The notes under the pieces are model-generated. The model was not told the DNA's origin, did not search any database, and saw nothing but the letters and a program-made list of their open reading frames with translations. The position numbers were made by a program, and so were the translations under genes. A stretch of 64,000 bases of DNA from positions 36,147 to 100,146 of the IMG/VR virus record IMGVR_UViG_3300042870_001427. The stretch is one strand, 5' to 3'. This document shows, piece after piece, positions 1 to 64,000 of this stretch; within the stretch, counting starts at the first letter, position 1; each line of letters starts with the position of its first letter. Origin of the DNA: a virus. Lineage: Duplodnaviria > Heunggongvirae > Uroviricota > Caudoviricetes.

Positions 1-10
1 GATAGTTACT

Positions 11-283
11 ATGTCTGTAAGTACGGAGTTTTTGAAAATGGCAAAGAAAAGTAGCAGCGGTGTTCCTTACGTTATCCCATCAGGAAAGCCTACATATAAT
101 TTCGTAAAAGATGCAATAAATATCAAGGTATACTACAATAGCAAACTTGTAGAGATATTTCAGACTGCATCAGGTCATACCCAGCGTATGACTATGAATC
201 ATAACGATTACGAAAATTTTGAGAATAGACTAAAGAATAACGGATTTAAACCACTGGCGTTAGTTCAACGGACAGAACAGTAG
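11..283 (+). CDS. hypothetical protein (3' end overlaps tRNA-Arg)
   Basis: 90 aa ORF; no RBS visible at the window edge. Confidence 0.5.
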   Translation: MSVSTEFLKMAKKSSSGVPYVIPSGKPTYNFVKDAINIKVYYNSKLVEIFQTASGHTQRMTMNHNDYENFENRLKNNGFKPLALVQRTEQ

Positions 284-328
284 CCTTCTAAGCTATTAAT
301 AGAGGTTCGATTCCTCTACGCCGGACCA
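254..328 (+). tRNA. tRNA-Arg(UCU)
   Basis: Acceptor CTGGCGT/ACGCCGG, anticodon arm GTAGC-CTTCTAA-GCTAT, T loop TTCGATT, encoded CCA. Confidence 0.93.
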
Positions 329-334
329 TATATC

Positions 335-544
335 ATGCAAACATATCGTAAACATCCTACCTTCAATGTTAAGGAAAACGTTATACTTTTCAATAAGATT
401 ACCAGTGATTCGTTTATTGGTGACATCGTAAACGAAGACGAAATTGAAGGTCGTCAATACTGGGTATTTTATTCTTACAATCGTCCTAAAAGCCGTTTAC
501 TAATGGCTAAGGACTCCTATACAATAACTAAAGCTAAGAAATAG
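335..544 (+). CDS. hypothetical protein
   Basis: 69 aa ORF filling the gap between the tRNA and a promoter. Confidence 0.6.
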   Translation: MQTYRKHPTFNVKENVILFNKITSDSFIGDIVNEDEIEGRQYWVFYSYNRPKSRLLMAKDSYTITKAKK

Positions 545-573
545 TTGATTTTAACTACGAACTAAGCTATCAT
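545..573 (+). promoter_or_regulatory. sigma70-type early promoter
   Basis: TTGATT-N17-TATCAT. Confidence 0.65.
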
Positions 574-615
574 CGAGACTGCCTAAAGGCAAACATTTAT
601 TATGAAAGGTAAATT

Positions 616-870
616 ATGAACCAAAAATCTAAACTACGTAAGGCTTTCTTCGAAGGCCGTTCTTTGACTGCCAAGCAAATTACCGCCCAGTTCGGTATTG
701 CATCTCCTGGCAAGGTCGTCAGCCTTCTTCGTATGGAAGATGGCTTGCCAATCTATAACGACCGTAGCGTCGATACCAAAGGCCGTGTAACCAACAAGTA
801 CCACATGGGTACTCCAAGCCGCAAGATCATTGCTGCTGGCTACCGTGCACAAGCCCTGGGTCTTGTTTAA
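616..870 (+). CDS. small HTH-like protein of T4-like phages
   Basis: RBS AAAGG; LTAKQITAQFGI..VVSLLR helix-turn-helix pattern. Confidence 0.7.
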   Translation: MNQKSKLRKAFFEGRSLTAKQITAQFGIASPGKVVSLLRMEDGLPIYNDRSVDTKGRVTNKYHMGTPSRKIIAAGYRAQALGLV

Positions 871-892
871 TTTAGCGTAAGCTAGTATAATT

Positions 893-917
893 GGGGGACC
901 TAGTGTCCCCCTTTTTT
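893..917 (+). terminator. rho-independent terminator
   Basis: GGGGGAC-ctagt-GTCCCCC followed by T6. Confidence 0.85.
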
Positions 918-921
918 ATGG

Positions 922-1221
922 ATGTATATGGATAATAATATTCAACTTAGAGAAGCAGCCCCTCTTGATACCCCCGAAGGTCGTCAGTGGTTAATTGATA
1001 TGCTTAAGATAGGACCTGCAAGTATTTCCTTTATAAAAGCAGATGGTACCAAACGTATCATGCTCTGCACACTACAGGAAGATGTAGTACCAGTTGTAGA
1101 AAAGAAAACAGATAAGGTTAAGACTGTTAGCACCGAGGTACTTCCAGTTTATGACCTTGAGGCAAAAGGCTGGAGATCGTTCCGCCTAGATAGCATATTG
1201 ACAGTTACTTTTGATTTGTAA
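922..1221 (+). CDS. WYL_2/DUF2693-like SH3 beta-barrel protein
   Basis: F.KADGT.R.M.CTL ... VYDLEAKGWRSFR motif. Confidence 0.75.
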   Translation: MYMDNNIQLREAAPLDTPEGRQWLIDMLKIGPASISFIKADGTKRIMLCTLQEDVVPVVEKKTDKVKTVSTEVLPVYDLEAKGWRSFRLDSILTVTFDL

Positions 1222-1640
1222 TGAAAACAGGAATTACCTTTGGTGCGTTTGATCTTTGTCATACCGGTCACGTTCTTATGTTCGCCGAATGTAAGCAACT
1301 CTGTGACTATCTAATAGTAGGTCTACAAGTAGATCCTAGTTTAGAACGTAAAGAAAAAAACACCCCAGTACAATCGTTATACGAGCGCTATGTTCAGCTT
1401 AATGCAATTAAATACATTGATGAGATTATTCCTTATGCGTATGAGCATGAGATTATCCAAATACTACAATCACGCAGTCTTAATGTCCGCTTTGTGGGTA
1501 CTGATTACATTGATCGCGATTTTACTGGTAAAGACTGTTGCGTCAGCAGATCAATCGATCTATACTTTAACAATAGAGATCATGGATTCAGCACAACTGA
1601 ATTGAGGAAGAGAATTGAAAGTTCTAATAACCGGAAGTAG
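1221..1640 (+). CDS. cytidylyltransferase-family nucleotidyltransferase (TagD/RfaE-II-like)
   Basis: TFGAFDLCHTGH (HIGH-like), ERYVQL..IKYIDEI, RDHGFSTTELR. Confidence 0.85.
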   Translation: MKTGITFGAFDLCHTGHVLMFAECKQLCDYLIVGLQVDPSLERKEKNTPVQSLYERYVQLNAIKYIDEIIPYAYEHEIIQILQSRSLNVRFVGTDYIDRDFTGKDCCVSRSIDLYFNNRDHGFSTTELRKRIESSNNRK

Positions 1641-2589
1641 AGGTTATATTGGCTCAGTACTGGCCAAAACCTTACATGAACAAAACATAATTCCTTTTGG
1701 AATAGATCATGACGGTAGACCGAATGGGTCAGCTATCTACGGCATGTTCTCAATTGGATGTATTACAGACGACTTGATCATTGAATGTATTATGGATCAA
1801 GGTATAGATACAATCTTCCACCTTGCCGCTTATGCCGATGTTGGTGATAGTGTAAAGCATCCCGCCTTGTACTATGAGAATAACATTGGCAAAACCTCTT
1901 TGATGCTGTTAAAGCTTCTCGAGAAAGGGTGGAGAGGTAAAATAATATTTTCTTCTACTGCTGCCGTATACAAAGAACAATCTATGCCAGTATACGAGGG
2001 TTGCGAGATAGGTTCCCCTAATCCATACGGTAAGAGTAAGTATGCATGCGAACAATTACTTCATGACATTAGTGCTGCCTACGACATACCGGTAGCTATT
2101 TTTAGATACTTTAACGTAGCAGGTGCATGGGATGATGTTGGCGATCATATTGACGCCAGCCATATTATCTCAAGACTGTGTGATAGTACGTATAATAAAA
2201 AACCATTTATGTTATATGGTACTGATAAGAACACCCCTGACGGTACGTGTATAAGAGACTATGTACATGTGAGGGACGTTTGCGATGCACACATACATGT
2301 GGCTAAATTCTTAGATCATGTGATTCCCAATGTGTGGACGTTTAACCTAGGTACTGGTGCCGGTCATTCAAACCTGGAAATCATTAAGGCGTTTGAAAGA
2401 TTTAGCGGTCATAAGCCAACTATTATTAATGGCCCCGGACGTGCCGGTGATCCAGATCATTTAGTAGCCGGCACCGTTAAATTTGTTAATCAAACGAAGT
2501 ATAGATATAATCATAGTAGTTTAGAGCAAATCATAACTACAGCATGGAATTATTATTGCAATAAAATGGAGTCACAAAATGGCATTTGA
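1615..2589 (+). CDS. galE: UDP-glucose 4-epimerase
   Basis: TGSRGYIGS, SSTAAVY, PYGKSK, RYFNVAG, DGTCIRDYVHVRD. Confidence 0.9.
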   Translation: MKVLITGSRGYIGSVLAKTLHEQNIIPFGIDHDGRPNGSAIYGMFSIGCITDDLIIECIMDQGIDTIFHLAAYADVGDSVKHPALYYENNIGKTSLMLLKLLEKGWRGKIIFSSTAAVYKEQSMPVYEGCEIGSPNPYGKSKYACEQLLHDISAAYDIPVAIFRYFNVAGAWDDVGDHIDASHIISRLCDSTYNKKPFMLYGTDKNTPDGTCIRDYVHVRDVCDAHIHVAKFLDHVIPNVWTFNLGTGAGHSNLEIIKAFERFSGHKPTIINGPGRAGDPDHLVAGTVKFVNQTKYRYNHSSLEQIITTAWNYYCNKMESQNGI

Positions 2590-3583
2590 TGAGAATGAGA
2601 TTTCCGCTAAGTCACAAGGCGGTACAGAGATGATGAAGCGTGGATTGGCCGAACGCCTTCCTAAAGAACTAACAGATGACTTTCAGATTATCTGTTCACG
2701 GGTTCGTGAAATAGAAGAAGAAAAGATTCGAGTATACTGGTTACATGATCTACCAGAAGATCCAGAAACCAACCACCTGACTGATGCAACAAGCCGGGAT
2801 AGGTTTCACAAGCACGTATTCTGCGGTCAATGGCAGTACTATCGTTACCAGCATATCCTAGGGATGCCGTACGATGAGAACAGTACAGTTATTGAGACTG
2901 CCATTGAGCCAATGCCAAGTGTGGTTAAGTCAAAGGATGAGATTAGACTAATCTATACATCAACCCCCCAGCGTGGACTGGCCCTATTGGTCCCTGTATT
3001 TGAAAAGCTAGCAGAAAAGTATGATAACATTTACCTAGATGTTTTCTCGAGCTTTAAGATCTATGGATGGGATCATGCCGACAAACAATTTGAACCTATC
3101 TTCGAACGCTGTCGTAACCATCCCCGTATTAACTATCATGCATACGCATCAAATGAGGTAGTAAGAGAGTCATTACTCAAAGCACACATTCATGCATACC
3201 CATCCATCTGGTTGGAATGTAATAGTCGTAGTGTTATCGAGGCTATGTCAGCTGGTGCCTTATGTGTACATCCTAACTACGGCGGTCTAATTGATACGTC
3301 TGGTGGTATGAACTTTATGTACCAAGGTAACAGTGATCCACAAAAGCATGTCAACACATTCTACCAGGTCATGGAGAATGCTATTGAGACCGTTAATACT
3401 GAACAGCTACAGACATACCTGCAATTGGTGAAGATGTATGCCGATAATAGATACAACTGGGGTAAGGTAACCCAGCAATGGGAAGACCTGCTTGTCGGTC
3501 TTAAGAAACAATACAGCACGGTTGAAAGCCGTAAACTAGCACCCTCAGGTCCTATCTTTTCCTATGATACCAACCGTCGATGA
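2579..3583 (+). CDS. glycosyltransferase, GT-B/GT4-like
   Basis: YTSTPQRGL; AYPSIWLECNSRSVIEAMSAG motif. Confidence 0.8.
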   Translation: MAFDENEISAKSQGGTEMMKRGLAERLPKELTDDFQIICSRVREIEEEKIRVYWLHDLPEDPETNHLTDATSRDRFHKHVFCGQWQYYRYQHILGMPYDENSTVIETAIEPMPSVVKSKDEIRLIYTSTPQRGLALLVPVFEKLAEKYDNIYLDVFSSFKIYGWDHADKQFEPIFERCRNHPRINYHAYASNEVVRESLLKAHIHAYPSIWLECNSRSVIEAMSAGALCVHPNYGGLIDTSGGMNFMYQGNSDPQKHVNTFYQVMENAIETVNTEQLQTYLQLVKMYADNRYNWGKVTQQWEDLLVGLKKQYSTVESRKLAPSGPIFSYDTNRR

Positions 3584-4560
3584 TCTTAACTAGAACACCC
3601 CTACGGGTTAGTCTCTTTGGTGGTGGGAGTGACATACCATCCTACTACGAAAGAGAGCCCGGTAGAGTACTGTCATTTACTATTGACAAGTACATGTACA
3701 TTGCCCTGTGTCGTACTGCCTTTAAGGGTGTGAAGGTGGTATACAATGAGGTTGAGCTTGCCGATTCAGTAAGTAGTGTTAAGCATTCAAGAGTAAGAGA
3801 ATGTCTGCGTGGATTTGGTATATCATCACACGTTGAAATTAGTTCTTTTTGTGAGATACCAACCAAGGGTACAGGTCTAGGATCTTCATCAACATTTACT
3901 GTTGGTTTAATTAACGCATTATCTAATCTGTTAAACATGCCCATGGGTAAGTATGATATCGCAAACCTTGCCTGCTTAATAGAGATAGAATCATGTAAGG
4001 AACCGATAGGTAAACAAGATCAGTTTGCTGCTGCATTTGGTGGTGCTAATGTATTTGGATTTCACAAAGACGGAGTACTGATAGTTAAACCTGCAGTGTC
4101 AAATGTAATCATAGAACGTCTCAATAACAATCTCATGATGTTCTATACCGGGCTAACAAGAAATACTTCTGATATCTTAAGTGTACAGAGTAAGAGTAAG
4201 ACCAATGACTCATTGCTTAAGAGAATGGTAGGTATGACTATAGATGCAGAGATTGCACTTGAGTTAGGTAACTTAGATGATATCGGTGAAATGTTAGATG
4301 AGGGGTGGCAATTAAAGCGTCAACTAGCGTATAATGTATCTAACGACTTCATCGATATGCATTATAAGAAAGCAATGCAGGCTGGAGCCCTTGGTGGTAA
4401 AATACTAGGGGCCGGTGGTGGTGGGTACTTACTGTTCTATGTGCCTTTGGATAAACAAGAGGCAGTAAGACAGTCGTTGAGTAACTTGGAAGAGTTTAAA
4501 TTTAAATTTGAGGATACTGGTACTACAGTAGTATATAATGAAAGCAAGCGAACACTTTAA
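3580..4560 (+). CDS. hddA: D-glycero-alpha-D-manno-heptose-7-phosphate kinase (GHMP)
   Basis: RTPLRVSLFGGGSD, PTKGTGLGSSS, IGKQDQ, GGKILGAGGGG. Confidence 0.88.
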   Translation: MILTRTPLRVSLFGGGSDIPSYYEREPGRVLSFTIDKYMYIALCRTAFKGVKVVYNEVELADSVSSVKHSRVRECLRGFGISSHVEISSFCEIPTKGTGLGSSSTFTVGLINALSNLLNMPMGKYDIANLACLIEIESCKEPIGKQDQFAAAFGGANVFGFHKDGVLIVKPAVSNVIIERLNNNLMMFYTGLTRNTSDILSVQSKSKTNDSLLKRMVGMTIDAEIALELGNLDDIGEMLDEGWQLKRQLAYNVSNDFIDMHYKKAMQAGALGGKILGAGGGGYLLFYVPLDKQEAVRQSLSNLEEFKFKFEDTGTTVVYNESKRTL

Positions 4561-5125
4561 AGAGTATGTAACACAACTTATTGACGGTCTGGTTGAACTC
4601 GATAAGAAGAATCTAGATCTAGCAGTAGATGAGTTGGTGGCAGCTTATGCAAATGGCAAGAACGTCTTTGTATGTGGTAATGGAGGATCGGCTGCTATAA
4701 GTGAGCACTTTACCTGCGACCATTCCAAGGGCGTATGTTTTGATACTGGTATGCTTCCACAGGTTCAGTCTCTCTCGTCTAATATGTCTTTAGTTACTGC
4801 TATTGCAAACGACATGGGATACGAGAAAGTATTCTCCTACCAACTTAACATGAAGGCAAACGAGGGAGACGTTTTAGTTGTAGTATCTAGTAGTGGTAAT
4901 TCACCAAACATTGTTGAGGTGTTGAGAGTTGCCAAGCTCAAGAAACTATCAACCATTGCCCTGGTTGGATTCGACGGCGGTGAGGCTAAAGAACTTGCCG
5001 ACATCGTTCTACATGTTAAAAATAATAATTATGGTGTAGTAGAAGATGCCCATCAGGCAATCATGCACATCATGGCCCAGTCAATCAGACTATCGTACCT
5101 AAATAGATTCACTATTAAACTATAA
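4538..5125 (+). CDS. gmhA: phosphoheptose isomerase (SIS domain)
   Basis: CGNGGSAA, TAIAND.GYE.VF..Q, SSSGNSPN, VVEDAH. Confidence 0.88.
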   Translation: MKASEHFKEYVTQLIDGLVELDKKNLDLAVDELVAAYANGKNVFVCGNGGSAAISEHFTCDHSKGVCFDTGMLPQVQSLSSNMSLVTAIANDMGYEKVFSYQLNMKANEGDVLVVVSSSGNSPNIVEVLRVAKLKKLSTIALVGFDGGEAKELADIVLHVKNNNYGVVEDAHQAIMHIMAQSIRLSYLNRFTIKL

Positions 5126-5131
5126 CATGTT

Positions 5132-5986
5132 ATGATACTACTTGACTTTAACCAGGTTTGTATTGCTAACCTAATGGCGCAATTAGGTAATCATACGAAT
5201 ACTGAAATAGAAGAAAATCTTCTTAGACATATGGTACTTAATACCATCAGGTCTTTGAGATCAAAATTCTGTGAGGAATATGGCGAACTTATCATCTGCT
5301 GTGATGATAAGAAGGTGTGGCGCAAAGAGGTGTTTAAGTACTACAAAGCCAATAGAAAGAAGGCTCGTGAAGAGTCTGAACTCGATTGGAACGCAGTATT
5401 CAATGCACTCAATCATATCAAGGCAGAGCTTAAAGAATTCTTCCCATACAGAGTTGTACAGATTGAGGGTGCCGAGGCAGATGATGTTATTGGCGCTATT
5501 ACTATTGCCAACGGTAATATGCTAAATACTGGTGAGAAGATCCTTATTCTCTCTGGGGATAAAGACTTCGGACAGTTACAAGTTTTTGGTAACGTTAAAC
5601 AGTATGATCCTGTCAGAAAAAAAGATATTAAGCATGCAGACCCTGTCAAGTTCACTAGAGAACTTATCCTAAAGGGTGACATAGGGGATGGTATTCCTAA
5701 CATACTTTCACCAGATGACTGCCTTGTTAACAAGGTCAGGCAAAAGCCTATGCGGCTTGAAAAATACTCCCATCTTAGAAACCCCCGTCAAGAGCTCAAA
5801 GAAGAGCAGCTCCGTAACTGGATTCGTAACGAACAACTCATTGATCTTACATTCATTCCAGAAGACATTCAAAACAAGATTCTCCAATTATATGAAAGTG
5901 AAGCAGGCAAGGGTCGCTCCAAGCTCTTTAACTACTTTGTGTCCCATAAACTTAAATTATTAATTGAAAGTATAAATGAGTTTTAA
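5132..5986 (+). CDS. rnh: T4-type RNase H / 5'-3' exonuclease
   Basis: MILLDFNQ, YKANRKK, EADDVIG, SGDKDFGQL, GDIGDGIPN. Confidence 0.93.
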   Translation: MILLDFNQVCIANLMAQLGNHTNTEIEENLLRHMVLNTIRSLRSKFCEEYGELIICCDDKKVWRKEVFKYYKANRKKAREESELDWNAVFNALNHIKAELKEFFPYRVVQIEGAEADDVIGAITIANGNMLNTGEKILILSGDKDFGQLQVFGNVKQYDPVRKKDIKHADPVKFTRELILKGDIGDGIPNILSPDDCLVNKVRQKPMRLEKYSHLRNPRQELKEEQLRNWIRNEQLIDLTFIPEDIQNKILQLYESEAGKGRSKLFNYFVSHKLKLLIESINEF

Positions 5987-6415
5987 ATGAAAAAATCGTT
6001 ATATGAAGTCTTGGAGGAATGCTCCAAAGGTAAAAATGTTGAAGAGAGAGTTGCGCTTTTGCAAAAGAATGGGACAGCTCCAATCCAAACTATCCTGCAA
6101 TATGCACTTGACCCGCGTATTAAGTTTCTACTACCTGATACCGATCCCCCTTATAAGCCTACTGATTTCCTTGACCAAGAAAATCGATTGTATAGTGAAC
6201 TCAGAAGACTATATCTCTTCATCGAGGGTGGTAACCCTAACTTAACCAAGCTGAAAAGAGAAAACCTATTCATTCAGCTTCTAGAATCTATTGATAAGAA
6301 TGATGCAGTACTCTTGTGTCATGTCAAGAATAAGACCCTACCCTTTAAAGAACTTACTGCAAAGGTGGTAAGAAAAGCATTTCCTGAATTATTGCCAGAG
6401 GAGATTAAGCAGTAA
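5987..6415 (+). CDS. conserved T4-like hypothetical protein (DUF6433-like)
   Basis: LP.TDPPYKP ... KRENLFIQLLESID motif; usual position after rnh. Confidence 0.75.
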   Translation: MKKSLYEVLEECSKGKNVEERVALLQKNGTAPIQTILQYALDPRIKFLLPDTDPPYKPTDFLDQENRLYSELRRLYLFIEGGNPNLTKLKRENLFIQLLESIDKNDAVLLCHVKNKTLPFKELTAKVVRKAFPELLPEEIKQ

Positions 6416-6419
6416 GAAA

Positions 6420-6596
6420 ATGAGTAAAACTTTAAAAAAGAACGTTAAGCGTTCATCTAATAATGTTTTCGAAGACGGTTATCATACAAAACAAAAAACA
6501 CGGGCTGTTGAGAATAGAAAGCAGCTTAAACAATTTGAGAACGCGCTTAGGTCGCGCGATCTTAAAAAAATCTTAATTTATGAGGACCAGCTGTAA
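6420..6596 (+). CDS. hypothetical protein, 58 aa (below the ORF-track cutoff)
   Basis: MSKTLKKNVKRSS...YEDQL; TAATG coupling to the next gene. Confidence 0.6.
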   Translation: MSKTLKKNVKRSSNNVFEDGYHTKQKTRAVENRKQLKQFENALRSRDLKKILIYEDQL

Positions 6597-6832
6597 TGCC
6601 ATATTACATTTTTAGAGATATTAATACAGAAGAAACTTTTGAGAAGCTGATGAAGATCTCTGAGCTGGATCAATATAAGTTAGATAACCCGCACCTACAA
6701 ACTGTTCCTCAAGCCCCCGGTTTTAGTGATCCAGTTAGACTTGGTCGCTTAAAACCTTCAGATGGGTTTAGGGATGTTTTACAAAAAGTTAAACAGGGCA
6801 GTCCTAGGAGTAGAATTAACACTTACAAGTAA
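6596..6832 (+). CDS. FmdB-like small protein of T4-like phages
   Basis: MPYYIF..TEETFEKLMKISELDQYKLDNPHL; KPSDGFRDVL. Confidence 0.7.
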   Translation: MPYYIFRDINTEETFEKLMKISELDQYKLDNPHLQTVPQAPGFSDPVRLGRLKPSDGFRDVLQKVKQGSPRSRINTYK

Positions 6833-6841
6833 AGGGTCTTA

Positions 6842-7612
6842 ATGAGCAAAGCAGCAAGAAGAAATATAAGAGCGCTCAAGGAAACAGGAGTAGTTTTAGA
6901 TTTTGAACCAAAGCAAACTAAAACAAATCTGTCATTAAAAGAAATTGAACCTTTAACGGAGAACCAAAACCTAACTTTCAAAGCTTTCGATAAGAACAAG
7001 AACATTTTGCTGCATGGACTTGCAGGTACAGGAAAGACATTTATTTCCATGTACCTAGGTTTGAAAGAGGTATTAGAGAGGGGTAGTAGATATAAGAAAG
7101 TATTGATCATACGATCAGTTGTACCTACCAGGGACATGGGATTTTTACCTGGTAATACAAAAGAGAAGACAAAGGTATATGAGGCACCTTACTATGCCAT
7201 ATGCTCCGAACTCTTTGGTAGAGGTGATTCTTATGAAATACTTAAGTCAAGAAACGTCGTTGACTTTATATCAACCTCTTTCATTCGTGGATTAACCATC
7301 AACAATACGATTATAATTGTTGATGAGATTAATAACATGACCTTCCACGAATTGGATAGTGTTATAACTAGGATGGGTCACAATTGCAAACTCATGCTTT
7401 GCGGTGACTTTAGACAAAGCGACTTAACCAAGTCAAGTGATAGAAGTGGACTTCCCCACTTCATGAGAATTTTAGATAGGATGGGTAATTTTGAACATGT
7501 TGAATTCCAAGAAGACGACATTGTCAGATCCGGTCTTGTCAAGGAGTATATAATTGCTAAAGACCGACTTGGCTATTCGTCAGGAACCCTTCAAGTATCA
7601 GCATTTGCCTGA
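6842..7612 (+). CDS. phoH: PhoH-family ATPase
   Basis: GLAGTGKT, RDMGFLPG, SFIRGLT, IIVDE, GDFRQSDL. Confidence 0.93.
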   Translation: MSKAARRNIRALKETGVVLDFEPKQTKTNLSLKEIEPLTENQNLTFKAFDKNKNILLHGLAGTGKTFISMYLGLKEVLERGSRYKKVLIIRSVVPTRDMGFLPGNTKEKTKVYEAPYYAICSELFGRGDSYEILKSRNVVDFISTSFIRGLTINNTIIIVDEINNMTFHELDSVITRMGHNCKLMLCGDFRQSDLTKSSDRSGLPHFMRILDRMGNFEHVEFQEDDIVRSGLVKEYIIAKDRLGYSSGTLQVSAFA

Positions 7613-8240
7613 ACATGATCTAAAGACTGTATACAGGGACGGGAAGAGATACTACGATGTAGATGGTGATCTCTTTCCCTCCGTAACCACCGTTCTTTCC
7701 TCATTACCTAAACCCGGGCTTGATGCCTGGAAACAAAAAGTAGGTCACGCCGAAGCCACCCGTATTATGACGGAGGCGGCCACAAGAGGTACCAAGGCCC
7801 ACAAGATGTGGGAGGAGTATCTTCGTAACGATGTTGACTTTGCAAAAGGTATGATGCCTACGTCTATCATGCTTTTTAAACAACTTCAGCCCTGGCTAGA
7901 CCGGAACATTGATTTCCTGTATGGCAATGAGATCGCTTTGTTCTCCAAGGCTCTCCGTACTGCCGGCAGGTGTGATGCCATTGCATCCGTTAACGGGCGT
8001 CCGGCAATCGTAGACTTCAAGACATCTACCAATCCAAAGAAAGAAGAATGGATTGAGACATACTTTTATCAGGTTACGGCTTATGCTATAATGGTGGAGG
8101 AGATGTACGGTATAGTGGTCGAAGACGCATACATCCTTATTGCCGTTGCCGATGGGTCACCTCAGAGTTTCCCCATCAGGACCAGACATTACAAAACAAA
8201 AGTAAAAGGCATATTTAATAGTTACATTACTAACAGTTGA
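7554..8240 (+). CDS. PD-(D/E)XK Cas4/RecB-like exonuclease
   Basis: PSVTTVLS, AATRGT..H, AGRCD, IVDFKTS, YFYQ..AYA. Confidence 0.88.
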   Translation: MLKTDLAIRQEPFKYQHLPEHDLKTVYRDGKRYYDVDGDLFPSVTTVLSSLPKPGLDAWKQKVGHAEATRIMTEAATRGTKAHKMWEEYLRNDVDFAKGMMPTSIMLFKQLQPWLDRNIDFLYGNEIALFSKALRTAGRCDAIASVNGRPAIVDFKTSTNPKKEEWIETYFYQVTAYAIMVEEMYGIVVEDAYILIAVADGSPQSFPIRTRHYKTKVKGIFNSYITNS

Positions 8241-8265
8241 CTTAATTTACGTGTCCTTGTATAAT
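8237..8265 (+). promoter_or_regulatory. sigma70 consensus promoter
   Basis: TTGACT-N17-TATAAT. Confidence 0.85.
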
Positions 8266-8289
8266 TGAAAAACATTAAGAAAGGATGCT

Positions 8290-8775
8290 ATGATAGCAAC
8301 TGATAAATTGATGACCAAGCTCGATTTGAGTAAGGGAATGTCTGTTAACCGTGCCATTGTACAAACCAGTGAGTACATCGATAGTCAATCTGATCCCCTA
8401 AAGGTTTCAAATTCTATCCTTAAGACTCTAGGTATGTCAGGGTTCAGTTATACAGAGCCTTCACAGGCAAAGATCATGGCTTTGGCCTCGATTGAGCAGG
8501 TGTTGTTGATGGAGGTATTTGATCCTAGTAAGGCTGAAGAAATAGCTATTACAAAGTTCGAACGTATCCTAAAGAGAATGCCTTATGCAGTCAAGGGTAC
8601 AGCGGTATCAAAGGCTCGTAAAGGCTCAAAGAGAGAGGTTGCTCGTCAGATCTACTTAGAGAATAAGGGAAAAGACGAGAAGGAAATAATTGCAATAGTT
8701 TCCAAAGAAATGGAAGTAACTTTGCAAAACGCGTATACATACATATATCTAGTTAAGAAAGACTTAAAGTCGTAA
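8290..8775 (+). CDS. hypothetical protein with C-terminal HTH-like region
   Basis: 161 aa, RBS AAGGA; C-terminus resembles the 18112 ORF. Confidence 0.7.
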   Translation: MIATDKLMTKLDLSKGMSVNRAIVQTSEYIDSQSDPLKVSNSILKTLGMSGFSYTEPSQAKIMALASIEQVLLMEVFDPSKAEEIAITKFERILKRMPYAVKGTAVSKARKGSKREVARQIYLENKGKDEKEIIAIVSKEMEVTLQNAYTYIYLVKKDLKS

Positions 8776-8780
8776 GATAG

Positions 8781-8809
8781 TTGACTTTATTAGCTACATA
8801 TAGTATAAT
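8781..8809 (+). promoter_or_regulatory. sigma70 promoter of the tRNA array
   Basis: TTGACT-N17-TATAAT. Confidence 0.85.
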
Positions 8810-8837
8810 ACAAACATGTTAAGGATAAAAGGTATAA

Positions 8838-8933
8838 ATGCTCAGTTGTAATCAACGATCAGAATCAATTAATTGGAATCATCTATCCGATGAGGCCGGT
8901 TATCCTTTTATCTCGGGGTCTTGTAAGTTGTAA
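8838..8933 (+). CDS. putative attenuator leader peptide (31 aa)
   Basis: MLSCNQRSESINWNHLSDEAGYPFISGSCKL; AAAAGG 5 nt upstream; its end covers the antiterminator arm. Confidence 0.55.
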   Translation: MLSCNQRSESINWNHLSDEAGYPFISGSCKL

Positions 8934-8988
8934 TCGTACAGCTTATCCCAACAAGACCCCAGGCCTAAACACCCTGGGGTTCTTTTTT
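8915..8988 (+). promoter_or_regulatory. antiterminator/terminator switch
   Basis: GGGGTCTTGT (8915-24) is a perfect complement of ACAAGACCCC (8951-60), which overlaps the terminator ACCCCAGG/CCTGGGGT-TCTTTTTT (8956-88). Confidence 0.8.
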
Positions 8989-9015
8989 GCTCTTTTAAAA
9001 TTTAAGCAGGTATTT

Positions 9016-9090
9016 GCACCTATCGTCTATCGGTTAGGACGCTGCCCTTTCAAGGCGGAAAGAGGAGTTCGATTCTCCTTAGGTGTACCA
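9016..9090 (+). tRNA. tRNA-Glu(UUC)
   Basis: CTGCC-CTTTCAA-GGCGG; cloverleaf; CCA. Confidence 0.93.
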
Positions 9091-9200
9091 TATTAGAATA
9101 CATTTCAGGTTGAGTTAGATTCGCGGTCTAACTATTTGGGAAGAAAGACGGTGGAGATATCTGCCAAACACTTCTAAGATACGAAGTGTGTTCTAATATG
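9089..9200 (+). ncRNA. post-CCA long-stem element, family II copy 1
   Basis: 18-bp terminal stem CATATTAGAATACATTTC/GAAGTGTGTTCTAATATG. Confidence 0.6.
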
Positions 9201-9205
9201 ATAAT

Positions 9206-9281
9206 GTAGGTGTGACCCGAAAGGCTAGGGAGCAGATTGCAAATCTGTTATATGCAGGTTCAACTCCTGTCACCTACTCCA
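9206..9281 (+). tRNA. tRNA-Cys(GCA)
   Basis: GCAGA-TTGCAAA-TCTGT; U73; CCA. Confidence 0.92.
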
Positions 9282-9286
9282 GATAC

Positions 9287-14888: not shown

Positions 14889-15407
14889 GTGAAAGGTACT
14901 ACTAAAATGTTCTTGACGGGTATGGTTGTGACTATCCTGGTCATGAAACCATCGGTAGGTGTAGCTTTTGTTACTGCTATTTCTAACGGTATATCTACTG
15001 TTGCGAATGCAATGCATGAACCTACTGTACGCCATGAGCCTCCTGTTGTTGTGCAGGCTAATGATGATGAGTTTAAGGTCAAGATTATGTCTCTGTTTGA
15101 TAAACTATTCGAACGTCTAGATAAGAAAGAAGAACCTAAAGAGGAATTTATTACCTCCGGGCCACTTGCACCTGATGATACTCCTGTAGTTGTTACCCCT
15201 AGTTCTAAGGAGGTAGCATATAACCAGGCCTTGGCCGAGCAGGCTATTCTTGAGCGTCATGAACGGTATACAGGTGAAGATCCTATTGTTCGTAAACGGC
15301 TCAACCTACCTCCTAAACTTAAATCTATCGATCAGTTCGAGTATAAGGACGAGGTGAGTGCTGCAACGTTTGATAAAGAGTTTGCTGCAAAGGTGGGTAA
15401 GAAATAA
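14889..15407 (+). CDS. hypothetical protein with N-terminal hydrophobic segment
   Basis: RBS GAGGTG, GTG start, 172 aa. Confidence 0.7.
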   Translation: MKGTTKMFLTGMVVTILVMKPSVGVAFVTAISNGISTVANAMHEPTVRHEPPVVVQANDDEFKVKIMSLFDKLFERLDKKEEPKEEFITSGPLAPDDTPVVVTPSSKEVAYNQALAEQAILERHERYTGEDPIVRKRLNLPPKLKSIDQFEYKDEVSAATFDKEFAAKVGKK

Positions 15408-15739
15408 TGGATCCGTCTCTTGCAGTATCTCTAGCTGGACTGGCCTTCACATTGTTTGCCGGTCCGAGTTACGCATATAAATATCAGGAGTTAGAAGGTA
15501 GCAAGTTATGTGACTTCTCTAACATCCAGGTCTTGCAAAAGAACGATCAAAAGATCTATCTTAAGTATGATCAAACAGTCTTTGTAATGTATCAGAAGCC
15601 TACTAACAAGGGTGTTAAGAACGTTAAAAGATTTGAAACGACTAATGGCGGGGTTGTATTTTTACAGTTACCTGAAAAGGCAATGTTGCTTGATAACGTA
15701 AGAATGAAACCTATATTAAACGAATGTAAGAATATATGA
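15407..15739 (+). CDS. hypothetical exported protein
   Basis: TAATG coupling; signal-peptide-like N-terminus. Confidence 0.7.
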   Translation: MDPSLAVSLAGLAFTLFAGPSYAYKYQELEGSKLCDFSNIQVLQKNDQKIYLKYDQTVFVMYQKPTNKGVKNVKRFETTNGGVVFLQLPEKAMLLDNVRMKPILNECKNI

Positions 15740-15746
15740 GGTGGAT

Positions 15747-15959
15747 ATGTCAGATGGTGGTAAAGGATCAAAGCCTAGACCCATAAGCATAACTCAACAT
15801 GAATACGATACTAGGTGGGATGCTATATTTGGCCGTGATATACCAGAGGATAACACGGGTACAGATAAGAATGAGTACTCAGATGTACTAACCACTGAAG
15901 ATTGTATCATTAATATGCCAGGCACAATTGGAAGTGCCAAGATGGTTTTTAAAGAATAA
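15747..15959 (+). CDS. small hypothetical protein
   Basis: MSDGGKGSKPRP N-terminus; RBS GAGGTG. Confidence 0.6.
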   Translation: MSDGGKGSKPRPISITQHEYDTRWDAIFGRDIPEDNTGTDKNEYSDVLTTEDCIINMPGTIGSAKMVFKE

Positions 15960-15963
15960 TAAT

Positions 15964-16037
15964 ATCTCGTTGGTGTAATGGTAGCACAAGAAACTCCAAA
16001 TCTCTTGGCGGGAGTTCGATTCTCTCACGGGATACCA
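15964..16037 (+). tRNA. second tRNA-Trp(CCA), divergent
   Basis: CTCCAAA loop; one anticodon-stem mismatch; A73. Confidence 0.72.
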
Positions 16038-16048
16038 GTAGGATAGTT

Positions 16049-16732
16049 ATGGAATATATTGATCGCTTTGACTTGTTCCCAACCCCGGTATTGAGGTATG
16101 GATTCAAGGACATTGAACTTCATCATGAAAACCTTGTCAAGTACCTTGCAAGAGACGACTTGTATTTCAAGGACAAGGAACGTAACGGCGTTCAAACAAC
16201 CGATGGTGATCTCTTTAACCACAAAGAGATGGAACCAGTATACAACTTATTTACCGAATGCTTCAATGATGCTATGGATAAGTTAGGTTACGAAAAAGAT
16301 CACGGTATTATTTCAATGTGGGCCACCAGACAAAGGGATGGCGGATTCCATCATCAGCACATTCATAAGAATACTTTTCTTGCCGCTGTACTCTATCTCT
16401 TTGACATAGACGGTACAGCCAGCGGTACCACATTTCATAATCTTAATCGTAACCTTCATCAAATTGATCCGCGTCATAAAAAAGATGCTGATCGGTTCTT
16501 CAAAGATAGTGAAAATGTTCCATTCATAAACGGTACAGTGTTGGTGTTTCCTGGATGGGCATCCCATTCAACCATTCCTTCACCAAGCCGCTATAGAATA
16601 ATGGTAGCTGCTAATATGATGCCGATTGGTCGTACGACCTCCGATCATTACGATCAGTACTACTACCATGACCCCAAGGAAAAGGGTTACCTAAATCTAG
16701 TAGATCATATCAAAGAAGGATACAGTAAGTAA
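16049..16732 (+). CDS. TIGR02466-like putative 2OG-Fe(II) oxygenase
   Basis: LFPTP, HHQHIHKNTFLAAVLYL, VFPGWASHST. Confidence 0.8.
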   Translation: MEYIDRFDLFPTPVLRYGFKDIELHHENLVKYLARDDLYFKDKERNGVQTTDGDLFNHKEMEPVYNLFTECFNDAMDKLGYEKDHGIISMWATRQRDGGFHHQHIHKNTFLAAVLYLFDIDGTASGTTFHNLNRNLHQIDPRHKKDADRFFKDSENVPFINGTVLVFPGWASHSTIPSPSRYRIMVAANMMPIGRTTSDHYDQYYYHDPKEKGYLNLVDHIKEGYSK

Positions 16733-16733
16733 T

Positions 16734-16809
16734 GCGGGTGTAGCTCAGTTGGTAGAGCATTACCTTGCCAAGGTAAATGTCGTCGGTTCGAACCCGATCG
16801 CCCGCTCCA
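16734..16809 (+). tRNA. tRNA-Gly(GCC)
   Basis: TTACC-TTGCCAA-GGTAA. Confidence 0.95.
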
Positions 16810-16830
16810 TTTTTTACCTGCTTAAATTTA

Positions 16831-16904
16831 GCTCCTATAGTTAAATGGTATAACACGTCCTTGGTAAGGACGAATTCCAAGTTCAATTCTCGGTGGGAGC
16901 ACCA
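16831..16904 (+). tRNA. tRNA-Thr(GGU)
   Basis: CGTCC-TTGGTAA-GGACG. Confidence 0.9.
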
Positions 16905-16905
16905 G

Positions 16906-16934
16906 TTGCATTAAATTACGGTATGAGTTATAAT
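16906..16934 (+). promoter_or_regulatory. sigma70 promoter
   Basis: TTGCAT-N17-TATAAT. Confidence 0.7.
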
Positions 16935-16940
16935 CTAAGT

Positions 16941-17156
16941 ATGAAACAGGCTGGTAGCTTAATGGTAAAGCAGGGAACTCATAATTCCTTGAGTGGGGGT
17001 TCAATTCCCTCCCAGCCTACCATTGACGAGCTTAGGAAACTAGGCAAGTGGCCATTCCCTCAATGGGAGAATGGTAGTATAGTCCAATTAAAGGTTAAGA
17101 CACCTCGTGTGCCAAAGCCGGATTGGTTTAAAGAAGCAGGTGAAGCACCTTTTTGA
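16941..17156 (+). CDS. possible small protein whose 5' part spans tRNA-Ile2
   Basis: ATG at the expected TSS; open frame through the tRNA to ...WPFPQWENG...EAPF. Confidence 0.35.
   Translation: MKQAGSLMVKQGTHNSLSGGSIPSQPTIDELRKLGKWPFPQWENGSIVQLKVKTPRVPKPDWFKEAGEAPF
16948..17022 (+). tRNA. tRNA(CAU), probably Ile2 (lysidine type)
   Basis: GGGAA-CTCATAA-TTCCT; A1:U72. Confidence 0.85.
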
Positions 17157-17163
17157 GGTCAAT

Positions 17164-17643
17164 ATGAAGAATCTAGATTTAGAAGAAGTAAAGGCATACA
17201 TTCAAGCCCAGAGCCCAGAAACCAAGATATACATTGGTGCTGACTCCGAACGTTATCAAAAAATAGTTAACGGTCGTAATGAATGGTTTGCCGATTACAT
17301 TCTTGTAGTTGTAGTTCATATTGACGGTTGCCATGGATGTAAGATCTTTGGTGAAGTTCAAACTGAACGTGACTTCGATAGAAAAGCAAGCCGTCCATCA
17401 ACTCGTCTTATGACTGAGGTATACAAAGTTGCAGAACTGTACCTTAGAATGGAAGAGGTGTTGGATGGTAGAGATGTTGAAGTTCACCTGGACATTAACC
17501 CTAATGAAATGTACAACAGCAGCATTGTGGTGCAGCAAGCTATTGGATACATCAAGGGTGTGTGTAGTGTAACTCCAAAAGTCAAACCTCAGGCTTTTGC
17601 AGCTTCGTATGCAGCTGATAGATTTAAATCAGTGATGAATTAA
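17164..17643 (+). CDS. RNase H-like YkuK/DUF458 protein
   Basis: KIYIGADS, RLMTEV, EVHLDIN, VKP.AFAASYAAD; RBS GAGG before ATG 17164. Confidence 0.8.
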   Translation: MKNLDLEEVKAYIQAQSPETKIYIGADSERYQKIVNGRNEWFADYILVVVVHIDGCHGCKIFGEVQTERDFDRKASRPSTRLMTEVYKVAELYLRMEEVLDGRDVEVHLDINPNEMYNSSIVVQQAIGYIKGVCSVTPKVKPQAFAASYAADRFKSVMN

Positions 17644-17651
17644 CATCTGTT

Positions 17652-17734
17652 GCGGGTGTGGTGGAAAGGTAGACACAGGAGACTTAAAATCTCCCGCCTA
17701 GAGCGTGCCGGTTCGAATCCGGCCACCCGTACCA
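17652..17734 (+). tRNA. tRNA-Leu(UAA)
   Basis: GGAGA-CTTAAAA-TCTCC; long variable arm. Confidence 0.95.
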
Positions 17735-17773
17735 ATAAATAGTGGTATACTTTGAAATCTCAAAGGAGATACC

Positions 17774-18013
17774 ATGAAGCTTACTGCATCCGAACGCAAC
17801 CATCTCAACGAGATGATTGAAACCCAAACGTTCTACGGAATCCCGCTGGAACAGGTTACCCAGGAAATACTGGAAGAAATCGACCACACCGAGGCACGTA
17901 CCCTTTACATCGTCGCCTGCATGCTTGGATGGGATATGAGGGACAAGGAATCCCTGGATCACTTTCCCTACGAGGCAGAAGAATACCTCAAGAAATTCCA
18001 ACTAATTCAGTAA
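17774..18013 (+). CDS. hypothetical protein
   Basis: RBS AAGGAG; GC-richer than its neighbours. Confidence 0.7.
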   Translation: MKLTASERNHLNEMIETQTFYGIPLEQVTQEILEEIDHTEARTLYIVACMLGWDMRDKESLDHFPYEAEEYLKKFQLIQ

Positions 18014-18037
18014 TAAAAAATAGTTACTTTTCGTAAG

Positions 18038-18066
18038 TTGCCTTAATTTCGTAATGTCGTTATAAT
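18038..18066 (+). promoter_or_regulatory. sigma70 promoter
   Basis: TTGCCT-N17-TATAAT. Confidence 0.7.
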
Positions 18067-18111
18067 CATAGTGTGGACTCTGAAACCCACAAACTTTAGA
18101 AAGACTTTATT

Positions 18112-18450
18112 ATGAATAAACTTGAAACTGCAATTGAGATCGTTAAGGCCGGTAATGGTGATAAGAAACTTCTGCTGGCTAATATCCAGAACGCTTTGGG
18201 CGTGACTCGTGCTAACGCATCTGTCTATCTCTTCAAAGCTAATAAGGTAATTGAGACTGGTGAGCCTGTAGAGGTGAAAGAAACTAAGGTGAAGGCTGTT
18301 AAGGTCGAGCCTACTGTTGAGTTCGAGGTATCTGAAGAAGATCAACTTGCCTACCATGAATCTATGGCCGAACGCTCTGCCTCTGGCCTCTCCGTTATGT
18401 CTATCCAGGAATGGAAAGAGATGACTGAGAATCTTAAGGCCTTTGCATGA
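18112..18450 (+). CDS. hypothetical HTH-like protein
   Basis: IQNALGVTRANASVYLFK; resembles the C-terminus of the 8290 ORF. Confidence 0.7.
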   Translation: MNKLETAIEIVKAGNGDKKLLLANIQNALGVTRANASVYLFKANKVIETGEPVEVKETKVKAVKVEPTVEFEVSEEDQLAYHESMAERSASGLSVMSIQEWKEMTENLKAFA

Positions 18451-18638
18451 GATTCCGCTCCAAGAAAATGATGGAGTATGAGCATCACTTCGAACAAGAG
18501 GAGATGCTCAAGTACGCCAGCAACCTGATCTATGAATCTAATATGGATCGGGACCAGGTTACTGCTAACTTTGCCGAGGCATACGGTGAAGAAAATCTCT
18601 ACCTTATCGATGAGATTCTAGATGAAGAATTCAGTTGA
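18447..18638 (+). CDS. hypothetical acidic protein
   Basis: ATGA coupling; 63 aa. Confidence 0.6.
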   Translation: MRFRSKKMMEYEHHFEQEEMLKYASNLIYESNMDRDQVTANFAEAYGEENLYLIDEILDEEFS

Positions 18639-18663
18639 TTTATTTTCGTGACTAATCTATAAT
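18635..18663 (+). promoter_or_regulatory. sigma70 promoter
   Basis: TTGATT-N17-TATAAT. Confidence 0.7.
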
Positions 18664-18694
18664 AGATATATCTTAACTTAAATTGGAGTAACAA

Positions 18695-19639
18695 ATGTCT
18701 CATTTAGTAGAAACTATGGCATATGCTGGTGAAGTTCCATGGCATGGACTTGGTAAGTCTGTACCTGCAGATCTTTCGCCTGAGCAGATGTTGAAGGCAG
18801 CCGATCTTGACTGGACGGTCAGCAAGGTTCCTGCATTTGCAAAGATTGGTAACGAAAATAAACCTGTGGGTTGGTCAGCCCTGGTTCGTTCTTCTGACGA
18901 TCGTATTCTCGATGTTGTATCTGATGAATGGAATCCTATTCAGAATTCAGAAGCATTTGAGTTCTTTCACGAGTATTGCCAGAATGGTGATATGGAGATG
19001 CATACTGCTGGTTCCCTTAAGAACGGTCAAGTAGTTTGGGCTCTTGCTAAGGTGAAGGAATCATTCGAATTGTTTAAAGGTGATCAAGTTGACTCTTACC
19101 TCCTATTTACTAATCCTCACCGCTTTGGCCAGTGTATTGATATTCGCTTTACTCCTATTCGTGTGGTATGTAATAATACGCTTACCCTTAGCCTGTCTGA
19201 GAATTCTGATCGTATGGTCAAGAAAAATCACCGTAGCCTCTTCGATGCCTCAAAGGTAAAGGAAGAGTTAGGTATTGCTACGAATAAACTTGCCAAGTAT
19301 AAGGAGATGGCTGAATTCCTTGGAAGCAAGCGCTATACCGATGACACCATCAAGAATTACTTCCGTGAGGTATTTCCTACTCTCTCTAAGAATAAAGAGA
19401 ATGATTCGGAGACTCTGTCGCGTGGTGCTAAGTCAGCCCTGGCCGTCCTCGAGACCCAGCCTGGTGCTAACTTTGCCGAAGGTAGTTGGTGGCAGGCATT
19501 CAATGCGGTTACTTTCTTGACCGATCATAAGATTGGACGTTCGGCTGATACCCGACTACAATCGGCATGGTTCGGTCCTAATAAGAACCTCAAGATCAAG
19601 GCTCTTGAGACCGCAATCGAATACGCCGAAGCAGCATAA
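18695..19639 (+). CDS. DUF932/TIGR03299 phage-plasmid family protein
   Basis: MAY.GEVPWHGLG, TAGSLKNGQVVW, FTPIRVVCNNTL, SWWQAFNAVT..DH. Confidence 0.9.
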   Translation: MSHLVETMAYAGEVPWHGLGKSVPADLSPEQMLKAADLDWTVSKVPAFAKIGNENKPVGWSALVRSSDDRILDVVSDEWNPIQNSEAFEFFHEYCQNGDMEMHTAGSLKNGQVVWALAKVKESFELFKGDQVDSYLLFTNPHRFGQCIDIRFTPIRVVCNNTLTLSLSENSDRMVKKNHRSLFDASKVKEELGIATNKLAKYKEMAEFLGSKRYTDDTIKNYFREVFPTLSKNKENDSETLSRGAKSALAVLETQPGANFAEGSWWQAFNAVTFLTDHKIGRSADTRLQSAWFGPNKNLKIKALETAIEYAEAA

Positions 19640-19642
19640 TAG

Positions 19643-19661
19643 ATGGGGACTGTGTCCCCAT
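19643..19661. terminator. GC hairpin, possible terminator
   Basis: ATGGGGAC-tgt-GTCCCCAT. Confidence 0.5.
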
Positions 19662-19686
19662 AAATATGGTATCTTTTGGAGATACC

Positions 19687-20103
19687 ATGCAACAGTTCAG
19701 AGATTTTTTAACAGAAGCAATGAAGCAAACTAAACTGCCTGAGCCAAAGAAGGAGGCGTCAGGCAAGCCTAAAGTAATGAGCGGTAAAGAAACAATGGAG
19801 CATTTTCCGCGCCCGACGATGGATGCAGTGATGAAACATCCACTATATCAACGTCACATTGCAGGAGCTGAACATAGAGGGTTTGCACATTCTGTTAATA
19901 AATCTTCTGTAGATAATAAATATGATACACATATTGTACATGCTGTAACAGGTGGTACTGGTATCCGTCACAGAATTGACTTTCATATTGGGTTAAGTGG
20001 TCGCAAGGTAACTCATACCGAGCATTTAATTAACAAAGATAATGAAAAGTATCCCGAAGGTCATCCAGCGGCTGGCCAAGTGAAGTGGAAACATATATCA
20101 TAA
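19687..20103 (+). CDS. probable internal head protein (capsid-targeting-like N-terminus)
   Basis: MQQFRDFLTEA resembles the T4 CTS MKTYQEFIAE; ATAAATA late-promoter-like site at ~19660; RBS GGAG. Confidence 0.55.
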   Translation: MQQFRDFLTEAMKQTKLPEPKKEASGKPKVMSGKETMEHFPRPTMDAVMKHPLYQRHIAGAEHRGFAHSVNKSSVDNKYDTHIVHAVTGGTGIRHRIDFHIGLSGRKVTHTEHLINKDNEKYPEGHPAAGQVKWKHIS

Positions 20104-20105
20104 GA

Positions 20106-20510
20106 GTTATTGCTGTATGAAGCAAAGAGAAAAATGTCCTGGACGGGGGTGCGAATCCCCCCAGGTCCACCATAAAGGTTTTAAGTGGAAAATAAACTCA
20201 AGGAATTGCAAGAAAACTTAGCTAAAGATTTAGTTAAATGCGAAGTCCGTGAGGGAATAACACTTACAGAAGAGAACTTGGAAAAGATTTCAGAAACTTA
20301 CTCCAAAGTGTATGATATCATTACAGAGATAAAATCTTTATGATGGGCCTGACCTAGATTCGACAGGGCAAAGAGTAACAGAGTGGACAGCACATCAGAG
20401 AAGATGTTAAAACTAAAACCACGTAAACGCAAACGACGAACAGTTCGCATTAGCAGCCTAAACGCTGCTTAGGGTTTCGGTAGGTTTCCTCGTAACAGAA
20501 TAACCTACCA
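20106..20510 (+). ncRNA. ssrA: two-piece (circularly permuted) tmRNA
   Basis: Acceptor piece ends CAGGTCC-A-CCA (20172); coding piece starts GGGCCTG (20345) with G3:U70; tag ANDEQFALAA* at 20429-20461. Confidence 0.92.
20185..20343 (+). CDS. 52 aa ORF inside the tmRNA intervening segment
   Basis: AAAGG RBS, GTG start; VENKLKELQENLAKDLVKCEVREGITLTEENLEKISETYSKVYDIITEIKSL. Confidence 0.5.
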   Translation: MENKLKELQENLAKDLVKCEVREGITLTEENLEKISETYSKVYDIITEIKSL

Positions 20511-20532
20511 CTTAACTTAAAGGAGTTTTATT

Positions 20533-21075
20533 TTGAAGAAGATCATTAGTGCAACTTTGGTTGCTTTGTCATGCGCAGCATCTGCTGCAGATTATTTTAG
20601 CGTTGATATTGATTCGGTTAACGATCAAGTATCTGGTGCACGTAGCACCGCACAATACATTCGCGCTGGTAAGGAACTTGTTGGCATTCAAATGGGTGTA
20701 CAGGGACGTACTGCTATTTCCCAAGCCGGTGGAATGCTTAGTAGCCTAGAAGTAACTGGTGGTAAGAACATCGGACCTTTCACACCCTTTGTTGGTGTTG
20801 GCTTTGATAACGGCGCAAACGGTGCACGGAATGCCGATTACAAATACGGTTTGGTTGGTGCAACAGCAGGCATGAAAGCTGGTCCAGGTTTTGCATTGGC
20901 CGGTGTTAAGACCCGTCTTGGTACTACAGCAGCAGTTGAGACCAAGCAAACGGTTGTATTCGGTACATACAGTGTTCCAGTTGCCAAAAACGTTGCAGTT
21001 AACTTGAATGCAAGCAAGAGCTATCAGGATATTCAAGAGAACGCATTCGGCCTTGGAGTCGGAATTAGCTTCTAA
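20533..21075 (+). CDS. outer-membrane beta-barrel-like protein
   Basis: Signal peptide MKKIISATLVALSCAASAA; alternating strands; C-terminal GVGISF. Confidence 0.75.
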   Translation: MKKIISATLVALSCAASAADYFSVDIDSVNDQVSGARSTAQYIRAGKELVGIQMGVQGRTAISQAGGMLSSLEVTGGKNIGPFTPFVGVGFDNGANGARNADYKYGLVGATAGMKAGPGFALAGVKTRLGTTAAVETKQTVVFGTYSVPVAKNVAVNLNASKSYQDIQENAFGLGVGISF

Positions 21076-21140
21076 TATAAATATTCGAGGGTTGATGGAT
21101 CCCAATAAAACCATCACACATCACACACAGGAGAAAATTT

Positions 21141-21404
21141 ATGAGTCTAACACCATTCGAGATTCGTCTTGAGCTTTTAAAAATGGCAAAAGATATGGTA
21201 ATGGATGATTTCCATACTAAGCGCAATCAAGCAAGTGAGGACTGGCAAGTAAAGGTCGAAAATTCTCGACACGCCGGTATATCACCTCCAGAACATCCCC
21301 CACTACCCCCATATCCTACTGAGAGTGATATTATTACTCGGGCAAATACCCTTAATGGTTTTGTCAGTCAATTACCTCAATCAATCGTAACCAAAAAAGG
21401 TTAA
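21141..21404 (+). CDS. conserved phage hypothetical protein
   Basis: MSLTPFEIRLELLKMAKD...PPYPTESDII..A..LNGFVS. Confidence 0.75.
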   Translation: MSLTPFEIRLELLKMAKDMVMDDFHTKRNQASEDWQVKVENSRHAGISPPEHPPLPPYPTESDIITRANTLNGFVSQLPQSIVTKKG

Positions 21405-21464
21405 TCGGTAAGTGGATCTTGTCTTCAGGATCCACTATAATAGGGTATAAAAGAAAGGACAATT

Positions 21465-22034
21465 ATGTACGAAGAATACATTGAGAATGCAATGTTCATT
21501 ATTTTAGCATTCATCAAAGCTTTATTCATTCTACTCTTAGGCTACTTTATCTACACCTGCATGTCATGGGCTGTAGGAAGAAGTGTCTATCAATATAACA
21601 CCACCTACTCAACCCCAACCCAGGTGACGTTAAAAGAGCGTGAAAGACAATTACAATGTCTTACTCAGAACATTTATTGGGAGGCAGCTAACGAGCCCTT
21701 CGAAGGCAAGGTGGCAGTAGCCCAGGTAACCCTCAACAGAGCTAAACACGATAAGTTTCCTAATGATGTTTGTAAGGTAGTATACCAGAAGAATATTTTT
21801 TATGAGAAAGTGATCTGCCAATTCTCATGGTATTGTGAGAACAATTACAAGATCAAACCTGTATACAAACCCATGTACGAAGAATCTGAGGCAGTAGCCA
21901 AGAAGGTTCTATTAGAGGGATTCAGGTTAGATGGATTGAAGGAGGCATTATACTATCATGCCGATTACGTTAATCCAAAATGGCGTAAAGAGAAAATTAC
22001 TACCATTGGTCGTCACATCTTCTATAAGGAATAA
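21465..22034 (+). CDS. SleB/Hydrolase_2 cell wall hydrolase
   Basis: CLTQNIYWEAANEPFEGKVAVAQVTLNR, QFSW, YYHADYV.PKW, IGRHIFY. Confidence 0.9.
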   Translation: MYEEYIENAMFIILAFIKALFILLLGYFIYTCMSWAVGRSVYQYNTTYSTPTQVTLKERERQLQCLTQNIYWEAANEPFEGKVAVAQVTLNRAKHDKFPNDVCKVVYQKNIFYEKVICQFSWYCENNYKIKPVYKPMYEESEAVAKKVLLEGFRLDGLKEALYYHADYVNPKWRKEKITTIGRHIFYKE

Positions 22035-22036
22035 AA

Positions 22037-22336
22037 ATGTTAAAACTCGCAGCCTTCTATCTTAAGATAGTTGAACATCTTAAAAGCATCAGTACACAGA
22101 CAATGGGATGGTTGGCTACGTTGCTATTGCACTGTGCCTTTATTCCTAACATCCTAACCGTACTACTAGGGGTATCTGATAGACTTCCTTCAGTAGATGT
22201 GGTATTGTTTATCTGGTCTGGACTCTTACTTATGTTCTTCAGATCAGTCTTTACTAAAGACAACCTAGGTATTATTACCGGTGGTCTTGGATTCTTTATA
22301 CAAGCATTGTTACTTGCGTTAGTGGTATTTAAATAA
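22037..22336 (+). CDS. hypothetical membrane protein
   Basis: Three hydrophobic segments. Confidence 0.7.
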   Translation: MLKLAAFYLKIVEHLKSISTQTMGWLATLLLHCAFIPNILTVLLGVSDRLPSVDVVLFIWSGLLLMFFRSVFTKDNLGIITGGLGFFIQALLLALVVFK

Positions 22337-22578
22337 TGGATGAGTTAGAATTAGCGTTCACAAAAACACCATCAGACTTTATGATGGAAATTGATAAGAT
22401 AGCTGAGGACAAAAGACTCAGCTACATAGATGCTGTTATATACTTTTGTGAAAGGCATGGGGTGGAAATTGAAACTGCTGCATCATTGATCAAGGGTAGT
22501 GCCAAAATGAAAGCAAAGGTTCAGCTTGATGCTGAAGAACAAAATTATTTACCAAAGACAAGGAAACTTCCGTTATGA
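22336..22578 (+). CDS. 33: late transcription coactivator gp33
   Basis: F..EID.I..D..LSYIDAV...CE..G.E.E..A.LI...K.K...DA...N.L. Confidence 0.88.
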   Translation: MDELELAFTKTPSDFMMEIDKIAEDKRLSYIDAVIYFCERHGVEIETAASLIKGSAKMKAKVQLDAEEQNYLPKTRKLPL

Positions 22579-23141
22579 CTACATTACCACAACACCTGGG
22601 CGGGCATGAAAATGAAACACATATTGACGATGGCGCACTTAGTTACTTTATTGAAAATCTTGGCGTTAAGTCTATGGTCGATATTGGCTGTGGTCCTGGT
22701 GGTATGGTTGATCTTGCTAGGAGAAAGGGTCTCGATATTATTGGACTTGATGGAGACTATTCTATTGAGCGCCCATCCGAGATTAACGACCTGATTAAGA
22801 TACATGACTTTGTTGCTGGGCCTTACCAGCTAGACAAGACCTATGACCTGGCCTGGACGGTTGAGTTCGTAGAGCACGTAGAAGAAAAATACATGGATAA
22901 CTTTATCGATGTTATGAAGCAATGTAGATACGTGATTATGACTCATGCCTTCCCCGGGCAACCAGGTCATCATCACGTCAATTGTCAACATGCAACCTAC
23001 TGGTTACGTGAAATGGAGAAACGTGGATTTCAATATGATAGCTTCACTACAATGGCCGTACGCAATGTCTCAACAATGCGTGAACGTTATATTAGACAAC
23101 AGAGTTTATTCTTCGTAAATGGAAGCCTTTCAAGCGTATAA
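22575..23141 (+). CDS. class I SAM-dependent methyltransferase
   Basis: MVDIGCGPG, YDLAWTVEFVEHV, PGQPGHHHVNCQ. Confidence 0.85.
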   Translation: MTTLPQHLGGHENETHIDDGALSYFIENLGVKSMVDIGCGPGGMVDLARRKGLDIIGLDGDYSIERPSEINDLIKIHDFVAGPYQLDKTYDLAWTVEFVEHVEEKYMDNFIDVMKQCRYVIMTHAFPGQPGHHHVNCQHATYWLREMEKRGFQYDSFTTMAVRNVSTMRERYIRQQSLFFVNGSLSSV

Positions 23142-23706
23142 AACATATGTCGCGATCAAAAATCACTTCACTTCTAAGTCGTATGACTTCTTTAAGTACG
23201 GCGGCAGAACAAAAGCTTCAAGAGCCACGTTTGAAAAAAGGAATGACAAATATTTCTTTCACAAACTCTCTAAGCGAAAAGACGTGGTCGACTACCTTGT
23301 CGCCAATTTCATATACAATGACAGTACCTCCTGGGTCGGCGACTTTATCAATAATGAACAATCAGACAAACACTACCTTAGACTGGTCAAGGTCAGAGAG
23401 TCCCTATCGTATATCTTCAGTCAAGATCTCGATAGGCTCGAATCCGACTTTGACCTTAATTTTCAAGTCCAAGAAGGACAACACCCGCTAGTATTACGTA
23501 AGTATTTACAGCAGGAGATTAATCTAGAAACGTTAATCATCTTAGACGATCTGGTATCTTTTATGAGGAAGTGGAATAGAAGAATACAGGATCCGATAGT
23601 ATGGCCACAGGTCTACATGAGGTGTAAGAAGTACAGACCGTTCTTCGAATACGACAAAGAAAAGATGAAGAAAATAGTGCTGGATAAATTTAGTGAAAGC
23701 CAGTAG
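23119..23706 (+). CDS. 59: helicase loader gp59
   Basis: Y.AIKNHFT...YDFFKY.GR, F.KRNDKYFF.KL, ETL.ILD. Confidence 0.92.
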   Translation: MEAFQAYKTYVAIKNHFTSKSYDFFKYGGRTKASRATFEKRNDKYFFHKLSKRKDVVDYLVANFIYNDSTSWVGDFINNEQSDKHYLRLVKVRESLSYIFSQDLDRLESDFDLNFQVQEGQHPLVLRKYLQQEINLETLIILDDLVSFMRKWNRRIQDPIVWPQVYMRCKKYRPFFEYDKEKMKKIVLDKFSESQ

Positions 23707-23708
23707 AA

Positions 23709-23716
23709 TATAAATA
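23709..23716 (+). promoter_or_regulatory. T4-type late promoter
   Basis: TATAAATA upstream of gene 32. Confidence 0.8.
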
Positions 23717-23784
23717 GTTGTATATCATGATAATGTGACATATAACGCATACAATTAATACATCGCATACAAGGAGCATAGAAT

Positions 23785-24684
23785 ATGGATTTCTCTCAAC
23801 TCAAAAAGTCACGTCAATCTAACTTTGACAAGCTGACACAAGAAGTTTCAAAACTTAACACCCCCCAAGGCTCATCAGACGATAATCGCTTTTGGTATCC
23901 AGAAGTAGATAAGGCAGGTAACGGTTATGCTGTTATTCGCTTTCTACCTGCACCAGGTGGCGAGGACATTCCGTTCGTTCGTGTCTGGGATCATGGCTTC
24001 CAAGGCCCAGGTGGATGGTATATTGAAAAGTCTTTGACCACTCTAGGTCAAAAAGATCCAGTATCAGAATACAACTCCCAGTTGTGGAACAATGGTACTG
24101 AGGCTGGTAAGGAGCAGGTACGTAAGCAAAAACGTCGTCTGACCTATTACAGCAACATCTACGTTATTAAGGATACCGCACATCCTGAAAACGAAGGTAA
24201 GGTAGTTCTGTTTAAGTACGGAAAGAAAATCTGGGATAAACTTAACCTGGCAATGAATCCAGAGTTCGAGGATGAGCAGCCAATCAATCCTTTCGATCTA
24301 TGGGAAGGTGCCAACTTCAAGGTTAAGATTCGTAACGTTGAAGGGTATCGTAACTACGATAAGTCTGAATTTGATACTGCCGGTCCGTTGTTTGAAGATG
24401 ACGACAAGCTGGAATCAATTTGGAAGCAAGAGCATAAGCTTGGTGAATTCATCGATCCAGCCAACTTCAAATCATACGATGAACTGAAGAACAAACTGTA
24501 TCGTGTCTTAGGTCTTGCTGGTAATGTCAATCCCGCATCACGTGCTGAAGATAATACCCCACCTTGGGATGAACCTAAAGCACAAGCACCTGCCAAGCCT
24601 ATGAAAGAGGCATTTGCCCCTAAGGCTCAAGAAGATGATGATGACAGTATGGAGTTCTTTAAGAAGCTTGCTGCTGAAGAGTAA
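23785..24684 (+). CDS. 32: single-stranded DNA-binding protein gp32
   Basis: DKAGNGYAVIRFLP, HGFQGPGGWYIE.SLTT, FKYGKKI, FDLWEGANFK; acidic tail. Confidence 0.96.
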   Translation: MDFSQLKKSRQSNFDKLTQEVSKLNTPQGSSDDNRFWYPEVDKAGNGYAVIRFLPAPGGEDIPFVRVWDHGFQGPGGWYIEKSLTTLGQKDPVSEYNSQLWNNGTEAGKEQVRKQKRRLTYYSNIYVIKDTAHPENEGKVVLFKYGKKIWDKLNLAMNPEFEDEQPINPFDLWEGANFKVKIRNVEGYRNYDKSEFDTAGPLFEDDDKLESIWKQEHKLGEFIDPANFKSYDELKNKLYRVLGLAGNVNPASRAEDNTPPWDEPKAQAPAKPMKEAFAPKAQEDDDDSMEFFKKLAAEE

Positions 24685-26571
24685 TCAAGCGTAAGAGGTG
24701 CTATGTCGGGTGGCGATTCCTAGAGAACCACGCCCGGCAATAGGGCTAGGCATCGGTGGCGGCGGCTTAACACCCCCGCCATTTTCTTTGGCTGAATTAT
24801 TATTACTTACTGATGCAACTTGGAAAGATGGTGTAGATGCCGCCTTCACACCCTGGGATGCTGATGCTATTGTGGCACCAGTTGTGGGTGCAGGAGGTAC
24901 GGGGCTAGCACTGGTCAATGAGTAGGAAGAGCCGAGGTTGCTTTCATAAGCTGCAGCAAGCGTCTTACGTTCTTCTCTAGACTTCTCACTAGCTGACCCA
25001 ACCATTTTGTTTACTACATCGATGTTTTCTAGATCCGGTGGTTTAGGTCTTCCAGAGGTAAAGAATACAGGAACCAGTCTTGCAGCAATGGCTGGGTCAT
25101 TGGCAAGATCAGGATTACTTACTAAATCAACCCCGATGGCTTTACCAAGACGTGCATAATTATCCTTACCTGTAATTTGTAAGAATCCTCTACCGCGGTA
25201 CTTGTAACCATCTCCTGGTTTATCATTACCCATTCTACCGCCGTAGATTACATCCCCTACAGCTTCTGGACCCTTGGCAACTAAGTCCTGAGCCTCTTGC
25301 ATAGACTTAAATCTTACTTTATTATTCTTTTGTTCTGGTCCGTAAAGATTATATAAGGTCTTTGCTGAGTACTTTTCTAGCTCCTCACTTCTAGGTCTGA
25401 ATCCGCTTTCCTTGGCAACTTGTGCCATAACATTTGCTTGTGCCTTCTTACTAAAACCGGCGTTTTGTAATTCTGATAAAACCAGACCTTCATTACCAGA
25501 AGGCTTTAATCCAAGACCACCACCAGGTCTTATACCTTCCCCACCACCAGGTTTAAGTCCAGTTCCAGTAGGGGCGGGAGGTGGGGAGGCAGGGGTTGCA
25601 GAAGGAGGTGCTGATGGGGCAGGAGTGGCTACTGATGGTGGAGGAGTTGCAGGGGCAGCTACTGGTGCCTGGGCTGCTGGTGTTTCAGTAGCAGAGGGAG
25701 TTGGCTTAGCTTCAGGTTCAGATGGTGCCTCTTCAGGAGTCTCTTCACCCTCCATCGATTTCATTACTGCATAACCAGCCGCGGCCCCTGCCCCTAGGGC
25801 AAGCATCTTCTTACCACTTATTTTTCTTAACGACTTAAAGATCTGGATGGTAGTAGTAATCGCACTAGCAATGCTACCAATTAACTTGGCACTGAATACG
25901 GTTGCAATGACCGCGGCTGCAATCTTAAGTGCAGTTCCCAGTCCCTTGATACCGCTATTTTCATCTTCACCAGCAGTACCCTTTAGTCCATCGGCGAAGC
26001 CACCAAGGAAGGCTTTTAACTTATCCTGGATGTCTTTAGGTAGAATGGTATATACAATACCAGCTAATGCAGCAACCACGGCAGGGTTGGTGAATAGGGT
26101 CTTGAGCATACTAAAGATGCTTTCACCCTGTACAGGTTCCCCTCCTCTACCCTTACCTCCAGTTGTCGCCGCTGTTGGCTTGGTCTCTTGTAATTGTTCA
26201 GATTTGTATGCAGCAGTCATATCTACTGCATTTAATTTTTCTAAGGACTTGTTTACAGTAGCAAACGAACTGGCAATTGACTCCATTGCACCAACTATAG
26301 CAATTCCGGGCTTATCTTCTACTTGGGGTTCTTTTTCTTTGTAGACTTCATCTTCTAAATCACGTACTCTGTTTTCAACTGTCTTTACTTTGGCAGCGTT
26401 CCTTGCCAACACACCCACAACCATAGAGACTTTTTTACTTACAACAGCCACAGTCTCCTGTATAGTATCATACTTTTCACCCTCAGATACTTGTAAGTCT
26501 TTTACTTCAGTTAACTCTCTTGTTACCTGCTTTAATTTACTCTTGGTTGTTTTAGTTGTTCTTTTTGCCAT
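24685..26571 (-). CDS. baseplate hub/tape-measure-associated protein with GH19 (chitinase/lysozyme-like) domain
   Basis: Coiled-coil and hydrophobic N-half, Pro-rich linker, AQVAKESGF...GDGYKYRGRGFLQITGKDNY. Confidence 0.75.
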   Translation of the reverse strand: MAKRTTKTTKSKLKQVTRELTEVKDLQVSEGEKYDTIQETVAVVSKKVSMVVGVLARNAAKVKTVENRVRDLEDEVYKEKEPQVEDKPGIAIVGAMESIASSFATVNKSLEKLNAVDMTAAYKSEQLQETKPTAATTGGKGRGGEPVQGESIFSMLKTLFTNPAVVAALAGIVYTILPKDIQDKLKAFLGGFADGLKGTAGEDENSGIKGLGTALKIAAAVIATVFSAKLIGSIASAITTTIQIFKSLRKISGKKMLALGAGAAAGYAVMKSMEGEETPEEAPSEPEAKPTPSATETPAAQAPVAAPATPPPSVATPAPSAPPSATPASPPPAPTGTGLKPGGGEGIRPGGGLGLKPSGNEGLVLSELQNAGFSKKAQANVMAQVAKESGFRPRSEELEKYSAKTLYNLYGPEQKNNKVRFKSMQEAQDLVAKGPEAVGDVIYGGRMGNDKPGDGYKYRGRGFLQITGKDNYARLGKAIGVDLVSNPDLANDPAIAARLVPVFFTSGRPKPPDLENIDVVNKMVGSASEKSREERKTLAAAYESNLGSSYSLTSASPVPPAPTTGATIASASQGVKAASTPSFQVASVSNNNSAKENGGGVKPPPPMPSPIAGRGSLGIATRHSTSYA

Positions 26572-26572
26572 C

Positions 26573-28009
26573 TTATGTGCCTACGGATACGGAGTAAAAG
26601 GAATCAGAGGCCGAGCGTGCCATTTCTTTAGCAGCAACTACAAACTGATTGTTGTTTATATTGAGTAGCATTGTACCATAAGACTGGGTAGCGTCTCTTT
26701 CCATTTGATCTACCTTAACCGACTGAGATATTACTTCAGAGGATGATGCACTAGCCATTGGAGTTACACCAGATGAGGCAGGTGCAACTGGTTCGGCAAC
26801 AGATGAGGAGGTAGTGGCTGCAGGAGGTGAAGGTTGACTTGCAGGTGAGGAGGTCGCAGCTGCCGGAGAGGAGGCAACAGGTGCAGTGCCTGATGGTGTT
26901 GCCTTAGTGGTGGCGGTTGCTGCAGCAGCTGCAGCAGGCGCAGGAGATGTGGTATTAGCCGCTGGTTTAGTTTCTGATTCCGGTTTCTCTTCCTCATCAT
27001 TACCAAAGAATACATCATAGACATCAGAACCAATGCTATAAAGTTCGTACAGTACAAGTCCAATACCTAATATTGTTCCTACAATAGGAACAGCTTTAAG
27101 TATATTACCTGCCATGGATATTAATTTCGGTTTAACCTTATCAATCAGATACCTGGTCTTATCTAAAAATTTACCTATCTTAGTCTTACTCTTAGAACCG
27201 GCTTTCTTAGCCTTCTTAATTTCGTCTTTACCCTTCTTGACCTCATCCTTAGCAGTATCGGTACTCTTTTTAATATCTTCCTTTTCCTTATCAATCCTAC
27301 CTTGTTCCTTTTTGACGTCTTTGTCTTTTTGGTTTACTGCCTGATCTTTCTTCTTGACTTCATCGTGGGCATCACCTGCCGCGGTGCCTGCAAGTCCTAA
27401 TACCATGGCAAGTTTTCTTAAACTTTCAAATGCAGCAACCACCGGGGCCAGTGCGGCCATAGTAAACGATACAGCCAAAATTCCTAACAAGACAGCTATT
27501 GCTGGTTTAACTATAGCGATAGCATCATTACTTAATCCAATACCAGTAAGAAATCCTTCGAAGAAGCCTTTAACGAGATTAAGTATCTCAGGGTTGGCAA
27601 GGAGGAGTGGGATGGCCATTGCTAATCCTAAAACACTTAATCCAGCTTTAGATACTGCCCTGGTAGTCTCTTGAATAGTGTCATTGAGCCCAGGCTTCTC
27701 TTCTGCCCTTGCCTCTTCTAGTTTATATTCATTGCCCCCGGCACTTACCAATGATTGAATCTTTGTGACCTTGGCTGCATTCTCTACGTTACTAGCTACA
27801 ATAGACTGAACTTGTTCTACAATAGTTTTAAGTACGTTGAGTTTACCTACTATATCGCCAATATTTTTGGAGAAGGAGGCAGCCTCTTTTTCTGCAATGG
27901 CAGTAGCCGCATCTAGCCGGTCACTATCTTTCTTAGAAAGGAACAACACCAGGCCTGGTGTCTCTTTCATCACCGCCGCCGTCTGTGCTGCCTGTTCGTT
28001 TTCGTTCAT
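26573..28009 (-). CDS. gp29-like/tape-measure-like protein
   Basis: Helical, with hydrophobic segments and KAVPIVGTILGIGL; follows gp26/gp51. Confidence 0.5.
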   Translation of the reverse strand: MNENEQAAQTAAVMKETPGLVLFLSKKDSDRLDAATAIAEKEAASFSKNIGDIVGKLNVLKTIVEQVQSIVASNVENAAKVTKIQSLVSAGGNEYKLEEARAEEKPGLNDTIQETTRAVSKAGLSVLGLAMAIPLLLANPEILNLVKGFFEGFLTGIGLSNDAIAIVKPAIAVLLGILAVSFTMAALAPVVAAFESLRKLAMVLGLAGTAAGDAHDEVKKKDQAVNQKDKDVKKEQGRIDKEKEDIKKSTDTAKDEVKKGKDEIKKAKKAGSKSKTKIGKFLDKTRYLIDKVKPKLISMAGNILKAVPIVGTILGIGLVLYELYSIGSDVYDVFFGNDEEEKPESETKPAANTTSPAPAAAAAATATTKATPSGTAPVASSPAAATSSPASQPSPPAATTSSSVAEPVAPASSGVTPMASASSSEVISQSVKVDQMERDATQSYGTMLLNINNNQFVVAAKEMARSASDSFYSVSVGT

Positions 28010-28179
28010 TGACGTGCTCTAAGTCTCTCTTGTTCTTGTTCTAGGTAATCTTTTAACAACTCAACGTATATGTCTCTTTCATAAGGCATCATACCCTCTA
28101 TCTCATCCAACGACCATTTGTGGTGCTGAGCCAAACTAAAATTCAACATATAGTAGTTGGCTAGTGTATTATGACTCAG
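28006..28179 (-). CDS. 51: gp51-like baseplate hub assembly protein (CTG 28179 or ATG 28149; possibly reached by frameshift)
   Basis: SHNTLANYYMLNFSLAQHHKWSLDEIEGMMPYERDIYVELL. Confidence 0.75.
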   Translation of the reverse strand: MSHNTLANYYMLNFSLAQHHKWSLDEIEGMMPYERDIYVELLKDYLEQEQERLRARQ

Positions 28180-28886
28180 CCCAACGTAAAAAAATCAGTT
28201 AATGATGTAAGAGGAATTAACTTTTCATTACCTAAACTATTTGTATACTTTACTTCATAGTATAGCTTAGGCATTGTAGAGAAGAAATCTTGAATCTTTT
28301 TAAACGCCTTTGTATCCAATGACTGAATAAATTCATCTACCTCCTCCGGCGTACTATCGGCTAGTCTATAAACTGATTCCGCATCATACACACTCTCAAT
28401 ACTATTCTTTAACACCTCGAAGAATGCATCCATCTCACCCTCAACAAATTTGAGTGAATTGGTTAGGTCAGCTCTTGGATATTTCATTACCAGTCCATAA
28501 CCATTGCCAATATCAAATTTACTTACGTGAGTAGGATCTTCCTTTATCTCTACCTCATCTAAATTAATCTCTACAGAATACTTCTGATCATCTTCTACAT
28601 CTCTATAGACTAGATTGATCACATTGTTGACTGACTTCGATCTAATTTTAATAAACAAATATTCAAGATCAAATGTTGTCAACGTATCAACGTTAATTTT
28701 ATCAGTCAGTATACAGTTATTGATAACTTGTTTAACTGCGTTTATAATATCATTCGCCTCCCCACTAGCCTGGGATGTAAGCAAAATCTTTTCTTCTTTG
28801 ACCAAAAACGGTCTATACTTTACGGTTTCTTTTGTTGAGGGTAAAATCAATTCAAAAGTTGGATAACCAATCTTAGGTAACGCCAT
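28176..28886 (-). CDS. 26: baseplate hub subunit gp26
   Basis: MALPK, YRPFLVKEEKILL, FDLEYLFIKIRSKSV, FF.TMPKL. Confidence 0.88.
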   Translation of the reverse strand: MALPKIGYPTFELILPSTKETVKYRPFLVKEEKILLTSQASGEANDIINAVKQVINNCILTDKINVDTLTTFDLEYLFIKIRSKSVNNVINLVYRDVEDDQKYSVEINLDEVEIKEDPTHVSKFDIGNGYGLVMKYPRADLTNSLKFVEGEMDAFFEVLKNSIESVYDAESVYRLADSTPEEVDEFIQSLDTKAFKKIQDFFSTMPKLYYEVKYTNSLGNEKLIPLTSLTDFFTLG

Positions 28887-28898
28887 AATAACTCCTTG

Positions 28899-29768
28899 TT
28901 ATAAAATTCCTCTTAGTAGTCCTCCAACAGCCAATTTGCTGTTGTTAATTACATTAATTGTATCTGCAATGCCCTGGGGCTTACGAATGGTGCTTAGTAC
29001 TTGTACTGCAGAAGCAATACCCATAATTCTTTGTAGTGCCCCAACGCCACCTGGTTTAGAAATCGGTTGGTTAAGGTCAACTACATTCTTCTTCCAATTG
29101 TAATATGTAAACCCAACCGGGATCTTAGCAAATGAATCTGTGTCGGCCCAGGATAGAGACATATCACCCAGGAAGATAGGATAAGCACCCATTAAAACAA
29201 CCTCAATAACCTTTTGACCGGTCTCGTCTAAAGTTGTGATAGTAATGTCTACTGCGTAGTCATGTTTATATCTTACTTCAAATGCGTTAGCAGATGTTGC
29301 ATGTCTATCATACACAACTATATTATTAATCCAATTGCCAAAGAACTGATGTACGTACCCACTACCATCTCCAAAGAACGTCATATTAACATCTACAAAG
29401 GTTGGCTGGTATGGTTTCTTTTCTTCTACCCCTACACCGTATCTCTTAATAGAGGTGGTAGCCAACATAACACCAGGTAGTGCAGCTGACTCGGTAAGGA
29501 AGGGAAGGAGGGTAGGAGTTTGATCACCTGTCATGCACATAGGTGCAGGTATGGTAACGTAGAACTGGCTATTGCGTTGTAAGCCATTAACCCCGTCAAT
29601 AGTCGATCTTATCTTATTAAGACCCTTCCTATCACTGCCCTGGGGTCTGGTTCCGTTAAGGAAGGTGTCAAGATTGTTTTTTACCGATTCTGGTAGAAAG
29701 TCCCTAACTGCATTTACTGTACCTACTAAATTCTGACCTTTTGCAATAAATTCGCTAATGTTAGCCAT
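28899..29768 (-). CDS. tail tube initiator gp54/gp19-like
   Basis: ESAALPG, GAYPIFLGDMSLSW, V.FTY..W. Confidence 0.7.
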   Translation of the reverse strand: MANISEFIAKGQNLVGTVNAVRDFLPESVKNNLDTFLNGTRPQGSDRKGLNKIRSTIDGVNGLQRNSQFYVTIPAPMCMTGDQTPTLLPFLTESAALPGVMLATTSIKRYGVGVEEKKPYQPTFVDVNMTFFGDGSGYVHQFFGNWINNIVVYDRHATSANAFEVRYKHDYAVDITITTLDETGQKVIEVVLMGAYPIFLGDMSLSWADTDSFAKIPVGFTYYNWKKNVVDLNQPISKPGGVGALQRIMGIASAVQVLSTIRKPQGIADTINVINNSKLAVGGLLRGIL

Positions 29769-30370
29769 TATCTGCCTTTGCTAATTATTCTTCTTGAGTC
29801 TCTATAAACCGTTGATGTACTTGCACCTTTGAATCTTTGTAGTGGTAAAAATAGTGCAAAATCCCATTCTTTGGGATCTATGTGAATCAATCTAGAGTCG
29901 ATCTGACTATTTAGATAGCGCTTAACACAAGGCTGAAAGTACTTGAATTTAGAGGAGCTACTTAGGATGCCGTAAGATATTTTTAACTTGGTAGTATCAT
30001 CCATCTTACTGTTGTTAAGGGTATCATATAACGCATCCATCAGACGTGCCCTGAAGATAGGGGGTAGGTAGTGCATATTGATACCAAGGAACCCATCATC
30101 CACCTTTCTAAAAGGAAAGATGAGAGGGTAACGATCGTAGTAGGGAAGAGTATCTTTGTGCTTGGCATCATATGCAAATAAGAACATTTGCCCTACCTTA
30201 ACAGTGTTGCGTCTAGATTCTACCTGGCTTTTCTGAATTGCCTTTGCTGTATCTACATTTCTCATGGCAAGTGCCTTATCCCGTAGCCAATCTCTAGCCT
30301 CTATTGAACTAGCCTCTACGTTCTTACTTGCCATCGCTTTTTGCAATATGTTACCAAATACTGGGTTCAT
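29768..30370 (-). CDS. 2: DNA end protector gp2
   Basis: F.YDAKHKDTLPYYDRYPLIF, GINMHYLPP, WD.ALFLP; ATGA coupling with gp4. Confidence 0.9.
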   Translation of the reverse strand: MNPVFGNILQKAMASKNVEASSIEARDWLRDKALAMRNVDTAKAIQKSQVESRRNTVKVGQMFLFAYDAKHKDTLPYYDRYPLIFPFRKVDDGFLGINMHYLPPIFRARLMDALYDTLNNSKMDDTTKLKISYGILSSSSKFKYFQPCVKRYLNSQIDSRLIHIDPKEWDFALFLPLQRFKGASTSTVYRDSRRIISKGR

Positions 30371-30813
30371 TTGATTCCTAATTCTTTCTCTGTCATGACC
30401 ATAAACTTCCATTTACGATCTTTGCAATATTCTGTAGCCGCTTTCCACTTTGCCTCGTTTATACCATAAGTCATAACCTCCCTGAGATATCTCTTGGTAG
30501 GCTTTGTGTTCTTTGACTTTAAGGTAGGCGGAATAGCCTGGCTTCTGGGTTTTACTTCTATAACTACGGTTTCGGTCTGAGCATTTGGAAGCAGCTTCTT
30601 TACCTTAAAGTCAGGAAAATAGCGATGCATCTTATTATCAATGGGTGAACGATATGGTATGAAGAACTCCTCACTCGACCATTCCAATACCTCTGGATGT
30701 GTATCCAGATATAACATTAGCTTTAGCTCCCAAGAACTCCTATAAATAATATTTGCAGGGTTACCTTTGTACTTGGCAGGGTTTTTGGGTTTAAAGAACC
30801 CTTTGTAACTCAT
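30367..30813 (-). CDS. 4: head completion nuclease gp4
   Basis: YKG.FKP.NP.KYKG, YRSSWE, HRYFPDF, IEVKP, NEAKW.AA. Confidence 0.93.
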   Translation of the reverse strand: MSYKGFFKPKNPAKYKGNPANIIYRSSWELKLMLYLDTHPEVLEWSSEEFFIPYRSPIDNKMHRYFPDFKVKKLLPNAQTETVVIEVKPRSQAIPPTLKSKNTKPTKRYLREVMTYGINEAKWKAATEYCKDRKWKFMVMTEKELGIK

Positions 30814-30826
30814 ATTCTGAATGCCC

Positions 30827-30834
30827 TATAAATA
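30827..30834 (+). promoter_or_regulatory. T4-type late promoter
   Basis: TATAAATA before gene 48. Confidence 0.8.
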
Positions 30835-30860
30835 GAGTAATAACAACCACGAGAATATTT

Positions 30861-32003
30861 ATGCCCTACGGCTCATCTAATCCAGAATCTCTAACCAACC
30901 CAACAACCCTAAGTCAACAGTCAACAAGCCTGTTCTCTGGTGTTTCGCAGACTATTGATCGTGTTGGTGCTGGTGCACAGGGTGCAATCACTAATATTGC
31001 TAAAGCGTTGAACATAGGTGGAATGGCTGCTGCTGGCTCCCTTAGAACCAGTATTGCACAGGTTTCCGGTATTACGCCTGCGTCTAAATTCATAGACAAT
31101 ATGTCTAATAAGAGTACATTACCGGATTTTACACCTGAGCAATCTAGAGTAAACGGCGCCTCTAACCTCCCTATGCTGCAATATCCTAGAGATATGCCTG
31201 AAAATAAGTTCATTAAATTTACTTTTGCTGCATACTACCAGCCTGGTCCATTATTTCAACGGGAAATTATCCCAACTAGATCTATTATATTACCTCTTCC
31301 TTCTGATTTAGCCGAGCGTTACGGGGTTCAGTATGCCGAGAAACAACTTGGTGTTTTAGGTGCATTACAAGAAACAGGTATGCTCCAAGGCATTGCTACC
31401 TCAAATATGTCTGAGGGTAGTGTTAGAAGGATGGGTGAGGAAGCTGGTAAACTAGCTAAGGACCCAGGTAATACAGCCGCCGTTCTTAGAAACGTAGTAG
31501 GTGCAATAAGCGAATCTACAGGCGCTGCCATTGATCGCGCAACAGGTACTATCCTTAATCCGTATAGTGCACTTCAATTCTCAGGGGTTGAATTAAGAAG
31601 CCATTCTTTCAAATACAAGTTTTCACCAAACAGTGAAACTGAATCAAAAATTATTAAAGAGATTATTAGAGAATTTAAATTAAGAATGCTCCCAGAAAAG
31701 AGAGGGCTTACATTTAACTTCCCTGATGTCTGCACCATAGAATTTGCAAATAAGAACTCACTATATTACTTTAAGAACTGTTACTTAAAGTCTATGAATG
31801 TTAATTACTCACCTTCCGGTACCCCGGTATTCTTTCTGGGTGGTCAGCACGCTGCTGAAATTGAGATAAGTCTTGATTTTGGAGAAATCGAACCCCTATC
31901 ACGAAACGATATCCTGAGTGGAGACTTTACCGGTAAGGTTGGTCAAGCAATGTCGTCAGGTACTATGAGACAGCAAACACAAACCCCTGAAGACACATTC
32001 TAA
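30861..32003 (+). CDS. 48: baseplate tail tube cap gp48
   Basis: LQYP, LNPY..LQFSG..LRSH.F.YKF.P.S..E, C.L.SM.VNY.P. Confidence 0.85.
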   Translation: MPYGSSNPESLTNPTTLSQQSTSLFSGVSQTIDRVGAGAQGAITNIAKALNIGGMAAAGSLRTSIAQVSGITPASKFIDNMSNKSTLPDFTPEQSRVNGASNLPMLQYPRDMPENKFIKFTFAAYYQPGPLFQREIIPTRSIILPLPSDLAERYGVQYAEKQLGVLGALQETGMLQGIATSNMSEGSVRRMGEEAGKLAKDPGNTAAVLRNVVGAISESTGAAIDRATGTILNPYSALQFSGVELRSHSFKYKFSPNSETESKIIKEIIREFKLRMLPEKRGLTFNFPDVCTIEFANKNSLYYFKNCYLKSMNVNYSPSGTPVFFLGGQHAAEIEISLDFGEIEPLSRNDILSGDFTGKVGQAMSSGTMRQQTQTPEDTF

Positions 32004-32023
32004 CAAACACCTTCGGATTCCTA

Positions 32024-32884
32024 ATGTATACCCTTCTCAGTCAATTTGACATCATTAACTATAATGGCGTACCAGTACGCAACATATTTACCAGGATAAC
32101 CTTTTCTGATCTGGTCAAGAAGACCGGAGCTGTATTCTATCCCTATGTTATTACTGAAGGTGAGAGACCAGATACTATTGCATATCAGTACTACGAAGAT
32201 TCAAGATATAGCTGGCTGGTGTATATGAGCAATGCAATGTTTGATCCATACTATGACTGGCCGTTAACTACTACTGAATTTGATAATTTTATACTAGAGA
32301 AATATGGCCAAAAAAATCTAGCTATGGAAAAGATTTTATTCTGGAGAGATAATTGGAGAAGTGATGATTCAGTTAAGACACCTTCAGGCTATGCCGCCCT
32401 TACATCTTCAGTCAAGAAGTACTTTAGCCCGGTTACGGGGTTTAACAATAGTGTGGTAAGCTACGTACGTACTCCTTCAGATAGAGTAGTTGATACAAAC
32501 AAAATCATTCAACTAACTGTTGCTAATTCAAGTAGCTTTTCTGTTGGGGATCTCATCAGTCAGAACACCAGCGGGGTGACGTCGGGCACAGGTGAGGTGA
32601 AATTCTCCTCTAACAACATAGTTTTGATTAACAATATTCAGGGTCAGTTTTCTAATACAGCCGGTAATGTAGGAAGCTTGGTTAAAAATTATACATTTAC
32701 CACCACTTCTGTTACTAACACCAATACCATAAGCACCCCTATCTCATCAGATGAGTTATTCTATTGGGAACCAGTAACGGCGTATACTTACGAGACTGAG
32801 GTAAATGAGAGTAAGAGATCAATTAAGTTAATTGATAAGGCGTACGTAGACCAGATTGAAAGAGAACTTAGCGAATTGGTATGA
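32024..32884 (+). CDS. 53: baseplate wedge gp53
   Basis: GERPDTIAYQYY.D..Y.W.V..SN...DP..DWP; NE.KR.IKLI. Confidence 0.88.
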   Translation: MYTLLSQFDIINYNGVPVRNIFTRITFSDLVKKTGAVFYPYVITEGERPDTIAYQYYEDSRYSWLVYMSNAMFDPYYDWPLTTTEFDNFILEKYGQKNLAMEKILFWRDNWRSDDSVKTPSGYAALTSSVKKYFSPVTGFNNSVVSYVRTPSDRVVDTNKIIQLTVANSSSFSVGDLISQNTSGVTSGTGEVKFSSNNIVLINNIQGQFSNTAGNVGSLVKNYTFTTTSVTNTNTISTPISSDELFYWEPVTAYTYETEVNESKRSIKLIDKAYVDQIERELSELV

Positions 32885-34134
32885 AAAATAAGGTTTACGA
32901 TCCTGGTGATATAAAAATAATTGGTATGAAGATGACCAATTATAATAAATCAGCAACCAGGGATATTCGAGGTCAAGTAATTTCTTTATCTATATTTGAA
33001 GATATAGAACAGCCCTCGGTGTACGCCGAAATACTATTAAAGGATGGGGTCAACTTAGTTAAAGACTTTCCTATCTTAGGTGAAGAGTTTTTAGAAATAT
33101 CATACATAACACCTGGGCGTGATAGTATGACTATTTACAAACTTAAAACCTTCTCCGTATCTAGTACAGGGGTTGATCCTAGCAACAAGGCATCAACTTA
33201 TATCTTAAAGGCGGTATCGCCTGAGCACTTTACCAGTAGTATTAATTTAACTGAGAGAAGCTATAAGGAAACTGTTGATAAGATAGTCAACAATATTCTA
33301 GATCAAGATGTTGAGACGGGTAAGGGCAGGGTAATTGAGGAAACCAGAGGTATAGTTCCAATTACTATTCCTAGAATGTCCCCCTTTCAGGCCATCGATT
33401 TCTTAAGACAAAAAGCTATTGCCAAGAGACCTTCAGGTGGTGTATTTGTATTTTATGAGAATCAATACGGGTATAACTTTACCTCTATCGAAAAACTTAT
33501 AGAAGATGGCAAGGAGAGTATTGGTAGTAAGATATTTACCCATGCACCAGAAGCCGGTACAGATAGTATTAGACAGACGTATGTTTTTAGAAATATTATT
33601 CAGCTGGAACAATTAAGTAAGTTCGATACCATTGATAAACTAACTTCTGGGTACTTTAAAAATAACGTAAAGTCATTTGACCTATTAACTAAGTCATTTG
33701 ATGAAACTAAATTTGATATAACCGAACAAGCCAGTAAATTTATCTATAGCGATAGAAATTCATCTATTCCTAATTCTACTACCTTGGTGGATCAGGCACT
33801 CTCTGGTGCCCCAACCTACATGTTTGCACCTAAAGATAGTAGCAGGGGTGAGGACTTTGTAGCCGACCTTCTTGGCTATAGACGAGCATTTGTAAAATTA
33901 TTTAATCAAGCCGTAACCAGATGTATGGTACATGGTGATAATTATCTATCGGTGGGTGATATGGTTGAGTTAAAATTACCAGATACCTCAGGTACAACAG
34001 GTAAGAAGAATAATGACAATAGATATTCAGGTAATTACTTAATTACTAAACTAAGACATATTATTGTTTATGAAGAAAATAAGTTCAAGCACCGAGTTGT
34101 GTTTGACTGCAATAGAGTTGGAGTAGGTGTATGA
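32881..34134 (+). CDS. baseplate hub (gp27-like) protein
   Basis: SIFEDI, FYENQYG.NF.SI, L.VGD.V.L...SG.YLITK.RH; position between genes 53 and 5. Confidence 0.55.
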   Translation: MKNKVYDPGDIKIIGMKMTNYNKSATRDIRGQVISLSIFEDIEQPSVYAEILLKDGVNLVKDFPILGEEFLEISYITPGRDSMTIYKLKTFSVSSTGVDPSNKASTYILKAVSPEHFTSSINLTERSYKETVDKIVNNILDQDVETGKGRVIEETRGIVPITIPRMSPFQAIDFLRQKAIAKRPSGGVFVFYENQYGYNFTSIEKLIEDGKESIGSKIFTHAPEAGTDSIRQTYVFRNIIQLEQLSKFDTIDKLTSGYFKNNVKSFDLLTKSFDETKFDITEQASKFIYSDRNSSIPNSTTLVDQALSGAPTYMFAPKDSSRGEDFVADLLGYRRAFVKLFNQAVTRCMVHGDNYLSVGDMVELKLPDTSGTTGKKNNDNRYSGNYLITKLRHIIVYEENKFKHRVVFDCNRVGVGV

Positions 34135-34964
34135 CTACGTTGAGCTTGGGTGAAGAGGGGTTCAGATGGTTTGTTGGTAAGGTTGAAGATAGAGATGATC
34201 CCCTGTTGCTGGGCCGTTTAAAGGTAAGGGTTTACAACTTACATTCAGAAAGTCAAAGCAGAACCAGCACCGATGAGTTGCCTTGGGCTATGGTAATGAA
34301 TACCGTAAACAATTCTAACTTAGATAAGGTAGGAGTATCTCCTACTGGTATTAGGGTGGGTACAACTGTTGTTGGCTTCTTTATGGATGGTAATGATGGT
34401 AATATGCCAGTCATCATGGGGTCTCTTGCCGGTATTCCTGGCAACCAGGTAAACAATCATGATGTGCCATTTGAAGCCAGAGAATTAAACAAAGTAGAAA
34501 AGACTACTATAGGGCCCGAGCCCGATACCTCTTATGCCGCTAAATATCCTTTTAACAAGGTTATGAGAACCGAAGGTGGTCATGTCATAGAGGTAGATGA
34601 TACTAACGGACACGAACGACTGCATATCTTTCATAAGAGCGGTACTTATGTAGAAATCAATCAAGACGGTAGAATGATTACCAAAGTAAACGATGATGAT
34701 TTCCAAATTGTAGCCAACAACAGAGAAGTCTACATTAAAGGTAATGTTAACATTCAGGTAGACGGCAATTATACGATGAATGTAACCGGTGATATTGTTA
34801 TGAATGGTAGAACTATCAACATGAACTACGGTACAATGGGTGCAGCAAGAATTGGTGATACAGCCGATACCGGGGATGATGGTACTGGTAGCCATTTTGA
34901 CACCAACGCCCCAGGTACCAATATCATTGAGACCGGTTCAGGCACAGTATTCATCGGGGATTAA
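34131..34964 (+). CDS. 5: short gp5 baseplate spike (OB fold + beta-helix, no lysozyme) with PAAR-like C-terminus
   Basis: WF.G.VEDR.DP...GR.KVR, GFF.DG.....PVI.G, YP.N.V..T..GH..E.DDT. Confidence 0.88.
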   Translation: MTTLSLGEEGFRWFVGKVEDRDDPLLLGRLKVRVYNLHSESQSRTSTDELPWAMVMNTVNNSNLDKVGVSPTGIRVGTTVVGFFMDGNDGNMPVIMGSLAGIPGNQVNNHDVPFEARELNKVEKTTIGPEPDTSYAAKYPFNKVMRTEGGHVIEVDDTNGHERLHIFHKSGTYVEINQDGRMITKVNDDDFQIVANNREVYIKGNVNIQVDGNYTMNVTGDIVMNGRTINMNYGTMGAARIGDTADTGDDGTGSHFDTNAPGTNIIETGSGTVFIGD

Positions 34965-34967
34965 CAT

Positions 34968-35399
34968 ATGGCAGTTATAAGACAAACAGGCAATTTAGGA
35001 GTTAGAACTACAGGGGTCAGAGAAACGTATGCTGACCTCTATACTAACTTTGATAAGCATCCTGATAAATTAGATCTCCTTAGTTACATTAACGAAGAGT
35101 CGGTTAAGAGATCTATTAAGAATATCTTACAAACCAATAGAGGTGAGAGATTTTTTAACCCTACCTTTGGCAGTAACATAAGGGCGTTACTATTTGAAAA
35201 TGTATCGTCAGTGACAGAATCTCTATTACGTGAGTACATTGAAACCTCTATTAGTAACTTTGAACCACGCGCAAAACTTATAGAGGTGATAGTATCAGGA
35301 ATGCCGGACGAAAATGCATATGATGTATCTGTTATTTTCTCCACAATAAATACTACAGAGCCTATCACACTCAATTTAATTCTTAACAGGGTAAGGTAA
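34968..35399 (+). CDS. 25: baseplate wedge gp25
   Basis: SVKRSIKNIL.TN.GERFF.P.FGS, I.NFEPR. Confidence 0.9.
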   Translation: MAVIRQTGNLGVRTTGVRETYADLYTNFDKHPDKLDLLSYINEESVKRSIKNILQTNRGERFFNPTFGSNIRALLFENVSSVTESLLREYIETSISNFEPRAKLIEVIVSGMPDENAYDVSVIFSTINTTEPITLNLILNRVR

Positions 35400-37207
35400 T
35401 GTCAAATACTAGTATAAGTCTAGTAGATGTCGATTTCGACACTATAAAACAAAATTTAAGAAGCTACCTACAGAGATCAGATTCTCCGTTTAAGGATTAC
35501 GACTTTGATGGCTCAAACATAAGCCAGATGTTAGACGTCTTGTCTTATAACACCTATCTCAATTCATACTATTTAAATATGGTTGCAAGTGAGATGTTCC
35601 TTGATTCGGCTATTATTAGAGACAGTGTTGTCTCACATGCTAAGGAATTGAACTATGTGCCTAGAAGCTATAGATCAGCCCAGGCCCAGATCTCCTTTAA
35701 CCTTACCCCCTCATCACCTAGCATTTCAGTTATAGTAGTTCCAAAAGGTACTACATTTACAGCCAAAGTTGGAAGTAATAACTACTCATTTGCAACAGTA
35801 GAGAATAAGACTTTTATTGCCAATAGCAGTAACATCATTCCTATTACCCTGGATGTATATGAAGGAAACTTCCTAACAGACTCATATGTTTATGATGCTG
35901 CAAATACCTCCCAGCGCTTTGTTCTATCTAACTATACAGTTGATACTAGATTTCTAACTATTAACTCCATTGAAAATAATGGTGCTAATGTTATTAGCTA
36001 TTCTAAGTATACCTCGTTTTTAGGGGTAGATGCTACCACCCCAGCGTTCTTTGTACAGGGTGCAGAGAACAATCAATACGAAATTATATTCGGTGACGAT
36101 GTTAAAGGTAGAACACCGAAGAGTGGATCTACTATTGTTGTTAACTACTTGGCAGGTAATGGCGAGTTACCAAATGGTGCACGTACATTCAGTATTGATG
36201 GTTCAATACAAGGTCAATCAAACGTATCTACTATTACAACAGTTGCATCAGCAGTCGGAGGTGCAGTAAATGAGTCAATTGAGAGCATTAAATTAAATGC
36301 ACCCCGCTATTATCAGAATCAAGAGCGTGCAGTCACAGCCTCTGATTATGAAACATTACTAACAACTAATTTTCCCGAGATTGCAGGTGCTGCAGCTTAC
36401 GGAGGAGAAGATAAAGATCCCCCAGTATATGGTAAAGTATACGTGGCTGTTGATCTTATTGGTGCTGATGGTGTGTCTGATTTAGATAAAAATAGATACT
36501 ACAAATTCTTAAAACAAAGATCACCAGTCTCAATTGATCCTGTTATTGAAGACCCAGATTTCTTATACGTGGAAGTTGACACCACTGTCCGCTATAATGT
36601 CAATGTGACTAATCAAAGTATATCAGATATTAAGACATTAGTAGAAACAACTATCAGTAACTACAATGCAACGTACCTAGATGGGTTCAAGAAGACTTTA
36701 CGTAGTAGTAAGTTGGTAGAGAGTATCAATAACTGCCATCCAAGTATTCTGGGTGTAGACTTAGAGGTCAAGCCCTTCAAAAAGTTTATTCCGACTCCAG
36801 GTCAGGATTACAGTGCTGCCATTGAGTTTGGTTTTGAACTTACCTCAGAGCTAGTCATCTCATTAGAAGAATCATTAAGAGCAACTATCCCTGCCATTCG
36901 AAGCACGCCAATGGTTAAAGATGGCAAATTAGTTTTTATTATGGATGACGGGGAAGGTATTATTAATCTTTACACTTCTTCATCTACCGGGGTTCAGTCT
37001 ATTATATCTGAAGTAGGGACGGTAGATTATATTTTAGGTAAAGTTATTTTATCAAGATTAAACGTTGATAGCTATACCCCGGCCTCTGGGGCCCATGTTC
37101 ATCTCTTTGCCACACCTAAAATTAAAGATATTAGTTCTACTAAGAACCAGCTCATCATAATCGAAGATGCCGACATTGTTGCAAGCGTTGAAGCGATTAA
37201 AGAATGA
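35399..37207 (+). CDS. 6: baseplate wedge gp6
   Basis: DFD.IK, DYDF.GS, E.FLDSA..R.SVVS.AK.L.Y.P.S, Q.RAVT..DY. Confidence 0.92.
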   Translation: MSNTSISLVDVDFDTIKQNLRSYLQRSDSPFKDYDFDGSNISQMLDVLSYNTYLNSYYLNMVASEMFLDSAIIRDSVVSHAKELNYVPRSYRSAQAQISFNLTPSSPSISVIVVPKGTTFTAKVGSNNYSFATVENKTFIANSSNIIPITLDVYEGNFLTDSYVYDAANTSQRFVLSNYTVDTRFLTINSIENNGANVISYSKYTSFLGVDATTPAFFVQGAENNQYEIIFGDDVKGRTPKSGSTIVVNYLAGNGELPNGARTFSIDGSIQGQSNVSTITTVASAVGGAVNESIESIKLNAPRYYQNQERAVTASDYETLLTTNFPEIAGAAAYGGEDKDPPVYGKVYVAVDLIGADGVSDLDKNRYYKFLKQRSPVSIDPVIEDPDFLYVEVDTTVRYNVNVTNQSISDIKTLVETTISNYNATYLDGFKKTLRSSKLVESINNCHPSILGVDLEVKPFKKFIPTPGQDYSAAIEFGFELTSELVISLEESLRATIPAIRSTPMVKDGKLVFIMDDGEGIINLYTSSSTGVQSIISEVGTVDYILGKVILSRLNVDSYTPASGAHVHLFATPKIKDISSTKNQLIIIEDADIVASVEAIKE

Positions 37208-40200
37208 AAGAAGTCGAAAAGTTAATCACCCCGCTAATTGACTCCCAATTTCCTGGTTTTTATCAGGAAGAGGGGCCTCTTTTTGTTCTATTCTTAAAAG
37301 AATACTATAAATGGCTTAGTACCAAGACTTATGAAATTGACGGTATAAATGTGGCAGGGGCAACCTTATATCATTCAAGATCGCTACCTGAATACAGGGA
37401 CATAGATAGAACGGTTGAAGACTACATCGTATACTTCAAGGAGAAGTATCTTAAGGGTGTGAATTTTAATTCACTTTCTAATAGAAGAAACCTGATTAAA
37501 GCCGCCCATGATATCTTTAGCTCAAAAGGATCATCTCAATCACTAGACCTATTATTCAGTCTAGTATACGGCATTAAGATTGAAATTTATACACCTGGGG
37601 ATGACATCTTTAGATGCTCTGATGGTGAATGGACTATTCCAAAATATCTGGAAGTAACCCCTACTACGAAAACAGCTGGTATGGCTGGTAAACAAATTAC
37701 AGGATCAAGATCAAACGCCACCGCATTCGTAGAGTATGTTATAACTAGAAACATTAATGGTAAAAATATTGATTTGTTATTTCTAAGTAGCATAAGTGGG
37801 GGGTTTGAGGTCGGTGATATTATTACAACCGATGGTATTGTTGAGAACGCACCCAAGGTATTTGGTTCATTTAACTCTATTAATGTTACCGAGGCAGGCG
37901 AAGGATTTTCTAGAGGTGAAGAAGTAACTATTACCTCCTCTACCGGGGTTGAAGGTAAGGCTATTGTAAGTGCTGTTGAATCGCAGACTGGATTGGTTCG
38001 ATTTACATTAGTCGATGGTGGGTGGGGGTATTCTATTACTGCTAACTCAACAGTATCAGAAAAGGTACTTACCTATACCAGTCTTACTAACTCAAATAGT
38101 GAAATAACAACATTTGAAAAATTCGAAACAATCGAGCAGAATAATTATAGCCTTGCAATTAACAATGTAATAGGTAACTTTAGCCCTGGCGATACACTTA
38201 CCAATCATAGTGGGGCGGTCTCCATTATTGCAAGCCGCACCCAGAATACAGATTCAAATACTGCTACATTAATTATTAACCCTATCTCTGGTAGCACATT
38301 TGCTAACACTATAGTGTATAATACTAATAGTGCTTTTATTGCAACTAATACTGCAGTTGCCTTTACGGTTAGTACCCAGTTACGTCAGCGTACCGGTAGC
38401 ACCAATACCTCTTTTGGCATCGTTACAAGCACATCTAACGTAGTTCTTCTAACAGTAAATACATCAACTATTGCATCAAATGGTCTGCATGTAGGAACAT
38501 ATCTCTTACAAACCTCATCACTAGCAAGTGGTAGGGTGTTGGCAATTCCAAGAGAGTCCAATCACAACTACGCCAATGTCAATGTTATTGTGGTTGGTAA
38601 TACTGCAGGCAATTTTACTAATACCGGTGTATTTAATACATACTCCGACTCTGACTACACCACCTATATTGCAAACGGTACCCCTACAGCTGCTACCAAT
38701 GGGTATTTTTATTCTCTTGAATCTGTAAGCGGTAGTGCTCGTTGGTCTTCTAGTAACACTGTTTTAAGTTCTGACGTTCCTACAGTTAACACAACCATAT
38801 TCTTAGCTGCAGATCTTGGCGGTAAATACTCATCAAATACTAATTATAAATCCCTTGGACTTTTAATTGGATCTAACTCTACTGCAGTTGGTATAACTAA
38901 TACTACTAATACCTTTTACGCAACCACCTCCTCTAAGACACTCATAACCGGACTCACCTCTAATTCAGTAGCCAATTTAGTGTTGGTATCATCAGGCACT
39001 GGTGCTGACTTCTCCATTGGTAGTATCTCTGATTCAGAGGTAGTATTATTATCTCCTGACCTACTCAGCTCCAACAATGATGGACCTGGTAGCAATAGTG
39101 TTCCTTTTAGCACCATGCTCATATCTGGTGCTAACTCCGGTTATGGTAACCTCACCTCTGTTGGTATTATATCAGGCGGCTCTGGTTACAGTAATACCGA
39201 CAAAATAGTATTCAGTGGAGGTAATACAGGTGCTGGATCATTCACTGCTGGTAATGCATCTTTAATTACAGATGCTTCTGGGGCTATTGTAATAGTTAAT
39301 CTGTCTGCCAACGTAGGTAATCTTATTGTATCCACCCCATCAGCATCTATTTTAGATTCCGGGGGTGGTACAAGTGCGGGTTCAGGTGCCGATATATTAC
39401 CTGCATCACCTTATGGATTTATTAAAGCACCTCTAGGTGATGCTGATACACCTATTTTAGATTTGCTTAGATTTGAATCTAAGACCATTGGTACTATATC
39501 CAGCTTAACTGGTATTAACCCTGGTGAAAACTATAACATTGCACCGTTTGTATTCTTAGAAGAGGCAGGAGTTGCTGCTTACGGTAAGAGAGATATTATC
39601 TTAGAAATTAATACTCTATCTAAGAACATAGGATTTACCACAGGTGAGACTATTGAACAAACTATCAATTCACCTTCTATTTCAATTACCTCTAATACCT
39701 ATTCTGGTAATACATCTAACACCTACGATGTGGGTGAATATATAACTACCAATAACGGCATAACGGTTACAGGTACTGGGTTTGTTTACTCAACTACAAA
39801 AGACGCCTTAACCAATACCTACACAACCGTTCTTACCAGTAACACAGGTGTCTTTACAAATACCATAACCACATCTAAGTTAACAGTATCTACTAATACA
39901 GGATTTACTGTAGGTGCAACTGCAACCCAAGGTGTAGTAAATGGTGAGATACTTGCGTCTAATTCAACTACATTAATCATTAAGAGCGTTAGTGGGTCGT
40001 TTGTTGTTAGTGGCGCAAAAGTAACATCTACTGGTACTGCCAATGCAACCGTTACCGCAGTAGACAATGCATATAAAGTATTTCAACTAAACGGTGCAAC
40101 TACAAGAAGCGTTACTAACATCTTGAGCACGGCGGCAGATACCTCGGCTGCAGTTGCAAAAGGAAAGATTAAATCTGGCTCCAATACCTCTGTACTCAAG

Positions 40201-40728
40201 GTAAAGCGTACAAGTTTATTTACTGATTTTACTCCTGGAGGAACTATAGTAGGTAAGACATCAGGTGAGACTGCCTTGGTTACTGTCGATTTAATAGATT
40301 CAAGTACTGCTGTAGTAGGCAGAAATGCTAACGTCACCGCAAACGTTGTAGCATCTTCAGGATCAGTTTCCACGTTATCAATTACAGATTCTGGGGTTTA
40401 TTATCTCCAAGATCAAACAGCTATATTCTCATCTTTTGATGGTGAGAGAATTGGTAGAGGTAAAATTAATATTGGGGGTACTGGTACAGGTTCGGGTTAT
40501 TACAGTGCTGCAAGAGGTCTACTAGACGACGCTGACTATATACATGACGGTGAGTATTATCAAGAATTCTCATATGAAGTTCAAAGTTCTAAACCTTTAA
40601 GTGTATATTCAGACCTCTTAAAGCAAGTTCTACACGTTGCCGGGACCAAACTATTTGGTAAAGTAGTCACCTCATCTACTGCTAATGTTGAACTTAATGT
40701 AGCCCAAAGTACAGTCACAATTACATAA
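37204..40728 (+). CDS. 7: baseplate wedge initiator gp7-like
   Basis: FV.FL.EYY, SKGS..S..LLF, SDG.W, YYQEFSY..S, HVAG.K.FG. Confidence 0.75.
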   Translation: MKEVEKLITPLIDSQFPGFYQEEGPLFVLFLKEYYKWLSTKTYEIDGINVAGATLYHSRSLPEYRDIDRTVEDYIVYFKEKYLKGVNFNSLSNRRNLIKAAHDIFSSKGSSQSLDLLFSLVYGIKIEIYTPGDDIFRCSDGEWTIPKYLEVTPTTKTAGMAGKQITGSRSNATAFVEYVITRNINGKNIDLLFLSSISGGFEVGDIITTDGIVENAPKVFGSFNSINVTEAGEGFSRGEEVTITSSTGVEGKAIVSAVESQTGLVRFTLVDGGWGYSITANSTVSEKVLTYTSLTNSNSEITTFEKFETIEQNNYSLAINNVIGNFSPGDTLTNHSGAVSIIASRTQNTDSNTATLIINPISGSTFANTIVYNTNSAFIATNTAVAFTVSTQLRQRTGSTNTSFGIVTSTSNVVLLTVNTSTIASNGLHVGTYLLQTSSLASGRVLAIPRESNHNYANVNVIVVGNTAGNFTNTGVFNTYSDSDYTTYIANGTPTAATNGYFYSLESVSGSARWSSSNTVLSSDVPTVNTTIFLAADLGGKYSSNTNYKSLGLLIGSNSTAVGITNTTNTFYATTSSKTLITGLTSNSVANLVLVSSGTGADFSIGSISDSEVVLLSPDLLSSNNDGPGSNSVPFSTMLISGANSGYGNLTSVGIISGGSGYSNTDKIVFSGGNTGAGSFTAGNASLITDASGAIVIVNLSANVGNLIVSTPSASILDSGGGTSAGSGADILPASPYGFIKAPLGDADTPILDLLRFESKTIGTISSLTGINPGENYNIAPFVFLEEAGVAAYGKRDIILEINTLSKNIGFTTGETIEQTINSPSISITSNTYSGNTSNTYDVGEYITTNNGITVTGTGFVYSTTKDALTNTYTTVLTSNTGVFTNTITTSKLTVSTNTGFTVGATATQGVVNGEILASNSTTLIIKSVSGSFVVSGAKVTSTGTANATVTAVDNAYKVFQLNGATTRSVTNILSTAADTSAAVAKGKIKSGSNTSVLKVKRTSLFTDFTPGGTIVGKTSGETALVTVDLIDSSTAVVGRNANVTANVVASSGSVSTLSITDSGVYYLQDQTAIFSSFDGERIGRGKINIGGTGTGSGYYSAARGLLDDADYIHDGEYYQEFSYEVQSSKPLSVYSDLLKQVLHVAGTKLFGKVVTSSTANVELNVAQSTVTIT

Positions 40729-40739
40729 TAAATAAAGAC

Positions 40740-42752
40740 ATGTCAAAAATAGTTTCCAAATCATTCAGCAAGCATGTAGCCGAGCAGGTTATTGAGTCTT
40801 TAAACGAGCCTGCAAATAACATCTATTATGTTGCTGTTAGTAAGCACACCCCTTATGCAGGCGGTGACGATAACGTGCCTGATCCTAATGAGACGAATCA
40901 AGAGCTACAAGTAAGACCGTATCAAGAGATTATATTTGGTAAGAAAATATTACCAACAGACGTTAATTTGGTAGTTCCAAGACATAACTGGACCACCAAT
41001 ACTGCATATGCAATGTATGATAATAATGATCCAGATCTTTACAGTAAGGCGTTTTATGCCGCTGTAGATGCTGGGTCTTTTTACTATGTTTATAAAGTAT
41101 TAGACAATAATGGAGGGGCAGTATCTACTGTTCAACCTAGCAGCACAGTTGAATCTGCATGTAACTTTATTACAACCGGTGACGGATATAAATGGAAACT
41201 CATTTATAAAATGCCTGAGGCAACGTTTGAAAAGTTTGCAACCAGCGACTACATGCCTGTTATTACAAGCGCTAACGTTGCAGGGAATTCAGTATCAGGA
41301 GCCATTGACGTTGTAAAGGTCTCTAATGCAGGAGCAGGGTACGTGTCCGTCCTGACTGGTAGCTTTACGGTGGATGATTTAAGAGATGCTATTCCTACCG
41401 GAGGTAATGAATTTAGTTATAGACTTAATTCTAATGCAGCATCTAACTCTGATTTCTATACAGGTAGTTCAATTTACATCTCTGCTGGTACCGGTAGTGG
41501 ACAATTAAAGTCGATTGTTTCATACGAAGCCGCAACCAGGGTAGTTACAGTTAATAACGCATTCTCTACCCCACCTAGTACAGATTCACAATATCTAGTA
41601 ACTCCTAATATTGTGTTTGTAGGTGATGGACAAGCCGCCGCCGGCTATGCAGTTATTGCATCAAACAGTACTGTTAATAATTTTGTATCAAAAGTTGTTA
41701 TGGTTAACAGAGGCTCTAACTACACCTATGCAGAGGCAACGGTTAGAGGTAATACCGGTGGGGTGGCAGTAGGTACTTCTGTATCACCTGTTATACCTCC
41801 TGTTGGCGGACATGGTAAGAATGCACCTCAAGAGCTAGGATCAGATGCACTAACTATAAGCGTTCAATTGTCTAATAATGAGGGGGGATATATTTCGACC
41901 TCTAATGATTACAGACAGATTATGATCCTCAAGGATCCGTATTTTGATAATGTAACACTAACACTGGGTAGTGAGGTTGGTACCTTTAGTGCTGGTGAAA
42001 CTATCAGTCAAGTCAGTTTTGCAAAACTTATAGGTACAGTAACTACTAATACCAGTACCGGTACGTTGGTAGGCCTGGGTACAGATTTTAACAATGCATT
42101 ACTAGCTGGTGATACTGTTTTAGTTTTTGATACTGCCGCCCAGCTTCAATCCATTAGAACTGTAGATACAGTCACTAACAGCACCTACTTACAACTTACA
42201 TCTAACAATTCATTTAACGCATCCTATGCTACGCTTGCCAAAGCATCTGTTATTGCTACGGGTATTAAAGAAGGTAATGTTTCACCGTATGCTACATTAA
42301 CTAATGCAACGCCGAAGTTCGTAGTTGGTAGACCGGTCATCGGTAGTACTTCTGGAGCATTTGCAAACATTACCGCTATTAACGTTAATGAGAAGAATTA
42401 CAATAGCTGGAACACGTTTGACAATAGAACCAGAATTTCTTATACTGCTAATACCCTTGCGTTCGCAAATGACTCAGTAGTTTATCAAACTGAAGTTTCT
42501 TTATCTAATGCATACTTCCATTCAGCTAACTCAACCTACTTATTTTTAACTTCAGAAAAAGGACCCATTAATGCCGATCCTAATGAAGAACTTTTACAAA
42601 TTAGTGGCAGCGCAACATATACTTTAGGTTCAGTTAAATATACACCAGACATAGTAAAGAACTCTGGCGACGTGATATACATAGAAAACAGTGAACCAAT
42701 TTCAAGATCAAACTCACAATCTGAAGCATTCAGAATAGTGCTCCAATTCTAA
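40740..42752 (+). CDS. 8: baseplate wedge gp8-like
   Basis: R.NW.....Y.MYD, DGYKWK..Y, GGHG.NA..ELG, SG..IYI.N..P..R...Q.E...I.L.F. Confidence 0.8.
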   Translation: MSKIVSKSFSKHVAEQVIESLNEPANNIYYVAVSKHTPYAGGDDNVPDPNETNQELQVRPYQEIIFGKKILPTDVNLVVPRHNWTTNTAYAMYDNNDPDLYSKAFYAAVDAGSFYYVYKVLDNNGGAVSTVQPSSTVESACNFITTGDGYKWKLIYKMPEATFEKFATSDYMPVITSANVAGNSVSGAIDVVKVSNAGAGYVSVLTGSFTVDDLRDAIPTGGNEFSYRLNSNAASNSDFYTGSSIYISAGTGSGQLKSIVSYEAATRVVTVNNAFSTPPSTDSQYLVTPNIVFVGDGQAAAGYAVIASNSTVNNFVSKVVMVNRGSNYTYAEATVRGNTGGVAVGTSVSPVIPPVGGHGKNAPQELGSDALTISVQLSNNEGGYISTSNDYRQIMILKDPYFDNVTLTLGSEVGTFSAGETISQVSFAKLIGTVTTNTSTGTLVGLGTDFNNALLAGDTVLVFDTAAQLQSIRTVDTVTNSTYLQLTSNNSFNASYATLAKASVIATGIKEGNVSPYATLTNATPKFVVGRPVIGSTSGAFANITAINVNEKNYNSWNTFDNRTRISYTANTLAFANDSVVYQTEVSLSNAYFHSANSTYLFLTSEKGPINADPNEELLQISGSATYTLGSVKYTPDIVKNSGDVIYIENSEPISRSNSQSEAFRIVLQF

Positions 42753-42761
42753 GAGGACCAT

Positions 42762-45700
42762 ATGGCAATCGAGACAAATTTAAATGTAACACCTTACTTT
42801 GATGATTACGATGAAGAAAAGAATTATCATCGTATTCTCTTTAGACCGGGTGTTGCGCTTCAGGCACGTGAGTTAACCCAACTACAGACCATCCTTCAGA
42901 CTCAATTTGAAAGATTTGGTGATAATGTATACGTAAAAGGTACTATTATCGATGGTTGTAATATCTTTCCTGACTATGGGTACAATTACATTAAGATTAA
43001 CGACCTTCAAGAAGACGGTCAGCCTGTATCTTTAGGGTCTTATAGAGATCAACTTCTCATTCAAGAGGGGTATAATCTTCAGGCATTAACTATCGATAGT
43101 GTTGAGGGACTGCAGTCTCAAAATCCCGATCTTAACACTCTCTATATTAAGTACATTAATACAGGAAGTGCAGGACAAAAAGTATTCTCTAACAATGACG
43201 TTATTAAAGTATTTAATGTTAATCGTACAGTAGAAGAGATTAACATTATTGCCGGTGGTAGCCTGTATACAAACAGTGATGTGGTAGTTATTTCTGGCAC
43301 TACTGGAAGCGGTGCACTTGCAACTATTACTACTAACGGAGATGGTAAGATTGTTGATGTATCTATGGTAGCAAAAGGTACTGGATATACAACAGTACCT
43401 TCTATTAGTATTACTACTGCTGCTGGTGTAGGTGCAACACTTTCTGCGGTAAATTATATTGCCCAAATCCGAGTTGCAGATTCAACATATGCCGCGCCTG
43501 TAGGAAGAGGTGCAGCGGTTAAGACGGATAGAGGTATCATTTACCAAAAAGGTAATTTTGTACGTGTATCGCCACAGACAGCTATATTAGAGAAATATTC
43601 ACCAGTAGCAAATAATAAATCAGTTGGATTTGTTACAACAGAAGCAATTGTTAATAGTAACGTGGATTCATCCTTACTAGATTTAGCAACTGGCGCACCT
43701 AATTTTGCCGCTCCTGGTGCCAATCGATTACAACTTACCCCTACCTTATTAGTAGTCAATACTGAGGTAGGAGCAGCAAATAATGATTTTCTTCCGCTAC
43801 TAGAATTCCAAGACGGTAATATTGTTAGAAATAGAGACGCAACTCAATTTAATTCTATTAACAAAGAGCTAGCCCGTAGAACTTTTGAAGAAAGCGGTAA
43901 CTATGTTCTAGATACGTTTAGATTAGATACCAGTGCCGTAGGCGGCAACACAACTCACTTTAACCTTATCATTAGCCCAGGTACTGCGTATGTTAAGGGG
44001 GAGCGTATAAGTTTACTTAATAACACACGTACTCCTGTTCGTAAGGGTACCGACTCATCTAACGCTGTAAACCAAACTATTAATACACAGTATGGTAGTT
44101 ATGTAGTAGTTAAAGAGCTATCCGGTCTTTTTGAAATTAAAAACGGGACACAAGTCAACCTTCGTGATACCGCAGGTACCGATATTAGTGACAATTACGG
44201 AGGCACTCCTACCACTCCAGGCTCAGTCATCGGCACATCATATGTTAGATCAGTTGAGTACAATAGTGGTACACCAGGTACACCAGATTGTACATATAAG
44301 TTATACCTGTTTAACGTAGTTATGGCATCTGGTAAAAACTTTAAAGATGTAAGAAGCGTCACTGTTAATACGACTGCTATTGCTGACGTAGTATTAACCA
44401 ACGGATTGGCTGAGCTACAAGATCTACAAAACGACTCGCTTGTATTTAATACAGGTACCTTTGCAGTAAAAGAGTTAACCTCAGAGGAATTTATCTTTAG
44501 AACCTCTACTACTGCAACCCTTACAACTTCTGGTAATGTATCTGTATCATTCTCTGGCGCCAATATCCTTCCATATGGTATTGGTAACTTAAGTGATACT
44601 GATAAGCAGCAATTTATTATAGTTCCTCAGGCATCGTTTAGATATTCAGCAAATGTCGCCGGTACTGTATCAGCTAATACTCCTCAGACCAACGTCGTAG
44701 GTACGGGTACGCTATTTACTACTGCATTAAGAGTAGGGGATTATATCTCTATTGGTGATAGTGCACCCCAGCGTATTGCATACATTTACAACGATCAGCT
44801 ACTAGGTCTCGCCAATACATTTAGCGGGCTAAGTGGAGTAACTGCCAACGCTGTTGCCAACGCTGCATACGTTGCATTCCCAGCATATACCCCCGTAAAC
44901 ATGAACCGCACAGGGGCACCTGCGCGTACAATCTTTGCAGACTCTAATACCGGTCTTACAGTTAGTGTAGGGGCAGCTACCAACGTAGCAACTACATTTA
45001 CAATGTATCATAATCTTAAGAATTATGAGCCAGCGGTAAGAGTTAAAACTGTTAATAACCCAGTCTATGTTAAGCTTTCAACTGATAAACTAGCAGGTAC
45101 AACTACCGGGCCTTGGTGTTTGGGTGTACCTGATGTATATGCACTAGATGCAGTTTACGTTGGTGCAAGTAACTCTTATTCAGAATCAACTACTAATTAC
45201 GTTGATGAATTCATTATTCAGAGTGGCCAAAAAGATAATTACTACGGGCTATCTTATCTTGCTAAAAAACCAGGATCTACTTTAAGCTTAACTGCCACCA
45301 GTTGTCTGGTAGTAAAGGTTAAATCCTTTACACACGGTTCAGGTAAGTACATGTCTACTGAATCATATCCTATTGATGACACTACAACTACCTTGCCTTC
45401 TAATAAGATTAGAACAGAGACAATTCCAATTTATATTTCGCCAACGTCCGGTGAGGCTATCTCATTAAGAGATGCTGTAGATTTTAGACCTATAGTTGCT
45501 AATACAGCCTCTACATCAGCATCAACATTGGCCGCTGCCTCTATTGATCCGCCAGCAACAGAGACATTTATAGCTGGTGAAAAGTTCTTCCCATGCCCTT
45601 CTAGAAGTTTTGAGACTACTATAGAGTCATACATGTCTCGTGTAGATAGAGTAGTTATTACTACTACTGGTAGGGTAAGAACTATAGAAGGTATCCCATC

Positions 45701-48700
45701 AAATACTCCTCTACCTCCACCACCTGAAGTAGATACAATGAGTATCGGTACTGTAGCTATCGCACCTTTCCCAAGTCTTACCTCTAAGGCTGCTTCAGTA
45801 GCAAAACGACCTGATCTTAAGAACACAATCACTCTTTCTCAAACTCGTAGATATACGATGAATGATATTAACGCGCTTGAGGAAAGAATTCAGAGATTAG
45901 AATACTATACCTTACTTAATACTATTGAGGCTGATACAAAGAATTTAACCTTGCCAAGTGAGGCTAATACCTCTTTTGAGCGCTTTAAAAATGGTTTCTT
46001 TGTAGATGCATTTAGTGACTATCAAATTTCAAACATTAATGATGGTGAGTATAAGGCACTAATTAATACTAATGAATCAAAACTAACCCCTCAACAAGAA
46101 CTTATATCTGTAGATCTTAAGTATTCTAATGCCGGAACTAATACCACCAAGCTTGGAGATTTAGTAACGTTACCTTATACTACCACCACATTGGTCAGTC
46201 AGCCACATGCAAATAAAGAGAGAACATTAGTAACTGGCTATTGGAATTTTGCCGGTAAGATGATTGTTATTCCTAGAGTAGATAACTTCTTTGATACAGA
46301 TGTCGTAAGTACATCGGTCATTGATATTAATATCGCAGATCCTATTAATGCACTAACTAATTCTGTTAATGATGCGTTAGGTAAATTAAACTTAACCCCT
46401 AACAATATTAAAGTTAGCTCAGGTGGTATTCAAGAGGGTGCAACTACAGTAAATACTACTGACTACGGCGGATGGGGTACAAGACAAACCAATAGAAACT
46501 TCTCTGAAACTCTAACTACCACTAAAACTGATACATTTCAAAAGATTAAACCTGCACCCACCGTTTCATCCACCCAGAATGTAGGTAACTTCTTAAAGAG
46601 CGTACAAGTTAATCCTTACATTAGAGAGCAGAGAATTGCATTACATGTATCCGGATTAAGACCTGGTGCCCAGCACTACGTGTTTTTTGATGGAGTAGAT
46701 ATTACATCATTCTGTTCTCCTGCTACCATAACTGACCCCAATAACGCTACTCTGAATAGCTTCTTACCTATTTACAACAAAGGTACAAGCCCTCCGCTTG
46801 AAGCTAACGCCAGCGGAGTACTAGCCCTAGTAGTTTATTTACCAGGTGATACCTTTACTACAGGTGAAAAAGAATTCCTGGTCATGGATGTAAGCACCCT
46901 TGCATCTGAATCAGGAGCAACATCTAAGAGTACCGGTAAGTTTTCATCATTCTCTATTAGCGGTACATCTGGTGCAATTACAACCAGTACAAAATCTTTT
47001 GATTTAGCCCAGAAAGATACATTCGGTGTGTCCACCTATCAAGACACCCAGGTAATAAATCAGACCACTAATAAGTGGGCGGTATCTACTGTAGAGGGTT
47101 GGGGCTATATGCCTCCTGGTACCGATCCTTTAGCCCAGACATTTTATGTTCACCCACAGGATTCATCTGAGTTCATGCACTTGTCTGCTATTGAAATATT
47201 CTTTAAACAGAAAGATACAACAAAAGGAGTTACCTTAGACATTAGAGAAGTTAGTGATGAGGGCGCAGTAAGACCTTTCATTGTACCATTTGGTACAGTA
47301 TATAAATCATCTGCTAACGTCAGTGTGAGTAATAATGCAAGCGTGGGTACTATGTTTAACTTCCCGTCTCCTGTACAGGTAAAGACTGGTAGAGAGTATG
47401 CTATCGTACTAACCCCAGATGCAGCGTCACCTGACTATAGAGTTTGGACTGCTATTCCAGGTATACCGGACGTATTAGATACTACCAAGACACCTAATAA
47501 GTCTTGGGGTGAAGGTACTCTGTTTTACTCTACCAGTAATAGATCATTTACTGCTGTACAAGACGAAGATATTAAATTTAAGGTATATAGAGCTGAGTTT
47601 ACCTCAACTACTGGAACCCTTCAAATGACCAATGATGATACGGAGTATTTGACTATTGCCAATAATTCCGGGTCGTTTACGGGCGGTGAAGAGGTAGCCC
47701 AACTTGCAAATTCATATCTAAATAGCACCATTACTACTAATACATCAAGCTCTACCATTACAACTGGTAGTAGCCTATCATCGGTATTAGCTGCCAACGA
47801 TACGGTATTAATTGTTTATGGTACTGCTAATAATGTAGGAACTGGCACTGTAACTTCTTCTACCATTACTATTACTAACGCCACCGCTACTAGTACCGGG
47901 TTTACCACAAAGTATGCCAATGGGGACTTTATTAGAATTGGTAATGAGGTAAGACAGGTCATTAGTGTTACAAGTAATGACTCTCTAACTATAGATGCCC
48001 CACTTAATACCGCAGCATCAGGAGCTGCACATTACAGTGTTGATGAACAGTATGATGTGCTAAGAGTTCAATCTGCTAATTCAACTGCTATTGTAGTAAA
48101 TAGACCACCAGCATATACTGTTAGTTCAAGTCTTGCTGCAAGCATTCAAAGAGTTGTTAGCGGAAGAGTAGGTTATTATAACTCTACCAAAGGTAAATTG
48201 TACCTAAAAGACTCTAATGCATCCAACAGTCTGTTTAAAGTGTTTACCTCTAACAGCACATACAATGCATTATTGGTAGGAGATAATTCTAATGCATCGG
48301 CTAAAGTATCATCAGTTGATAATATTGATGTAGCATCCTTTAATCCGTTCATCACCAATATAGTTACCCAAGGCACATCTATTACTCCTTCGTTAACTGT
48401 TTCTAAGTCATCGAATAGTTCTGCTACTGCGACTCTGTCTTATCTACTAAATGGTAAGACAGACGTAGGGTTAAATGATACAGCAGTGGTTAAGAGTAAG
48501 TCAAATGAGATTGACGGTGCAGTTCTAACTAAATCTCTTAATACTACTCTGACTCTTGAGACATCATATACTACTACATCACCTATCGTAGATGTTTCAC
48601 CTGCATCATTAGTATTCAGTAAATATTTAATTAACAATAGCGTTACTGATGAAAATACAAGATACGGAAATGCAAGCTGCAAATACGTTTCTAAGAGACT

Positions 48701-49367
48701 AGTACTAGCCGATGGCCTGGATGCTGAAGACATTAAAGTATTCATCTCCGCCTACAAGCCTTCAGGTACCAATATCTACGTTTATGCCAAGGTTCTTAAT
48801 GCTGCCGATCAAGATGCATTTGAAGATAAAGACTGGTCATTACTTGATCAAGTTACATCTTCAAGTCTATTCAGTGCATCTTTAAACGAGAATGATATTA
48901 GAGAATATGAATACACATTTAAGTATTCCCCAACCGTATCTGTATTAGCAGGTTACGGAACGGCCAATACCGGTAATACAACCATTACAGGCTCTAATAC
49001 CGCTTTCTCATCAGCCCTAACTACTGACGATATTGTTAAGATAGTTAGAACCAGTTCAACCAGTGATTACTTTATTAGCCCGGTTGCTAATGTTGCTAGT
49101 GATACTTCTATTACTCTTGAGAACCCAGTTACATTTAACAGCACCAGCCCTGGTACTGCAATAACTGGTCTGACTATTGAAAAGGTTACCAATCGTAAGG
49201 AAGCCTTCAAGTACAATCAGAACTCTAACATCGCAAGATACTATACTAAAAATCAAGAAGCTATGGACTCTTACAAGTACATGGCATTGAAAATAGTACT
49301 GACTTCGGATACCACCTACCTGGTACCTAAGTTAGATGATGTAAGGGCTATAGCAGTCTCGGTGTAA
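42762..49367 (+). CDS. large structural protein, VrlC/DUF4815-like
   Basis: N.TPYFDDYD..KNYHRILFRPG.A.QARELTQLQ, APGA.R, LARRT.EESG.Y, RF.NGF.VD.F, DPLAQTF. Confidence 0.85.
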   Translation: MAIETNLNVTPYFDDYDEEKNYHRILFRPGVALQARELTQLQTILQTQFERFGDNVYVKGTIIDGCNIFPDYGYNYIKINDLQEDGQPVSLGSYRDQLLIQEGYNLQALTIDSVEGLQSQNPDLNTLYIKYINTGSAGQKVFSNNDVIKVFNVNRTVEEINIIAGGSLYTNSDVVVISGTTGSGALATITTNGDGKIVDVSMVAKGTGYTTVPSISITTAAGVGATLSAVNYIAQIRVADSTYAAPVGRGAAVKTDRGIIYQKGNFVRVSPQTAILEKYSPVANNKSVGFVTTEAIVNSNVDSSLLDLATGAPNFAAPGANRLQLTPTLLVVNTEVGAANNDFLPLLEFQDGNIVRNRDATQFNSINKELARRTFEESGNYVLDTFRLDTSAVGGNTTHFNLIISPGTAYVKGERISLLNNTRTPVRKGTDSSNAVNQTINTQYGSYVVVKELSGLFEIKNGTQVNLRDTAGTDISDNYGGTPTTPGSVIGTSYVRSVEYNSGTPGTPDCTYKLYLFNVVMASGKNFKDVRSVTVNTTAIADVVLTNGLAELQDLQNDSLVFNTGTFAVKELTSEEFIFRTSTTATLTTSGNVSVSFSGANILPYGIGNLSDTDKQQFIIVPQASFRYSANVAGTVSANTPQTNVVGTGTLFTTALRVGDYISIGDSAPQRIAYIYNDQLLGLANTFSGLSGVTANAVANAAYVAFPAYTPVNMNRTGAPARTIFADSNTGLTVSVGAATNVATTFTMYHNLKNYEPAVRVKTVNNPVYVKLSTDKLAGTTTGPWCLGVPDVYALDAVYVGASNSYSESTTNYVDEFIIQSGQKDNYYGLSYLAKKPGSTLSLTATSCLVVKVKSFTHGSGKYMSTESYPIDDTTTTLPSNKIRTETIPIYISPTSGEAISLRDAVDFRPIVANTASTSASTLAAASIDPPATETFIAGEKFFPCPSRSFETTIESYMSRVDRVVITTTGRVRTIEGIPSNTPLPPPPEVDTMSIGTVAIAPFPSLTSKAASVAKRPDLKNTITLSQTRRYTMNDINALEERIQRLEYYTLLNTIEADTKNLTLPSEANTSFERFKNGFFVDAFSDYQISNINDGEYKALINTNESKLTPQQELISVDLKYSNAGTNTTKLGDLVTLPYTTTTLVSQPHANKERTLVTGYWNFAGKMIVIPRVDNFFDTDVVSTSVIDINIADPINALTNSVNDALGKLNLTPNNIKVSSGGIQEGATTVNTTDYGGWGTRQTNRNFSETLTTTKTDTFQKIKPAPTVSSTQNVGNFLKSVQVNPYIREQRIALHVSGLRPGAQHYVFFDGVDITSFCSPATITDPNNATLNSFLPIYNKGTSPPLEANASGVLALVVYLPGDTFTTGEKEFLVMDVSTLASESGATSKSTGKFSSFSISGTSGAITTSTKSFDLAQKDTFGVSTYQDTQVINQTTNKWAVSTVEGWGYMPPGTDPLAQTFYVHPQDSSEFMHLSAIEIFFKQKDTTKGVTLDIREVSDEGAVRPFIVPFGTVYKSSANVSVSNNASVGTMFNFPSPVQVKTGREYAIVLTPDAASPDYRVWTAIPGIPDVLDTTKTPNKSWGEGTLFYSTSNRSFTAVQDEDIKFKVYRAEFTSTTGTLQMTNDDTEYLTIANNSGSFTGGEEVAQLANSYLNSTITTNTSSSTITTGSSLSSVLAANDTVLIVYGTANNVGTGTVTSSTITITNATATSTGFTTKYANGDFIRIGNEVRQVISVTSNDSLTIDAPLNTAASGAAHYSVDEQYDVLRVQSANSTAIVVNRPPAYTVSSSLAASIQRVVSGRVGYYNSTKGKLYLKDSNASNSLFKVFTSNSTYNALLVGDNSNASAKVSSVDNIDVASFNPFITNIVTQGTSITPSLTVSKSSNSSATATLSYLLNGKTDVGLNDTAVVKSKSNEIDGAVLTKSLNTTLTLETSYTTTSPIVDVSPASLVFSKYLINNSVTDENTRYGNASCKYVSKRLVLADGLDAEDIKVFISAYKPSGTNIYVYAKVLNAADQDAFEDKDWSLLDQVTSSSLFSASLNENDIREYEYTFKYSPTVSVLAGYGTANTGNTTITGSNTAFSSALTTDDIVKIVRTSSTSDYFISPVANVASDTSITLENPVTFNSTSPGTAITGLTIEKVTNRKEAFKYNQNSNIARYYTKNQEAMDSYKYMALKIVLTSDTTYLVPKLDDVRAIAVSV

Positions 49368-49368
49368 C

Positions 49369-49578
49369 ATGATTAAAACTGATGATCCTAATTTTGTCAG
49401 AGACGAAGGAACAAACGCATTGATAAATACCAATGTTAAAGCGTTTAAATTATACAAACAACAGCGCGAAAGCATGACCGCTCAAGCGCAAAACGAGCAA
49501 GAAATAAACGATCTCAAGCAGAAATTGCTTGAGATGGACGCTCTTATAAAAAATTTAATCAGAGAAAAGAATGGCTAA
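49369..49578 (+). CDS. small coiled-coil structural/chaperone protein
   Basis: VRD..TNALIN pattern, typically found after VrlC-like genes. Confidence 0.7.
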   Translation: MIKTDDPNFVRDEGTNALINTNVKAFKLYKQQRESMTAQAQNEQEINDLKQKLLEMDALIKNLIREKNG

Positions 49579-50959
49579 ACCAGTTTCCAATGTTGTAATT
49601 GCAACCGATACATTTGCCGGCTTGATTGGTAAGACCAACATATTAACCGACGCCCTTACAAATTTAATCGTATCTGTGGAGGGTTCTACAAGCGGTGCTA
49701 ACGTTACAGGTAACGGTAGTGTTATCGGTATACTGACAGCTAACACTTATGCTGCAACCCTCGTCAGGGGTGGTAGTGCTGGTAATACAGCCAACATCAG
49801 CACCTTAACATTAGGGGTTGCAAATAGTACTACATCCTCTAACTTAATTATTACTGGATACACAGCCAACGTCTCTGCTAATAATTTAAACATTACTTCT
49901 AATTCAACAGTAAATGCAGCTGCACTGACAGTAAACGTAGCAACTATTGGCATATACGGCAATACGACACTAGGTTCAAACTCTTCCCATAATAATACTT
50001 TAAACGGCAATACACTAACAGTAACATCTAATACTACAGTCAATGCAGCCGCCTTCACCCTTAACGTTGCAACCATAAGCGTATACGGTAATACCACTAT
50101 CGGATCTAACACCACACACAACTTGACCGCCGTTGGTAACGTTGGTAATGTGGTAATGGTACAACTTAACATTCCGTCTAATACTTACATTAATGCATCT
50201 AACGTTTCTGTTAATGGTGCAAACGTTTCAGTATCTGGTGGGCAAGTTAACCTTACATCTAACTTAAATGTATCCGCAGCATACGGTATTATTACTGGTA
50301 ACGTATTTGTTGGTAATGCAGTTGCAACTCCTGTAATCAGAGGTGGTAATGTAGAGAGTGGAAGCACTCTTACCATTGGCTCATCTACCTCAAACGTAAC
50401 TGTTGTTGGTCTGACATCTAACGTTAACAGCAATACATTAAATATTACATCTAATAGCTATATTAATGCAGCCAACGTTACTGTCAATACCTCTTTATTC
50501 ACTGTAAACACATCTAGTTACTATACTATTAATGCAGGTGACACGGTAAGAGTAAGTAACTCAATGGTTATTTCTAACGGTTCATTGACCGTAAATAACT
50601 CAGTATCGGTTTATAGTAACTCCTCTTCAAGAGTCACCTCTACGGCATTAGGATCAGTATTAACATTTCCTAATTCTTCAACCGCCAACCTGGTTGATAG
50701 CTTTGCAATTGCGGATTTCACCTCTGCTAAATATACCATTACAGCAATTAATACAGCTGACACAGAGAAAAAGACTATGTCTGAGTTGAGTGTTGTATAT
50801 GGATCAGGTAATGCGCACATGACTGAATACGGTACTATTTACGTTGATACCCAGTTCGCTACATATACAATTAACGCCACCTCTACTGCTGTCAGACTAT
50901 ACGCACTCTCGACTGTTGGGTCAGTAGCATTTAAGATGTTGAGAGTTGCACTAACATAA
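49571..50959 (+). CDS. fibre-like structural protein with C-terminal adaptor domain
   Basis: DTF..LI.KTN N-terminus; N/T/V-rich repeats; C-terminal D.F....SAKY....TEYG domain. Confidence 0.7.
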   Translation: MAKPVSNVVIATDTFAGLIGKTNILTDALTNLIVSVEGSTSGANVTGNGSVIGILTANTYAATLVRGGSAGNTANISTLTLGVANSTTSSNLIITGYTANVSANNLNITSNSTVNAAALTVNVATIGIYGNTTLGSNSSHNNTLNGNTLTVTSNTTVNAAAFTLNVATISVYGNTTIGSNTTHNLTAVGNVGNVVMVQLNIPSNTYINASNVSVNGANVSVSGGQVNLTSNLNVSAAYGIITGNVFVGNAVATPVIRGGNVESGSTLTIGSSTSNVTVVGLTSNVNSNTLNITSNSYINAANVTVNTSLFTVNTSSYYTINAGDTVRVSNSMVISNGSLTVNNSVSVYSNSSSRVTSTALGSVLTFPNSSTANLVDSFAIADFTSAKYTITAINTADTEKKTMSELSVVYGSGNAHMTEYGTIYVDTQFATYTINATSTAVRLYALSTVGSVAFKMLRVALT

Positions 50960-50978
50960 CAATAATAAGAATCACTTA

Positions 50979-50998
50979 TTAGCGGAAAGGGAAGCTAA
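50979..50998 (+). promoter_or_regulatory. RBS-containing hairpin, copy 1
   Basis: TTAGC-GGAAAGGGAA-GCTAA abutting the ATG. Confidence 0.55.
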
Positions 50999-52938
50999 TG
51001 GCAGCGAATACGCAAAATTTTAGAGTCAAGTACGGCCTAGACGTTACAGAGACGGCAAATGTTGGAAGTACACTAGGAGTAACCGGGGTTGCTACATTTA
51101 GCAATAACGTGGTTATCCAGGGCACACTACAAGTAGTCAACTCTGTTTCTTTTTCTACAACAGTCGATTTAGGTACCAGTGAAATTGTTCTATTAAAGGA
51201 TGTTATTGGTGCACCATCTCTGGATGCCCAGTTAACAGTAAATAGAGGCACATCAGCTGACGTAAATATCAGATGGGACGAGACACTAGATCAATGGAGA
51301 TTTACCAATGATGGTACTCTATTCTTCCCGTTACGTACATATGCCGATGTAACCTATCAGTTCAGTACCACAACAGCAACAAACACCGACCCAAGTGGCG
51401 GTAAGTTTAGACTTAATAACGCATCCCCTGCATCAGTTACTCAAATTGCAATTAGCGAGACTGAGTTCAGTACAACAGATGTATCTGCATTTATAGATGC
51501 ATTAGATGATAGTAATAGCGCGGCACCTAAGGGATACTTACTATTAAGAAGCTCAAAGAACGTAGGTAGGTTCATAGTTTATTCTATTACCTCTGTTACT
51601 ACACAGACCGGTTATAGACAAATTGCCGTCACACATGTATCAGGTACCACCTTGTTTGATAACGACGATGTTATCTTTATATCATTCTCACGTACCGGTG
51701 AAAAGGGTCAAAAGGGTGAAAGAGTAAGCAGCGGGACCTTTACTGATGCCAATAACACCACTACCTTTACGAACTCTGACTCATCTACCTTTCTTGTTAC
51801 CGGGCTTAAGGGCCAAAAAGGTGAGAGAATTAATAGTGCGGCATTTACTGACGCTAATAACACTACTGTATTCACCAATTCCGACTCTTCAACATTTCTT
51901 GTTACTGGATTAAAAGGTCAAAAAGGTGAGAAGGGCGAGAGAGTAAGTAGTGCAACCTTTACAGACGCCAACAACACTACAGTATTTACTAATTCGGATT
52001 CAACTACCTTTCTAGTCACCGGGCTCAAAGGTCAAAAGGGTGAAAGAGTTAGCAGTGCTGCCTTTACAGATGGTACCAACACCACCACATTCACTAATTC
52101 CGACTCCTCTACCTTTACCGTAACCGGATTAAAAGGCCAGAAGGGTGAGATAGGTGATAAGGGTAATAAAGGCGATAAGGGTGAAAGAGTAAGCAGCGGG
52201 GCTTTTACTGATGCCAATAATACCACTACCTTTACGAACTCTGACTCATCTACCTTTCTTGTTACCGGGCTTAAGGGCCAAAAGGGCGAGATAGGCGATA
52301 AGGGTAATAAGGGTGAAGTAGGTCAAAAAGGTGAAGTAGGTCAAAAAGGTGAAGTAGGTCAAAAGGGCCAAAAAGGTGAGGCAGTTGCCTCAGCCTCGTT
52401 TAATGACGGAGCAAACTCCCTAACATTTACTAACTCTGATGCATCTACATTCTCAGTAACTGGAGTCAAGGGTCAAAAGGGTGATAAAGGTGTAGATGGT
52501 TCTTCGATTAAAGGTGATACGGGTACTAAGGGAGAGCCTGGAGGATTTACTACTGCTTCTAATGCCCAGGTAAACTCTTTAGGGGTTGGGGAGTCTGCCA
52601 GTGCAGTAGCCGGTAGAATTAATTGTACCAGCATATACTCTTATTCCTTCTTCTATACCTCTAACAAACACTTAAAGTATGACATTGCCGGGGTTGAGAA
52701 TAGTCTTGAACTTATTAAGAAGCTTAACCCGGTAGAGTTTAAGTGGAAGAAAGACGGCACTACAGATACTGGATTTATTGCACAAGAGGTGTTAGAATGG
52801 ATGCCAAGGGCTGTCTCCAATGATGGGGATGATATTGCAATTAAGTATAACGTAATTATAGCCCATCTCACAAAAGCCGTTCAGGAATTGAGTGGACAGG
52901 TGGAAGTACTAACTAAGAAATTAGAGGGTATAGGATGA
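50998..52938 (+). CDS. tail fibre with Gly-X-Lys collagen segments and C-terminal peptidase S74-like chaperone
   Basis: GQKGEKG/GEVGQK triplets; S....LKYDI......L..I.KL.PV.F.WK...GFIAQEV. Confidence 0.85.
   Translation: MAANTQNFRVKYGLDVTETANVGSTLGVTGVATFSNNVVIQGTLQVVNSVSFSTTVDLGTSEIVLLKDVIGAPSLDAQLTVNRGTSADVNIRWDETLDQWRFTNDGTLFFPLRTYADVTYQFSTTTATNTDPSGGKFRLNNASPASVTQIAISETEFSTTDVSAFIDALDDSNSAAPKGYLLLRSSKNVGRFIVYSITSVTTQTGYRQIAVTHVSGTTLFDNDDVIFISFSRTGEKGQKGERVSSGTFTDANNTTTFTNSDSSTFLVTGLKGQKGERINSAAFTDANNTTVFTNSDSSTFLVTGLKGQKGEKGERVSSATFTDANNTTVFTNSDSTTFLVTGLKGQKGERVSSAAFTDGTNTTTFTNSDSSTFTVTGLKGQKGEIGDKGNKGDKGERVSSGAFTDANNTTTFTNSDSSTFLVTGLKGQKGEIGDKGNKGEVGQKGEVGQKGEVGQKGQKGEAVASASFNDGANSLTFTNSDASTFSVTGVKGQKGDKGVDGSSIKGDTGTKGEPGGFTTASNAQVNSLGVGESASAVAGRINCTSIYSYSFFYTSNKHLKYDIAGVENSLELIKKLNPVEFKWKKDGTTDTGFIAQEVLEWMPRAVSNDGDDIAIKYNVIIAHLTKAVQELSGQVEVLTKKLEGIG
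51700..52560 (+). repeat. internal repeats: six ~31-45 aa modules plus an 18-nt tandem repeat
   Basis: ERVSSxxFTDANNTTxFTNSDSSTFLVTGLKGQKG units; GGTCAAAAAGGTGAAGTA tandem near 52312-52365. Confidence 0.9.
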
Positions 52939-53315
52939 AGTCATTAAGCGTTTCTCAACTTAATACTACAATTAACAACAGTAAGAACACAGATAAAAAT
53001 GATATAGTTTTTACTTATTGTTCTACAGATGAAGCACAAGTACAATTAATTACTAGCCTGGATGACGCTACCATTAATAATGCCACACTTTATAAAGTCG
53101 ATGTAGGAAGCACCCCTCCTGTTTTTGCCGTGCAGCATCTACCAGCGGTCACGGTTTTTAAGGGCGGAGTAAAAAATTCGGAATTTGCCATCGACGTAAA
53201 AGTTGAGACCAGCTCACTTCTAACAACCCTAGATACTAATATTAATACAGTTAATATGTCCTTCAGCCCCTTCATGATAGGTAGCTCGTCAAATACAGAA
53301 GGTGTTAATCAATAA
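52935..53315 (+). CDS. thioredoxin-fold protein lacking CxxC
   Basis: YKVDV.......F.V..LPAV.VFKGG. Confidence 0.6.
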   Translation: MKSLSVSQLNTTINNSKNTDKNDIVFTYCSTDEAQVQLITSLDDATINNATLYKVDVGSTPPVFAVQHLPAVTVFKGGVKNSEFAIDVKVETSSLLTTLDTNINTVNMSFSPFMIGSSSNTEGVNQ

Positions 53316-54898
53316 TGGCTATTGCAAGTACTACAGATAGTAATGCCAGTAGCGCCTACCCGGCATTTCAAAATTATTACGATGCTGCTAGTGTCGGTGA
53401 CGGTAACCGAGGCCTCAGTGCGGCCTTGGCCGTAAATGAGGTTAGTTCGGTGCTGGATCTTGGCACGAGTACTGATGTTAGGGACGATAGATTTGTTCAG
53501 CTCAAAGGTAAATCAGCCGCAATAAATTCTATTTTTATACCGTTAAGAAGTGCTGCAGAGAGAACATCGGTGTTCAATAGTTCCAAGCTTACGAGTGAAG
53601 ACGGGGTTGAATTTAGAAGAGGACCTACAGGGGAAGATTCCGCCTACCCTCAAATATTTGGCGGTCAGGTCGTGAATGCGCCTGCTACTGGTACAAAGTT
53701 TCCAGGGGTAAGACTTACCGCCCGTAAAATGCCACTACCTGTAAGTGGTATAGTAGATCCTGCTAATTTATATCATGATAGTTACGGATATAGTTTTATT
53801 ACAGCCCCCATGACATCTGGGGGAACAGATGATGGTTATGTGGCTATAACTCTACCTTGGGAAGTTGCCTGGGGTCCTAATCACTACAGTTCTGTATTTG
53901 TGGGTACAAACAGTTATGTTACGTTCGGATCAGGTTCAGTTACGTATTCCGGCATAGGCTTTAATACCCCCAACCTTCCAAAGATCTGTATTGGGTCAGG
54001 GGATAATTCAAGCGACCGAGTCAAGTATGTTACCTATAATGTACTTACCTCAACACAACCTTACGCAGGTGCTCCGGTAGAGAATCTCGCTACAGGGGAA
54101 TACCTACTCCGTAAAATTTTTATAATTTATTTTAGAGGTTCTGGAACTACAGGATATGCCGATGAAACAATTAATTCAACTAATGATAATCTGATAGAGT
54201 GGGAGATGTATTTTTACAGTGATGCACGTGGTGTAGTTGATATACACGTAAAAAATATGCCTTTGCATAGATCTAGATGGACATCATCAAGCACTGGTGG
54301 CTTTGTTGGTGGCTCTGGATTTAGTGGTGCTAATCACGAAGGAGGTCAAATAGTTATACCAGGTGTTACAAGTCCAGTAGGAAAAGGTGCTTGCTCATTT
54401 ACCGTTGGTAATGGTGAGTTTATTCGTATTAAGAATGTGGGTGAGCAGATATTTAGAACGACAGCAGGTTTAGGTACGATTAACGGGATTGGGCCTTGTG
54501 TTAGCGGTGGCAGTAGCCCGGCATATGTTTCAGCAGATGCATGCCCATCTGGATGGACAGATATGACAAACGTGAATACTCCACAGGCATATCAATACCC
54601 AACATTTCAAACCGGTGGATGGTTACTAGCATCTGGAACTGCTGCCGGTCATGTACAGGCAATGGTAGATCCTAATAACTATGTCGGTAATGTGGGTAGT
54701 TGGAGAATAAGAAGTAATTCATCTGGTAACTCTTTTGGGTTTAGAGACTCTGCACCATATGAGTACTCAAACGTAACAGATACAACGGGCTGGGGCGCGC
54801 GCATATATTGGGGCTGGGGCTGCACTAGTGGGTTTGTTCTCGCTGCTACCGTTAGATACTGCGTTCCGGCCTGGAGTAATGTTTTCGGGATTGGTTAA
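53315..54898 (+). CDS. hypothetical virion/fibre-associated protein
   Basis: 527 aa, Gly/aromatic-rich; DDGY..I.LPW...VGTN.Y.TFG segment. Confidence 0.65.
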   Translation: MAIASTTDSNASSAYPAFQNYYDAASVGDGNRGLSAALAVNEVSSVLDLGTSTDVRDDRFVQLKGKSAAINSIFIPLRSAAERTSVFNSSKLTSEDGVEFRRGPTGEDSAYPQIFGGQVVNAPATGTKFPGVRLTARKMPLPVSGIVDPANLYHDSYGYSFITAPMTSGGTDDGYVAITLPWEVAWGPNHYSSVFVGTNSYVTFGSGSVTYSGIGFNTPNLPKICIGSGDNSSDRVKYVTYNVLTSTQPYAGAPVENLATGEYLLRKIFIIYFRGSGTTGYADETINSTNDNLIEWEMYFYSDARGVVDIHVKNMPLHRSRWTSSSTGGFVGGSGFSGANHEGGQIVIPGVTSPVGKGACSFTVGNGEFIRIKNVGEQIFRTTAGLGTINGIGPCVSGGSSPAYVSADACPSGWTDMTNVNTPQAYQYPTFQTGGWLLASGTAAGHVQAMVDPNNYVGNVGSWRIRSNSSGNSFGFRDSAPYEYSNVTDTTGWGARIYWGWGCTSGFVLAATVRYCVPAWSNVFGIG

Positions 54899-54918
54899 CT
54901 ATTATTTTTGGATAAATT

Positions 54919-55251
54919 ATGAGAAATTTGAATTACAATGAAATTAGTAATATAGTTTTAAATGATGATAAGTCATTATTTGCTATTATTATATCTAATA
55001 AAGACTGCAATAACTGTAATACCTTCTTAAACTACATTGAGCAATTAGAGCCAAAATACCCTGCCATCTCCTTTCTAGTATTAGAATTAGATGAACTACC
55101 ATTATTTGCTCCTCCTATTTTTCCAAGCATTACTCTCTATCATCGCGGTATGAAAGATAGAGATGCTGGAGGGTTGCCTGAGAGTATTAAATATGTGGAT
55201 AGGTTATTTGAAGATTGGATTGATATGAAAAATAATATGAGTTTAACTTAA
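54919..55251 (+). CDS. thioredoxin-like protein
   Basis: CNNC motif followed by a Trx-like pattern. Confidence 0.65.
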   Translation: MRNLNYNEISNIVLNDDKSLFAIIISNKDCNNCNTFLNYIEQLEPKYPAISFLVLELDELPLFAPPIFPSITLYHRGMKDRDAGGLPESIKYVDRLFEDWIDMKNNMSLT

Positions 55252-55253
55252 AC

Positions 55254-57230
55254 ATGAAAACATTTGTTATAAATTTAGAATCGCGTAAAGATAGATTAGA
55301 TAAGCTGGCCGCCCAACTAGACGAACACGGGTTCGAATGGGAAAGATTTCCAGCAATAAACGGATATAAACTTACATACGGCCAGGTGCGGGATATGGGT
55401 TATGATATTTGTAAGGAGTGGGTTGACCCTCTCTTAAACAGACGCATGACCATGACCGAGATAGCGTGTGCTATCTCTCATATGAAACTGTGGGAAAAAT
55501 GTGTCGAGTTAAACGAACCTATTCTCATACTTGAAGATGACGTTGTGTATATACCCGACAGTAATTTTAGTTTAGAGCATGCTAATGGCTTGTTAAGAAG
55601 TTTTGATATGGTATACTTGGACCATAGAGAAATGATGGAGCATAAGAAAGTCATTCTCTCCGATCTATCCATTCCACATTATCCCTATCTTTGTTCATCA
55701 TATGTTATAAGCCCCGGTGGTGCCTTGAAGTTACTTGAATCTAGATTTAAAGAACTCTTAATCCCGGTAGACGAATTTATTCCAATGATGTTAGGGGTGG
55801 ATCATACAAAAAGTACATTAGCCACTACCCCAGAGGTTAAGTATACTATGGTTCAAGCCCAGTCTCATTATTTGGGTATTGGGTTCTTTAAAGCAATTGC
55901 CTATGAAGATAATAAACCTTTTATGCAAGTATCAAGACAGGTCTTAGGATCTGACATTGAATCGGGTAAGGTGCTCAATTCAAGCCTCCATGCACTTACT
56001 GTTGCCACTGATGAGAATAAATCCTACATGCTTAAGGAGTCAGCCGGTAAGTTTAACATCAACGTCTCTAATTTAGGACGAGGAGTTGAATGGGTTGATG
56101 GTGATATGACTGGTATGGGCGGTGGTCAGAAGTTAAAGCTAGTTAAAAAGTATCTTGAAGAAGTTGAAGACGAGAGTCTAGTATTGTTCTTAGACGGGTA
56201 TGATGTATTCATTAATGACGATTTAAATACTATTGTAAATAGATTCAGATCTTTTAATTGTGATGTACTGTTTGCAGCAGAAAAAACATGCTGGCCAGAC
56301 AAGAATATTTCACATAATTTCCCAGAATCAACTACTCCGTATCGATATCTTAACAGCGGGTTATACATTGGTTATGCATGGGCTATCAAAGAACTGCTGG
56401 TAGGTGATCCTGGGGTTGACGACCAATTCTATCTTCAGAATAAATTTATCGAACAGTATCATTTTAAGAAAAAAATCAATATTAAATTAGACTACGAAAA
56501 CTATATCTTTCAATGCGTGGCTGGGGCTGAAGAAGATATTGAAGTAATGGTCAACCAGAAGTACAAACAGCTTTACAACAATAAGACCAATGTATGTCCT
56601 TGTATACTTCATGGTAATGGCGGAGAGGCACAAAAGACCTTTCTTAAGAACACCTATCGTTCATTATTTGTTAAACAGCTAGAATTTGATACTACAGTAC
56701 CATTAGAAAAACTAGGTGATGAGATACTAGGATTCTCGTTTCTTACTAAAGCCGATTGCGATTATCTGATTAAGAGAGCAGAAGAAACTGGTGTATGGAA
56801 AACTATGCCTGGTGATAAGTTCCCTGGACAAGAGGCAAGAATTAAGGATATCGATCCTTCCCTCTTCATGGAGATATCTGATAAGTTTATGAAATGGGTA
56901 GTACCACAGGCTGAAGCACATTGGTTTCCTCTAAGTGTATACGGAATCAGAGATATGTTTATCATTAAATACTCAACTGATACCCAAGATAGTCTACCGT
57001 GTCACCATGATGCATCTTTAATTACTGGTTCAATTAAGTTGAATGAAGATTACGAAGGCGGTGAACTGGTGTTTAATAGACAGAGGTTTTCTAATATGGG
57101 AATGCAGGCAGGAGAGGTCATTGTATGGCCAGGCCAGGTTACCCATGGCCATGAGTCGTTGAAACTAACTTCAGGCACAAAATACAGCCTCACTATCTGG
57201 ACCTCTCGCTACAAAGGCGATATCAATTAA
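55254..57230 (+). CDS. GT25 (COLGALT-like) + PLOD-type glycosyltransferase + lysyl hydroxylase fusion
   Basis: FVINL..R.DR, CAISH..LW, ILEDD, YVIS..GA.KLL, PVDEF.P; TVAT, GGGQK, LF.DGYD, FAAE..CWP, YLNSG..IG; HHDAS, YEGG, PG..THGHE. Confidence 0.88.
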   Translation: MKTFVINLESRKDRLDKLAAQLDEHGFEWERFPAINGYKLTYGQVRDMGYDICKEWVDPLLNRRMTMTEIACAISHMKLWEKCVELNEPILILEDDVVYIPDSNFSLEHANGLLRSFDMVYLDHREMMEHKKVILSDLSIPHYPYLCSSYVISPGGALKLLESRFKELLIPVDEFIPMMLGVDHTKSTLATTPEVKYTMVQAQSHYLGIGFFKAIAYEDNKPFMQVSRQVLGSDIESGKVLNSSLHALTVATDENKSYMLKESAGKFNINVSNLGRGVEWVDGDMTGMGGGQKLKLVKKYLEEVEDESLVLFLDGYDVFINDDLNTIVNRFRSFNCDVLFAAEKTCWPDKNISHNFPESTTPYRYLNSGLYIGYAWAIKELLVGDPGVDDQFYLQNKFIEQYHFKKKINIKLDYENYIFQCVAGAEEDIEVMVNQKYKQLYNNKTNVCPCILHGNGGEAQKTFLKNTYRSLFVKQLEFDTTVPLEKLGDEILGFSFLTKADCDYLIKRAEETGVWKTMPGDKFPGQEARIKDIDPSLFMEISDKFMKWVVPQAEAHWFPLSVYGIRDMFIIKYSTDTQDSLPCHHDASLITGSIKLNEDYEGGELVFNRQRFSNMGMQAGEVIVWPGQVTHGHESLKLTSGTKYSLTIWTSRYKGDIN

Positions 57231-57240
57231 TTTTGGGTAA

Positions 57241-57248
57241 TATAAATA
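57241..57248 (+). promoter_or_regulatory. T4-type late promoter
   Basis: TATAAATA. Confidence 0.8.
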
Positions 57249-57272
57249 AGACTATATAACCTTGGAAATTAG

Positions 57273-57602
57273 ATGGCAACAAAAGCAAATTTAGTTATCG
57301 ATCAAGGCGCCACCTGGAATAGTACCGTTACGTTGACAGACCCTGACGGTAACTATATTGATTTATCAAGTTATACCGGTGCCGCTCAAATGCGCAAGCA
57401 CTACACCTCCTCTACTGCAACTGCGTTTACAGTACAGCTGGGTGGGGCTAACGGTACCATTACATTATCTCTATCAGCAAACGCAACAGGCAACGTATCT
57501 GCCGGTCGTTATCTTTATGATGTAGAACTCACCGATTCGTCGGGCACTATTTCTCGAGTTTTTGAAGGATCAGTTACAGTCAATCCAAACGTTACGAGAT
57601 AA
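57273..57602 (+). CDS. Ig-like/BppU-N-like small structural protein
   Basis: NL.IDQGA.W, DLS.YT..AQMRK, GRY.YDVELT...R..EG.V.V.P. Confidence 0.75.
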   Translation: MATKANLVIDQGATWNSTVTLTDPDGNYIDLSSYTGAAQMRKHYTSSTATAFTVQLGGANGTITLSLSANATGNVSAGRYLYDVELTDSSGTISRVFEGSVTVNPNVTR

Positions 57603-57605
57603 TAA

Positions 57606-57944
57606 ATGGCAACGTCCTTAGCACAAGTTATCACGATTAATAAGCGTGATACCGTTCTTACCTCAGATGCGCCATTTACACTTAAATCGGCAGTATATGA
57701 CTTCAGCCGTTTAAGTAAACTACTGGACGTTAATGTTACCGAATCTCCAAATAACGCAATATTTGTGTATAATGAGGCATCCGGACAGTGGGAAGATCAT
57801 ACAGTAAGTGGAACCACGAGTGAGGTGCAAGTTTCCTTTGCAAATAACAATCTAACCATTGGATTACCCGATAGCGTCATCGTCACCGACGCATTCTCGT
57901 CAAATACCATATCATTCAACAATATGGATCTGGGTACCTACTAA
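57606..57944 (+). CDS. hypothetical protein
   Basis: L.DV......N....Y....GQW fibre-associated motif. Confidence 0.65.
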   Translation: MATSLAQVITINKRDTVLTSDAPFTLKSAVYDFSRLSKLLDVNVTESPNNAIFVYNEASGQWEDHTVSGTTSEVQVSFANNNLTIGLPDSVIVTDAFSSNTISFNNMDLGTY

Positions 57945-58015
57945 GTCGATTTTACTTACTACCTAAATAGATGGTCTTACATAAGACCTAGTAAAATCCT
58001 ATATAGGGTGCTTTA

Positions 58016-61000
58016 ATGGCAAACACAAAAGTATTACAAATCAAGCGCACGACTGTGAGCGGGCGCACGCCCAATGTCACCAGTAGTGCAAACAGCACTT
58101 ATATCTACCCCGGTGAACTAGCGGTCAACCTAACCGATAAGAAGCTATACACCTCCAACGGGTCGGCTTTAGTTGAGTTTGGTACTAATCTTACATCTCT
58201 TTCCATCAACTCCAACCTAGACGTTTCTGGTAACGTAGTAATAGGTGGAGATCTTACGGTTTCTGGTAATGTAACATACATTAACTCCCAGACCTTAAAC
58301 ATCGGCGATAACATATTCGTTCTGAATGCCGATGTAACTGGTGCACCTTCTGAGAACTCCGGCATGGAGATCAACAGGGGTACTTTTGCCAACGTTCAGT
58401 TCCTATGGAATGAGACTGATTCTAGATGGACCACTAATACCTCTACCTTACACGTTGGTAATACTCTGGTAGTTGCCAATAACACCACTATTACTGGTAC
58501 TGCTAACGTATCAACATCGATAAACGTAGGTGCCAATGTAAATTTAAGCACCAGTTCGATCAACGTTGGCAACTCAACTGTCAATACGTTTATAAACAAT
58601 ATTGCAGTTAATTCAAATACCGTTAATGCAGCCAGTGCAGTTAACGTAGGTGCTAATGTTAACTTAAGCACCAGTCAAATTAACGTAGGTAATAGCACTA
58701 CCAATTCTGTATTAAATAGTACATCCATTACCATTGGCAATACCGTAGTTAATACGACTACAATTGCTATCAGTACAAACGTAGTTTCTAATACTACGGC
58801 GTTAAAGATCGGTAACACAACCGTTAATGCGGTTATCAATAGCACATCTATCGTAATTGGTAATACTGTTGCCAATACAACAGCTATGGCCGTTGGTGCC
58901 AACGTAATTGCAAATACGACTGCATTTAGGGTAGGTAACAGTACTGTAAATTCTTACTTTACATCTAGTCAGTTAAATGTTGGCGCAAACGTTGTACTTA
59001 CTACATCTAATATCACTGTAGGTAATTCAACTGTTAATCTGGCTGTTAACTCCACATCATTCAGCACTGCCGGTGTTATATCTTCTGGAAACGTCAGTAT
59101 AACCGGTACAGCAAACGTATCTGTTGCATTAAACGTTGGTGCAAACGTTAATGCTAATACAACAGCTATTAAGGTTGGTAATACCACTGTTAATGCCGTA
59201 TTGAATCAATCATCACTAACTATTGGTAATACGGTTGCTAACACAACAGGATTATACGTAGGTGCTAACATTTATGCCAATATGACGTCAGTCTTCATTG
59301 GCAACTCAACTGTTAATACTGTTATCAGTAGTGATTCTATCATAATTGGTAACACAGTATCTAATACTACTGTTATTACCATTGGTGCTAATTCTTACAT
59401 TAATACCACAGCACATTTTGTAGGTAATAGCACAGTAAATTCTGCTATTACTTCGTCTTCTATCTTTACCAGCGGTACAATTGCCAGCGGTAATACTACA
59501 GTTACTGGTACGGCAAACGTAACTACAGCAATCAACGTCGGTGCGAACGTCAACCTAGGTACTACCTATATCGATGTTGGTAACAGCACAGTTAATACCA
59601 CCATTACTAATATAACAGTTAGCACCAATACTGTTAATGCAATCAGTGATGTAAATATTGGTGCTAACGTTAATTTAACTACTACTAGTTTTAATGTTGG
59701 TAATAGTACAGTAAATACCAGTATTATTAATTCCGGGGTAACATCTGGTAATGTATTTGTTGGAACAAGTACAACCAATACAGTCATTACACCTACAAGT
59801 ATTACAACAGGTAATACAACAGTCAATACTGTAATAAATTCAACTACTGTCAGTACCAATACTGTAAATGCTAACAGTGCATTGAATGTAGGATCAAATG
59901 TTAATTTAACTACCACCTACGTCAATGTTGGTAATAGTACCGTTAACACATACATTAATTCTACCAGTATAAGTGTACTGACATTAAGTGGTGGTAACGG
60001 TAGTTTCAGTGGTGTTATGTCCATGGGCAACACCAACATTATTGGTACGGCAAATATCAGTGCCAATTTAACTGCCAATAACGTTCGTACATACGGTAGC
60101 GTTCAGATTGACGGCGATCTTGTAGTCGGCGGCAATACAATCACACTTAACGTAACCAATTTGTCACTTGAAGATAGCATGATCTATCTTAATGCCAATA
60201 GCTCGGTAAGTAATCCCGATATTGGATTTGCTGGTAACTATAATGATGGTACGTATCACCATGCAGGTTTCTTTAGAGATGCAACCGATGGTGTATTCAA
60301 GGTATTTGATAACTATTTACCTGAACCGGACGATAGCCCTTTCATCGATACGGCTAATAATACATTTCGTATTGCAGACTTCCAAGCCAATAATACCACG
60401 CTTGGTTCTCTAGTTGTAACTAATATTTCCTATCTTGGCGGGGCGGCAGGGGCCGAGAGTCTAAAGGTAGCCAAAGTAACTTCTGCTATTAATAGTGTAG
60501 AGATTGGTGGTGGAGCAACCGGGGTAAGCCCATACATTTACGCCGCCGGCTCTGAAAGCAACCCACTCAAGGTCAGTGGTAAGGGTAACTTTGGGGTATC
60601 GTTCTTCTCTGGTGCCGGTGCTACTAAACAGTTTGATATTACCCATACCTCTACCGCCGTTAACTACTTACAAGTTACCGGTGCTATATCTACTTCTGGT
60701 CCTATTATTTCAGCCCAGGGTAGTGATACCAACGTTGATCTAAACGTAGTTGCCAAAGGTACTGGGGTAATTAACCTCAAGACCGACAACGGCCTTATTA
60801 CTAGAATAACTGATAACAGCCAGACCAGTATAGTTAACTACCTGGTTATGACGGGTGCAAACACCACCACGTCCCCTAAGCTATCAACTGCAGGTGCTGA
60901 TACCAATATTGGATTACAAGTAGCCACTAAAGGTACTGGATCAATTCAGTTCTATTCTAACAACGATGTAGAACAGGTTAGAATAACTCATACATCTACA

Positions 61001-61654
61001 GCTGTTAACTATCTAAGTCTAACAGGTGCAGTAACTACTTCTGGACCTATCATCTCCTCACAAGGTTATGATACACACATTCCGTTAAATCTATACACAA
61101 AGGGAAGTGAGGCGTTTCACTTCTACACTAACAACGGTGCCCATAGACAGTTTAAATTAGCCCATACTAGTTCGGCTGTTAACTATCTAGAGGCTACAGG
61201 TGGCGCAACTGGTACTGCACCTTCCTTAGTAGTAGGATCAGGAAGTTCGGATACCAATGTTGACTTTACATTATCGGCAAAAGGAACTGGGGTAGTTCAT
61301 TCTACTACACCTCTACAAGTTCAAACCGATACTGTTGTTACTACTAAGACCTTAACTACAACTGCAACCACAGCCGATCAGGTGATTGGCGCATTTGCAG
61401 GTGCAACCTTCCGCTCGGCCGAGTTCGTCATTCAGGCCATAGATGCGACAGGAACTAAATACCAGAAGACTAAAATATTAGCTATACATAATGGTTCTAC
61501 TGCCGACTATACAGAATACGGTAACGTCAACATTGGAGGTGATTGTGGAACATTTGGGATAACTTACTCCGGGGGTAATCTAAACCTAACAGTAACACCG
61601 GCTACAACTAACTCTACTGTTTTCAAAGCAATATGCTTATTGACTAAAGTATAA
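58016..61654 (+). CDS. long tail fibre-like protein (Mtd-N-like start, N/V/T repeats, C-terminal adaptor domain)
   Basis: QIKRT..G..P...GELAVN.TD.KLY; NVGANVNLxTTxINVGNSTVN repeats; C-terminus similar to the 49571 ORF. Confidence 0.85.
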   Translation: MANTKVLQIKRTTVSGRTPNVTSSANSTYIYPGELAVNLTDKKLYTSNGSALVEFGTNLTSLSINSNLDVSGNVVIGGDLTVSGNVTYINSQTLNIGDNIFVLNADVTGAPSENSGMEINRGTFANVQFLWNETDSRWTTNTSTLHVGNTLVVANNTTITGTANVSTSINVGANVNLSTSSINVGNSTVNTFINNIAVNSNTVNAASAVNVGANVNLSTSQINVGNSTTNSVLNSTSITIGNTVVNTTTIAISTNVVSNTTALKIGNTTVNAVINSTSIVIGNTVANTTAMAVGANVIANTTAFRVGNSTVNSYFTSSQLNVGANVVLTTSNITVGNSTVNLAVNSTSFSTAGVISSGNVSITGTANVSVALNVGANVNANTTAIKVGNTTVNAVLNQSSLTIGNTVANTTGLYVGANIYANMTSVFIGNSTVNTVISSDSIIIGNTVSNTTVITIGANSYINTTAHFVGNSTVNSAITSSSIFTSGTIASGNTTVTGTANVTTAINVGANVNLGTTYIDVGNSTVNTTITNITVSTNTVNAISDVNIGANVNLTTTSFNVGNSTVNTSIINSGVTSGNVFVGTSTTNTVITPTSITTGNTTVNTVINSTTVSTNTVNANSALNVGSNVNLTTTYVNVGNSTVNTYINSTSISVLTLSGGNGSFSGVMSMGNTNIIGTANISANLTANNVRTYGSVQIDGDLVVGGNTITLNVTNLSLEDSMIYLNANSSVSNPDIGFAGNYNDGTYHHAGFFRDATDGVFKVFDNYLPEPDDSPFIDTANNTFRIADFQANNTTLGSLVVTNISYLGGAAGAESLKVAKVTSAINSVEIGGGATGVSPYIYAAGSESNPLKVSGKGNFGVSFFSGAGATKQFDITHTSTAVNYLQVTGAISTSGPIISAQGSDTNVDLNVVAKGTGVINLKTDNGLITRITDNSQTSIVNYLVMTGANTTTSPKLSTAGADTNIGLQVATKGTGSIQFYSNNDVEQVRITHTSTAVNYLSLTGAVTTSGPIISSQGYDTHIPLNLYTKGSEAFHFYTNNGAHRQFKLAHTSSAVNYLEATGGATGTAPSLVVGSGSSDTNVDFTLSAKGTGVVHSTTPLQVQTDTVVTTKTLTTTATTADQVIGAFAGATFRSAEFVIQAIDATGTKYQKTKILAIHNGSTADYTEYGNVNIGGDCGTFGITYSGGNLNLTVTPATTNSTVFKAICLLTKV

Positions 61655-61674
61655 TAACAATTCGGCCGCAAGGC

Positions 61675-61695
61675 CTAGGGGAAATGGGAACCTAG
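61675..61695 (+). promoter_or_regulatory. RBS-containing hairpin, copy 2
   Basis: CTAGG-GGAAATGGGAA-CCTAG abutting the ATG; preceded by GGCC-GCAA-GGCC. Confidence 0.55.

Positions 61696-64000: not shown

Follow-up and report, generated by a model that had tools for sequence, protein, structure and literature searches.

The leader element and its surroundings

The DNA analysed here is a stretch of 64,000 nucleotides, in the following called the window, and belongs to a virus record of 164 kb with a completeness of 96%. The virus was assigned to the T4-like phages by its baseplate and tail genes. The nearest cultured relatives are phages of alphaproteobacteria (Sinorhizobium phage phiM12, Caulobacter phage Cr30 and Pelagibacter phage HTVC008M), with only about 37% identity to the nearest cultured phages in the baseplate wedge protein. 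ARAGORN detected 28 tRNA genes genome-wide, all of them inside the window, plus a permuted tmRNA. The leader element is present as a single copy in its own genome and lies between a conserved 161-codon ORF without assigned function (8290-8775) and the tRNA-Glu gene (9016). The locus comprises the following features:

8781 to 8809, plus strand: sigma-70-type promoter, TTGACT-17-TATAAT, matching 11 of 12 consensus positions; predicted transcription start at about 8816
8824 to 8832, plus strand: 5' strand of helix H1, GATAAAAGG, pairing with 8904-8912 and including the SD-like AAAGG
8838 to 8933, plus strand: leader ORF, ATG, 31 codons, TAA; peptide MLSCNQRSESINWNHLSDEAGYPFISGSCKL
8845 to 8859, plus strand: hairpin H2 (8845-8849/8855-8859), poorly conserved
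8870 to 8902, plus strand: hairpin H3 (8870-8876/8896-8902 and 8879-8883/8889-8893), codons 11-13 and 18-22
8904 to 8912, plus strand: 3' strand of helix H1, CCTTTTATC, codons 23-25
8915 to 8924, plus strand: 5' arm of the competing (anti-terminator) helix, GGGGTCTTGT, codons 26-29, with the rare codons TCG and GGG
8925 to 8944, plus strand: inner hairpin AAGTTGTA/TACAGCTT (8925-8932/8937-8944), which holds the stop codon (8931-8933)
8951 to 8960, plus strand: 3' arm of the competing helix, ACAAGACCCC, with CCCC (8957-8960) common to the terminator stem
8955 to 8988, plus strand: intrinsic terminator with a 9-bp stem (8955-8963/8973-8981), a 9-nt loop and the tract UUCUUUUUU
8989 to 9015, plus strand: spacer of 27 nt to tRNA-Glu, the site where two relatives (L023 and L003) carry an extra promoter segment of 85-165 nt
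9016 to 11697, plus strand: first tRNA block, 17 tRNA genes from Glu to Ser-tga, with no plus-strand promoter-like site of its own

The promoter, the 31-codon ORF, the 10-bp antiterminator with its enclosed hairpin and the terminator were all found where the original prediction, made from the letters of the DNA, had placed them, and the 5' arm of the antiterminator indeed lies in the last leader codons. The two arms of this helix (8915-8924 and 8951-8960) are exact reverse complements of each other and enclose the inner hairpin. The AAAGG (8828-8832) stands 5 nt upstream of the leader ATG, a spacing typical for the genes of this phage. On the plus strand only three promoters with 11 of 12 consensus positions occur in about 21 kb, and the leader promoter is among them. 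The terminator was detected by RNAfold; a pattern scanner had missed it because the scanner allows loops of up to 8 nt and this loop has 9. No Rfam family was found in the leader (8816-8990) at E<=1 when positions 8000-21000 were searched.

A 68-codon ORF (8890-9096) that extends into tRNA-Glu was taken as spurious. An ATG at the predicted transcription start opens an 11-codon frame, MLRIKGINAQL (8816-8851), which overlaps the SD and the start of the leader ORF. This frame occurs only in the clade of the window (L002, L025 and L026) and is absent in L003 and L023, and it could be a leaderless mini-ORF or due to chance. The exact T4-type late promoter TATAAATA is found neither in the array nor in 8810-11700. 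The sequence TATAAATG at 8833-8840, which lies over the leader start codon, is one base off this motif, in the window's clade only.

Several neighbouring genes deserve mention. The 161-residue protein (8290-8775) is conserved and immediately 5' of the leader in all relatives, and its own promoter at 8237 matches 11 of 12 consensus positions; neither a PHROG match nor a homologue among cultured phages was found. Downstream, a 475-residue protein (12262-13689) matches PHROG 850, 'RNA-binding protein', with E=1e-141, and its homologues elsewhere in phages are annotated as DUF2828. Just upstream of it, 11987-12095 gives a weak match to the Rfam family YrlA (Y RNA-like; 31 bits against a gathering score of 69). 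The tRNA array may thus harbour a Ro-like protein accompanied by a Y-like RNA. The permuted two-piece tmRNA (20111-20461; Rfam RF04321, 111.6 bits) has the tag peptide ANDEQFALAA according to ARAGORN and fits an alphaproteobacterial or cyanobacterial host. Rfam also recognised a tRNA at 14734-14804 (46.9 bits) that ARAGORN did not call, and a tRNA-like stretch at 11211-11271 (28 bits, gathering score 29).

Conservation of the leader among related phages

Relatives were sought with the upstream protein, the peptide motif and both arms of the competing helix in viral, metagenome and genome contigs. Five variants of the element were obtained, all from freshwater metagenomes: that of the window (equal to L025), L002, L026, L023 (equal to L027) and L003 (equal to L004, L028 and L029). 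They form one clade of uncultured freshwater T4-like phages with the same synteny, and the element always precedes an array that begins with tRNA-Glu. The upstream protein is 95% identical to that of the window in L002, 63% in L003 and 60% in L023, so that about three lineages are represented. Scanning the viral contigs again for patterns of the peptide motif and of the two arms brought no additional members, and L045 was discarded as a chance match inside a Rep-like gene.

The ATG, the frame, the 5' arm, the inner hairpin, the 3' arm and the terminator are retained in 5/5 variants. The original prediction had named homologues lacking the ORF as evidence against it; here the ORF and the switch geometry occur together in every variant. 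L025, L002, L026 and L023 retain the leader promoter, and L003 has a weak one. The leader ORF is free of indels among the variants, and both of its flanks carry indels. In L003 the ORF is one codon shorter (30 residues), and the last residue varies; despite the indels and the shifted stop, stop codon and CCCC are 26 nt apart in L003 just as in the window. The 3' arm, which is non-coding DNA, is invariant except for a 1-nt bulge in L003, whereas the adjoining bases vary. The 5' arm always contains TCG (5% of the Ser codons) and GGG (12% of the Gly codons); elsewhere in the leader ORF the codons for Ser, Gly and Cys drift.

More distant phages, whose upstream protein is 38-41% identical, have neither the peptide nor the RNA and carry few tRNAs. 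The most complete of these genomes (91%) has four tRNA genes only, which are located elsewhere, and no leader. As the element is confined to one clade, its co-occurrence with a large array counts as a single evolutionary event. A profile search of the peptide against 1.84 billion representatives returned only repeat proteins that sum up chance matches, the ESM Atlas gave no usable match, and a scan of genome contigs found no relative.

The arrays themselves are reshuffled in order and content between lineages (window 9016-17734 compared with L005, reverse strand), with tRNA-Glu first in all of them. The first block of L003 has Gly(tcc), Thr(tgt), Lys(ctt) and Arg(cct), while that of the window has Trp, Ser(tga) and Leu(caa).

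Structure of the leader RNA

The leader fold is far more stable than those of shuffled sequences (z=-4.8). When the ORF was shuffled 20,000 times with preservation of the dinucleotides, a perfect complement of at least 10 nt that covers the CCCC of the terminator arm arose with P=0.0005. RNAalifold in combination with pair counting indicates that the whole leader is structured, with H2 and H3 inside H1, followed by the stop-codon hairpin and then the terminator. Six compensatory pairs were counted as compared to 1.6 +/- 1.0 in shuffles (0/500 reach this number) and to 0-3 compensatory pairs when the partners were slid, where the structure was derived from the very sequences tested.

The clearest covariation is a three-base codon change from ATC to GGT in H1 of L003, which is matched in the strand located in the 5' UTR; two pairs of H1 are changed on both sides in this variant. 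H2 has two pairs with changes on both sides and several that are broken. Nine of the 12 pairs of H3 are invariant, and the pair 8872/8900 alternates between A-U and G-C. The inner hairpin has one pair that changes from G-C to A-U in L023. Sequestration of the SD by H1 was rejected as a conserved feature; the SD lies within H1 only in the window's clade. For 8915-8924 no upstream partner was found, that is, the leader has no 1:2 protector or pause hairpin, and in the terminator fold only the GGG of the 5' arm pairs, with a nearby CCC (8947-8949).

Such a structure might also belong to an RNA-only sensor, in which the three-way junction of H1, H2 and H3 would bind a ligand, a protein or an RNA (e.g., a tRNA) and thereby bias the choice between terminator and anti-terminator, similar to riboswitches or protein-mediated attenuators, and the ORF would be incidental. 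Like in many transcriptional riboswitches, a long-range helix closes the junction, and its 3' strand stops 2 nt short of the switching sequence. The compensatory changes fall into H1, H2 and H3, the conserved codons all lie within helices, and codons 2-16 have no third-position bias (see below). However, H1 does not overlap the switching arm, and its stabilisation alone would therefore not choose the fold. Also, no Rfam family, T-box included, was matched at E<=1. This explanation furthermore leaves unexplained why the ATG and SD are conserved, why the frame is free of indels and why codons 17-30 have a third-position bias, and the diversity of amino acids and codons exceeds that of stop-free frames in the adjacent structured RNAs. 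We consider an RNA-only sensor improbable.

Probable translation of the leader ORF

The conservation pattern of the leader ORF suggests that it is translated, as a ribosome-dependent attenuator would demand. The ATG and an SD-like purine run are retained although the 5' UTRs have diverged. Five codons vary within the stretch 17-30. In four of them only the third position is affected, by a total of five changes that are all synonymous, and codon 25 differs at all three positions; pS is 0.31-0.41 and pN 0-0.06 in this part. Codons 2-16, in contrast, show no third-position bias, with pN of about 0.35 and pS of about 0.65 between lineages, and close relatives differ there by 3-6 non-synonymous and zero synonymous changes. 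In its codon adaptation the ORF is intermediate between coding and off-frame sequences, and this measure does not discriminate.

The peptide had been expected to diverge among related phages while the leader and the switch are conserved. This applies to the N-terminal half, which diverges freely, but not to the C-terminal half, where the fourteen residues SDEAGYPFxSGSCK are invariant, probably because their codons sit in conserved RNA helices. Since nearly every conserved codon lies in a helix, the RNA alone could drive the conservation of the peptide, in which case what speaks for coding is a small number of changes (p about 0.01) plus the composition.

The invariant residues raise the question of an arrest peptide, which, like TnaC, SecM or SpeFL, would act in the exit tunnel and hold the ribosome near the end of the ORF upon a specific signal. 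The 14 invariant residues with their low pN relative to pS, as opposed to the free N-terminal half, would be in line with this. However, the same codons are base-paired in conserved helices, which would explain the invariance, the last residue is variable because the ORF of L003 is one codon shorter, and neither a known arrest motif nor a homologue was recognised. In addition, holding the ribosome at the ORF end could do no more than reinforce termination. Arrest by the nascent peptide is considered very unlikely.

Amino acid and codon repertoire of the leader peptide

The number of different amino acids and codons was counted in all five variants:

Window: 18 kinds of amino acids; 27 of 31 codons distinct
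L002: 18 kinds of amino acids; 28 of 31 codons distinct
L026: 19 kinds of amino acids; 29 of 31 codons distinct
L003: 19 kinds of amino acids (30 residues); 30 of 30 codons distinct
L023: 20 kinds of amino acids; 28 of 31 codons distinct

The original prediction had stated that the leader has no run of a single amino acid and uses 18 of the 20 kinds, 17 of them in the first 24 codons, and these counts are correct. It had called the broad repertoire suggestive, and this holds out of sample, as the relatives have 18, 19, 19 and 20 kinds and 28-30 distinct codons. In the null derived from the phage proteome 14.6 +/- 1.4 kinds of amino acids are expected (P=0.013 for 18, about 0.001 for 19 and 5e-5 for 20); the expectation for distinct codons is 22.9 +/- 1.9, and the P values range from 0.027 down to <2e-5. 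In comparison to stop-free 31-codon frames of the adjacent tRNA and non-coding RNA array, the window is marginal and the relatives are still unusual. The window is the least extreme variant, with p of 0.013-0.06 for 18 kinds and 0.03-0.09 for 27 codons, depending on the null used. Redrawing only the positions that vary between lineages gave P of about 0.002 for the 20 kinds of L023 and 0.03-0.05 for the 19 kinds of L003. With five variants in about three lineages and shared ancestry, these composition tests are not independent.

No amino acid is enriched and no tandem regulatory codons are present in the leader; instead, the diversity is maximal. His, Gln, Arg and Thr are retained among the leaders at shifting positions, and Thr and Val are missing from the leader of the window. 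A codon matching specific for the first tRNA block was rejected, as 25/30 leader residues belong to tRNA kinds of block 1 where 22 are expected. Only two weak co-variations between leader and tRNA genes were noted: Thr codons together with a block-1 tRNA-Thr(tgt) only in L003, and TTG together with tRNA-Leu(caa) in the window and L023 but not in L003.

Energetics of the switch and presumed position of the ribosome

The terminator fold is the thermodynamic minimum in all variants and is favoured by 1.3-5.2 kcal/mol. Before the 3' arm of the terminator emerges, however, the competing helix is the best fold of the transcript, and the barrier for refolding is estimated at 4.9-7.7 kcal/mol. The same calculation on the E. 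coli trp attenuator, with its sequence from the genome record, gave a preference of 2.7 kcal/mol and a barrier of 5.8 kcal/mol. The energy difference and the barrier are similar, and the switch is therefore comparable to a proven attenuator in this respect.

A ribosome that finishes the ORF could reach codons 26-29, which form the 5' strand of the alternative helix. With the stop codon in its A site, a ribosome of the usual footprint would cover about 8919-8944, i.e., most of the 5' arm and the inner hairpin, whereas a stall with the A site up to about codon 22 would leave the 5' arm free.

From the parts and their geometry the following mechanism can be proposed, in which the position of the ribosome would decide about termination; the direction of the response is what we infer from the arrangement. 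Transcription from the promoter at 8781 would give a structured leader with a translated 31-codon ORF. The last codons of the ORF (8915-8924) would pair with 8951-8960 and deprive the terminator stem of its CCCC. A ribosome that reaches the end of the ORF would cover the 5' arm and melt the inner hairpin, whereupon the terminator would form and transcription would stop 27 nt before tRNA-Glu. If the leader is not loaded with a ribosome, or if the ribosome lags behind or stalls up to about codon 22, the competing helix would form first and allow read-through into the tRNA genes. Because nearly all amino acids are sampled and codons are rarely reused, the ORF would report the general sufficiency of translation and tRNAs.

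The claim that stalling upstream favours read-through has to be narrowed, as a stall at codons 23-31 would cover the 5' arm and favour termination. The proposed response would therefore miss shortages for Pro and Phe and, in the window, also for Lys.

Promoters and the terminator as a possible gate of the tRNA array

In the window's clade no promoter-like site is present on the plus strand between 8809 and 11704, and the first 17 tRNA genes must therefore be transcribed through the terminator. In L023 and L003, the segment of 85-165 nt between terminator and tRNA-Glu carries one or two promoter-like sites with 10 of 12 consensus positions. The window's clade cleanly lacks the segment, and the conserved tRNA leader sequence there follows directly on the U-tract. 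A C breaks this tract in the window's clade, whereas the relatives with the downstream promoter have an uninterrupted U8. At 3700-3830 of L003, directly before tRNA-Glu, a promoter module of about 88 nt is duplicated in tandem (TTGATT-17-TATAAT at 3710 and 3798).

Owing to the promoters behind the terminator in L003 and L023, the element is not a universal gate. The gating of the tRNA array that had been predicted would thus apply to the window's clade, where the 17 genes have no other promoter, but not for these two variants, in which the leader would be a separate transcription unit and read-through would not be needed for expression of the tRNAs.

This leads to the alternative that the leader is a small transcription unit in general, giving a structured RNA of about 170 nt and/or a 31-residue peptide that would act in trans, with its own terminator. 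The array would then be transcribed from its own promoters (L003, L023) or, in the window's clade, by constitutive leak past a terminator of moderate efficiency, and the 10-bp helix would serve folding or stability instead of regulation. Besides the strong promoter-like sites past the terminator, this would agree with the terminator fold being the minimum in all variants, and with the 9-nt loop and, in the window's clade, the interrupted U-tract, which predict a leaky terminator without any switch. The conserved helices H1 and H3 also resemble those of a stable RNA. A precedent for trans-acting attenuator RNAs and leader peptides is reported with rnTrpL from Sinorhizobium (PMC6614838). On the other hand, a separate unit gives no role to a conserved 10-bp helix that removes exactly the CCCC of the terminator (P=5e-4) or to the fixation of rare codons in it, it leaves the extreme diversity of amino acids and codons unexplained, and the peptide has no homologue outside the clade. 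We regard a separate unit as rather unlikely.

Comparison with known attenuators

Returning to the ribosome-dependent attenuator, the leader shares with trpL, hisL, pheL, thrL, leuL and ilvL a short promoter-proximal ORF, mutually exclusive helices and an ORF end beside the 5' strand of the anti-terminator. However, in difference to the attenuators of amino acid operons, the phage leader has no codon run and no 1:2 hairpin, and its targets are tRNA genes. The likeness to his/trp/ilv attenuators that had been proposed is thus borne out by the trp-like energetics, while the trp-type 1:2 hairpin and the codon run are missing. Without the 1:2 hairpin, an untranslated phage leader should read through and not super-attenuate. 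For lack of both features the leader was classed as acting like a general-stress uORF attenuator and not as a member of the trp family.

In the pyrBI and pyrE attenuators the outcome is set by the closeness of ribosome and RNA polymerase, and a close ribosome melts the terminator and allows read-through. As the phage ORF ends 21 nt before the terminator stem, a close ribosome should here favour termination, which is opposite to pyrBI/pyrE. With T-box elements the leader has in common that the choice between terminator and anti-terminator in a leader RNA would report on the status of tRNAs. However, positions 8000-9016 gave no Rfam match at E<=1, and no Stem I, specifier loop or UGGN bulge is present; the bulge of the phage leader is C-rich and on the 3' side, unlike in T-box elements.

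A multi-stress sensor has been proposed for the toiL uORF of the E. coli topAI-yjhQ operon, where stalls at different positions remodel the downstream RNA (PMC12121999). It differs from the phage leader, which has an intrinsic terminator, in using occlusion of the ribosome binding site and Rho-dependent termination.

The closest parallel is the whiB7 uORF of mycobacteria, where efficient translation leads to a Rho-independent terminator and poor translation to an anti-terminator and read-through (10.1101/2023.06.02.543512). This uORF varies between species and has a broad repertoire, with only Cys lacking in that of M. smegmatis; its residues set which shortages are sensed, and knock-down of tRNAs or aminoacyl-tRNA synthetases activates the system (10.1101/2023.06.02.543512). 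The phage leader has the same geometry, with a repertoire of 18-20 of the 20 amino acids and a variable N-terminal half. The resemblance is to be read as an analogy only; no Rfam family matches the phage leader. Unlike whiB7, the leader belongs to a phage of a probably proteobacterial host, has no enrichment of alanine and precedes tRNA genes rather than a gene for a transcription factor.

Proposed function and significance

Judged from sequence comparison and folding, our leading explanation, to which we give about an even chance of being correct, is that the element is a ribosome-dependent transcription attenuator of the whiB7 uORF type, which would head the tRNA array and sense the general supply of translation and tRNAs. 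Counting for this are the presence of all parts, the improbability of the competing helix (P=5e-4), conservation, covariation, composition, energetics, the absence of other promoters in the window's clade and the whiB7 precedent. Counting against it are the promoters in L003 and L023, the binding of the conserved codons in helices, the small number of lineages and, in the leader of the window, the gaps for Thr and Val. The putative attenuator also has neither a 1:2-type protector hairpin nor an identified pause site that would synchronise ribosome and polymerase.

A more far-reaching version, which is possible but doubtful, is that the leader works as a pan-codon test ORF in a feedback on tRNA supply, so that a shortage of any of many tRNAs would, via a lagging ribosome and formation of the competing helix, cause transcription of the phage's own array of up to 28 tRNAs. 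Such a shortage might arise from the codon demand of the phage, from host shut-off or from host anticodon nucleases; the link to host tRNA cleavage is purely conjectural.

Large tRNA arrays of phages are usually seen as constitutive cargo that fits the codon usage or replaces tRNAs lost to infection or to defence nucleases. Among the papers searched, none joins phage, tRNA array and attenuator. If the proposed attenuator is correct, the phage would have a demand-driven tRNA supply by translation-coupled transcription of tRNA genes, and attenuation by leader peptides, as in amino acid operons, resistance genes and whiB7, would extend to tRNA genes. The natural variants would be informative in this respect, as there are clades with and without a promoter behind the terminator and with an unbroken or an interrupted U-tract. 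If the pan-codon reading also applies, it would mean a homeostatic, possibly counter-defence control of viral tRNA genes.

Follow-up and report, generated by a model that had tools for sequence, protein, structure and literature searches.

Two-piece tmRNA genes are established, and copies in phages have been reported. For the betaproteobacterial lineage they are attributed to Keiler, Shapiro and Williams (2000) and Sharkady and Williams (2004), as cited in PMC9004378. Among phages, the Methylophilales phage Melnitz was reported with a two-piece tmRNA (PMC9004378). The tmRNA database paper of 2025 flags one tRNA gene and one repetitive element in intervening segments (IVSs) as unusual. It mentions open reading frames (ORFs) only for group I introns and no protein genes in IVSs (PMC11915505). 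These introns, some with homing-endonuclease genes, occupy the T-loop of tmRNA genes (PMC11915505). An ORF in an excised segment is also described for the 23S rRNA of Coxiella burnetii. [quoted passage not shown] No account of a protein-coding spacer turned up in full-text searches on tmRNA intervening segments or sequences and on small proteins in connection with phage tmRNA. Stable RNAs and messages are known to share transcripts in other settings: tRNA-punctuated mitochondrial transcripts release mRNAs by RNase P and RNase Z, and SgrS/SgrT and RNAIII/hld are dual-function RNAs. The protein-coding spacer described here is a variant on the known two-piece tmRNA genes.

The window, which is the whole stretch of 64,000 nucleotides that was analysed, comes from an IMG/VR virus record of 164 kb with a completeness rating of 96%. 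The phage has 28 tRNA genes according to ARAGORN, and similar proteins occur in Methylophilales phage Melnitz and in other T4-like myophages. The locus belongs to an uncultured T4-like freshwater phage. Its features are as follows.

19666-20103, + strand: upstream CDS in the same direction, 145 aa, without a Pfam family; followed after 3-8 nt by the tmRNA
20106-20172, + strand: tmRNA acceptor piece with the 5' strand of the joining helix, T-arm, 3' strand of the acceptor stem, A20169 and CCA 20170-20172 (Rfam, ARAGORN, sequence)
20171-20183, + strand: 5' arm of the closing stem, with the last two CCA bases and the Shine-Dalgarno-like AAGG at 20175-20178 (sequence, MFE fold, covariation)
20173-20344, + strand: IVS, 172 nt, between CCA and G+1; not part of the mature tmRNA and shown as an insertion by the Rfam alignment
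20185-20343, + strand: gene of an acidic protein of 52 aa with two predicted helices; starts with GTG and stops with TGA (ORF list, dN/dS, homologous clusters, AlphaFold)
20330-20342, + strand: 3' arm of the closing stem, encoding the last residues of the protein and holding the first two bases of the TGA stop (20341-20343)
20345-20510, + strand: tmRNA coding piece with the 5' strand of the acceptor stem (G1 G2 G3), tag 20429-20461 and terminal hairpin 20479-20509 (Rfam, ARAGORN, sequence)
20533-21075, + strand: downstream CDS in the same direction, 180 aa, with a signal-peptide-like N-terminus and an AAGGAG Shine-Dalgarno, no Pfam family; starts about 23 nt after the tmRNA

The Rfam covariance model RF04321 (tmRNA_permuted) matched positions 20111-20461 with 111.6 bits against a cut-off of 47. 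ARAGORN also called a permuted tmRNA, with the tag ANDEQFALAA at 20429-20458 and the stop codon TAA at 20459-20461. Both results support the permuted two-piece tmRNA with the acceptor piece first, which an earlier note had read from the letters of this DNA. The T-arm, the 3' acceptor strand and the CCA lie upstream, the 5' acceptor strand and the tag frame downstream. As in the Rfam alignment, GGGCCUG (20345-20351) pairs with CAGGUCC (20162-20168). The G3.U70 pair, the mark of alanine acceptors, is present as G20347 opposite T20166. The tag frame is intact and has an ALAA-type end followed by the stop. The 5' end of the acceptor piece is uncertain, with the Rfam match beginning at 20110/20111. 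As the CCA ends at 20172 and the coding piece begins with G20345, the IVS comprises 20173-20344, which confirms the length of 172 nt given in the earlier note. Among the older Rfam clade models, the window tmRNA is closest to the betaproteobacterial type. It reaches 70.2 bits on RF01850 (beta_tmRNA), under the cut-off of 84; kin with a short IVS reach 110-152 bits on this model. Judged by covariance scores, G3.U70, CCA and the intact ALAA tag, the tmRNA gene looks functional. No SmpB gene was found in the phage record, so that the phage would have to rely on host SmpB.

Scans near the tmRNA yielded nothing convincing for a promoter of its own, a terminator or a T4 late promoter. Together with the close co-directional CDSs, this indicates that the tmRNA is probably cut from a polycistronic transcript. 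The CDS at window positions 21465-22034, about 1 kb downstream of the tmRNA, matches the cell-wall hydrolase domain PF07486 at 92.8 bits. In the relative L183, the tmRNA is followed by a porin-like gene.

Related loci were collected with an exact 32-nt T-arm word, which was found in at least 119 viral contigs, and were pooled with the loci found by the peptide. The sample comprised at least 127 phage tmRNA loci with both boundaries and at least 87 distinct IVSs, and the frequencies describe one tmRNA clade only. In genome contigs, the scan with the phage T-arm word identified no host tmRNA and hit only two MAG contigs of 20-23 kb (L159 and L160). These GTDB MAG contigs, binned in Bacteroidota, carry a phage-type beta tmRNA and, in L160, also tRNAs. 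Both probably stem from phages and were mis-binned into bacterial MAGs.

The IVS is closed by an inverted repeat of 13 bp including one G.U pair (20171-20183 and 20330-20342). It had been noticed in the earlier reading of the DNA and is upheld by the sequence, the MFE fold and covariation. In the MFE fold, the closing stem and the acceptor stem form an almost continuous helix in which the CCA is buried. The Shine-Dalgarno sequence and the GTG start are sequestered in the closing stem. The stem was found throughout the 87 distinct IVSs among the matches listed. Across 76 IVSs among the matches listed, pairing amounted to 83-99% at positions 2-11 after the CCA and to 76% at position 1; in the shuffled-partner control, 44-94% paired. 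In these 76 IVSs, the alternatives GC, CG, AU and UA occurred at many of the 11 stem positions, which represents many compensatory changes. The last four bases of the spacer are TGAT in 72 of the 87 distinct IVSs among the matches listed. They pair with ACCA, with one A.C mismatch, and this pairing supplies a stop codon at the spacer end. The same kind of stem closes non-coding IVSs and is therefore no hallmark of coding spacers.

Stems of 18-25 bp also start within the CCA of tRNA-Glu, tRNA-Lys and tRNA-Leu of the same phage (CCATA...TATGG type). They are located at window positions 9080-9210, 10750-10860, 11358-11520 and 13705-13760 and have structured, non-coding interiors. Their construction, like that of the tmRNA closing helix, suggests a common processing or insulating element in the tRNA region.

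The 52-codon ORF fills the IVS almost exactly. AAGG precedes the GTG by 6 nt, and the TGA lies within the 3' arm, 1 nt before the coding piece. The Shine-Dalgarno sequence of the window ORF is weak (AAGG) and its start is GTG. ORF, ribosome-binding site and the coordinates 20185-20343 thus stand as first described. In 1000 shuffles of the IVS, an ORF of such length appeared about once (P about 0.001). Comparison of the window with its nearest relative (L006) revealed 19 differing sites in a 43-codon core, 16 of them at codon position 3. The differences were 15 synonymous and 4 non-synonymous ones, giving a dN/dS of about 0.04. Other pairs in the 52-aa family had values of 0.02-0.2, so that the dN/dS check advised in the earlier note revealed purifying selection. 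The codon alignment consisted of 19 distinct DNA variants from viral contigs, and the sole indel was an in-frame one of two codons (6 nt). Frame disruption in homologous spacers, which would speak against a coding spacer, was not seen: they keep the frame and differ mostly by synonymous changes. The excess of third-position changes and the low dN/dS argue for a gene; a chance frame or a constraint on the RNA only would not give such a pattern. By this substitution pattern, the ORF at 20185-20343 is a real, selected protein gene.

The peptide scan of viral contigs detected 33 loci with 49-94% identity. A metagenome protein search retrieved 35 homologous clusters, nearly all of 52 residues. Eighteen residues are invariant in the family. 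AlphaFold predicted helices at residues 2-21 and 29-51 with a mean pLDDT of 78. These two predicted helices fit the helix character proposed in the earlier note. Pfam provided no family above the cut-off for the peptide, with PRD at 17 bits below cut-off, and no nuclease domain in the ORF. The peptide had no match to PHROG families, and its predicted structure had no Foldseek match among PDB structures. The ESM Atlas contained just unnamed viral clusters at 0.82-0.83, below the lead threshold. Neither the locus nor the peptide had a match in 50,697 isolated-phage records (blastn, tblastn); the 52-aa family is thus known only from metagenomes.

The spacers of related phages differ widely. Lengths of the 87 distinct IVSs among the matches listed range from 25 to 703 nt. 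Short spacers are non-coding hairpins, and most spacers from about 84 nt upwards contain an ORF, again among the matches listed. In these longer spacers the ORF begins 9-24 nt beyond the CCA and terminates 1 or 12-13 nt ahead of G+1. A sense ORF covers at least 75% of the segment in 20 of the 35 distinct IVS types of at least 80 nt among the matches listed, an antisense ORF in one (Wilcoxon P=2e-7). A Shine-Dalgarno sequence is present in the first 10 nt of 32/34 coding IVSs versus 8/52 others (P=1e-13, among the matches listed). The matches listed encode 23 distinct cargo proteins. Pfam matches were obtained for a CxxCxxCC zinc/iron-chelating domain protein (26.6 bits, cut-off 23) and for a GNAT acetyltransferase, the latter above cut-off on two models. 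Other cargo families with variants have a dN/dS of 0.05-0.27, indicating purifying selection.

The two tmRNAs nearest to that of the window among the matches listed, with 96% identical flanks, have unrelated spacers of 61 and 76 nt, and one of them has the same downstream gene as the window. The cassette of the window occurs in tmRNAs with 87-91% identical flanks. Spacer content is thus uncoupled from the tmRNA, which marks the cargo as accessory and mobile. It presumably moves by recombination in the conserved tmRNA halves. As far as these sequence comparisons reach, the IVS is an exchangeable cargo slot in related phages.

Two groups of cargo ORFs have common traits. Five spacer ORFs (L071, L040, L117, L073 and L059) encode single-transmembrane-like peptides of 23-35 residues, with a predicted character reminiscent of small membrane toxins or holin-like modulators. 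Larger cargo proteins of 101-151 aa (L052, L116, L152, L098, L029 and L033) have a common N-terminus, MRI(N/K/T)E(I/L), and differ in the remainder. This N-terminus may be a shared 5' recombination junction of cassettes.

The 52-aa gene is not confined to spacers of one tmRNA type. It is located inside spacers of a different tmRNA subtype in L022-L026 and L186. As a free-standing gene it abuts the 5' end of the tmRNA in L020, L031, L037, L182 and L183, and it lies 0.4-2.8 kb upstream in L028-L030 and L033. The copies at 0.4-2.8 kb have a C-terminus that differs from that of the window protein, whose last residues are set by the closing helix through its 3' arm. IVS copies have AAGG or AAGGA 5-6 nt before GTG or ATG; the free-standing copies L020 and L021 have a GAGGAG Shine-Dalgarno. 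The family is genetically tied to the phage tmRNA gene, being in the spacer, abutting the 5' end or at most 2.8 kb upstream. This tight linkage could be mere local synteny in T4-like genomes. In L018 (1500-1800) and L019, the 52-aa gene is part of a decayed copy of the acceptor 3' end, spacer and coding-piece 5' start, just upstream of an intact tmRNA. L016 (2890-3170) lacks the acceptor piece, and its ORF comes after an unrelated gene. These arrangements look like traces of cassette movement or duplication. The free-standing homologues L028, L032 and L037 have, at about 2985-3000 / 1360-1375, a T4-late-promoter-like motif a few nt before the ATG. It reads TATAAATA or is near-identical; the L028 version is AATAAATA.

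A cultured example is Melnitz. The closing helix recurs in its spacer, which also contains an ORF preceded by a GGAG Shine-Dalgarno sequence. The ORF is annotated neither in the GenBank record nor in PMC9004378, which give the tmRNA only; the word 'intervening' is absent from PMC9004378. The Melnitz-type peptide is basic and unrelated to the 52-aa family. It is kept in 18 marine viral contigs, with a dN/dS of 0.09-0.37 over the first 35 codons. These substitution rates characterise the Melnitz IVS ORF as a selected gene. In Melnitz and one 98-nt IVS type, the ORF ends 39-45 nt inside the mature coding piece; in several of the marine contigs the overrun is 40-45 nt.

The explanation that we regard as likely for the whole is a working-looking two-piece tmRNA with a spacer that serves as a cargo slot, holds a genuine gene for an acidic 52-aa helix-loop-helix protein and would be translated on the nascent transcript. 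The IVS would be removed during tmRNA maturation, and its cargo would be dispensable for the tmRNA. The conserved helix bounding the IVS continues the acceptor stem, and through it the leader of the coding piece pairs with the CCA end. Ribosomes may load onto the polycistronic nascent transcript before the 3' arm exists and translate the ORF. Transcription yields the 5' arm with the Shine-Dalgarno sequence about 150 nt ahead of the 3' arm, so that a ribosome could load first and hold the helix open until termination. The helix may then close, and RNase P and 3'-end trimming would free both tmRNA pieces.

The mini-mRNA proposed in the earlier note would act after processing. RNase P cleavage at G20345 and 3' maturation at the CCA would free a stem-closed, nuclease-resistant spacer, and this RNA would be the chief message for the 52-aa protein. 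A precedent exists in mitochondria, where mRNAs are released by tRNA punctuation. In its favour, many unrelated cargo ORFs fit the IVS almost exactly, with starts 9-13 nt after the CCA and stops 1 or 12-13 nt before G+1. Against it, the same helix would bury the Shine-Dalgarno sequence, start and stop of the released RNA. The Shine-Dalgarno sequence begins 2-3 nt after the CCA and so would survive the CCA cut; the stop codon, 1 nt from the 3' end, would create a near non-stop situation. Paired ends could shield the RNA from exonucleases. However, the same kind of stem closes non-coding IVSs and follows ordinary tRNAs, so that mRNA stability is not what it evolved for. Where an ORF ends within the coding piece, as in Melnitz and the 98-nt IVS type, an excised spacer would lack a stop codon. 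Such overrunning ORFs in some relatives fit translation of the unprocessed transcript at least as well. We consider the excised mini-mRNA rather unlikely as the main template; it is possible, and less well supported than translation on the nascent or unprocessed transcript.

A joint reading of protein function and spacer fate is doubtful. The 52-aa protein would be an accessory factor of the phage tmRNA, for example modulating host SmpB, ribosome loading or the fate of tagged proteins, and its placement in the precursor would tie the amount of protein to tmRNA output. The stem-closed spacer, once excised, may also last as a mini-mRNA with the stop 1 nt from the 3' end, where termination would compete with rescue by its own tmRNA.

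Very improbable is a purely regulatory translation, in which the peptide sequence is irrelevant and translating the spacer delays or gates tmRNA folding or processing in the manner of a leader peptide. Start and stop lie in the two helix arms, so that a translating ribosome necessarily keeps the helix open, and ORFs of unrelated sequence occupy the same position. Yet the amino acids are under strong purifying selection (dN/dS 0.04-0.2, 18 invariant residues), and this selection on the protein sequence makes a role without a product unlikely. The same protein is also kept as a free-standing gene outside the IVS, some cargo proteins have recognisable enzyme or metal-binding domains, and short spacers without coding content suffice in close relatives.

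That the ORF arose by chance in an A+T-rich spacer, or that the tmRNA is a pseudogene split by an inserted gene, is hardly credible: the GTG start, the weak Shine-Dalgarno sequence and the beta_tmRNA score under cut-off (70 vs 84 bits) are outweighed by the rarity of such ORFs in shuffles (P about 0.001), the codon-position bias and family conservation, the RF04321 score of 111.6 bits, the 87-96% conservation of both tmRNA pieces across loci with differing spacers, and the spacer that a permuted tmRNA has by design, where an insertion leaves the mature RNA uninterrupted.

The layout has consequences for annotation. tmRNA genes are annotated as pure RNA genes, and protein genes nested in their spacers are therefore systematically missed, as the unannotated ORF of Melnitz illustrates. 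In abundant aquatic phages, the 'discarded' part of a stable-RNA precursor can offer accessory genes a site that is heritable and exchangeable. The helix recognised by tRNA-processing enzymes contains translation signals. This raises the question of how translation and stable-RNA maturation share one transcript, which can be addressed because Melnitz is cultured and has the same arrangement. A small-protein family that accompanies phage tmRNA genes may help to explain why phages carry a tmRNA. The locus is of interest to the fields of trans-translation, RNA processing and phage genome plasticity.

Compared with known systems, the betaproteobacterial permuted tmRNA (RF01850, RF04321) shares with the window the order of acceptor piece, IVS and coding piece, the T-arm, G3.U70, the encoded CCA and an ALAA-type tag. 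Removal of the IVS by tRNA-processing enzymes would be a further likeness. In contrast, the spacer of the Rfam beta consensus has just a few tens of nt, that of the window is 172 nt long and protein-coding, and spacer content varies between otherwise similar phage tmRNA genes. Melnitz and related marine myophages are likewise T4-like aquatic phages with a two-piece tmRNA embedded in a gene array (PMC9004378), and they too have a conserved spacer ORF. Their tmRNA belongs to another sub-lineage, however, and the Melnitz ORF often runs into the mature coding piece. Group I introns of tmRNA genes also place a protein gene inside sequence that is absent from the mature tmRNA. They self-splice, carry selfish nuclease genes and reside in one-piece tmRNA genes, whereas the phage IVS would be removed by ordinary end-processing. 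The Rfam scans of the window found no intron family that would point to a group I intron or ribozyme.

tRNA-punctuated transcripts and dual-function RNAs resemble the locus in that one transcript gives rise to a stable structured RNA and a message, and tRNA-like structures can set mRNA ends. The phage message differs in lying inside the acceptor helix of the tRNA-like domain itself, and its release as an mRNA is putative here. By analogy, the nearest counterpart of the coding tmRNA spacer is the 23S rRNA IVS of Coxiella. The analogy does not extend to an S23p-type identity, as the host RNA is a tmRNA and the peptide has no Pfam family above cut-off. In both, an ORF lies within part of a stable-RNA precursor that is cut out with the flanks left unligated, a removal that is predicted for the phage IVS. 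The Coxiella IVS (PMC4990558) is located in rRNA helix 45 and has one ORF family, whereas the phage tmRNA IVSs hold many unrelated cargo genes with good ribosome-binding sites.

Follow-up and report, generated by a model that had tools for sequence, protein, structure and literature searches.

A phage protein with predicted collagen-lysine hydroxylase and glycosyltransferase domains, encoded near a collagen-like fibre with lysine at the Y position

The window analysed here, a stretch of 64,000 nucleotides (positions 36,147 to 100,146 of the IMG/VR record IMGVR_UViG_3300042870_001427), belongs to the 164,146-bp genome of a large T4-like phage of the class Caudoviricetes. It contains a gene for a collagen-like fibre and, further downstream, a gene for a 658-residue protein composed of three domains related to collagen-lysine modification enzymes. 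These genes, their neighbours and one distant gene of potential relevance are the following (window coordinates):

1615..2589, + strand: GalE-like NAD-dependent epimerase, possible UDP-Gal supplier (TIGR01179), 53 kb upstream
50998..52938, + strand: collagen-like fibre of 646 aa, proposed substrate (Pfam Collagen and Peptidase_S74, PHROG matches)
52935..53315, + strand: 126-aa ORF, possibly thioredoxin-like (lead only, atlas features score 0.93)
53315..54898, + strand: 527-aa ORF with no family assigned (found in L004 and L005 only)
54919..55251, + strand: 110-aa thioredoxin-like ORF carrying a CNNC motif (lead only, atlas features score 0.95)
55254..57230, + strand: three-domain collagen-lysine modification enzyme of 658 aa, activity predicted (Pfam, PDB sequence matches, alignment, AlphaFold, Foldseek)
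55254..55979, + strand: GT25 domain, COLGALT1-type catalytic lobe (core at aa 1-182, then aa 183-242 with a probable lid loop)
55980..56651, + strand: LH3/R699-type glycosyltransferase domain (aa 243-466; Pfam GT_PLOD)
56706..57218, + strand: PLOD-type Fe(II)/2-oxoglutarate lysyl hydroxylase domain (aa 485-655; LH3 and L230 matches)
57273..57602, + strand: 109-aa protein, candidate fibre-associated (phrog_1084, E 8e-30; phrog_3304, E 2e-23)

The fibre and enzyme ORFs were found exactly where a preliminary description of this DNA had placed them. It was right in setting the fibre near the enzyme, but not in its count of three ORFs upstream: three ORFs intervene, and the fibre is the fourth. Among the compared loci, the 126-aa ORF occurs only in the close relatives L004 and L005; the 527-aa ORF gave no Pfam or PHROG match and no usable atlas match, and the 110-aa CNNC ORF, which sits directly upstream of the enzyme, is not conserved past the same two relatives. 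On the other side of the enzyme, the 109-aa protein matches a family (phrog_3304) labelled 'L-shaped tail fiber protein assembly', and jackhmmer located it again next to a collagen fibre gene or an enzyme gene in 17 related loci, among them that of Roseobacter phage CRP-6.

The fibre protein is made of an N-terminal domain, a repeat region (aa 234-517) that alternates between short G-x-K collagen runs and Thr/Asn-rich units of about 26 residues, and a C-terminal Peptidase_S74 chaperone domain (aa 555-606; 48.6 bits, cut-off 22). It exceeds the cut-off of the Pfam Collagen model (43.5 versus 27.2 bits) and matches many PHROG tail-fibre families. Its 42 G-X-Y triplets are distributed in eight runs of 3-13 triplets, with Lys occupying 26 of the 42 Y positions (26 G-x-K-G sites) and none of the X positions, and with a single Pro, in agreement with the earlier perception of triplets with Lys at Y and nearly no Pro. 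No other ORF of the phage genome is collagen-like.

The proposal that GT25, PLOD-type glycosyltransferase and PLOD-type hydroxylase domains coexist in one ORF was confirmed by Pfam for all three, and every motif previously cited for the 658-residue protein was located in it. Residues 2-176 correspond to Glyco_transf_25 (PF01755; E 2e-28, 99.9 bits), residues 243-458 to GT_PLOD (PF25342; E 9e-59, 199.1 bits, cut-off 27) and residues 573-650 to 2OG-FeII_Oxy_3 (E 1.5e-6). Sequence searches showed that the GT25 domain is much closer to COLGALT1 (E 2.4e-17 to 1.5e-16) than to bacterial GT25 proteins (E 5.7e-6). Searches against PDB sequences matched the middle domain to the glycosyltransferase domain of LH3 (E 3e-32) and to mimivirus R699 (E 1.5e-23), and the hydroxylase domain matched the LH domain of LH3 (E 1e-10 to 6e-10) and mimivirus L230 (E 2.3e-10 to 6e-10). 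The AlphaFold model of the enzyme has a mean pLDDT of 88.6, and its best Foldseek matches are LH3 (3e-33), the LH3 GT domain, the L230 LH domain, COLGALT1, R699 and R655, so that the three proteins suggested beforehand for comparison (LH3, COLGALT1 and L230) all appear among the top hits. By domain, the GT25 portion superimposes on COLGALT1 with an rmsd of about 3 A over 232-260 columns and also matches R655; the middle domain matches the LH3 GT structure 6wfv (TM 0.87, rmsd 2.3 A) and R699 (1e-18); and the hydroxylase matches L230 LH (TM 0.74-0.75, rmsd 2.1-2.6 A), which ranks over viral and bacterial prolyl hydroxylases for its double-stranded beta-helix. Inspection by eye revealed no evident signal peptide at the N-terminus and no ER retention signal.

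Conservation of the catalytic residues was evaluated in an alignment of 18 family members sharing 40-54% identity with the query enzyme. In the GT25 domain, E94-D95-D96, D173-E174, R11 and R14 align with motifs of human COLGALT1, in which EDD constitutes the metal/ribose motif, DE the catalytic base, and the Arg residues touch the pyrophosphate and the lid (PMC12987934). Both EDD and DE are invariant in the family, and R11 and R14 are each found in 90% or more of its members. In the lid loop of COLGALT1, a motif at residues 569-572 contacts the donor phosphate (PMC12987934); the phage family conserves S233-D234-I235-E236, with D234 invariant, some 60 residues past the DE motif, in what is probably the lid segment. 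In the middle domain, W280, D314, Y316, D317, W347, D389, D390 and H453 align with LH3; the set W280, K293, D314-x-Y316-D317, D389-D390 and H453-G-N455 is invariant, and W347 is kept in at least 90% of the sequences. The roles assigned in R699 are those of an Mn-binding DxxD plus His, UDP-binding Trp/Tyr, a gating Trp and a poly-Asp acceptor loop (PMC9546862).

The Fe(II) triad of the hydroxylase domain, H584-x-D586...H633, aligns with those of LH3 and L230 and is invariant in the 18 members. Hydroxylases of the PLOD/LH type modify Lys at C5 in X-Lys-Gly and depend on dimerisation for activity. In contrast, the position of the 2-oxoglutarate-binding Arg in LH3 and L230 (the G-T-R-Y position of LH3) is occupied by K643, which does not vary among the phage sequences either. 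Prolyl 4-hydroxylases use Lys as a basic substitute at the 2-oxoglutarate site, and for this reason the replacement probably leaves the predicted hydroxylase function intact. The enzyme has no accessory (AC) domain, with only about 20 residues lying between the end of the GT region (about aa 466) and the start of LH (about aa 485), and it lacks the non-catalytic N-lobe of COLGALT1, its GT25 lobe beginning directly at aa 1.

The relationship between the enzyme and its putative substrate was then considered across genomes. Among 27 enzyme lineages, the 18 whose sequence extends 5 kb or more upstream were counted for collagen genes: all 18 have a collagen-like ORF and in 17 of them Lys makes up at least 10% of the Y positions, the compared loci being related phages whose counts do not represent independent events. 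In lineage L017, the enzyme is present and the nearby collagen contains almost no Lys. Taken together, enzyme-linked collagens carry Lys at 27.3% of Y and at 0 of 6,362 X positions, versus 4.3% of Y and 1.85% of X in 101 arbitrary viral collagen ORFs drawn from many environments. Collagens are present in five of five enzyme-bearing genomes, where even collagen genes distant from the enzyme show the same Lys-at-Y pattern, whereas four of five complete marine T4-like genomes without the enzyme have no collagens and the remaining one, that of cyanophage P-SSM2, encodes collagens virtually devoid of Lys. Moreover, in S-CAM9, S-PRM1 and CRP-6 the enzyme comes after tail-fibre genes with Lys/Thr at Y. 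The co-occurrence with G-X-K fibres that the preliminary description proposed to examine is strong against two kinds of control (arbitrary collagens and enzyme-less genomes), and the situation it regarded as adverse, a fusion common in phages devoid of collagen-like proteins, was not what we encountered. These comparative tests support a link between the enzyme and its predicted substrate.

The three-domain fusion had been considered unusual in a phage, a notion that had to be abandoned: it is common in uncultured phages, with 434 viral stretches of IMG/VR and no fewer than 294 protein clusters, it corresponds to PHROG 61, and the cultured phages S-CAM9, S-PRM1, S-8S53/55/56 and CRP-6 carry it too. 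In domain order it agrees with giant-virus enzymes of the L230 type, less their accessory domain. Two-domain relatives, combining GT25 with the LH3-type GT or the latter with the hydroxylase, also exist. PHROG 61 is named '2OG-Fe(II) oxygenase' and filed under 'moron, auxiliary metabolic gene', while the JGI annotation of the relatives is LPS glycosyltransferase. Our literature search retrieved descriptions of collagen-lysine hydroxylation/glycosylation for animals and giant viruses only, and none for phages. A chemistry described in those two groups is, at the gene level, common in uncultured phages.

All these observations can be integrated in a model, to which we attribute a probability of roughly 0.7, in which a single-chain cytoplasmic enzyme converts Lys to hexosyl-hexosyl-hydroxylysine on the one collagen-like fibre of the phage. 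Briefly, the enzyme would be made late in infection, presumably by co-transcription with the structural genes, and its C-terminal Fe(II)/2-oxoglutarate domain would hydroxylate the Y-position Lys of the 26 G-X-K-G sites in still-unfolded fibre chains. The N-terminal GT25 domain would then add a first hexose to the new 5-hydroxyl group, and the middle LH3/R699-type domain would attach the second one, the sugars being perhaps Gal followed by Glc, which is the animal order, or Glc, the sugar used by mimivirus L230. The fibre would subsequently trimerise via its C-terminal chaperone domain and join the virion, and the decoration might stabilise the fibre, protect it from proteases or serve in binding to the host. 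The earlier idea of a complete collagen glycosylation pathway in one chain, acting on a virion fibre, is partly supported: the invariant catalytic residues, the fold matches and the co-occurrence with Lys at Y argue for one polypeptide with predicted hydroxylase and two glycosyltransferase activities on the phage's own G-X-K fibre, while the supposed rarity did not stand and the link to GalE is weak. Counted against the model were K643 in place of Arg, the lack of accessory domain and COLGALT1 N-lobe, the shortness of the collagen runs, lineage L017, the kinship of the loci, the mixed-environment control, and the PHROGs and JGI annotations.

It is quite possible, albeit at less than even odds, that the same enzyme and fibre yield a different product, such as glucosyl-hydroxylysine or glucosyl-glucosyl-hydroxylysine, the proposal made for mimivirus, or a further combination of two hexoses. 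Glc-Gal-Hyl is assumed for the phage by analogy, and its sugars may be others, since the GT25-like domain of L230 transfers Glc, not Gal (PMC9614988); R699, in addition, may prefer a Glc-Hyl acceptor (PMC12279948). The phage GT25 domain is, however, nearest to COLGALT1, a strict UDP-Gal enzyme, a kinship from which donor specificity is not readable by alignment. The GalE-like gene also bears on this matter. GalE is the best model for ORF 1615-2589 (TIGR01179, 250.9 bits, just below the NCBIfam cut-off of 262.3; the next is a heptose epimerase at 87.5 bits), as had been indicated, and GalE-grade genes exist in the two nearest complete relatives (G009 and G010), but none was found in S-CAM9, S-PRM1 or CRP-6. 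This ORF lies within a heptose-nucleotide gene cluster. Its suggested connection to UDP-Gal supply is weak and confounded by lineage.

A fusion that is only partly active, for instance in hydroxylation and one glycosylation, with the second GT domain reduced to a scaffold or to a module that binds sugar nucleotides, appears unlikely. The COLGALT1 N-lobe, which binds UDP-Gal yet is non-catalytic (PMC12987934), offers a precedent, and the two-domain relatives fit such a view, but metal-binding, UDP-binding and acceptor-side residues are present in both GT domains, almost all of them unchanged throughout the family. Even less probable, in our opinion, is an auxiliary or host-takeover gene acting on host LPS, envelope glycans or a host protein, with its proximity to the fibre being incidental. 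GT25 was named for LPS biosynthesis, the database labels mentioned above point in that direction, and the fibre regions of marine myophages hold many LPS-type glycosyltransferases (PMC7029224); against this stand the much better match of the GT25 domain to COLGALT1, its fusion to two further collagen-specific domains and the fact that the presence of the enzyme tracks Lys at Y both genome-wide and in 17 of 18 lineages.

The predicted modification of the fibre by a single chain can be compared with several known systems. Bacterial dioxygenase-sulfotransferase operons, for which a modification of collagen-like proteins has been predicted (Iyer et al. 2010, PMC2938197), share the concept of prokaryotic hydroxylases beside collagen-like/tail-collar proteins, but their enzymes are neither PLOD nor GT25 and they are not phage fibre systems. 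The cultured members of PHROG 61 (S-CAM9 S820908_031, S-PRM1 gp162, those of S-8S53/55/56 and CRP-6 gp58) are full-length homologues with 37-40% identity (E down to 1e-141), although the match of gp58 begins at query residue 53 and leaves the start of the GT25 domain unmatched. Each lies just downstream of tail-fibre genes that have Lys/Thr at Y; their annotations go no further than hypothetical protein or generic oxygenase, and no functional proposal was found for them in the literature.

In humans, LH3/PLOD3 and COLGALT1/GLT25D1 convert Lys to Hyl, Gal-Hyl and Glc-Gal-Hyl, and all three of their catalytic modules are found in the phage with the key residues (HxD...H; DxxD, Trp, poly-Asp and His; EDD and DE), at about 25-35% identity per domain. 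Their X-Lys-Gly target, with Lys at Y, fits the phage fibre. However, the animal system consists of two ER-lumenal proteins, whereas the phage would employ one cytoplasmic chain, without accessory domain or N-lobe and with the Arg to Lys change at the 2-oxoglutarate site. As for mimivirus, R699, a collagen galactosylhydroxylysyl glucosyltransferase (PMC9546862; PDB 9dyt), and the GT25-like R655 (PDB 9crz) are separate proteins, the former with an accessory domain, while the phage domains are fused to the hydroxylase; the DxxD, Trp and poly-Asp residues important in R699 (PMC9546862) are retained in the middle domain. A close parallel is L230 of Acanthamoeba polyphaga mimivirus (LH domain PDB 6ax6), a bifunctional collagen lysyl hydroxylase/hydroxylysine glucosyltransferase that hydroxylates and glucosylates mimivirus collagen (PMC9614988). 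Like the phage enzyme, it is a virus-encoded single chain with an N-terminal GT25-like domain and a C-terminal PLOD-type hydroxylase, and it modifies low-proline collagen-like proteins of the same virus, as proposed for the phage with its predicted fibre substrate. The phage enzyme is shorter (658 versus 895 aa), lacking an accessory domain of about 250 residues, carries Lys in place of the Arg with which L230 binds 2-oxoglutarate, and would act in the bacterial cytoplasm on a tail-type fibre with a C-terminal chaperone domain. Finally, the L230-like protein P0170 (899 aa) can be aligned with all three domains of LH3 and presents GT25, LH3-type GT and LH in the same order as the phage enzyme.

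Both ORFs singled out in the preliminary description, a collagen-like fibre gene and the gene of a putative collagen-lysine modification enzyme, were recovered in the window, and all three domains claimed for the enzyme were detected by Pfam:

50998-52938: fibre gene, 646-residue collagen-like product
55254-57230, + strand: enzyme gene, 658-residue product
Enzyme residues 2-176: Glyco_transf_25 (GT25) domain, Pfam E 2e-28
Enzyme residues 243-458: PLOD glycosyltransferase (LH3-type GT) domain, Pfam E 9e-59
Enzyme residues 573-650: 2OG-FeII_Oxy_3, the PLOD-type lysyl hydroxylase (LH) domain, Pfam E 1.5e-6

Residues 213-656 were assigned to phrog_61 of PHROGs, a large family whose sole annotation is '2OG-Fe(II) oxygenase'. 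When all PDB sequences were searched, the only strong matches were to collagen-lysine modification enzymes, namely human LH3 (GT domain, 3e-32; LH domain, 6e-10), mimivirus R699 (1.5e-23), human COLGALT1 (1.5e-16) and the LH domain of mimivirus L230 (6e-10). The possibility that the GT25 domain is a lipopolysaccharide (LPS) transferase was considered and judged unlikely, given its genomic context and its match to COLGALT1 (E 2.4e-17) versus that to bacterial GT25 galactosyltransferases (5.7e-6). An AlphaFold model built from an alignment of 18 family sequences (40-54% identical to the query) reached a mean pLDDT of 88.6, and the Foldseek comparison with LH3, COLGALT1 and L230 that had been proposed for it put LH3 first (3e-33; isolated GT domain, TM 0.87, rmsd 2.3 Å), with R699, COLGALT1 (rmsd about 3 Å), the LH domain of L230 (TM 0.74-0.75) and mimivirus R655 among the next-ranked matches; prolyl hydroxylases and bacterial GT25 proteins ranked below all of these.

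The residues on which catalysis depends in the known enzymes could be located in each domain. The GT25 domain carries the EDD motif (E94-D95-D96), the DE catalytic base (D173-E174) and R11 and R14, the equivalents of R351 and R354 of GLT25D1 (COLGALT1), all of them essential in that protein according to a 2026 structure paper (PMC12987934); about 60 residues past the DE motif lies a conserved S-D-x-E that may form the lid loop of the domain. The middle domain retains the LH3 Mn site (D314, D317 and H453), the UDP-binding W280 and Y316, the gating W347 and the poly-Asp pair D389 and D390, the residues reported to be important in R699 (PMC9546862). In the hydroxylase, the Fe triad is kept (H584, D586 and H633), and K643 aligns with the 2-oxoglutarate-binding Arg of LH3 and L230. 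Nearly all of these catalytic residues are invariant across the 18 aligned sequences, with R11, R14 and W347 kept in at least 90% of them, which argues, at the level of sequence, that selection for catalysis acts on all three domains.

The fibre combines a Pfam Collagen region with a C-terminal Peptidase_S74 intramolecular chaperone domain, matches many PHROG tail-fibre families and is the sole collagen-like ORF across the whole genome. Four observations point to it as the probable substrate of the enzyme: this uniqueness, the tail-fibre genes adjoining the enzyme in other phages, the co-occurrence seen across enzyme lineages, and two sets of controls. Its 42 G-X-Y triplets are distributed over eight runs of 3-13 triplets each, which alternate with Thr/Asn-rich units of about 26 residues in a tandem repeat of 105 nt. 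The peculiar composition pointed out earlier, Lys at Y and almost no Pro, was borne out, since Lys occupies Y in 26 triplets and X in none, and a single Pro is found. Three ORFs separate the fibre and enzyme genes. Tail-fibre genes immediately precede the enzyme gene in the Synechococcus phages S-CAM9 and S-PRM1 and the Roseobacter phage CRP-6; they encode 59-99 triplets without a break, Lys and Thr predominating at Y.

The co-occurrence of the enzyme with G-X-K fibres was then found to hold well beyond this phage. The enzymes of 80 IMG/VR loci fell into 27 lineages at 70% identity, and a same-strand collagen-like ORF was present in 18 of the 18 lineages whose upstream sequence reached 5 kb or more, with Lys at 10% or more of Y in 17 and not a single Lys at X in any of them, although the loci compared come from related phages and these counts are not independent. 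The nine lineages where no collagen ORF was seen each have an upstream flank shorter than 5 kb. As an arbitrary control, viral collagen-like ORFs were fetched by a periodic GGN pattern regardless of the enzyme (101 ORFs, 5,130 triplets), and in these Lys occupied 4.3% of Y positions and 1.85% of X positions, whereas in the enzyme-linked collagens (66 distinct ORFs, 6,362 triplets) it occupied 27.3% of Y positions and not one X position. Arg at X and Y amounted to 0.6-0.7% in the enzyme-linked collagens (loci L004-L083) versus 2.1-2.4% in the arbitrary ones, so that Y-position Lys is almost the sole basic residue remaining in the former helices. An attempt to match the control by lineage, using the baseplate wedge protein, yielded nine near relatives only, and complete cultured genomes were used instead. 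Collagens were present in all five complete genomes with the enzyme and absent from four of five marine T4-like genomes without it; the enzyme-free P-SSM2 encodes several, essentially Lys-free (one Lys at Y in 396 triplets), and the lone Lys sits in an opposite-strand ORF that is probably an antisense artefact, every X in it being Pro. G009 and G010, the enzyme-bearing relatives nearest to this phage among complete genomes, also have collagen genes located tens of kb away from the enzyme, and in these Lys occupies 27-59% of Y positions and no X position. Considering the lineage co-occurrence and both controls, the fusion was not found to be common in phages lacking collagens, the situation that the preliminary description had named as contrary to its proposal.

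One enzyme lineage fits this pattern less well. In its locus (L017), the nearby collagen-like ORF (7186-8886) is Lys-poor, with one Lys in 38 triplets, Thr at 61% of Y and Pro at 55% of X, and either another substrate lies beyond the 12.7-kb locus or the enzyme acts differently there. Five control contigs with collagens rich in Lys at Y were searched for the enzyme elsewhere along their length, and none contained it, these contigs being only 5-63% complete; three of five Lys-free control loci were also searched, and one gave a weak match to a 2OG-oxygenase fragment (E 1.5e-4). In S-CAM9 and S-PRM1 (loci L001 and L003, 7839-9004 in both), two small stand-alone 2OG-Fe(II) oxygenases lie directly upstream of the enzyme; because Pro fills about 53% of X in the adjoining fibres, these oxygenases may be collagen prolyl hydroxylases.

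The virus record including the window (164,146 bp) encodes T4-type baseplate, tail-tube and RNase H proteins, PhoH, 28 tRNAs and a tmRNA. Its baseplate wedge protein is closest to those of the alphaproteobacterial T4-like phages phiM12, Cr30 and HTVC008M, at only about 34-37% identity, and a megablast search of window positions 50000-58000 against phage records gave no matches and thus no close sequenced relative among them. The tRNA arrays and the tmRNA gene extend across 254-20552, with a DUF2828/DUF7788 protein (12262-13689) between two of the arrays. The tmRNA (20080-20552; tag peptide ANDEQFALAA) was asterisked by ARAGORN, which, if the mark denotes a permuted form, as we presume, would fit an alphaproteobacterial host. 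The fibre-enzyme region is flanked by a 2,201-residue structural protein (42762-49367) and a 1,212-residue fibre-like protein (58016-61654), the latter repetitive, rich in Asn, Thr and Val, and lacking any PHROG match. Between fibre and enzyme, the ORFs 52935-53315 and 54919-55251 look thioredoxin-like by language-model features only; one has a CNNC motif, they flank a 527-residue ORF, and the pair is reminiscent of the PDI subunit in animal prolyl hydroxylase. All three were considered as conserved third components and discarded, being confined to two relatives 88-90% identical. A further gene follows the enzyme:

57273-57602: 109-residue protein, phrog_1084 / phrog_3304, 'L-shaped tail fiber protein assembly'

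In 17 related loci, that of CRP-6 included, this protein is encoded next to a collagen fibre gene or the enzyme gene; it is a possible adaptor or factor for fibre assembly.

The enzyme has no signal peptide, as judged by eye, and its gene is the last of a + strand structural block whose genes are closely packed, the junctions between them being short or overlapping. This block is bracketed by perfect T4 late-promoter motifs (TATAAATA), at 30827 and 57241. However, the motif is not enriched across the window (6 found versus 7.8 expected), while sigma-70 and terminator scans gave background levels; late co-transcription is thus something we infer. In the proposed mechanism, the enzyme would be co-expressed late with the fibre and would hydroxylate Y-position Lys on unfolded fibre chains, two hexoses would be added in turn by the GT25 and the LH3-type domains, and trimerisation of the fibre, driven by its C-terminal chaperone domain, would come last.

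As for the sugar, a GalE encoded in the window had been suggested to supply UDP-Gal. The ORF in question (1615-2589) is GalE-like, scoring 250.9 bits where the cut-off is 262.3, and belongs to a heptose-nucleotide cluster:

1221-5125: RfaE-domain-II-like adenylyltransferase, GalE-like epimerase, GT1, HddA-like heptose-7-phosphate kinase and GmhA isomerase

Both of the nearest complete relatives have GalE-grade genes, at 268.6 and 244.9 bits; S-CAM9, S-PRM1, CRP-6 and four of five control genomes do not. Such a supply is possible, but GalE is not required, and its presence is confounded with lineage. The donor itself differs among the known enzymes, as COLGALT1 uses UDP-Gal and the GT25-like domain of L230 uses UDP-Glc.

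The notion that the three-domain fusion is unusual in phages did not survive, as it proved not to be rare among phage records, protein clusters or IMG/VR. It is present in the Synechococcus myoviruses S-CAM9, S-PRM1 and S-8S53/55/56, in one marine single-cell virus and in the Roseobacter siphovirus CRP-6, with 37-40% identity to the enzyme. In a large protein collection, at least 294 clusters matched at E <1e-10, many on contigs of 130-165 kb and all unnamed or labelled 'GR25 family glycosyltransferase involved in LPS biosynthesis'; an exhaustive search yielded 222 representatives at E <1e-30, and 434 IMG/VR stretches match. All three domains were found in 198 of 265 retrieved homologues, while 38 contained GT25 and the LH3-type GT, and 16 the LH3-type GT and LH. 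Current family labels are only '2OG-Fe(II) oxygenase', 'LPS glycosyltransferase' or 'hypothetical protein'. Two homologues depart from the common layout: P0088 (875 residues) has a methyltransferase domain ahead of the three-domain enzyme, and in P0122 (942 residues) the GT25 domain is duplicated.

These observations could be integrated in a broader and tentative reading, to which we assign a probability of roughly 0.3: that tailed phages widely bear animal-style glycosylated hydroxylysine on their fibres, with collagen sequences co-evolved with the enzyme, and that, Lys being restricted to the modifiable Y and Arg being depleted, sugars cap nearly all basic residues of the helix. On this reading, the functional surface of the fibre would be a glycan coat rather than a bare triple helix, serving protease resistance or host-glycan binding, and the animal and giant-virus machinery would sit within a phage and bacterial pool that is much larger and probably older. 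To our knowledge, hydroxylysine-linked collagen glycosylation is treated as an animal hallmark, mimivirus being the only exception among viruses. If phages carry it out, the chemistry would be much commoner, and of greater ecological abundance, than has been assumed, as the enzyme is carried by hundreds of uncultured phage contigs in addition to cyanophages and roseophages; the many sequences would also help in asking about the origin of the animal enzymes. Phage fibres would then bear a modification that neither genome annotation nor routine proteomics of virions reveals, and it could influence adsorption, host range and the stability of particles. The enzyme, compact at 658 residues, would also work in the bacterial cytoplasm, and this makes it an obvious candidate as a tool for obtaining recombinant collagen in hydroxylated and glycosylated form from E. 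coli, a host in which the human proteins are poorly expressed (PMC9546862).

In the full-text literature, nothing was found on phage lysyl hydroxylases, hydroxylysine or GLT25D1-like enzymes acting on phage fibres, and the mimivirus papers do not mention phages. A pelagimyophage survey took the glycosyltransferases of the fibre region as LPS modifiers (PMC7029224). A conceptual precedent, in a different system, is the prediction by Iyer et al. (2010) that other bacterial dioxygenases and sulfotransferases modify collagen-like proteins (PMC2938197). A close parallel is L230, described as a GT25-like N-terminus followed by a PLOD-like C-terminus (PMC9614988). Relatives of about 900 residues are L230-like, and one of them, P0170, consists of GT25 and then a full LH3-type body of GT, accessory (AC) and LH domains, its C-terminus matching L230 at 2e-53. 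From this layout and the published description of L230, the phage enzyme has the same domain order without the AC domain of about 250 residues, and it can be classed, from its sequence, as a compact L230-type viral collagen-lysine modification enzyme of tailed phages, with a putative function.
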